Source of the DNA: Ignisphaera sp.
GTDB taxonomy: Archaea; Thermoproteota; Thermoprotei_A; Sulfolobales; Ignisphaeraceae
Length of the DNA stretch: 21,270 nt
Assembly: GCA_038889075.1 (NCBI GenBank)
Contig: JAWAHS010000017.1
Coordinates: 9,483-30,752 of the forward strand
Direction: 5' to 3'
Shown here: one piece after another, positions 1-21,270 of the stretch
Position numbering within the stretch: the first letter of the stretch is position 1
Layout of the letters: each line of letters begins with the position of its first letter
Position numbers and translations under genes: made by a program
Notes under the pieces: generated by a model
What the model was told of the DNA's origin: nothing
Seen by the model: the letters and a program-made list of their open reading frames with translations, nothing else
Databases searched by the model: none

Positions 1-609
1 ATCGGGAGCTGTTGAGATCTCGATAAGTGGTATACCAAGTCTATCCAAACCGTATACAACGCTACCTCCACTCTCTGAAATCTTCCTCGCAGCATCCTCC
101 TCAATAGCTATAGTCTGTATACCTATAGCACCCTCCTCATCAGAGACATAGCCACCGAGGGCAACAATCGCAGTTCGCTGAAAACCTGTCGTATTGGAGC
201 CATCGATAACGATCTTCCTCATAACGTGAACCTCATCAACAATCATGGAATTCATTGCACGCGCAACAGCAATGGCTATGGCGAGAGCCTCTCTATTGAG
301 TGGATGGGGAGGCTCTTCATCGAGTTCAACAAGGCACGAAGCACCTACAGGTGTAATGTATTCAAAGAGCCGCTGCCTCTGAAACTCAAATGCTGCTGCA
401 ATGTCGATTTCACCAAGCTCACTCCTAGTAGCTCTTAGAAACCTTGTAAATGACGGCGACTTCTTGAGAACCTCGTCACCAACGATAGATGTAGTACAGT
501 TGCAGAAGAGTTTGGATCTGGTATTCAACTGCTGGTGAATCTCGAGGCCAACCCTAAGCCCTAGAGCTCTATAATCAAACTTCTCTGGTACTTTGAGAGC
601 AGCTCTCAT
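1..609 (-). CDS. gatE: Glu-tRNA(Gln) amidotransferase subunit E, 5' part (runs off window start)
   Basis: Manual minus-strand translation from ATG 609 gives [38 protein letters not shown], the GatE/GatB N-terminal signature; '[17 protein letters not shown]' is GatE-type. Not in the ORF track because it is truncated. Confidence 0.93.
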
Positions 610-734
610 ACCGGTTTACCAATCTCCTGCTTTATGTAGAAAAGGTTTTATGTTTTCAAAATCTATAGTATACCGTATTGGATGCTCCACAGAGCAGAGA
701 GATTCTAGCTAGCTGTAGGAAAAGCTTCTCCTAT

Positions 735-926
735 CTAGCTCTTAGATTTCACCGATGACGGTGGGACAACCACAGGTACTGGCAGACCTTGAACCCTTCT
801 CTGTGCTATCCAGTACTCACGTCTATTTCTTACACGTGGAACTAGATTTCTCTTCGGCCTCGGTGCTATCTTTGGCGTTTGACTTCTAACTTTTCCAGCT
901 TTTGTTAGCGATCCGTGGGATGGCAT
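735..926 (-). CDS. rps30e: 30S ribosomal protein S30e
   Basis: [20 protein letters not shown] is the S30e signature; ATG at 926 preferred over the ORF-track start at 935. Confidence 0.95.
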
Positions 927-1008
927 GTGAAACACCTTATTATATTGTATGGGCTGCAGAGCCTTTTAAACCTTTATAGCGCTACCTCTGGATCAGAAAC
1001 TAGCATAG

Positions 1009-1015
1009 TTTATAT
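1009..1015 (+). promoter_or_regulatory. Putative TATA box for nop5 in the divergent rps30e/nop5 intergenic region
   Basis: TTTATAT about 33-40 nt upstream of the nop5 start; further AT boxes at ~964-978 could serve rps30e. Confidence 0.45.
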
Positions 1016-1047
1016 TCCTCCAGTGGTACTCTCTCTATAGGTGTAGT

Positions 1048-2280
1048 GTGATGAGCGGTAGGATATTTATAGCTGATACAGCGCTAGGTATATTTGCGCT
1101 AGATGAAGCCGGGGAAATAGTTGAGAAGGTACTGTATCCAAAGGATATAGGTAGGGTTGTAGAGGAGCTCCTACCTCTAGCTGAGGGTAGGGTCAGTAGC
1201 TCTATGCTGCAGCTAATAGAGATCCTGAAGACGAAGATTGATTTAGGGAAATCGACCCTGGTTTTCGAGGACCCTGATATAGCTAGGGAGGTAGCTCAGA
1301 AGGGTTTTTCAACAGATGTTGCTATAGCAAGCGAGCCTGTATATAGATTGCGTAGAGATTTGGCAGGGCTAGCTGTAAAGCTCGGTCTGTTTAAGGATGA
1401 ACAGGAGTTTCTAGAGTATATACATACAGTATCCCTAGAGCTTACGAGGAGGAAGCTCAGAAGGTATGCTCAGAAGAGGGATCTCTTAGCAGTTCAAGCA
1501 ATTAGAGCTATAGATGATATCGACAAGACTCTCAATCTACTTGCGACTAGGTTAAGGGAATGGTACAGTGTTCACTTCCCAGAGCTCGACGATCTGTCTA
1601 AGGAACACGATGAGTACGTTAAGATCGTTGCAGATATAGGTTTTAGAGAGGCTATGTCTGTAGAGGCTTTAACGAAGCTGGGTCTTTCCGAGGGCAGGGC
1701 TAAGAGGGTGTATGAGACGGCTAGAAAGAGTATAGGTGCAGATCTCTCTGAAATGGATATGTCTATAATACAGACGGTTGCAAACATATGGAGGGAGCTC
1801 TATGAGCTTAGGGAGAAGCTGACGGACTATATAACGCACGTTATGAAGGAGGTAGCACCAAATATATCAGCCTTGGTAGGCCCCCTACTCGGTGCAAGGC
1901 TGCTGAGTCTAGCTGGTAGTCTTGAGGAGCTGGCAAAGCTTCCAGCAAGTACGGTACAGGTGCTTGGTGCTGAGAAGGCTCTATTTAGAGCTCTAAGGAC
2001 TGGTGGCAGACCTCCGAAGCATGGAGTGATCTTCCAGTTTCCTGAAATTAGGAAGGCACCTAGGTGGCAGAGGGGTAAGATATCAAGGGCTCTGGCTACA
2101 AAGCTATCAATAGCTGCTAGAATAGACTTCTTTACTGGAAGGTATGTCGGTGACGAGCTTAGAGCTAAGCTTATGGAGAGGATTGAGGAGGTTAGGCAGC
2201 TGTATCCAAAGCCTCCGAAGAAGGAGGCTAGGGAAGCGAGGCCACCTCGTAGAGAAGGTAGAAGGGAGAGGAAGCAGTAG
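1048..2280 (+). CDS. nop5: C/D box methylation guide RNP subunit Nop5 (Nop56/58)
   Basis: Nop domain motifs LREWYSVHFPEL, PASTVQVLGAEKALFRAL and PPKHGVIFQ; basic C-terminal tail; directly upstream of fibrillarin. Confidence 0.96.
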   Translation: MMSGRIFIADTALGIFALDEAGEIVEKVLYPKDIGRVVEELLPLAEGRVSSSMLQLIEILKTKIDLGKSTLVFEDPDIAREVAQKGFSTDVAIASEPVYRLRRDLAGLAVKLGLFKDEQEFLEYIHTVSLELTRRKLRRYAQKRDLLAVQAIRAIDDIDKTLNLLATRLREWYSVHFPELDDLSKEHDEYVKIVADIGFREAMSVEALTKLGLSEGRAKRVYETARKSIGADLSEMDMSIIQTVANIWRELYELREKLTDYITHVMKEVAPNISALVGPLLGARLLSLAGSLEELAKLPASTVQVLGAEKALFRALRTGGRPPKHGVIFQFPEIRKAPRWQRGKISRALATKLSIAARIDFFTGRYVGDELRAKLMERIEEVRQLYPKPPKKEAREARPPRREGRRERKQ

Positions 2281-2344
2281 CAATCCATGGTGCTATACAA
2301 ATTTATACTCTATTAGAATATAGATAGGTATAGAGGTGTGTAGT

Positions 2345-3055
2345 GTGTCGTTCGCATCTATAGCTAGGCTCTATGAACACGATAGGTATAGAGGTGTCTA
2401 TGTCGTAGAGCTAGAGGATGGAAGCACAAGGCTAGCAACAAGGAATCTAACACCTGGTAAAAGAGTATATGGAGAGCATCTATTTAGAGTTGGAGAGAAT
2501 GAATACCGGGAGTGGAATACATATAGAAGTAAGCTAGCAGCAGCCCTAGTTAAGGGTCTAAAGGAGCTGCCCGTAAAGGAGGCTCAGAGGATCCTATACC
2601 TAGGAGCGGGTTCTGGTACCACCGTTAGCCATATATCGGATATAGTCGGTTTGATGGGTAGGTTATATGCTGTTGAGTTTGCCCCAAGGGTTATGAGGGA
2701 ACTTATAGTTGTTGCAGATGATAGGAGGAATATAATACCAATTCTAGAGGATGCAAGGCTACCGAGAAGATACAGATTCATTGTTGAGGAGGTCGACGGA
2801 CTCTATGCGGATGTAGCCCAGCCTGAGCAGGCATCTATCGTGGCGGACAACGCCAGCATGTTTCTCAGGGATGGCGGATGGCTTCTACTTGCAATAAAGG
2901 CTAGGAGTATAGATGTGACAGCAGAGCCTAGTGAGATATACAAGCATGAAATGAATGTACTGCAGTCTAGGGGATTTGAAATAGTCGATGTTGTACACCT
3001 AGAGCCATTCGATAGAGATCATGCAATGGTCTATGCGGTGTATCATAGAAGATAG
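2345..3055 (+). CDS. flpA: Fibrillarin-like rRNA/tRNA 2'-O-methyltransferase
   Basis: [41 protein letters not shown] and IKARSIDVT motifs. Start uncertain (GTG 2336 or GTG 2345 after a GAGGTG RBS). Confidence 0.96.
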
Positions 3056-3134
3056 CTCTTAAAAGAATTCAAGATCCGGACAATAAAGTTTTTGACCCTC
3101 GAAATGCCATATCTATGTGAAGTGGGTATAGTAA

Positions 3135-4151
3135 ATGCTTCACATAGATGCAGAGGGTGTAGAACACAGCAGTAGGAGTTCTGCAGATGAGGATTCTACA
3201 CTACATCCTCTACTAAGCTCTGGTATAAGGATTCTGCACAAGGTATCCTTCCCAATAAGGGAGAGGAAGAGTGTGGACTACATAGCTATGCACGAACGGG
3301 ATAAGATCCTCCTAAAGATAGAGAGGAGGATCTCTAGTAGAGATAGGGTGTTTCAGGAGCTGAAGAAATTGAGTAGAGCATTAAATGTAAATGCTCTACT
3401 TATTGCAGATAGATTCAACAGTGAGGAGGTTCTAGAGGACGTTCTGTACATTAGGGATAGGATTGGCTTGGTATCCAGGGAGACTCTGGATAATGTTGCG
3501 AGGGGTAAGAGGATATACATATACGAGTACAGCGGTATGTACTATGTGAAGATAAATGGAGGGAAGCTACATAGGCTTAGGGTAAAGATGGGCTACAGCC
3601 TCCACGAGCTGGCAAACACTGTTGGGATATCTTCAAAAGCTCTTCAGAAGTATGAGGAGGATGAAATGGATATGTCTGCTGAACGTGCATATAGATTTAT
3701 GGAGGTATTTGGAGAGCTGTTCGAAGATGTTGTGCGGAGTATCGATATATTTAGGGATAGGATAGTAAGGTCGGAGCCTAGAGCTTCTGCACAGGATAGG
3801 TATAGGGATGCGGAGCCGGGTGATAAGAGGTATAAGCTTGCAGTAAAGCTCTCTGATCTTGGGATAAGTGCAGAGGTATTCAATACGCTACCTACAGATA
3901 TACTTATACAGCTTGACGATACGAAGGTGTTCATAACGTATATAAACGGTAGGTACAGTGGAGCTTCGGTGGAGCTTAAGTGTAGGGATAACAGCTCTTT
4001 TGCAAGAACATTTAACGGTGTGGCGATTTCCGTTATAGATAGTGCACAGGATAGGGAGAGTGTAGATATTGCTGAGAGTATTGGGGAGGTCAGGGTTCTA
4101 TCCAGTATAGAGGATTTTGTAAGGGAGCTGGCTAGAACTCTGAGGAGATAG
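3135..4151 (+). CDS. Archaeal Cro/XRE-type HTH transcriptional regulator (COG1395-like)
   Basis: Central HTH LHRLRVKMGYSLHELANTVGISSKALQKYEE preceded by GMYYVKING; usual position downstream of fibrillarin in crenarchaea. Confidence 0.8.
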   Translation: MLHIDAEGVEHSSRSSADEDSTLHPLLSSGIRILHKVSFPIRERKSVDYIAMHERDKILLKIERRISSRDRVFQELKKLSRALNVNALLIADRFNSEEVLEDVLYIRDRIGLVSRETLDNVARGKRIYIYEYSGMYYVKINGGKLHRLRVKMGYSLHELANTVGISSKALQKYEEDEMDMSAERAYRFMEVFGELFEDVVRSIDIFRDRIVRSEPRASAQDRYRDAEPGDKRYKLAVKLSDLGISAEVFNTLPTDILIQLDDTKVFITYINGRYSGASVELKCRDNSSFARTFNGVAISVIDSAQDRESVDIAESIGEVRVLSSIEDFVRELARTLRR

Positions 4152-4160
4152 GTGTAGAAA

Positions 4161-4730
4161 ATAGTACTGGTTGCTCTAACAGGTAGACCCGGTGTCGGTA
4201 AGAGCACAGTCTTTATGAGGGTTGTCCAGGAGCTGGACTCCCTAGGCTATAGAGTATACGGCTTCTACTGCCCCGAGGTTAGAGAGCATGGAAGGAGGAT
4301 CGGGTTTAGGATAGTCGATATTAGAAGTGGTGTATCTGGATGGCTTGCTCTGGAGCTATCAAAGGCTCAGCAGATGGGGTATGGAAGCAGTGGTAGGAGG
4401 GTAGGGAAATACGTTGTTATAGAGAGTGAGGCTGAGAGAATAGGTGTAGCAGCTCTATCGAAGCCGCCCATGGAGGGATCTGTTCTTGGAATAGATGAGG
4501 TGGGTCCTATGGAGCTATCCATAGCCAGGCTACGTCTAGAGATTATAAGAGCACTAGAATATGCTGTGAGAGGCATTGTGGTTATCCACAGGAATCTCAG
4601 TGACGTTGAGGTAGCTGGTGTACTTAGGAGAAGAGGGTTTGATGTAGTTAACGTTACGGAGGCGAATAGAGACAATCTACATAGGGAGATAATTAGAAAA
4701 TTTATACAGAGCCGCGATGCTGTTAACTGA
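4161..4730 (+). CDS. Nucleoside-triphosphatase (NTPase_1/THEP1 family)
   Basis: In-frame LTGRPGVGKST Walker A (4176-4208) upstream of ATG 4215; GFYCPEVRE-GRRIGF, VGKYVV and Walker B IDEVGPMEL. Start inferred as non-canonical (see findings). Confidence 0.88.
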   Translation: MVLVALTGRPGVGKSTVFMRVVQELDSLGYRVYGFYCPEVREHGRRIGFRIVDIRSGVSGWLALELSKAQQMGYGSSGRRVGKYVVIESEAERIGVAALSKPPMEGSVLGIDEVGPMELSIARLRLEIIRALEYAVRGIVVIHRNLSDVEVAGVLRRRGFDVVNVTEANRDNLHREIIRKFIQSRDAVN

Positions 4731-4736
4731 CTGAAA

Positions 4737-5966
4737 ATGGTCTGTCCAAACGGCTACATACTAGCTGTTGAAGGTCTTGCTAAGATATGTATTCCGGATC
4801 CCAATCTGTATAGGAGGGAGGATGGTCTATACGAACCATCGTGGGCACCGGTATTCTACAATCCTAGAATGGTTGAGAATAGGGACATCTGCGTAGCGGT
4901 ACTAAGGGTAGAGCTGGGAAGAGGTAGATGTACAGCTGTAGTGGATCCCCTTGCTGCTACAGGTGTAAGGGGTATAAGGATAGTATTGGAGGCTGGACTA
5001 CCTAAAGGAGCAACCGTTTATATGGGTGATATATCCCCGGATGCCATCGAGATTATGAAGCGTAATATAGAGTTAAACGGTGTAGTGGAGGGAGTTTGTG
5101 TAAGGCATGCCGATGCTAACGAGCTTATGCACCAGCTAGCTAAAAGAGAGGGTGTAGCAATTAGCTATATAGATATAGATCCTTTCGGTAGCCCTGCCCC
5201 CTTTACACACACGGCACTAGATTGCGTTAAGAGATATGGTGTAGTTGCACTAACGGCAACGGATCTAGCGGTTCTCGAGGGTAGGTATAGGGATAAGCTG
5301 CTTAGGAGATACGGTGTAGTGGGTACTAGGGTATTACAGTCAAGGGATATAGCATTAAGGGTTCTACTATCGTTTGTTATGAGGATTGCTGCTGTATACG
5401 ATAAGTATATCGAGCCACTGCTATCCTACGCTATGAACCACTATGCAAGAGTCTATGTTAGAGTATCTAGAGGAGGTACGAGAGCGGGTGAGGTTCTCGA
5501 TAGCTGTCTGGGAGCTGTACGATGCTGTAGCAGATGTGGATACTACTATATGCACCGTATTGAAGATACTGTGGATAGAGCTGCACGGTGTCCAGTATGT
5601 GAAGGGAAGCTGGAACCGATATACCCTGTATGGATATGCCCTACATCAAGTAGCGAGTATCTTGCAGAACTCGTGGAGATCGCCAAAGGGATGCATTGGT
5701 TGAGGGAGAGCTCTAGACTGCTACTGGGGGGCATCTACAGAACGTCTATGCAAAATGCATTAACAGCTAGACTAACATATATAGCCAAGGCCATTAAGAC
5801 GGATACGCCACCTGTTCAAAGCATTATAGATTGTCTTATACAAAAGGGGTTTACAGCAGCGAGAAGCTATACATATAGTGATGGAGTTGTAACAAGCGCT
5901 CCAATAGATGATGTAGTGGAGTGTGTAAGGAGTAGAGCACTAGGTAGATCTATGGATAGAAGTTAG
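4737..5966 (+). CDS. trm1: tRNA (guanine-26,N2)-dimethyltransferase
   Basis: APVFYNPRMVENRD, DPLAATGVRGIR, IDIDPFGSPAPF, LTATD and a CxxC...CxxC zinc motif. Confidence 0.93.
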   Translation: MVCPNGYILAVEGLAKICIPDPNLYRREDGLYEPSWAPVFYNPRMVENRDICVAVLRVELGRGRCTAVVDPLAATGVRGIRIVLEAGLPKGATVYMGDISPDAIEIMKRNIELNGVVEGVCVRHADANELMHQLAKREGVAISYIDIDPFGSPAPFTHTALDCVKRYGVVALTATDLAVLEGRYRDKLLRRYGVVGTRVLQSRDIALRVLLSFVMRIAAVYDKYIEPLLSYAMNHYARVYVRVSRGGTRAGEVLDSCLGAVRCCSRCGYYYMHRIEDTVDRAARCPVCEGKLEPIYPVWICPTSSSEYLAELVEIAKGMHWLRESSRLLLGGIYRTSMQNALTARLTYIAKAIKTDTPPVQSIIDCLIQKGFTAARSYTYSDGVVTSAPIDDVVECVRSRALGRSMDRS

Positions 5967-6003
5967 AGTGGTTGCCCGTGTCCGTTAGCTAGGTTTTTTG
6001 GCT

Positions 6004-6241
6004 GTTTTTGGTTTTTCTGGACACGGGTTAATCCCACCTGTTTATCCCCTTTCTCCCCGCCTACGGCTCCAGGGGGCCGCCGGGATTCCCAGAACCATCG
6101 GCGAAGAGCAGTTCACAGAGCCTCGTCCCTCGCCAACAACTCACCGGCTCACAGGCTCCCAGCTACTAGAACACGTAGATGCTTATATGCCTTTACGTCG
6201 AACCCATGGAAATAACTCAAATAACCAGAAAAACCAAAAAC
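6004..6241. repeat. Perfect 17-bp inverted repeat (6004-6020 GTTTTTGGTTTTTCTGG / 6225-6241 CCAGAAAAACCAAAAAC)
   Basis: Direct reverse-complement comparison; the arms enclose a GC-rich core. Confidence 0.85.
6072..6160 (-). ncRNA. Candidate structured small RNA (long GC/GU rod), family not recognised
   Basis: Minus strand GGGAGCC..GCCGG..GAGUUGUUGGCGAGGG pairs with CUCUUCGCCGAUGGUUC..CCGGC GGCCCCC; the many G-U pairs work only on the minus strand; TATA-like ATATAAG lies ~22-28 nt upstream; locally high GC. Confidence 0.45.
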
Positions 6242-6425
6242 TAAACAACATACAGACAGTCCAGCTCAAGTGTATCACTAGGTAGACTATTGTGTATCTG
6301 AGAAGCATCTTGCAATTTATTGATGTTGCCGAGCTTCATAGCTAAATGCATACACTCTTATTAGCCTACACAGAGTATATCTACTAGACACAGCTGCACA
6401 TTAATGGCTGCAAGGTTAGTGGATC

Positions 6426-6839
6426 ATGGAGAGCGCAACCCGTCTTAGCGATGAAGAGGTGCTCGTCTACAACATCATTAAGCAGGAGACGAGAGTGTCT
6501 GGAGGGATACTCCAGTCGAAATTGAGGGAGAGGGATGAGCTCAGATCTATACAGTCGAGAAGGCTATATACAATAGTGAATAAACTTGCTAGAGCTAACC
6601 TCATTAAGAGAATAGCCATAAACGACAATGGTCAGACAGCATACCTTCTACAGGCAATCGATCAGCGTAATCAGATTGGAGAGCAGCGGATATCCATTCC
6701 AGATTCGGAGATCTTTGCAATACCATGTAACGGCTGTAGAAATCTCTATATGTGTGGCGAGGGGAGGGTCTACAACCCTCTAAAGTGTCCATACCTGACA
6801 AGATTCCTAATGGAGAGAGCATACACTGTAAAGACCTAG
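6426..6839 (+). CDS. tfeB: TFE beta subunit / RPC34(C34)-like protein (winged helix + 4Fe-4S domain)
   Basis: N-terminal wHTH (GGILQSKL...IVNKLARANLIKR) and C-terminal IPCNGCRNLYMCGEG...PLKCPYL four-Cys motif; located between trm1 and tfb as in Sulfolobales. Confidence 0.85.
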   Translation: MESATRLSDEEVLVYNIIKQETRVSGGILQSKLRERDELRSIQSRRLYTIVNKLARANLIKRIAINDNGQTAYLLQAIDQRNQIGEQRISIPDSEIFAIPCNGCRNLYMCGEGRVYNPLKCPYLTRFLMERAYTVKT

Positions 6840-6970
6840 CTACAATCGTGTAGCCAACCTCCACTCTAACTAAACTTGCTTGGTAATCTATAGTAGCGAT
6901 CTTCAGATCAACTCTATATTACATTGAGGATATACAGAATTTGCATATTTGTTCTTTCTCTTTAGGCGAT

Positions 6971-7837
6971 CTATATGTATACCGTTATGGTTAGTTTATC
7001 GAGTATATCTCTGTATCGGTTCCTTATAGTTACCTCTGTAACATTTGCTGCCTGGGCTACCTGTCTCTGGGTCTTCTTCTCATCGAGGATTATGGAGGCT
7101 ATATATACAGCTGCTGCAGCTATACCAGCCGGATCCTTACCCTCTGTCAGTCCATTTCTTTTAAGAACATCGATTAGCTTGGCTGATAGCATGTAGACCT
7201 GCTGGCTTAGACCTAGATTAGATACTATTTGGGGGATGAATTTGCGTGGATCGATGTATGCTTTAAATTCGCTTAGATCTACCTTAAAGTGTATCTCTGA
7301 TATCAGTTTCCAGTACTCCTCTTCATCTATATTAAATCTAGCTATAACTTCCCTAATCCTGATGGGAATTCCGTGCTTTCTAGCTGCTAGTACTATCGAT
7401 GCCGCTGCTAGCATCTGTAGCCTATTTACCTTCGGCTGTAGGATTGCGAATACCTTTCTAAGTATTATTGCAGCCGTCTCCTTAACTTGATCTGGTATAC
7501 TGAGATAGGCACATATTTGGTTGAGGTGTGTAAGTGCTTCAACAATCTTCCGCTCAGCTCTATTTACACGTATCTTCCTCTGGAGCAGAGCCAGCTTTCT
7601 ATTTTTAATCATCTCCCTATATCTACGAACAGAGAGATCTATCTCTGTAGAGAGACCTGAGTCGTGGACTGCATGTGTTATTACATTGGTGTGTGCTCTT
7701 CTGTTCCACTCATCAGAGGTATAGGCTCTCCAGTCAGGTCCTAGGGAAACCCTATCCTCATCAACAACCTCACCAGTATCAGCACAGATAACCTCACCTC
7801 TCTCCTGATCAACAACGAGCTCGTTACAGCTCACCAT
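6971..7837 (-). CDS. tfb: Transcription initiation factor IIB (TFB paralogue)
   Basis: RGEVIC...GPDWRAY B-reader, two cyclin repeats, GKDPAGIAAAAVYIAS and TQRQVAQAANVTEVTIRNRY HTH. Confidence 0.95.
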   Translation of the reverse strand: MVSCNELVVDQERGEVICADTGEVVDEDRVSLGPDWRAYTSDEWNRRAHTNVITHAVHDSGLSTEIDLSVRRYREMIKNRKLALLQRKIRVNRAERKIVEALTHLNQICAYLSIPDQVKETAAIILRKVFAILQPKVNRLQMLAAASIVLAARKHGIPIRIREVIARFNIDEEEYWKLISEIHFKVDLSEFKAYIDPRKFIPQIVSNLGLSQQVYMLSAKLIDVLKRNGLTEGKDPAGIAAAAVYIASIILDEKKTQRQVAQAANVTEVTIRNRYRDILDKLTITVYI

Positions 7838-7840
7838 CCA

Positions 7841-8122
7841 TCACCTGCGGACTCTCCTATCCCTATCCTCCGACTTTCTAGATCTGTAGAAGAGTACTGT
7901 GGAGGGTTTTAGCATTGATAGAATAGATAGCTTTACAGGTCTTAAAACTGCAAAAGGGGATGTAACTGGTCCAACTATATCCACAACCCTCCCTATATAC
8001 TCGTTATTTGCATCAACGACACTGTCGCCAATCCTCGGTATCTTTTCGGGATCATCTATCTTTGCAATAATTAGATTAGACTTCGTTACAGTATATACAG
8101 ATCCGAGGAGGCGAAGCTTCAA
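7841..8122 (-). CDS. gar1: H/ACA RNP protein Gar1
   Basis: PRIGDSVVD...IGRVVDIVGPVTSPFAVL motif; directly upstream of tfb; TTG start at 8122 after a GTGGTG RBS. Confidence 0.85.
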   Translation of the reverse strand: MKLRLLGSVYTVTKSNLIIAKIDDPEKIPRIGDSVVDANNEYIGRVVDIVGPVTSPFAVLRPVKLSILSMLKPSTVLFYRSRKSEDRDRRVRR

Positions 8123-8365
8123 AAGTAACACCACAAAAACCCTTACGCACAACACAGGCTTAAAATATATGTGTTAGGTAATACTTTAAAACTTTAAGTA
8201 AAGTACTTGGAATTGCTAAAATATTGCATATGGCTATAGCTAGACCATAGTCTTTATAAAGATGGTGTAGTAGAAGCTACTTAGATATTTTAAATTTTTC
8301 ACGATGCATCGTCTCCATAAATATTGGAAATGCACTCTGAATCAGCGTTGTAGCCCTATGCATTC

Positions 8366-8932
8366 TTATCTATTTGGAGCAAGGTTGTGTTTTTCTAGAA
8401 TCATCTCCAGATAGGATTTGGATATGAGTTGTTTTGGTAGGTTTAGGGTGTCCAGTATTTTAGCTAACATTTCTCTGAACTCCTCTATGGAGTTGGCATT
8501 CTCTATCTCAATTTCTACAAATTTTCCAAGATCTCTAACATCATCTAGGAATATCTTTGCTACTCCATATCTATATATCTTTCTCCTCTTGTATACCGTT
8601 ATGTATTTTGTAAAACCTAGCTCTCTAAATATCTCTAGCAGTCTGTGTCCATCATCTATAGCTACTGTTATCTCGGTTCTAACCTTTAGATCCTTTGTTT
8701 TTCTGGGACCTTTGTATGTAACCTCATACCTCCCCCTATCGGAGGTTGCAGCTCTGTATATTCTTATCCTCAGCGCTATATCCCTGGACACCATGTCTAT
8801 ACATGGGCTTAGATCGATGTATATATCCTCCTCCTCGGTTGCGTCTACAATGTGTGCACCTATAGCCCGTAGTCTTCTCTCAATTTCATCGAGATCCTCT
8901 ACCTCTACCTTAGCCTCGTACTCTATAGCCAA
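8366..8932 (-). CDS. cyaB: CYTH-domain protein (class IV adenylate cyclase-like / triphosphate tunnel metalloenzyme)
   Basis: EYEAK (ExExK), ALRIR, TYKGP, KRRKIY, LDDVRDLGKFVEIE and KSYLE motifs. Confidence 0.88.
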   Translation of the reverse strand: MAIEYEAKVEVEDLDEIERRLRAIGAHIVDATEEEDIYIDLSPCIDMVSRDIALRIRIYRAATSDRGRYEVTYKGPRKTKDLKVRTEITVAIDDGHRLLEIFRELGFTKYITVYKRRKIYRYGVAKIFLDDVRDLGKFVEIEIENANSIEEFREMLAKILDTLNLPKQLISKSYLEMILEKHNLAPNR

Positions 8933-9011
8933 CTACGTACACCAATCTCTTTTTAAATATCTAAAGCTTTTATTTGCTACTATAGCTACTATGCCTCTGA
9001 AGGGTTAGTAT

Positions 9012-9767
9012 ATGGCTATCTCTAAAAATAGCTTTATATTGATAGATTACGTGATTAGGATTAAGGATACGAATGAGCTGGTTGATACAACGATAGAGGA
9101 GGTTGCAAAGAAGGAGAATAGATACGATGTTGAGAAGACCTACGAACCCCTACTTGTTATCGTTGGTGAGAATAGGGTTATAAGAGGTCTTGAGGAGCAT
9201 ATAGAGAATTTTGGCGAAGTGGATAAGGAGCTTACTATAGAGATACCGCCTGAGAAAGCCTACGGCTCTAGAGATCCGTCAAAGGTTAGAATAGTGAGTA
9301 TTAGGGAGCTTGTGAAAAACAATATTGTGCCAGAGGTTGGTAAAACCGTTGATATAGGTGGTCAGATAGGTATAGTTAAGGCCGTTACCGGTGGTAGGGT
9401 ACTTGTAGACTTTAACCATCCACTAGCTGGAAAGACCCTAATCTGTAGCTATAGGATAGTAAAGGTCGTTGAAGATGATGTAGAGAAGATAAAGCTTCTA
9501 CTACATAGAAGGTACAGAAAGATACCTACGGAGAGATTCAACGTATCCATAAACACAAACGATAACAGTATAACCATCGAATTGCCTAGGGAGATACACC
9601 TCGATAGAGATATACAGATCGTAAAAGCACTTGTAGCTGAAGAGATCTATAGATACATTGGAAAGTACACAACCATAACATATATAGAAAGATACAGTAG
9701 ACTCATAGAAACAGGTAGTAAACAAGAAGCAGTAGAGAAGCATATAGAGGCAGCTCCAACTACATAG
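9012..9767 (+). CDS. FKBP-type peptidyl-prolyl cis-trans isomerase (long archaeal SlyD-like type)
   Basis: VDTT, VIRGLEE, IPPEKAYG and VLVDFNHPLAGKTL plus the archaeal C-terminal domain. Confidence 0.93.
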   Translation: MAISKNSFILIDYVIRIKDTNELVDTTIEEVAKKENRYDVEKTYEPLLVIVGENRVIRGLEEHIENFGEVDKELTIEIPPEKAYGSRDPSKVRIVSIRELVKNNIVPEVGKTVDIGGQIGIVKAVTGGRVLVDFNHPLAGKTLICSYRIVKVVEDDVEKIKLLLHRRYRKIPTERFNVSINTNDNSITIELPREIHLDRDIQIVKALVAEEIYRYIGKYTTITYIERYSRLIETGSKQEAVEKHIEAAPTT

Positions 9768-10366
9768 ACCCTTTCCCCACAGCATATCCACAACAGTAGT
9801 AGAACTGAGCACTACCTCCACTACAGCATTCTTCTACACAGCTCTCCCCTTTGCATAAAGGTTAGCGAAGCTTTTTACAGCCAAAGTTTTTGAATGGGAT
9901 ATACAATTACAATTTACAGATTCGAATTCTCAAATATACTACAGCAGGTTTGAGGTATTAAGCATCTTCAGAGGTATAAGCAAAAGCTAGGAAAATGATC
10001 CCAAATCCAGATAATGAGCATAGATAGAGACTGTTATAGTTGAACTTCTTGGGAAAAAGGTAGTAAAGACCACTTTCACTGCTAGATCAAAGGAAAATAA
10101 TTGATAAGCCTATCGGGTGCCTAAAATGCTAGAGTTATTAAGGGTTTTGATGAGGTGGTGATTTAGGAACATTTCGTAGCTGTTACAGCTTACCATCGCT
10201 GCTTCTATAGTCCAGTGCTAGATAGAGTTGAGATGCTGGAAGCTGGTATTAGGTATGAACCATGCACTGGAACAAGCCTATGGATGGTAGGAGAGTGACT
10301 AGAGAATGAGACATGTTAAAGAAGGTCGAACACAGCATTTATGTATGCTATCACATATATTGGTTG

Positions 10367-11377
10367 TTAAAGCACTATATCTATACCGTTGTATGTTTTT
10401 ATTTTAACCCTGTTCTCCCCTTCGACAACCTTTCCTAGAATATGTGCTTTAAGATTGTGGTTTTTAATAACCTTTAGTAGCGGGTCTAGATTCTCAAGAG
10501 GTGTTGTCATTATAAGCCCTATACCCATGTTGAAAACCCTATACATTTCACTTGCATCTACATTGCCTAACTTCATTATTATCTCGAATATCTGGGGTGG
10601 TTTAGGCATCTCCATAACTATGTCTAGCCTATCTAGAACTCTTTTAACCTTTGTAAAAGCTCCTCCAGTGATATGTGCTACACCATGGACTATGCCTTTA
10701 TCTATAGCCTCTAGTACCATGCTGGAGTATATTGCTGTAGGTTTTGCTAGTTCTTCCCCGAGTTCAATACCCTCAACAATAGCTCCATAATCTCTAACTG
10801 TATTTTCGATGATTCTTCTAACCAATGTGTATCCATTGGCATGTAGACCCCAACTTTCTACACCTATAACAAAGTCTCCTACTACAGCTTTATTCACAAA
10901 CCCCGTTCTCTTAATAGCTAAAACAGTGCATACAACATCGACGCCACTTACAAGGTCTCTTAGTATAGCTGTTTCACCACCTAGAATAGGTATACGAGCA
11001 ATTTTAGCGGCTTTAATGAGGCCCTCTGCTATTTCCTTAAATATATCCGGATTATCGCTAGGCATAGCGATATAGTCTACTAGAGCTATGGGCTCACCAC
11101 CATCGCATACAACATCATTTACATTCATAGCTAGGCAGTCCCATCCAGCAACCCATAGTCTGCCAAGTCTTTCCAACACAATGGTTTTTGTTCCAACACC
11201 ATCAACGTGAAGCATGAGTTTCAAATCTCCTATCTTTATAGAGGTTCCATACCCACCGAGGCCTTCTACTTCTACACCAAGTTCTTGCAACAAATCGTTA
11301 ATAAGCTTGAGGACGTACTTATGCATATACCTATGCCTATCAAGATCCACCCCTGCTTTTGGATAACTCCATGACAT
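10367..11377 (-). CDS. purM: Phosphoribosylformylglycinamidine cyclo-ligase (AIR synthetase)
   Basis: YPKAGVD, VDGVGTK, AMNVND, GGETA, GLHANGYTL, AHITGGA and MYRVFNMGIG. ATG 11377 likely; 11404 is possible. Confidence 0.95.
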   Translation of the reverse strand: MSWSYPKAGVDLDRHRYMHKYVLKLINDLLQELGVEVEGLGGYGTSIKIGDLKLMLHVDGVGTKTIVLERLGRLWVAGWDCLAMNVNDVVCDGGEPIALVDYIAMPSDNPDIFKEIAEGLIKAAKIARIPILGGETAILRDLVSGVDVVCTVLAIKRTGFVNKAVVGDFVIGVESWGLHANGYTLVRRIIENTVRDYGAIVEGIELGEELAKPTAIYSSMVLEAIDKGIVHGVAHITGGAFTKVKRVLDRLDIVMEMPKPPQIFEIIMKLGNVDASEMYRVFNMGIGLIMTTPLENLDPLLKVIKNHNLKAHILGKVVEGENRVKIKTYNGIDIVL

Positions 11378-11620
11378 ATAAACCGCCAAGCCAGCCGCAC
11401 TCATACATAAACGATAAGATTAAGTTTTATAAAACTATGTTTGTAAAGTGGCTATTCTTCTAGTAGCAAACATCGCTAGCGGAGCGGCACTCATTTTTAC
11501 ATAATCTAGAATATAATCAGCTCTATATACATAGTTTATATAAATTATATGAAAGTTATGTAAACGAGAGATTTATATACAGTACACTACACTAAGTAAA
11601 TTATGTATAGGCGGAAGTCC
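11378..11620. promoter_or_regulatory. Divergent purM/purC promoter region with AT-rich dyads
   Basis: Perfect palindrome AGTTTTATAAAACT (11423-11436), near-palindrome ATAGTTTATATAAATTAT (11531-11548), TTTATATA at ~11572. Confidence 0.6.
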
Positions 11621-12349
11621 ATGGAAATGCTCTACGAAGGAAAAAGTAAACGTATTTATGTAAAAAACAGCGATACGCTGTTGATGGAGTTTAAGGACGA
11701 GGTTACAGCTATGGATGGTACTGTAAAAGCTGTAGCAAAAGGTAAAGGTATTATAAATGCACGTATTTCTGCATACCTCTTTGAATTTCTTGAAGAAGCA
11801 GGTATGAGGACACATTACATAGATTACGATGGTATGCGAACACTTACTGTTAAAAGACTATCCATAATACCTATAGAGGTTATAGTTAGGAACTATTCCT
11901 ATGGATCTCTTCTTAAGCGTATGCCCTTGTACAAACCTCTTCAGAAACTCGATCCTCCACTAGTTGAGCTCCACTTTAAAGATGATTCTCTTCACGATCC
12001 ACTCATCCTTGTAGAGGATGTACTTAATGCCGGTCTTCTTACAAAGAACGATATGCAAACGATAGCAAATATATCTCTCGAGGTTAACAAACTGCTTAAG
12101 GATCTATTTCTATCTAAGAATCTTACGCTAATTGATATGAAGCTCGAGTTTGGTAGAGATAGAAATGGGGATATAGTTTTAGCTGATGAAATATCGGGTG
12201 ACACATTTAGAGTTCTAGATGAGAATGGCGAACACCTTGACAAAGAGATCTTTAGGAAATCAAAGGATGCAAACCTTATGATGAAAGCTTACGTGAATCT
12301 ATGCAAACGTTTAGGAGTGGGGGTGGATGATGTCCATGTATATGGTTGA
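11621..12349 (+). CDS. purC: SAICAR synthetase
   Basis: LYEGKSKRIY, IPIEVIVRN, FKDDSLHDP, LIDMKLEFG and LADEISGDTFR. Start 11603, 11621 or 11627. Confidence 0.96.
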   Translation: MEMLYEGKSKRIYVKNSDTLLMEFKDEVTAMDGTVKAVAKGKGIINARISAYLFEFLEEAGMRTHYIDYDGMRTLTVKRLSIIPIEVIVRNYSYGSLLKRMPLYKPLQKLDPPLVELHFKDDSLHDPLILVEDVLNAGLLTKNDMQTIANISLEVNKLLKDLFLSKNLTLIDMKLEFGRDRNGDIVLADEISGDTFRVLDENGEHLDKEIFRKSKDANLMMKAYVNLCKRLGVGVDDVHVYG

Positions 12350-12587
12350 AGTTGTGATAACGAATAAGAAGGGGGTAAGAGATCCTGAGGGAGAGACCAT
12401 ACATAGGCAGCTTATACTAAGAAAAGGGTTTAACTCTGTTAAAGGTGTTAGAGCTGGAAAATATCTTCTATTCTCTGTTGAATCCAAAAGCCCTGAAGAA
12501 GCGGTGGAAATCGTTAAAACTCTATGCGAAAAGCTCCGAATATACAATCCTGTTGTACACGATATAGAGGTTGAGATCCGTGGTTAA
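12336..12587 (+). CDS. purS: FGAM synthase subunit PurS
   Basis: KKGVRDPEGETI, VRAGKYL and LC...YNPVV motifs; lies between purC and purQ. Confidence 0.93.
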   Translation: MYMVEVVITNKKGVRDPEGETIHRQLILRKGFNSVKGVRAGKYLLFSVESKSPEEAVEIVKTLCEKLRIYNPVVHDIEVEIRG

Positions 12588-13269
12588 AATAGCGATTCTC
12601 AAGTTTCCTGGTACAAACTGTGATGAAGATGTACGCCATGTTTTAAAGAATGTAATGGGTTTAGATTCTGAGATCGTTTGGTATAGGGAGTATGTAGAAG
12701 GATCTTACGATGCCATTATCATTCCAGGAGGTTTTAGCTATGGCGATTGGCTTAGGGCTGGAGCTATAGCTGCAAGAAGCGGGGTTATGGAGGAAATAGG
12801 TAATGATGTATCTAGGGGAGTACCTGTTCTAGGGATATGCAACGGTTTTCAGATACTTGTTGAAGCAGGTCTTCTACCTGGGGCACTTCTCCCAAATGAT
12901 AGTGGGAGATTCGAATGTAGATGGATAAAGGTTGTTGTAGAGAATCCGAAAGGTCCATGGCTATCGCTAGCAGAAGATGGGCAGGTGATCGATATGCCTA
13001 TAGCTCATGCTGAAGGCAGGTACTACTTAGATGATGAAACCTATACAAGGCTTTTGGGAAGCGTATCTATTCTAAGGTATGCTAAAGGTTGGAATCCGAA
13101 TGGCAGCATCTACGATATTGCTGGAATAGGTAGTGAAAATGGCTTAGTCTTAGGGCTTATGCCCCATCCAGAACGGGCTTCAGAGCCCGACTTAGTGCCT
13201 AGAGGCTTCACTATGGGTGGGAGAGTGATATTTGAAAGCCTTGCCCATTCTCTGAAGAAAGGGTGGTAG
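12580..13269 (+). CDS. purQ: FGAM synthase glutaminase subunit PurQ
   Basis: FPGTNCD, PGGFSYGDWLRAG, GICNGFQ (catalytic Cys), IAHAEG and MPHPER (His/Glu); triad intact. Confidence 0.96.
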   Translation: MVKIAILKFPGTNCDEDVRHVLKNVMGLDSEIVWYREYVEGSYDAIIIPGGFSYGDWLRAGAIAARSGVMEEIGNDVSRGVPVLGICNGFQILVEAGLLPGALLPNDSGRFECRWIKVVVENPKGPWLSLAEDGQVIDMPIAHAEGRYYLDDETYTRLLGSVSILRYAKGWNPNGSIYDIAGIGSENGLVLGLMPHPERASEPDLVPRGFTMGGRVIFESLAHSLKKGW

Positions 13270-13271
13270 CA

Positions 13272-15458
13272 ATGCCTCTAACACGTGAGGAGATAGAGGA
13301 GATAAGAGGCATTCTAGGTAGAGAGCCGACGGTCGAAGAACTCGCCATGTTTGAGGCTCAGTGGAGTGAACACTGCTCATATAAGAGCTCTAGACTACTG
13401 CTAAAGTTACTACCTACAACAGGTAAGCACGTTCTAATTGGTCCAGGGAGAGATGCACCTGCAGTGGAGCTGTTTCCAGATGTAGCTGTTGTTTTTAAGA
13501 TCGAAAGCCATAACCACCCCTCAGCTATAGACCCATACGATGGTGCTGCAACAGGTATTGGAGGTATCGTAAGGGATATTCTAACTCTCGGTGCTAAACC
13601 AATAGCCTTACTAGACCTTTTGTACATGGGTGACCCAGGGGATCCGCATGCCAACTGGCTTATAAGAGGTATTGTTAAGGGTATTAGCGATTATGGAAAT
13701 AGGATAGGTGTACCAACAGTAGCTGGGGATACCTGGTTCGATGCTTCATTCAATAAGCAACCGCTTGTAAACGTTGTATGTGTAGGTATAGTACCAGTAG
13801 GTAGGATCGTGACCAATGATCCTAAACCCGGTGACTACGTTGTTATAATAGGTAATGCAACAGGTAGAGATGGTCTTTTGGGTAGCAGTTTTGCTTCTAA
13901 ACCTCTTACAGGCGAAGATGAGATAGCGGCTGTTCAGGTGGGTGATCCTCTAACTGAGAAGCTTCTTATAGATGTTGTACAGGTATTGACCGAGGGCAAC
14001 CTTGTTAACTACATTAAGGATCTTGGTGGAGGAGGTCTAACGACTGCCATATGTGAAACAGCTGCTGATTATAATCTCGGTGCTGAAATACATATAGATA
14101 AACTCCATACAAGACAAGAACTTACACCTTTAGAGCTTCTCGTTTCTGAAAGCCAGGAGAGAATGCTATTAGCTGTTGATCCAGAGAAGCTTGGTAGAGT
14201 TGTTGATTTGCTAAATAGATTTGAGCTTAGCTACAGCATCATAGGCAGATTTGATAGTAGTGGGAGAATAAGGATATACTATAGGGATAGACTTGTAGCC
14301 GATGTCCCTACTAAAGAGCTTGCAAAACCTAGGGCTATAAGAAGACTTTCGAAAACACCTTTAGAGGCATTGAAAGGCTCTACACCTGTAATAGACATAC
14401 CGCTACCTGAAGATATAGGTAAATGTATTCTACTTCTCCTCTCATCACCTAATATAGCCTCTAAGAGATGGATATACGAGCAGTATGATCACGAGGTAGG
14501 TGCTAGAACTGTTATCAAACCTGGCTACGGAGATGCTGCAGTTCTTAGACTTCTTGATGGTAGTAAAAGGGGTTTAGCAGTTAAAGGCGATGCCAACCCT
14601 AGGTATACATACCTGGATCCATTCTCTGGGGCAGCTAATAGTGTAGCGGAGTGCTTTAGAAACCTTGTATCCGTAGGCTCAAAACCTATAGCAGTAGTCG
14701 ATGAGCTGAACGCAGGTAATCCGGAAAAACCTGAGCATTTCTGGTACTTTGAAGAAATGCTGAAGGGTATTGCCTGGATAGTTGAAGAACTGGGGCTGCC
14801 TATTGTTGGTGGAAAAGTTAGTTTCTACAATGAGGATGCCCAGGGAAGGCAGATAAAACCTACAACAACTATCGTAGGTATTGGCAGGATAGACAATATA
14901 GAGCTCGCTAAGACCCTTGATCTCAAGGCTGTTAACTCGGTAATAGCTGTTATTGGCACTACGTTTCCTGAAATAGGTGGTAGCGAGTATCTGTATAGAA
15001 TTCATGGGCTTGAGTTCGGCGAAATTCCGAGACCTAGACCGGTATCGGAGCTTAGGAACGCTGATTTTATACTTAAAGCAATAGAGGAGAGGCTCGTTCT
15101 ATCTGTTCACGATATAGGTTTGGGAGGTCTCGCTACAGCTGTTCTTGAAATGGCTATAGCTGGCGGTATAGGTGTAGATATAGATGTATCTAAAGTTCTA
15201 TGCAGAGGTTGTTATAGGGTTGACGAGGTACTGTTTTCAGAAACTCAAGCCAGATACGCGGTTGAGGTTGATGGTAGTAAGCTAGAGAGGTTTCTTATAC
15301 TAGCCGAGCAACTAAACGTACCTGTTTCCATTATAGGACGTAGTACCAATAGTAGGAGGTGTGCAATAAGATTTGGTGATAGGATTTTGCTTGAGGAGGA
15401 TATAGATTTCCTCAAAGACATTTACGAGAATAGCCTATATAAGGAGCTCGAGTGGTAG
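13272..15458 (+). CDS. purL: FGAM synthase subunit PurL (small type)
   Basis: WSEHCSYKSS, KIESHNHPS, GAATGIGGIVRD, DLGGGGL, SESQERM, EQYDHEV and GGKVSFYNE. Confidence 0.97.
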   Translation: MPLTREEIEEIRGILGREPTVEELAMFEAQWSEHCSYKSSRLLLKLLPTTGKHVLIGPGRDAPAVELFPDVAVVFKIESHNHPSAIDPYDGAATGIGGIVRDILTLGAKPIALLDLLYMGDPGDPHANWLIRGIVKGISDYGNRIGVPTVAGDTWFDASFNKQPLVNVVCVGIVPVGRIVTNDPKPGDYVVIIGNATGRDGLLGSSFASKPLTGEDEIAAVQVGDPLTEKLLIDVVQVLTEGNLVNYIKDLGGGGLTTAICETAADYNLGAEIHIDKLHTRQELTPLELLVSESQERMLLAVDPEKLGRVVDLLNRFELSYSIIGRFDSSGRIRIYYRDRLVADVPTKELAKPRAIRRLSKTPLEALKGSTPVIDIPLPEDIGKCILLLLSSPNIASKRWIYEQYDHEVGARTVIKPGYGDAAVLRLLDGSKRGLAVKGDANPRYTYLDPFSGAANSVAECFRNLVSVGSKPIAVVDELNAGNPEKPEHFWYFEEMLKGIAWIVEELGLPIVGGKVSFYNEDAQGRQIKPTTTIVGIGRIDNIELAKTLDLKAVNSVIAVIGTTFPEIGGSEYLYRIHGLEFGEIPRPRPVSELRNADFILKAIEERLVLSVHDIGLGGLATAVLEMAIAGGIGVDIDVSKVLCRGCYRVDEVLFSETQARYAVEVDGSKLERFLILAEQLNVPVSIIGRSTNSRRCAIRFGDRILLEEDIDFLKDIYENSLYKELEW

Positions 15459-15460
15459 CC

Positions 15461-16840
15461 ATGGGCGGAGTTGCTGTATATGCTTCTACAAAACCTAACT
15501 CCAGTGCTACGGATCTAGTTCTAGCTCTATTAATAGAGTTACAGCATAGAGGTCAGGAAGCAACAGGTATTACTGTAGCCTATACCGACGGCAATATGCT
15601 ACGCCATACCAGTAGAGGTACAGCACTCGATCTACTGAATAACGGGTTTGCACCCCAGATCCCCACCGGCACTGTCTTTGGTGTACTAGGATACACTAAG
15701 TACTCAGCATCTGTAGGACTAGATCCAGAGTCCCAGCCGATTATTGTAGAAGATAAAGGGTTTAGAATAGCTGTAGCTTTCGATGGTGCTATTGCTAACT
15801 ATAGGCTGCTAGCCAAGGAACTTAATTTAAGGAATCGCGAAAGCTACGTCCACGCATTTTCTGAAGCTATACATAAGCTAGCGCTAGAGTATGGTAAAGA
15901 TGTTGTAGAAGCTATTAGAGAGCTATCGACCATGGCTATCGGGGGGTACTCGATAACCATCATAACATCTGAGCCTAGGATCGTTATAGCTAGGGATCCC
16001 CACGGATTCAGACCCTTGGCATACTTATTTGATGGGGAGAAGTTCTTGGCGTCTTCTGAGAGCTCAGCATTAGAGGTTCTTGGTTATAGCAGGTGGAGGG
16101 AGGTCCTACACGGGGAGATAATATCCTTTGATGGCAAATCGCTAGAGGCTACAAGGGTTCCTGCAGAAGCTCCTACCCCATGCGTATTTGAGTATGTTTA
16201 CATAGCGAGGCTAGACACCATATTCAATGGTATCAACGTGTACGATGTAAGGGTTGGGCTGGGATACGAGCTTGCAAAAATAGCTCCAGCTAATGCTGAT
16301 GTTGTTATACCTGTACCGGATAGTGGACGAGCTGCTGCTATAGGGTATAGCAAAGGTAGTGGTATACCGTTTGAAGAGGGGCTTGTAGCTAATAGGTATC
16401 TCGGTAGAGGATTCATAATGTCTCCAGGGCTGCGAGAGGTTATAGCGAAGCTGAAGTACGGCATCATAAAGAGCTCTATACACCGTAAAAGGATTGCACT
16501 GGTCGATGATTCTATAGTACGCGGTACAACTATGGCTGCCATAGCTTCTAGGTTGAGAGATTTAGGAGCTAAGGAGGTTCACATAAGGATCTCGTGCCCA
16601 CCCTTCATGTATCCATGCTTTGTTGGGGTAGACGTTGCATCAAAGAAAGAGCTTCTTGCTTGGAAGACTATGGGTAGCAGAGAGATAGCTAGGGCTCTAA
16701 ATGCTGATACCGTAGCTTTCAATACGATTGAAAATCTGATCGAGGTTGTTGGGCTACCAAGCTTATGTATAGCATGCTTCACAGGCATCTATCCATTCAA
16801 AGATTTTTCCGCTGAAGATCTTGGGGAGACGTTCTCCTAG
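15461..16840 (+). CDS. purF: Amidophosphoribosyltransferase paralogue 1 (glutaminase residues degenerate)
   Basis: LQHRGQE, ARDPHGFRPL, CVFEYVY, VIPVPDSG, LVDDSIVRGTT, PCFVGVD and CIACFTG; the N-terminus is MGG rather than MCG. Confidence 0.92.
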   Translation: MGGVAVYASTKPNSSATDLVLALLIELQHRGQEATGITVAYTDGNMLRHTSRGTALDLLNNGFAPQIPTGTVFGVLGYTKYSASVGLDPESQPIIVEDKGFRIAVAFDGAIANYRLLAKELNLRNRESYVHAFSEAIHKLALEYGKDVVEAIRELSTMAIGGYSITIITSEPRIVIARDPHGFRPLAYLFDGEKFLASSESSALEVLGYSRWREVLHGEIISFDGKSLEATRVPAEAPTPCVFEYVYIARLDTIFNGINVYDVRVGLGYELAKIAPANADVVIPVPDSGRAAAIGYSKGSGIPFEEGLVANRYLGRGFIMSPGLREVIAKLKYGIIKSSIHRKRIALVDDSIVRGTTMAAIASRLRDLGAKEVHIRISCPPFMYPCFVGVDVASKKELLAWKTMGSREIARALNADTVAFNTIENLIEVVGLPSLCIACFTGIYPFKDFSAEDLGETFS

Positions 16841-16850
16841 GTGTATAGAG

Positions 16851-18107
16851 TTGTTTGGACTACTAGCAATATATGCATTTGATGAGCTTTGGACTTTAAG
16901 TACGTACGTAAAGTATGGATTAATGGCCTTACAACATAGAGGTGCCGAGAAGTACGTGATTTGTGTAGCCAATGGTAACGTTAGCTGCTATAGCTCAAAG
17001 AACATGGATGAGGTAGTCGATAAAGCGTCGAGTAATAGGGTTATAGGCGCTACCTACGCTGATAACGACGAACATCTATATCGAGAAACAATAGACGGTT
17101 TCGACGTAGCTCTTTTAGCTGAAAGAGCTCATAGCGTTTTCGACGATCTTGTTAGAGGAATTGGTAGGGCTATGAAGAGCGGTAGTACAAATGATATTGT
17201 AGCTGCATTCAACCTCTATAGCAATGTAGATGGCATCCCCTCATTTGTAGCCATCTCAAGCAATGGTGAAGTACTTGCCTGGAGAAGCCCAGGAGGATTA
17301 ACACCCATGGTTTTAGGAGGATACGGTTTTGATATGGCTATAATTTCTTCAGAGTCTACTGCTATAGATATACTTGATGCTGATATTAGGAGGTTCGTAG
17401 CTCCCGGAGAGGGCTTCTATATCTCTAGATACCTACTGAAAAACTTTAGAGTAGAAACCTCCGTTAAATCAAGACTGTGTTTGTTCGAGCTACTATACTT
17501 AGCTAGACACGATGCCGTTATTGATGGTGTTAGCGTCTACGAGTTTAGGAAGAGATTGGGGGAGGAGCTAGCTAGGGCATTTGATAAAGATGTAGATATT
17601 GCTGTAGGTGTTCCAGAAACGGCTCTACCTTATGCAATAGGTTTCTCAAATGCTATAGGTAGACCCTTTGAACTCGCATTTGTTGCCACCGGTGGTAGGG
17701 CTAGGTCTATGCTTAAATTCGATCCACGTGAAAAAATCGTAGCTATACATCTTAAGATGAATCCTATTAGAAGTAGCTTAGAGGGGAAGAAGATAGCCTT
17801 GGTGGATGATAGCATGGTCACGGGCTCTACAGTAAAAACGGTTTCGCAGATCCTGAGGTACAGAATCGGTGTTAACGAAATACACCTACTTATAGCAAGC
17901 CCACCGCTAATCAGTCCATGTCCTTACGGTGTTCTAAAGCTAGGTACGGAAAATCTTTTGGCGGCAAATCTTACTAAGGAGATGGCAGAGAAGTATCTGG
18001 AGGTGGATTCTCTCCACTGGCTTAGCATTGAAAGTATTGATCGTGTAGCGAAAATGTTTAGGCTAAATCTCTGTGGAAGGTGTTTCGGAGTGCATTTCTT
18101 TGGGTGA
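16851..18107 (+). CDS. purF: Amidophosphoribosyltransferase-like paralogue 2 (crenarchaeal purF2 type)
   Basis: YGLMALQHRG, CLFELLY, VGVPET, LVDDSMVTGST, PCPYG and CGRCF; TTG start at 16851 after an AGGTG RBS. Confidence 0.85.
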   Translation: MFGLLAIYAFDELWTLSTYVKYGLMALQHRGAEKYVICVANGNVSCYSSKNMDEVVDKASSNRVIGATYADNDEHLYRETIDGFDVALLAERAHSVFDDLVRGIGRAMKSGSTNDIVAAFNLYSNVDGIPSFVAISSNGEVLAWRSPGGLTPMVLGGYGFDMAIISSESTAIDILDADIRRFVAPGEGFYISRYLLKNFRVETSVKSRLCLFELLYLARHDAVIDGVSVYEFRKRLGEELARAFDKDVDIAVGVPETALPYAIGFSNAIGRPFELAFVATGGRARSMLKFDPREKIVAIHLKMNPIRSSLEGKKIALVDDSMVTGSTVKTVSQILRYRIGVNEIHLLIASPPLISPCPYGVLKLGTENLLAANLTKEMAEKYLEVDSLHWLSIESIDRVAKMFRLNLCGRCFGVHFFG

Positions 18108-18111
18108 GAAT

Positions 18112-19602
18112 ATGAGAGTTCTACTCGTAGGTTCTGCTGCAAGAGAACATGCGTTGGTCGAGCTAATGAGAAAAAGCCCCCAAGAACCTAGAGTATCCGT
18201 GGTCATGGACTACCGAAACCCGGGTTTGATGAGGGTTGCCGATAGAACGGGTGGTAGATGGTCTATAGCTAAGACGACAGATCCTGTAGCTGTTGCTAAG
18301 ATTGCTGAAGATGTTTCACCAGATTTAGTGGTTATAGGACCTGAGGAGCCATTGTTTAGCGGTGTTTCGACATACCTTAGGGAAAAAGGTTTTATAGTAT
18401 TTGGTGCTGATAGCAGAAGCGCTGAGGTAGAGAAGAGCAAGGTATTTGCGAGAACGCTTATGTGGAAATACGGAATCCCAGGCAGACTCTACTTCAAGGC
18501 CTTTAAAGATATTGAGGAAGCTAGGAAGTTTATTGAATTTGCTGGAGATGTGGTTATAAAGCCTGCTAGACAGGCAGGTGGAAAAGGTGTTAAGGTACTT
18601 AAGGATACCCATGCCTATCTTTCTAAGGATAAGGCTGAGGTAAAGAAGAGCTACCTAGATAAACTATTTAGCGATATGGCTGGCTATGGAGATATGGACT
18701 ACAAGGTCTTGGTAGAGCAGAGAGTTGAGGGTGTTGAGTATACAGCTCAGGTAATTACTGACGGTAGCTACGTGCTATTCCTACCTATTGTTCAGGACCA
18801 TCCACATCTATTTGATTTTGATACAGGGCCTGAGACAGGTGGTATGGGTAGCATCTCGGGCCCTGGCTGGACCCCGCCTTTCTTAACAGTTGAAGAGTTT
18901 GAGAAAACTAGAGAAATAGTTACACTAGTTATTAGGAGCTTGATAGCTGAGGTAGGCTGTAACTACGTAGGGGCCTTTGCAGGGCAGATGATGCTGACAG
19001 GACTATGGGGACCCACGGTTATCGAATTCTATAGCAGATTTGGTGATCCAGAGATGGCAAATCTTGTTCCGATAGTAAAGAGCGATTTTCTTGAGCTTCT
19101 AGATAAAGCTGCTAGACAGAAGCTTGCTTCAGCAAAGATAGAGGTAGATGAGGAGAGGGTTGTCATAGTAAAGGCTGTAGCACCCGCAGGCTATCCGGAT
19201 AACAGGAAGCTGGCTTCAGGACACCCGGTTGCGGTAGAGGAGGACAAGATTACGGAGCTAGGCTGTGAAACAATGTATGCTAGTGTTGAGCTTATAGACG
19301 GCGTTCTCTATACAAAGGGTTCTAGAGTTGTAGAGATAGTATGCTATGGCTCGAGCTACGAAGAGGCTTATACCAAGTCCGAGAAAGCCGCTACCTATAT
19401 CCATGCTCTAGATGGCTGGACCCTGTTCCATAGAAGCGATATAGGCTCTGCATGGCTTCTAAACGAGAGAATTAGGTTAGCTGAAAAAGTAAGGAGGATC
19501 TACAGAAGCAGGGCTGCTAAGGGATTACTCGGAGAGGTTTACGTATGGATTCCCGGGGAAGGTATTTATTCAAACCCCCTCCTATCTCCCGTCAGGTGGT
19601 AG
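18112..19602 (+). CDS. purD: Phosphoribosylamine-glycine ligase (GAR synthetase)
   Basis: MRVLLVGSAAREHAL, VIGPEEPL, AGGKGV, GPETGGMGS and EFYSRFGDPE; C-terminal extension after HRSDIG. Confidence 0.96.
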   Translation: MRVLLVGSAAREHALVELMRKSPQEPRVSVVMDYRNPGLMRVADRTGGRWSIAKTTDPVAVAKIAEDVSPDLVVIGPEEPLFSGVSTYLREKGFIVFGADSRSAEVEKSKVFARTLMWKYGIPGRLYFKAFKDIEEARKFIEFAGDVVIKPARQAGGKGVKVLKDTHAYLSKDKAEVKKSYLDKLFSDMAGYGDMDYKVLVEQRVEGVEYTAQVITDGSYVLFLPIVQDHPHLFDFDTGPETGGMGSISGPGWTPPFLTVEEFEKTREIVTLVIRSLIAEVGCNYVGAFAGQMMLTGLWGPTVIEFYSRFGDPEMANLVPIVKSDFLELLDKAARQKLASAKIEVDEERVVIVKAVAPAGYPDNRKLASGHPVAVEEDKITELGCETMYASVELIDGVLYTKGSRVVEIVCYGSSYEEAYTKSEKAATYIHALDGWTLFHRSDIGSAWLLNERIRLAEKVRRIYRSRAAKGLLGEVYVWIPGEGIYSNPLLSPVRW

Positions 19603-19604
19603 GT

Positions 19605-20822
19605 ATGGGAAGAAGAGAGTTCCTAACAACCCCTATGTTCGGTAAATCGGTAAAGATGGTGTTGTTAGGCTCGGGTGAGCTAGGTAAGGAGATAGCTATA
19701 GAGGCTCAGAGGCTAGGAGTAGAGGTTATAGCTATCGATAGATATGATTGGGCTCCAGCTATGCATGTAGCACACAGGAGATATGTAGTAGATATGATGA
19801 ATTCCAACGCTGTTAAAGCTATTGTTGAAAAAGAGGATCCGGATGTAATCGTACCTGAGATAGAGGCCATCTCAACGGAAGCTCTTGAAGAACTAGAGAG
19901 CAGAGGGTATTTCGTAGTACCTAATGCTAGAGCTGTAAAAATAGCTATGAATAGAATAGAGCTTAGGAGGTTTGCTGCTGAACAGCTTAAGCTACCAACA
20001 ACTAGGTATATGTTTGCATCAAATCCAGATGAAGCTGTAGAGGCTTGTGAAAAAGTTGGATATCCGTGCCTTATAAAACCTGAGATGAGTAGCAGTGGAC
20101 ATGGCCATGCTAAAGTTGTAGAGCCTTCGCCTAAAGCTATTAAAGAAGCCTATAGCCACTCGGTAGCACATGCAAGAGGCAGAAGCTCGCGTGTAATAGT
20201 CGAAGAGTATGTAGGTTTGGAGGCAGAGTTCACAGTCCTAGCCTATAGGTATGTCGACGATTGGTCTATACGTACAGAAGTATGCGAACCTGTTGAACAC
20301 TGGAGATACGGCCAGTACCACTACGTAGAATCGTGGCAGCCATCTATAAAATCTAGAGAGGTGCTTGAAGAAGCCTCCAGGATAGCTGTAGCTACTGCTA
20401 ATGGATTGGGAGGTCTAGGGATTTTCGGTGTAGAGATATTCCTTACTAAGGATGGCAGAGTTCTATTTAGCGAAGTCGCTCCAAGACCTCACGATACGGG
20501 TATGGTGACGATGGTTAGCCAAGAGCTAAGCGAATTCGCAATCCATGTAAGAGCGGTGCTTGGACTGCCGGTACCAAAGCCGCGAATTACATCACCTGGT
20601 GCTAGCATTGCTATATATGCTGAAGACGATAATGTATGGGCTCCAAAGATATATGGGGTATACGAAGCACTAAAGATACCTGGTGTGGATGTTAGGATCT
20701 TTGGTAAACCATTTACATATGCAGGTAGAAGGGTAGCTGTCATACTGGCAAGGGGATTCACGGTTGAAGAAGCCCTTGAGAAGGTGCGGAGAGCATCGAA
20801 ATACGTCAGTATAAAGTCTTAG
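19605..20822 (+). CDS. purT: Formate-dependent GAR transformylase
   Basis: LLGSGELGKE, APAMHVAH, PEIEAI, KPEMSSSGHG, FSEVAPRPHDTGMVT and RIFGKP. Confidence 0.95.
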   Translation: MGRREFLTTPMFGKSVKMVLLGSGELGKEIAIEAQRLGVEVIAIDRYDWAPAMHVAHRRYVVDMMNSNAVKAIVEKEDPDVIVPEIEAISTEALEELESRGYFVVPNARAVKIAMNRIELRRFAAEQLKLPTTRYMFASNPDEAVEACEKVGYPCLIKPEMSSSGHGHAKVVEPSPKAIKEAYSHSVAHARGRSSRVIVEEYVGLEAEFTVLAYRYVDDWSIRTEVCEPVEHWRYGQYHYVESWQPSIKSREVLEEASRIAVATANGLGGLGIFGVEIFLTKDGRVLFSEVAPRPHDTGMVTMVSQELSEFAIHVRAVLGLPVPKPRITSPGASIAIYAEDDNVWAPKIYGVYEALKIPGVDVRIFGKPFTYAGRRVAVILARGFTVEEALEKVRRASKYVSIKS

Positions 20823-20843
20823 CGCTTCCTTGGTGGTAGTGCT

Positions 20844-21270
20844 ATGCCCAGGGTGGCTGTTATAATGGGTAGTAAAAGTGATTGGGAGTATATGAGGGAA
20901 GCTGTGGAACTCTTAAAACAGTTTGGTGTTGAAGTTGAAGCTAGAGTGGTATCGGCTCATAGGACTCCGGAATTCATGTACGAATTTGCTAAAACTGCTG
21001 CTGATAAAGGTATAGAGGTTATCATTGCTGGAGCTGGCGGTGCTGCACACCTACCTGGTATAACTGCTTCTCTAACACATCTACCCGTTATAGGCGTTCC
21101 TATACCATCAAAACACCTCAACGGGTTGGATTCTCTACTCTCAATAGTTCAAATGCCTTACGGAGTGCCTGTGGCTACCGTGGCCATAGGTAATGCTAAA
21201 AATGCTGCTCTACTAGCTCTAAGGATTTTAGGAATAAGGTATCCCAAGATTGCTGAAAAACTTAGGAAGT
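20844..21270 (+). CDS. purE: N5-CAIR mutase PurE (runs off window end)
   Basis: Manual translation [14 protein letters not shown]...VVSAHRTPE...[12 protein letters not shown]...PVIGVP...[19 protein letters not shown]; no stop before the window end. Confidence 0.96.

Follow-up and report, generated by a model that had tools for sequence, protein, structure and literature searches.

The window, a stretch of 21,270 nt from an Ignisphaera sp. contig, carries a GC-rich island at positions 6000-6149 (GC 0.58-0.65, against 0.36-0.49 in the flanks), beside trm1 and in the vicinity of nop5, fibrillarin and gar1. A first-pass annotation had read this island as the gene of an unrecognised, rod-shaped small RNA, possibly bound by L7Ae and transcribed from the minus strand out of its own promoter. 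The landmarks on which that reading was built are present in the sequence: ATATAAG at 6188-6182, GGGAGCC from 6160 on the minus strand, two occurrences of CUGUGA, and an imperfect dyad around the TATA box at 6198-6173, matching at 8/10 arm positions. With the box at 6188-6182 and GGGAGCC at 6160, the predicted start therefore falls about 22-24 nt past the box. The RNA also proved to be unrecognised, as proposed. Rfam searched at gathering scores gave 0 matches in the whole window and ARAGORN predicted 0 tRNAs there, while a permissive Rfam scan (E<=10) of 5900-6450 returned four chance-level matches scoring 12.4-16.7 bits, well below their gathering scores (37-45). Neither the gathering-score scan of the window nor the permissive scan contained a match to SRP, RNase P, C/D, H/ACA or RAGATH-18 RNA. 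By eye, we also dropped an intron-containing tRNA, 5S, SRP, RNase P, H/ACA and C/D RNAs, group II intron domain V and a hammerhead-like core, each of which lacked required pairings or motifs.

The fold and the 3′ boundary had to be redrawn. The nested rod proposed first can be drawn, but it fails on covariation in a 20-sequence alignment of homologues: its three helices are paired in 74.8% of cells, a level reached by 448 of 500 shuffles, its two outer helices in 50.7% and 68.9%, and its 16-bp helix has no pair changed on both sides. These 93 nt (6070-6162, minus strand) have a folding energy of -34.2 kcal/mol, and their shuffles average -34.14 (z -0.02; 95 of 200 shuffles at least as stable). 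The true partner of the 3′ strand of the 16-bp helix lies downstream of 6072. That the helix can still be drawn (86.7% of cells paired) is due only to the likeness of its 5′ strand to that partner; the helix could be an alternative conformer. Since the conserved RNA continues to 5967, the coordinates first proposed take in roughly its first half and no more.

The RNA as now delimited is about 194 nt long and has three helical domains (Table 1), an organisation unlike the terminal box arrangement of C/D or H/ACA RNAs. In alignments A3/A5 its helices are paired in 92.3% of cells, compared with 39-48% for slid controls, and 22 pairs are changed on both sides, compared with 4-7. The covariance model R1 scores the window copy at 212.6 bits; in alignment A6, which holds 40 model-aligned sequences, 88.1% of cells are paired and 39/45 pairs change on both sides, counts that are inflated by the fit of A6 to the model's own structure. 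Folded as a single sequence, the full 194 nt are unremarkable (z -1.22; 21 of 200 shuffles are as stable). Helix B (20 pairs) is paired in 95.9% of cells, with 9 pairs changed on both sides (18/20 in A6) and three consecutive swapped pairs in loci L033/L062, and it is also found in the minimum-energy fold of the full RNA. For the two stems of the terminal domain, 97% and 90% of cells are paired and 8 pairs show changes on both sides; the A-rich loop that they enclose (6018-5984) varies in length within the family. Weaker than these is the 5′ closing helix, paired in 78.1% (A3/A5) and 70.0% (A6) of cells and with some pairs changed on both sides. We assign the RNA to the minus strand because it contains many G-U pairs, because its K-turn-like motifs can be read only there, and because a TATA-like hexamer lies upstream in 26/34 family members, 22-40 nt before the model start and in both of the gene arrangements described below. 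The earlier proposal of a minus-strand structured RNA, absent from Rfam and with a TATA-type promoter of its own, is supported. Transcription would begin at or beside G6160. In one RNA library, contigs cover 5995-6151 and 6201-6260; being strandless, devoid of transcript ends and open to DNA carry-over, they give a weak hint of transcription.

Table 1. Features of the repeat and of the RNA that it carries (window positions)
Feature	Positions	Strand	Description and basis
Non-autonomous (MITE-like) element	5967..6262	.	296-bp repeat; BLAST against 40 loci, copy flanks, metagenome contigs
Conserved structured RNA	5967..6160	-	~194 nt, read as an omega/reRNA-type scaffold; alignments A3/A5, covariation, model R1
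5′ domain	6117..6159	-	Tentative closing helix, 6159-6154 with 6122-6117, enclosing K-turn-like motif A
K-turn-like motif A	6128..6147	-	2-bp stem, 3-nt bulge, G.A/A.G at 6142-6141 and 6131-6130, 3-bp hairpin (6140-6138 with 6134-6132)
Long central hairpin (helix B)	6053..6108	-	6108-6088 pairs with 6073-6053; supplants the 16-bp helix proposed earlier
Terminal stem with K-turn-like motif B	5967..6038	-	Outer stem 6038-6034/5971-5967, bulge 6033-6031, inner stem 6027-6019/5983-5975
Putative guide segment	5947..5966	-	Flanking DNA in a would-be read-through transcript; antisense to the last trm1 codons and stop; length of 20 nt assumed
TATA box of the RNA promoter	6182..6188	-	ATATAAG, read from the sequence; TATA-like hexamer in 26/34 family members
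Imperfect dyad	6173..6198	.	Centred on the TATA box
Inverted repeat, arm 1	6004..6020	.	Perfect, 17 nt; kept in close copies, only partly in L004 and L021
Inverted repeat, arm 2	6225..6241	.	Perfect, 17 nt; within the remnant coding end of the TnpB-like gene
Left end, remnant 3′ end of TnpB-like gene	6210..6262	.	Sense on the + strand; 96% identical to L015 1820-1871
12-codon mini-ORF, deletion scar	6206..6244	+	MEITQITRKTKN*; start of the small RHH gene fused to the last TnpB-like codons

A K-turn consists of a helix, a 3-nt bulge, tandem G.A/A.G pairs and a second helix. At the level of the family this arrangement recurs twice in the RNA, flanked each time by covarying helices. Among 37 sequences, the four G.A/A.G positions of motif A are G in 33/33, A in 32/33, G in 32/33 and A in 33/33 non-gap cells, and both its hairpin and its stem covary. 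In motif B, position 1b is G in 34/34, 2b is A in 35/35 and 1n is A in 34/34, while 2n is G in 20 and A in 13. The suspicion of a K-turn in the first-pass annotation was thus well placed as to the type of motif, though not as to the apical position that it named, and L7Ae may possibly bind these two sites.

The RNA lies in a repeat. The two end points of the 5967-6262 sequence recur in 7 other copies, and immediately beyond GACTGTC... and ...CAACCAC[T/C] the 8 copies have unrelated flanks; likewise, metagenome contigs part ways at 6261 and ~5968, and their summed depth is far greater over the element than over its flanks. The right end adjoins the trm1 stop codon (5964-5966). BLAST found three good copies in the same genome (100%, 84% and 74% identity), and R1 found seven matches there, at 216.9, 212.6 and 162.1 bits and four at 31-35 bits. 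Matches at E<=0.01 occur in 36/325 genomes of the order. These observations bear directly on the proposal that the sequence encodes a host RNA, bound by L7Ae and serving the adjoining RNA-modification and transcription genes. The K-turn-like motifs would suit such a role and the neighbours are indeed trm1, nop5, fibrillarin and gar1, but other copies lie beside unrelated genes (for a polysaccharide-synthesis protein, ribosomal protein S8e, a PLD-like protein and a sugar-isomerase-type barrel), and in the closest two relatives trm1 adjoins the same 137-aa gene without the element. Furthermore, only 2/16 congeners match it, yet two other families of the order hold the best foreign copies (86-90% identity over 137-151 nt), and Rfam yields no C/D or H/ACA match. 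With the RNA located in a mobile element that occurs in many copies and in unrelated surroundings, the functional tie to trm1, nop5, fibrillarin and gar1 loses its support, although the description of the neighbourhood itself was correct. We regard a host-encoded small RNA as highly improbable, and the location beside these genes is most likely accidental.

At their ends, the 8 copies compared show neither terminal inverted repeats nor target-site duplications, so that the element is not a classical DDE-type MITE. Two candidate repeats were rejected: the perfect 17-nt inverted repeat is subterminal and conserved only in part, and the direct repeat 5931-5948/6269-6286 is not adjacent to the ends, its first copy being native trm1 sequence. 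No shared motif was seen in the 4-5 nt outside the left end of the 8 copies, and thus no TAM-like target is evident, although the first conserved bases could hide one. A search for an empty site matching the exact ends found intergenic DNA too diverged to align, both in the closest congeners (Trm1 69% identical) and in the genome pair G237/G240, and no contig in four metagenome runs bridges 5966 to 6263, gaps in the coverage of these runs carrying no evidential weight. Phage and plasmid collections gave no DNA match to the element.

A full-length relative, L015/L058, shares both ends with the window element. Between the counterparts of window positions 6210 and 6159 it has two inserted ORFs, one of 53 aa and RHH-like and one of 362 aa, both on the strand opposite to the RNA. 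The window element is an internally deleted derivative of an RHH plus TnpB-like insertion element. Its left end matches a segment of L015 that overlaps the end of the 362-aa ORF (766-1854), and a mini-ORF marks the deletion scar; the full-length protein has the C-terminus ...VTQITRKTKN*. Protein-less derivatives of IS200/IS605 elements are palindrome-associated transposable elements of MITE-like character. The window element resembles them in sharing both ends with the full-length, autonomous element, in having its coding content deleted and in its many copies; it differs from them in keeping a complete promoter-plus-RNA gene.

The 362-aa protein matches the TIGR01766 'TnpB-related' profile (35.6 bits; cut-off 32), and its structure model (pLDDT 86.5) matches Cas12f, Cas12k and the TnpB proteins of ISDra2 and ISFba1 with E values of 4.7e-9 to 4e-6; as modelled, the partner protein has a Cas12f/TnpB fold. 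Among 14 aligned sequences, the RuvC-I Asp and RuvC-II Glu are kept, the usual RuvC-III motif is replaced by an invariant ..LDKH.. (His for Asp), and zinc-finger cysteines are absent throughout. The profile matches of the small gene fall below threshold (RHH, E 0.0055; MazE, E 0.073), and in other subfamilies it is MazE/AbrB-like. These are features of the clade RIIIr-4, or RHH/MazE-TnpB, in the account of Altae-Tran et al. 2023 (PMC10691335): an archaeal TnpB that has His where RuvC-III usually has Asp, lacks a zinc finger and is immediately preceded by a small gene of RHH or MazE/AbrB type. Judged by sequence and modelled fold, the partner protein, encoded outside the window, fits that clade. 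Homologues of the protein are attributed by their sources to Vulcanisaeta souniana JCM 11219 and Caldivirga sp. MU80. In the window's own genome, the protein genes are deleted in all copies found and a close TnpB-like partner is missing (best match 29% identical). Searched against phage collections, the protein matched nothing closer than the TnpB genes of four Thermus phages (26-29% identity).

We then compared the positions of RNA and gene across loci. R1 places the RNA next to a TnpB-like gene in 35/53 loci, so that the family has its RNA within a mobile element and beside a TnpB-family gene, the window copy having lost the gene. The RNA is upstream and antisense in 31 of the 35, with its 5′ end 168-385 nt from the gene match; this count takes in L109, where the gene is a fragment and the RNA only 43 nt off. 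In three loci (L067, L072 and L081) it lies 35-90 nt downstream on the same strand, and in one it falls within a chimeric gene fragment. R1 gave no RNA match in the other 18/53 loci; most of them are clipped at a contig end, the exceptions with complete flanks being L091, L095 and L110. From these comparisons, we take the RNA to be the companion of a TnpB-related nuclease gene, not a guide for host RNA modification.

The closest known RNA is the omega RNA or reRNA of TnpB (IS200/IS605, IS607; OMEGA), likewise a structured non-coding RNA inside a transposon beside a gene of the TnpB fold. A further likeness is that the scaffold reaches the transposon end, its last base being the last base of the element, and that conservation drops sharply there: the 8 copies diverge immediately past the terminal ...CAACCAC[T/C], two further subfamilies diverge after the terminal stem, and conservation accordingly stops right after that stem in three subfamilies. 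Such a drop serves as a criterion for the scaffold-guide boundary in PMC10278001. No T run occurs on the minus strand between scaffold and element end, and the adjoining flank may thus form a guide segment of a read-through transcript. Unlike the known TnpB arrangement, with the RNA at or after the tnpB 3′ end on the same strand, as seen here only at the three downstream loci, the RNA is upstream and antisense with its own TATA box at 31/35 loci, and it has no Rfam match. The reRNA of IS607 TnpB described in PMC11061315, which derives from RAGATH-18, offers a precedent in that an orphan structured RNA motif proved to be a TnpB guide RNA, although that RNA is bacterial and downstream of its gene, and has no sequence or model match here. 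The present arrangement also departs from the account of the clade in PMC10691335. There, the RHH/MazE-TnpB pair is described as non-mobile and as a likely toxin-antitoxin module, with the guide RNA expected, in section 16, in a long 3′ untranslated region; here, the pair lies in a sharp-ended element with deletion derivatives and near-identical copies across families, and at most loci the RNA flanks the operon on the opposite side.

The dyad on the TATA box raises the matter of control. Related subfamilies have the palindrome ACAGAAA..TTATAA..TTTCTGT at the same place, and Arc, an RHH protein of bacterial IS605-family transposons, binds and represses the transposon promoter (10.64898/2026.09.24.754181). 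As in that system, a small RHH gene lies inside a TnpB-carrying element, and here the palindrome surrounds the TATA box in the interval that separates the RHH gene from the RNA; unlike in that system, the promoter is archaeal, and repression is suggested by the analogy. The dyad is probably the operator of the RHH/MazE-type repressor of the element, whose gene is missing from the window copy. The same divergent layout, with the RNA pointing away from the operon across a shared palindromic promoter region, would also suit a regulator rather than a guide, that is, an antisense or decoy RNA, or the RNA part of an RHH/MazE-TnpB toxin-antitoxin module controlling the divergent RHH-TnpB operon. Section 16 of PMC10691335 proposes a toxin-antitoxin role for the gene pair, and solo copies could titrate the protein. 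However, the RNA does not overlap the operon mRNA, starting ~40 nt from the RHH start and pointing away from it; it ends precisely at the element boundary; a homologous RNA lies downstream of the gene in three loci; and the partner protein has, by its model, a full Cas12f/TnpB fold. On balance, a purely regulatory RNA seems unlikely.

It might also be argued that the conserved sequence acts as DNA only, as a structured transposon end whose single-stranded hairpin is recognised in trans by a transposase such as Y1 TnpA, with no functional RNA at all. The terminal stem does coincide exactly with the end of the element, the lack of terminal inverted repeats and target duplications is that of IS200/IS605, the chimeric locus L108 joins the same terminal sequence to a different TnpB-like C-terminus, and a Y1 transposase is encoded in 2/5 genomes examined. 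Transposon-end hairpins are, however, not known to approach a multi-helix structure of ~190 nt with many G-U pairs. Nor would a DNA end be expected to have a TATA-like box at a fixed distance in 26/34 members, nearly invariant K-turn-like G.A/A.G positions, a terminal stem loop varying between 20 and 50 nt, or a place in the classical guide-RNA position at three loci. In addition, genomes G000, G218 and G210 carry copies, and no Y1 gene was found there; the window's own genome is among those with no Y1 gene found. We give this possibility a slim chance, somewhat below that of a regulatory RNA.

Considering this evidence, we think it probable, if well short of certain, that 5967-6262 is a non-autonomous archaeal insertion element carrying an orphan, partly degenerate omega-type guide RNA gene. 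The full-length form carries a small RHH gene (MazE/AbrB-like in other subfamilies) and the gene of a TnpB-related RNA-guided nuclease, and the GC island would be the gene of the companion RNA. The TATA promoter at 6188-6182, set inside a palindromic operator, would drive a ~194-nt scaffold on the minus strand from ~6160 to 5967, composed of a 5′ domain with a K-turn-like motif, helix B and a terminal stem that holds the second K-turn-like motif and the A-rich loop of variable length. Transcription would then continue into the flank to provide a 3′ guide, as in TnpB omega/reRNAs, and the product is predicted to bind the TnpB-like protein. A literature search on TnpB, MITEs and guide RNAs, judged by titles, found no account of such an element.

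This interpretation explains a well-structured RNA family that occurs widely in hot-spring Thermoprotei, unannotated and without an Rfam entry, and it ties that family to a TnpB clade hitherto described by computation alone. If true, it would mean that the RHH/MazE-TnpB clade moves and is not a fixed toxin-antitoxin pair, that its guide RNA lies on an unexpected side and strand under its own promoter, and that a defined scaffold of ~194 nt is available for a compact (~360 aa) thermophilic RNA-guided nuclease, which is directly testable. Through the K-turn motifs, transposon guide RNAs may be connected with the L7Ae RNP machinery of archaea, a connection that can be checked. More speculatively, and on our own estimate rather doubtful as a whole, the clade may use a guide RNA unlike characterised omega RNAs, with an RHH-controlled TATA promoter of its own that is usually divergent, and with two K-turns that recruit host L7Ae into the nuclease RNP. 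Protein-less copies would then be 'guide-only' mobile elements that spread across families, borrowing or misleading the nuclease of full-length elements.

For the window itself, the island would be a decaying transposon relic and its RNA-modification neighbourhood a coincidence. The copy is most likely an orphan guide-RNA gene in decay, since its protein genes are deleted, the assembly holds no close homologue of them, and an otherwise invariant K-turn position is changed. That change is a U at 6030 in motif B, where 19/20 aligned sequences have G; the base of the family is found at this position in all contigs of three metagenome runs and in most of those of the fourth.

The first-pass annotation had placed a rod-shaped, minus-strand small RNA at 6072-6197 and read it as a novel, possibly L7Ae-bound sRNA within an RNA-modification/transcription gene cluster. 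Read directly, the minus strand does carry ATATAAG at 6188-6182 and a GGGAGCC start at 6160. The imperfect dyad around the TATA box (6198-6173) holds at 8 of 10 positions, GC content is 0.58-0.65 at 6000-6149 compared with 0.36-0.49 in the surroundings, and nop5, fibrillarin, gar1 and trm1 are present on either side, as had been stated. No Rfam family reached its gathering score across all 21,270 bases, a permissive Rfam scan returned four matches only, all at chance level, and no tRNA was found in the window. The 93 nt said to form the rod (6070-6162) have a folding energy typical of shuffled sequence (z -0.02; matched by 95 of 200 shuffles). The full 194-nt RNA also has an unremarkable single-sequence energy (z -1.22 for the minus strand, -0.69 for the plus strand), and the question of its fold is decided by comparative data.

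In a MAFFT alignment of 20 RNA sequences, 92.3% of cells are paired in the structure tabulated here, compared with 39-48% when the partners are slid, and 22 pairs are changed on both sides, compared with 4-7; none of 500 shuffles reached any of these measures. For 40 sequences aligned to R1, the covariance model of the RNA, which was built from 20 sequences, the paired fraction is 88.1% of cells and two-sided changes occur in 39 of 45 pairs, in an alignment that leans towards the model. The helices proposed in the first-pass annotation did no better than shuffles on the same 20-sequence alignment. The 3′ strand of its long helix is the 5′ strand of the central hairpin, and where it changes, the compensating change is in the downstream partner and not in the one originally assigned; the observation itself is real, but the fold was wrong and the extent too short. 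Two motifs, A and B, are what we take to be K-turn-like; the K-turn signature positions are almost invariant in the family, and both motifs may be bound by L7Ae. At 6030 the window copy carries U; G stands there in 19 of the 20 aligned sequences and in the other metagenome copies.

Features of the element, its RNA, the neighbouring genes and the weak matches in the same genome (G000)
Feature	Position	Strand	Remark
Element	5967-6262		296-bp repeat
RNA	6160 to 5967	-	about 194 nt
Closing helix	6159-6154 with 6122-6117	-	tentative
Motif A	6147-6128	-	small hairpin set between G.A/A.G positions
Central hairpin	6108-6088 with 6073-6053	-	20 bp
Terminal stem	6038-6034 with 5971-5967; 6027-6019 with 5983-5975	-	closed by a variable A-rich loop
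Motif B		-	3-nt bulge and G.A positions interrupting the terminal stem
Genes on one side: nop5, fibrillarin, HTH protein, NTPase, trm1	trm1, 4737-5966	+	
Genes on the other side: 137-aa protein, TFB, gar1	137-aa ORF, 6426-6839	+	137-aa protein has no Pfam match
Weak match	G000:C1:415701-415906		full-length; read directly, a decayed copy of the same RNA
Weak match	G000:C2:2044-2201		full-length; read directly, a decayed copy of the same RNA
Weak match	G000:C1:387299-387374		shorter; terminal-stem part of the model only
Weak match	G000:C1:339156-339230		shorter; terminal-stem part of the model only

BLAST found two further copies of the element in the same genome (84% identity over 266 nt and 74% over 152 nt). 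The covariance model gave seven matches in total, three strong and four decayed; the latter, at 31-35 bits each, together point to an old, eroding family. Across the order, 36 of 325 genomes match at E<=0.01, many of them at contig ends. The best foreign copies (86-90% identical) are from two other families; within the genus, matches occur in only 2 of the 16 other species. When a 901-nt stretch was aligned to all loci, seven other copies had the same two end points, 6261-6263 and 5966-5968, and the flanks of the eight copies are unrelated directly outside them. Contigs from four hot-spring runs accumulate over the element and part from one another at 6261 and about 5968. At its right end the element directly adjoins the trm1 stop codon. 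The two closest relatives, whose Trm1 is 69% identical, have trm1 next to the 137-aa gene, with the promoter-like upstream region that is conserved with this ORF, and lack the element. Neither a terminal inverted repeat nor a target duplication was found for the element, no shared target-adjacent motif was visible beside its left end, and no empty site could be aligned for fixing the ends. A host sRNA of the RNA-modification cluster is contradicted by the location of the RNA in a protein-less mobile element whose other copies lie in gene contexts unrelated to one another. Judged by its sequence, the object is a transposon-borne gene for a guide-type RNA.

Several other repeats were seen. A perfect 17-nt inverted repeat has one arm (6004-6020) within the terminal stem's A-rich loop, and its second arm (6225-6241) falls in what remains of the nuclease gene's coding end; close copies keep the repeat, L004 and L021 only part of it. 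An 18-nt direct repeat (5931-5948 and 6269-6286, 83% identity) brackets the element without adjoining its ends; its first copy is native trm1 sequence and the repeat is probably due to chance. At locus L018, a second, unrelated repeat of about 45 nt (L018:1405-1451) adjoins the right end of the element. It matches at least 13 places in the genome G240 at 84-93% identity, and similar sequence is present beside the L011 copy and at loose ends in run X4. This repeat may represent a further small mobile element, or else a site preferred as target.

At locus L015 (L058 is the same record), an additional 1.2 kb separates the two element ends; it lies between the points that correspond to 6210 and 6159 of the window. 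The insert carries a 53-aa ORF with sub-threshold RHH matches that overlaps a 362-aa ORF. Both lie on the strand opposite the RNA, which starts about 40 nt from the small ORF start, with two back-to-back TATA-like boxes between them. A 12-codon ORF in the window (6206-6244, +) fuses the start of the small gene to the last codons of the nuclease gene. By this comparison, the window copy is an internal deletion of an L015-type element. L011 is a different deletion derivative, which retains the 3′ part of the nuclease gene and has lost the RNA. The window's genome has no close partner protein (best match 29% identical) and no Y1 transposase was found in it, so its three copies are orphans. The full-length element at L061 has an insertion of about 200 nt within the terminal-stem loop of the RNA (L061:1993-2190).

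The 362-aa protein passes the NCBIfam model TIGR01766 'TnpB-related' (35.6 bits; cut-off 32). Its 353 database relatives, named hypothetical, transposase or TnpB-related at source, come from Desulfurococcales, Ignisphaera, Zestosphaera, Staphylothermus and Vulcanisaeta. Its predicted fold (pLDDT 86.5) best matches Cas12f, Cas12k and the ISDra2 and ISFba1 TnpB complexes in the PDB. In the protein alignment the Asp of RuvC-I and the Glu of RuvC-II are kept, the RuvC-III motif reads ..LDKH.. without variation, and zinc-finger cysteines are missing. PMC10691335 gives the same features for the TnpB clade RIIIr-4 and its RHH/MazE-associated archaeal members.

Among 53 loci from a genome-wide scan with the protein alignment, R1 found the RNA beside the nuclease gene in 35, an association that holds down to about 40% protein identity. 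In 31 loci the RNA is upstream and antisense, with 168-385 nt between its 5′ end and the gene match, which leaves room for a small RHH/MazE gene; this count takes in L109, a gene fragment with the RNA just 43 nt away. Three loci (L067, L072 and L081) have it on the gene's own strand, 35-90 nt after the gene, which is where TnpB guide RNAs classically lie; in L067 and L072 a TATA-like box directly follows the gene stop codon. One of the 35 is chimeric. The other 18 gave no RNA match; most are cut by contig ends, and L091, L095 and L110 gave none despite full flanks.

A TATA-like hexamer starts 22-40 nt before the R1 model start in 26 of 34 family members and is the centre of a palindrome in several subfamilies, which accounts for the dyad originally noticed. 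According to a 2026 preprint (bioRxiv 10.64898/2026.09.24.754181), promoters of bacterial IS605 elements are repressed by Arc, an RHH protein, which by analogy only supports the dyad as a putative operator.

Five observations fit an RNA of the omega/reRNA kind, with a 3′ guide taken from the flanking DNA: the scaffold ends on the last element base in three subfamilies, no T-run terminator occurs inside the element, the RNA has its own putative promoter, it co-varies with a Cas12f/TnpB-fold protein, and in some relatives it sits in the TnpB guide-RNA position. In the only RNA library that contains the sequence, contigs that carry neither strand nor ends cover 5995-6151 and 6201-6260. Unlike that of characterised systems, the arrangement is divergent, with a putative promoter for the RNA itself and K-turn-like motifs. 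It also departs from the expectation for RIIIr-4 in PMC10691335, in which a non-mobile toxin-antitoxin pair would have its guide within a long 3′ UTR. A possible kink-turn has been reported in the bacterial RAGATH-18 reRNA, and the literature found on TnpB with K-turns and L7Ae concerns IS110 and Nop5. The RNA is undescribed in the openly searchable article texts found on TnpB with kink-turn or L7Ae, RIIIr-4, TnpB with archaea and ribbon-helix-helix proteins, and TnpB with MITEs and guide RNA; judged by title, no paper on TnpB, MITEs and guide RNA was relevant.

In the subfamily whose RNA follows the gene, L067, L072, L076 and L099 have a distinct conserved block, rich in G+C, some 100-450 nt before the TnpB-like gene. 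Its long G-runs and C-runs could pair, and it may be the other transposon end or a further RNA. At L108 (L108:2501-2907), a chimeric gene fragment has about 70 RIIIr-4-like residues and then a different C-terminus with zinc-finger-like cysteines. It is followed by an RNA/terminal sequence, whose last bases are identical to those of the window element, and one transposon end may be common to different nuclease cargos.

Follow-up and report, generated by a model that had tools for sequence, protein, structure and literature searches.

A PurF orthologue with a dismantled glutamine site, beside PurF', points to a possible ammonia-dependent first step of purine synthesis in an Ignisphaera-like archaeon

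The glutamine-hydrolysing site of a PurF protein was found to be dismantled in an Ignisphaera-like, hyperthermophilic, hot-spring archaeon, while the protein still has its two-domain fold, its Fe-S ligands and all of its PRPP-site motifs. The gene (copy 1) lies in tandem with a second PurF-type gene (copy 2) in the window, i.e., the whole 21,270-nt stretch of DNA that was analysed, within an intact purC-S-Q-L-F-F'-D-T-E operon (Table 1). A preliminary description of this DNA had proposed that both tandem paralogues are dead as glutaminases. The alignments bore this out, as Cys1 and the glutamine-site residues are gone in each copy, and the operon was intact as described, with purC, S, Q, L, D, T and E as well as purM identified in the window. 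The equivalence of the two copies had to be given up, because the phylogenetic tree placed copy 1 as an orthologue of true PurF and copy 2 proved to be the long-known paralogue PurF'. Judged by alignments and tree, a true PurF orthologue lacking the glutamine site is the new element here; the Cys-less PurF' was already known. Since both copies lack the residues for taking nitrogen from glutamine, the first step of purine synthesis is most likely fed by ammonia. We consider it rather probable that PurF with its dismantled site and PurF' together produce phosphoribosylamine from PRPP and free ammonia, probably as a hetero-oligomer.

Table 1. Positions of the genes, motifs and substituted residues in the window
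Feature	Position	Strand	Remarks
purM	10367-11404	-	divergent from the operon; TIGR00878, 258 bits (cut-off 236)
purC	11603-12349	+	above NCBIfam cut-off
purS	12327-12587	+	above NCBIfam cut-off
purQ	12571-13269	+	above NCBIfam cut-off; 273 bits; GICNGFQ and HPE motifs present
purL	13263-15458	+	above NCBIfam cut-off
purF orthologue (copy 1), dead glutaminase site	15461-16840	+	ATG start, 459 aa, stop TAG 16838-16840; TIGR01134, 312 bits
Codon 2 of purF, GGC	15464-15466	+	Gly at the Cys1 nucleophile position; read from the sequence
YTKYSA replacing H(V/T)RYST	15692-15709	+	His70 to Tyr, Arg73 to Lys, Thr76 to Ala; alignments
Asp108-Gly109	15782-15787	+	replaces oxyanion-hole Asn101-Gly102; alignments
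Tyr129	15845-15847	+	at the Asp127 position (His in two population variants); alignment to sister P0004
PRTase domain core of PurF	16181-16777	+	C241, C386, C436, C439, VPDSGR, NRYLGRGFI, VDDSIVRGTT; invariant alignment columns, all retained
VPDSGR (PPi loop) of PurF	16313-16330	+	family invariant
NRYLGRGFI (flexible loop) of PurF	16391-16417	+	family invariant
VDDSIVRGTT (PRPP loop) of PurF	16502-16531	+	family invariant
AGGTG, Shine-Dalgarno-like motif of purF'	16839-16843	+	7 nt 5' of TTG 16851; overlaps the purF stop codon
purF' (copy 2)	16851-18107	+	TTG start, 418 aa; crenarchaeal Cys-less PurF paralogue; family alignments
Glu91-Arg92 of PurF'	17121-17126	+	opposite PurF Asn101-Gly102; hhalign and independent MAFFT alignment
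VDDSMVTGST (PRPP loop) of PurF'	17802-17831	+	D319, D320, S321, G325 and T327 family-invariant
purD	18073-19602	+	above NCBIfam cut-off
purT	19545-20822	+	above NCBIfam cut-off
purE	20844-21269, running off the window	+	incomplete in the window; above NCBIfam cut-off

Glutamine site and PRPP site of the PurF orthologue

The positions Cys1, His70, Arg73, Thr76, Asn101 and Asp127 follow E. coli numbering, with Arg73, Asn101 and Asp127 as residues of the glutamine site; searching the literature for an article that names these three returned nothing relevant. The N-terminus of copy 1 reads MGGVAVY, and the frame opens only at 15443, six codons upstream of the start and after a TAA codon (15440-15442), with no Cys codon in between, so that no propeptide or earlier start can expose a Cys. 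Cys1 was present in 115 of the 119 closest homologues of copy 1. The His, Arg and Thr of H(V/T)RYST, together with Asn101-Gly102 and Asp127, were 100% conserved across 113 canonical PurF sequences (the Asp127 column was excluded from a broad 150-sequence alignment, in which it is misaligned); at Arg73, Asn101-Gly102 and Asp127, copy 1 carries Lys, Asp-Gly and Tyr. Relative to B. subtilis PurF (1ao0), GHVRYAT has become GYTKYSA, AHNGN has become AFDGA, and the Asp of SSDTE is gone. Copy 1 scored 312.2 bits on the purF equivalog model TIGR01134 (model positions 14-432), below the cut-off of 350 bits. Canonical relatives mostly scored 350-428 bits, and eight relatives with verified Cys1 scored 325-350. 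The Cys1 that defines glutamine PRPP amidotransferase (EC 2.4.2.14) is Gly2 in copy 1 and Phe2 in copy 2.

The substitutions were reproduced in the population. MGGVAVY opens all 10 cluster members that reach the N-terminus (out of 12, found on more than 25 contigs), GYTKYSAS and AFDGAI occur in all 11 that cover the other sites, and variants of the lineage down to about 92% identity retain every substitution. Four additional runs, from as many studies, yielded contigs across codon 2, with no change there among the differences listed. Assembly or sequencing error was ruled out by these cluster members and contigs. Only 14 purF differences occurred in the contigs of the four runs (six nonsynonymous and four synonymous in the N-domain, none and four in the C-domain), which are too few for conclusions on selection. 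Contigs of a metatranscriptome run spanned 13812-16005 and 16173-19227 at >99% identity; as such a library may contain DNA, this match is weak evidence.

The PRTase domain was left untouched at its functional positions. C241, C386, C436 and C439 align with the Fe-S ligands, and the PRPP, PPi and flexible loops of a type I PRTase are all present. At the 107 columns at least 90% conserved across the 113 canonical sequences, the PRPP-site motifs showed zero departures in the window's lineage, and the C-domain changes were all conservative (F to I, P to L, S to T, P to S, S to C, M to V and Y to F). The AF2 model (pLDDT 88.7) superposed on solved PurF structures with TM scores of 0.84-0.89. Copy 1 resembles B. 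subtilis PurF (1ao0/1gph) in its two-domain fold (TM 0.84-0.85), four Cys ligands and PRPP loop, at 33% identity in the structural alignment; unlike copy 1, the B. subtilis enzyme has the N-terminal nucleophile, the oxyanion Asn and the Arg/Asp glutamine-binding pair.

In the tree, copy 1 grouped with a sister protein, P0004 (SH-aLRT 97), within a five-row clade (100). P0004 is 63% identical to copy 1 and has canonical Cys1, Arg73, Asn101 and Asp127. The motifs x-C-G-I/V, GH(V/T)RYST and (F/V)NG and the Asp were found in 24/24 relatives inspected, 16 of them from the same genus; twin purF with one Cys-bearing copy is usual in relatives, as the preliminary description had stated for Sulfolobales. 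By its tree position copy 1 is thus an orthologue of true PurF, and the loss of the glutamine site is specific to its lineage among those relatives.

PurF' and the genomic context

The preliminary description had favoured a start of copy 2 at 16851 and had considered one at 16821 that would expose a Cys at 16842. The first was upheld by the alignment with 22 orthologues, which begins at TTG 16851 (MFGLLAIYAFDELW), and by the Shine-Dalgarno-like motif. The upstream stretch is unconserved, several relatives have a stop a few codons upstream of the purF' start, and the Cys codon at 16842, which is not conserved in relatives, falls within the Shine-Dalgarno-like motif and spacer; the start at 16821 was rejected.

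Copy 2 scored 182.7 bits on TIGR01134 (cut-off 350) over model positions 142-429, the PRTase half only, and was matched to PurF by hhalign with a probability of 100 over 409 columns. Its AF2 model (pLDDT 91.0; TM 0.80-0.84 to PurF) and the alignment of C210, C357, C408 and C411 with the Fe-S ligands indicate that both copies share the Ntn-plus-PRTase two-domain fold and the four 4Fe-4S Cys ligands of the B. subtilis type; the cysteines are invariant or nearly so in the alignments of both families, and the retention of these cysteines and of the PRPP loop in both copies had also been read from the sequence earlier. Beyond the loop residues, R285 and K302 of the PRPP site are invariant in the PurF' family. 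The PPi and flexible loops are altered, with VPETA for VPDSG and ATGGRARSML for NRYLGRGFI. Equivalents of the glutamine-site Arg and Asp are missing from copy 2. Among 56 PurF' sequences, the column equivalent to Cys1 held Ala (14), Thr (12), Ser (11), Gly (7) and others with zero Cys, and that at Asn101 held Asp (39), Glu (14) and Ser (3). The closest proteins to copy 2 (81-39% identity) are of the PurF' type, without GATase Pfam domains.

PurF' is a Cys-less PurF paralogue of Crenarchaeota that, according to Brown, Hoopes, White and Sarisky (2011, Biol Direct 6:63; PMC3261824), forms a separate sequence cluster and occurs alongside one Cys-bearing PurF in every crenarchaeon studied; an NH3-dependent aminotransferase role is proposed in that paper and is not put to the test there. 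Among open-access papers, a search for organisms devoid of a Cys1-bearing PurF, or for experiments on PurF', returned only this one. Copy 2 agrees with that account in having no N-terminal Cys, in its own cluster apart from the Cys-bearing PurF and in its place among pur genes, between purF and purD. By these sequence features it is an ordinary PurF', Cys-less in every relative examined. Copy 1 has converged on two hallmarks of PurF' (Cys1 is missing and Asn101 is replaced by an acidic residue), but differs in belonging to the PurF clade by phylogeny and in its PurF-type PRPP-site motifs. In contrast to the crenarchaea of that paper, each with a Cys-bearing PurF, the window's species and four others have none left.

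A search of the 25-contig genome (99.58% complete) for a third purF found no canonical copy, the only other match being a GlmS-like gene; a canonical purF elsewhere had been named at the outset as a finding that would overturn the reading. The genome carries purB and two purP genes outside the window, as well as glnA. An Amt ammonium transporter was not found in it.

Recurrent loss and accelerated evolution across the order

Among 325 genomes of the order, 117 full-length PurF genes were found, five of which are dead at the glutamine site. They fall into three lineages, namely G000 (the window's lineage), G213 with G214, and G093 with G094; the G094 genome is a single 1.16-Mb contig. In each of them PurF' is present, canonical PurF is absent and the flanking purL and purD are intact, and Cys1 to Gly and Asn101 to Asp are common to all three. 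A single clade of dead PurF was rejected (delta lnL 199.9, p-AU 6.5e-5; the group had been set from residues ahead of testing, when the first tree was already known), and the tree and this test contradict a dead PurF family that arose once or spread by horizontal transfer. The glutamine site of PurF was thus lost at least three times in the order, which argues that dead PurF represents a stable functional state and no accident.

In each of the three lineages, dead PurF has changed more quickly than the neighbouring proteins. Pairs involving G000 showed 53.4% identity for PurF versus 57.8% for PurF', and other pairs of the genus with similar PurF' divergence (n=80) showed 63.1% versus 58.3%. 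The identities of PurF, PurF' and PurD were 59.9, 69.0 and 77.9% between G093 and G094, and 66.2, 79.3 and 82.1% between G213 and G214. Because of this faster evolution, constraint on dead PurF seems to be relaxed, and dead PurF may no longer be the main catalyst, PurF' acting instead.

Nitrogen source of the first step

In the favoured mechanism, the PRTase site or sites of PurF and/or PurF' would combine PRPP with free ammonia to form phosphoribosylamine, the two proteins probably being assembled as a PurF-like hetero-oligomer, and the product would then be passed on to PurD. At neutral pH, much of the total ammonium exists as NH3 when temperatures approach 90 °C, so that a glutaminase could be dispensable. 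E. coli PurF in which Cys1 has been replaced no longer works with glutamine, and ammonia remains a usable nitrogen source for its PRTase site (Mei and Zalkin 1989, quoted in PMC3261824). Those proteins likewise lack Cys1, but they are laboratory single mutants, whereas the loss in copy 1 is natural, affects several residues, is fixed in populations and occurs with PurF' alongside. The modelled complex of PurF and PurF' reached an ipSAE of 0.77 (runs 0.76, 0.80 and 0.77; best of three controls, 0.00), the ipSAE mark being attained by 58/80 solved complexes and 2/110 mismatched pairs. The runs shared at least 86% of contacts with a partner pLDDT of at least 85, and the interface was the PRTase-domain dimer face. 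The two proteins also co-occur, with two or more PurF-type genes in 116 of the 123 genomes that have any purF match. A hetero-oligomer is therefore possible, and the score may mirror solved PurF homodimers. Of the ammonia-dependent heteromer that the preliminary description had proposed, the ammonia-dependent chemistry is the best-supported mechanism and the heteromeric part carries this qualification. Tyr74, presumably the channel-coupling residue of PurF, is retained in copy 1 and lost in the other two dead lineages, which disfavours a conserved channel role for the N-domain.

The same facts could be read with less probability, yet worth serious attention, as PurF' being the sole working ammonia-dependent PRPP aminotransferase and dead PurF a pseudoenzyme serving as a structural or regulatory partner, e.g., by offering sites for feedback nucleotides or by helping the transfer to PurD. 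The PurF' family shows strong conservation, including motifs of its own and PRPP-site residues that do not vary; its rate is normal in G000, where PurF is accelerated, and it is better conserved than dead PurF in both other lineages. The co-occurrence of the two proteins and the interface on the PRTase-domain dimer face would also suit such a partnership. However, dead PurF retains all PRPP-site motifs in the three lineages, which would be needless for a pure scaffold, and the departures of PurF' at the PPi and flexible loops leave its own catalytic competence putative. Decay of the first step, or of the pathway as a whole, seems improbable; in that case purines would be salvaged and the purF genes would be turning into pseudogenes. 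Pathway loss is common in this group, since 202/325 genomes carry no purF match, a truncated purF occurs in G301, and the accelerated evolution of dead PurF would fit as well. Against decay, neither frameshifts nor stops were found in the dead purF of the five species or in the population variants, the remaining pur genes are intact and above cut-offs, purL and purD of the other dead lineages are 57-67% identical to those of G000, and the PurF frames of G093 and G094 are both intact at a mutual identity of only 60%. The changes also cluster at glutamine-site residues and spare the PRPP-site motifs. Least probable is that the remodelled N-domain binds a separate glutaminase (PurQ or some other class I subunit) as its supplier of ammonia; the preliminary description had also suggested such an external supply, and the analyses gave no support for one by PurQ. 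Several synthases of other pathways work with class I glutaminase subunits, and PurQ is intact in the same operon; yet it is a standard FGAM-synthase subunit adjoining PurS and PurL, and an extra gene in or beside the operon was not seen in any dead lineage.

The ammonia-fed reading may extend to a third protein. A Cys-less GlmS paralogue of the same genus, GlmS-B, has MGGIF for (L/V)CGII and GDG for HNG, replacements conserved in 6/6 species checked; unlike copy 1, it has a sugar isomerase synthase domain and keeps the Arg of HTRYATHG. The window's genome yielded no Ntn glutaminase domain with Cys1 (PurF Gly, PurF' Phe, GlmS-B Gly) and no GlmS-A, GltS-type or AsnB-type domain. The pair of a small residue 1 and an acidic residue for the oxyanion-hole Asn was seen in the three independent dead-PurF lineages, 53/56 PurF', 6/6 GlmS-B and 5/9 other Cys-less PurF-like representatives, versus 0/133 Cys-bearing ones. 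On this pattern we would speculate, while thinking it rather unlikely, that Cys-less class II amidotransferase domains have been re-tooled, the former glutamine pocket now capturing and deprotonating ammonium where the NH3 channel, already present, begins. An explanation of Asn to Asp solely by thermal deamidation of Asn-Gly seems somewhat weakened by a PurF-like cluster with Ser1 and Asp101 labelled Tissierellaceae bacterium MAG. Beta-lactam synthetase (1jgt/1mc1) was among the fold-search matches of copy 2; it is derived from AsnB, with a class II glutaminase-like domain that no longer hydrolyses glutamine. That enzyme performs new chemistry in secondary metabolism, whereas copy 1 presumably keeps its primary-metabolism reaction with another nitrogen source.

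The role of PurF' has been under question since 2011, with one Cys-bearing PurF assumed for each purine-making crenarchaeon. Genomes without a glutamine-competent PurF and with an otherwise intact pathway amount to knock-outs made by nature. Phosphoribosylamine must come from Cys-less PurF-type proteins if purines are made in these organisms, and two small proteins thus suffice for a direct test of the ammonia hypothesis. The combination of Cys1 loss with Asn101 to Asp, seen in PurF, PurF' and the GlmS paralogue, offers a sequence signature by which class II amidotransferases that do not depend on glutamine could be annotated; pipelines now call them 'amidophosphoribosyltransferase' indiscriminately. 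A further implication concerns the nitrogen economy of hot environments, in which NH3 is abundant in free form and phosphoribosylamine has a very short lifetime. Were the re-tooling true, it would constitute a recurrent and recognisable evolutionary switch from glutamine to ammonia, completed for a whole enzyme class in the window's Ignisphaera-like species.

The purine operon and its two purF-type genes

Every pur gene of the window scored above its NCBIfam cut-off except both purF-type genes, in agreement with the intact operon of the preliminary description. The overlaps of 17-58 nt at purS/purQ, purQ/purL, purF'/purD and purD/purT were as expected for a tightly coupled operon, and the purQ product, a class I glutaminase, looked intact. 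A genome search recovered the remaining purine pathway (purB and two purP) together with glnA. A search of the whole genome (25 contigs, 99.58% complete) did not turn up the third purF that the same description had raised as a possibility.

Features of the window, G000:C17:9483-30752, with the GlmS-B gene located elsewhere in the same genome (G000)
Feature	Position	Strand	Remark
GatB/GatE N-terminal part	1-609	-	ordinary, housekeeping neighbour
Nop5	1048-2280		ordinary, housekeeping neighbour
Fibrillarin	2336-3055		ordinary, housekeeping neighbour
HTH protein	3135-4151		ordinary neighbour
NTPase	4215-4730		ordinary neighbour
Trm1	4737-5966		ordinary, housekeeping neighbour
ORF	5998-6285		no Pfam match
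ORF	6426-6839		no Pfam match
TFB	6971-7837	-	ordinary, housekeeping neighbour
ORF	8418-9008		no Pfam match
FKBP-type isomerase	9012-9767		ordinary neighbour
purM	10367-11404		divergent from purine operon
purC	11603-12349	+	purine operon
purS	12327-12587	+	purine operon
purQ	12571-13269	+	purine operon
purL	13263-15458	+	purine operon
purF (copy 1)	15461-16840	+	TIGR01134 312.2 bits, cut-off 350
purF' (copy 2)	16851-18107	+	TIGR01134 182.7 bits, cut-off 350
purD	18073-19602	+	purine operon
purT	19545-20822	+	purine operon
purE	from 20844	+	purine operon
GlmS-B	G000:C2:171981-173792 (locus L090)		474 bits; relatives L093-L102

Copy 1 as a PurF orthologue and copy 2 as PurF'

Copy 1 starts at the ATG at 15461 and begins MGGVAVY, with GGC as codon 2; an earlier start exposing a Cys was excluded, as the frame opens six codons upstream after a TAA with no Cys between. 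Relative to B. subtilis PurF (1ao0), GHVRYAT was changed to GYTKYSA and AHNGN to AFDGA, and relative to the closest relative the Asp of RSDV was changed to Tyr. The departures from canonical PurF comprised Cys1, His70, Arg73, Thr76, the Gly of STSGG, Asn101 and Asp127 (E. coli numbering). Over the 107 columns with at least 90% conservation among 113 canonical PurF sequences, the C-domain showed conservative differences only, none of them at PRPP-site motifs. The AF2 model (pLDDT 88.7, pTM 0.89) superposed on solved PurF structures with TM 0.84-0.89, and its sole segment below 50 was the former glutamine loop (residues 83-87). Copy 1, a PurF orthologue, does not show the features that define a glutamine amidotransferase; its activity is presumably still that of the PurF aminase half.

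All 24 of the relatives inspected (16 species within the genus and 8 others) had a canonical protein at the same position, with an x-C-G-I/V start, GH(V/T)RYST, (F/V)NG and the Asp. The closest database proteins carry names that point to the genus Ignisphaera. The nearest of them to copy 1, P0004 (63% identity), is canonical; the tree, built from 77 PurF proteins, pairs the two as sisters (SH-aLRT 97) inside a clade of five rows (100). On this sequence evidence, copy 1 is the orthologue of real PurF. Its 90% cluster held 12 members on more than 25 contigs; MGGVAVY was found in 10/10 members covering the N-terminus, and GYTKYSAS and AFDGAI in 11/11 covering those sites. The Asp127 position carried Tyr in nine and His in two, and is thus now variable. 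The window stretch was present in hot-spring metagenomes from 10 studies, and contigs of four further runs spanned codon 2, where none of the differences listed fell. The loss of the glutamine site in copy 1 is real and fixed.

The alignment of copy 2 with its orthologues begins at the TTG at 16851 (MFGLLAIYAFDELW), preceded by a Shine-Dalgarno-like AGGTG at 16839-16843 that overlaps the purF stop codon TAG (16838-16840). The Cys codon at 16842 was rejected as part of copy 2, since it sits in the spacer before the TTG and is not matched in relatives; several of these carry a stop just upstream. Copy 2 matched TIGR01134, the NCBIfam purF equivalog, at model positions 142-429 only, and it fitted all the family motifs found among 22 aligned PurF' orthologues (yAFDelW, LqHRG, YGFDmai..SE, VVGVPETAxPYA, aTGg.r.RSml, LKmNP, DDSmVTGxTxKT and four Cys). 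The two families aligned over 409 columns in hhalign (probability 100), and the copy 2 model (pLDDT 91.0) reached TM 0.80-0.84 to solved PurF structures. Copy 2 belongs to PurF'. In Brown et al. 2011 (PMC3261824), every crenarchaeon studied carried, near its pur genes, a single PurF with the Cys as well as a PurF' lacking it, and a putative ammonia-dependent role is proposed there for PurF'.

The preliminary description had held that both copies lack Cys1 and the glutamine-site motifs, and reading frames, the 1ao0 alignment and relatives bear this out; alignments likewise confirmed the retained PRPP loop and the four Cys aligned with Fe-S ligands in each. Its start for copy 2 was backed by the orthologue alignment and the AGGTG motif, and its remark that one twin keeps Cys1 in Sulfolobales agreed with all the relatives inspected. 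Its view of two tandem paralogues stands as regards the tandem arrangement, not as regards their equivalence, copy 2 being PurF' and copy 1 the real PurF orthologue.

Recurrence of the loss and the position 101 signature

Cys1, Arg73 and Asn101 were present in 115 of the 119 closest PurF homologues, and the other four (P0045, P0048, P0054 and P0068) were dead in the same way as copy 1. When the 325 genomes of the order were all searched with TIGR01134 (E <= 1e-35), 123 had matches, and 116 of these had at least two (PurF and PurF'); purF' thus nearly always accompanies purF. Purine auxotrophy seems widespread in the order, as 202 genomes had no purF or purF' match at this threshold. PurF scored above the cut-off in 104 genomes; Cys was found in all 32 N-termini inspected, and for the remaining 72 the model match begins at position 1, 4 or 8. 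Thirteen full-length PurF fell below it, eight with Cys1 (G209, G212, G172, G266, G169, G258, G170 and G186) and five without (G000, G213, G214, G093 and G094). In a Sulfolobaceae-type genome (G301), purF looks truncated or broken (L083, G301:C1:44100-46200), with a frame of only 347 aa and a match starting at model position 138; a second match is still present.

G213 and G214 come from a genus with six other, canonical species, and the PurF of G093 is P0068 (99.8% identity), only 60% identical to that of G094, a single 1.16-Mb contig. Each of these four genomes had PurF', intact neighbours and no canonical PurF, in the order purL-purF-purF'-purD in G093 and G094, and as purL-purF and purC-purF'-purD on one contig in G213 and G214. 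The tree requires three changes of state, and a single clade of dead proteins was rejected by the AU test (delta lnL 199.9, p-AU 6.5e-5).

Cys1 to Gly and Asn101 to Asp were common to all three dead lineages (P0269, another representative of the third, has Ala at position 1), with Arg73 changed to Lys or Gly and Asp127 lost or variable. The PurF' column aligned to Asn101 held Asp in 39, Glu in 14 and Ser in 3 of 56 proteins, by hhalign and an independent joint MAFFT alignment. Among 150 representatives of 50%-identity clusters, eight of them fragments, position 1 was Cys in 133, with Asn101 in 132 of these and Ser in one; in the nine without Cys1, position 101 was Asp in five, Asn in three (the N-terminus being doubtful in two of these) and Ser in one. 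In six Cys-less PurF-like proteins from outside the order (P0299, P0307, P0384, P0391, P0345 and P0394), position 1 was Ser or Phe and the Asn101 position was Asp in four; one Ser1/Asp101 cluster was labelled as a Tissierellaceae bacterium MAG. Two readings of the signature may be offered from the residues: Asp or Glu with a small residue 1 could form an ammonium-binding site at the channel head, or the Asn would no longer be needed and the deamidation-prone Asn-Gly would simply have given way to its isosteric product.

Two GlmS paralogues occur in the genus, the canonical GlmS-A ((L/V)CGII, HNG; 686-706 bits) and GlmS-B (457-481 bits), Cys-less in 6/6 species checked and with the same residue pair, MGGIF for (L/V)CGII and GDG for HNG. 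GlmS-A was present in 5/5 relatives checked. The 99.58%-complete G000 assembly yielded none, and its GlmS complement was GlmS-B and a 359-aa SIS-only protein. The genome gave no GATase_2 match and no AsnB-sized protein (Asn_synthase matched only in frames of 268-399 aa). Position 1 is Gly in PurF, Phe in PurF' and Gly in GlmS-B, and on this assembly no Cys1 class II (Ntn) glutaminase domain is left.

Proposed phosphoribosylamine formation and constraint on dead PurF

Neither PurF nor PurF' retains a glutamine site; the PRTase sites of both look undamaged, nothing else is missing from the pathway, and the state has recurred and persisted. Phosphoribosylamine would be made from PRPP and NH3. The pKa of ammonium drops to about 7.4 near 90 C, and a neutrophilic hyperthermophile would thus have free NH3 in abundance. 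The genome search gave no Amt ammonium transporter. As quoted in PMC3261824, E. coli PurF with Cys1 replaced loses glutamine use and not ammonia use. Searches of the open-access literature yielded neither an organism reported to lack Cys1 PurF altogether nor a description of Cys1 loss paired with Asn101 to Asp.

The PurF:PurF' heterodimer was modelled with an ipSAE of 0.77 (runs 0.76, 0.80 and 0.77) versus 0.00 for the best of three controls, passing a mark reached by 58/80 solved complexes and 2/110 mismatched pairs. The runs shared at least 86% of contacts, with partner pLDDT of at least 85, and the interface was the PRTase-domain face with flexible-loop residues from both chains. As structures of PurF homodimers exist, this score may reflect no more than a PurF-like dimer face retained by PurF'. 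Metatranscriptome contigs (>99% identity) spanning purL-purF and purF-purF'-purD hint at transcription.

Either subunit may be the catalytic one, and the accelerated evolution of dead PurF lends real weight to PurF' as the candidate main enzyme. The terminal branch was 0.40 for copy 1 versus 0.25 for its sister, and identity to five outgroups averaged about 49% (N-domain) and 65% (C-domain) versus about 55% and 68%. G000 pairs across the genus showed PurF 53.4% versus PurF' 57.8% identity, and 80 other pairs of similar PurF' divergence 63.1% versus 58.3%. PurF was the fastest-evolving of four genes in both other dead lineages (PurF, PurF', PurD and PurL C-part: 59.9, 69.0, 77.9 and 73.2% for G093/G094; 66.2, 79.3, 82.1 and 81.0% for G213/G214). 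Nonsynonymous/synonymous differences between the window and a metatranscriptome strain, too few to carry weight, were 6/4 in the purF N-domain, 0/4 in its C-domain, 3/6 in purF', 4/3 in purL and 5/6 in purD. Dead PurF is still under selection, less than before.

A PurF' 81% identical to copy 2 (P0149, on a 3.9-kb contig; the next PurF to copy 1 stands at 63%) implies that a sister lineage nearer than all PurF recovered has yet to be sampled, and the state of PurF in that lineage would date the loss.
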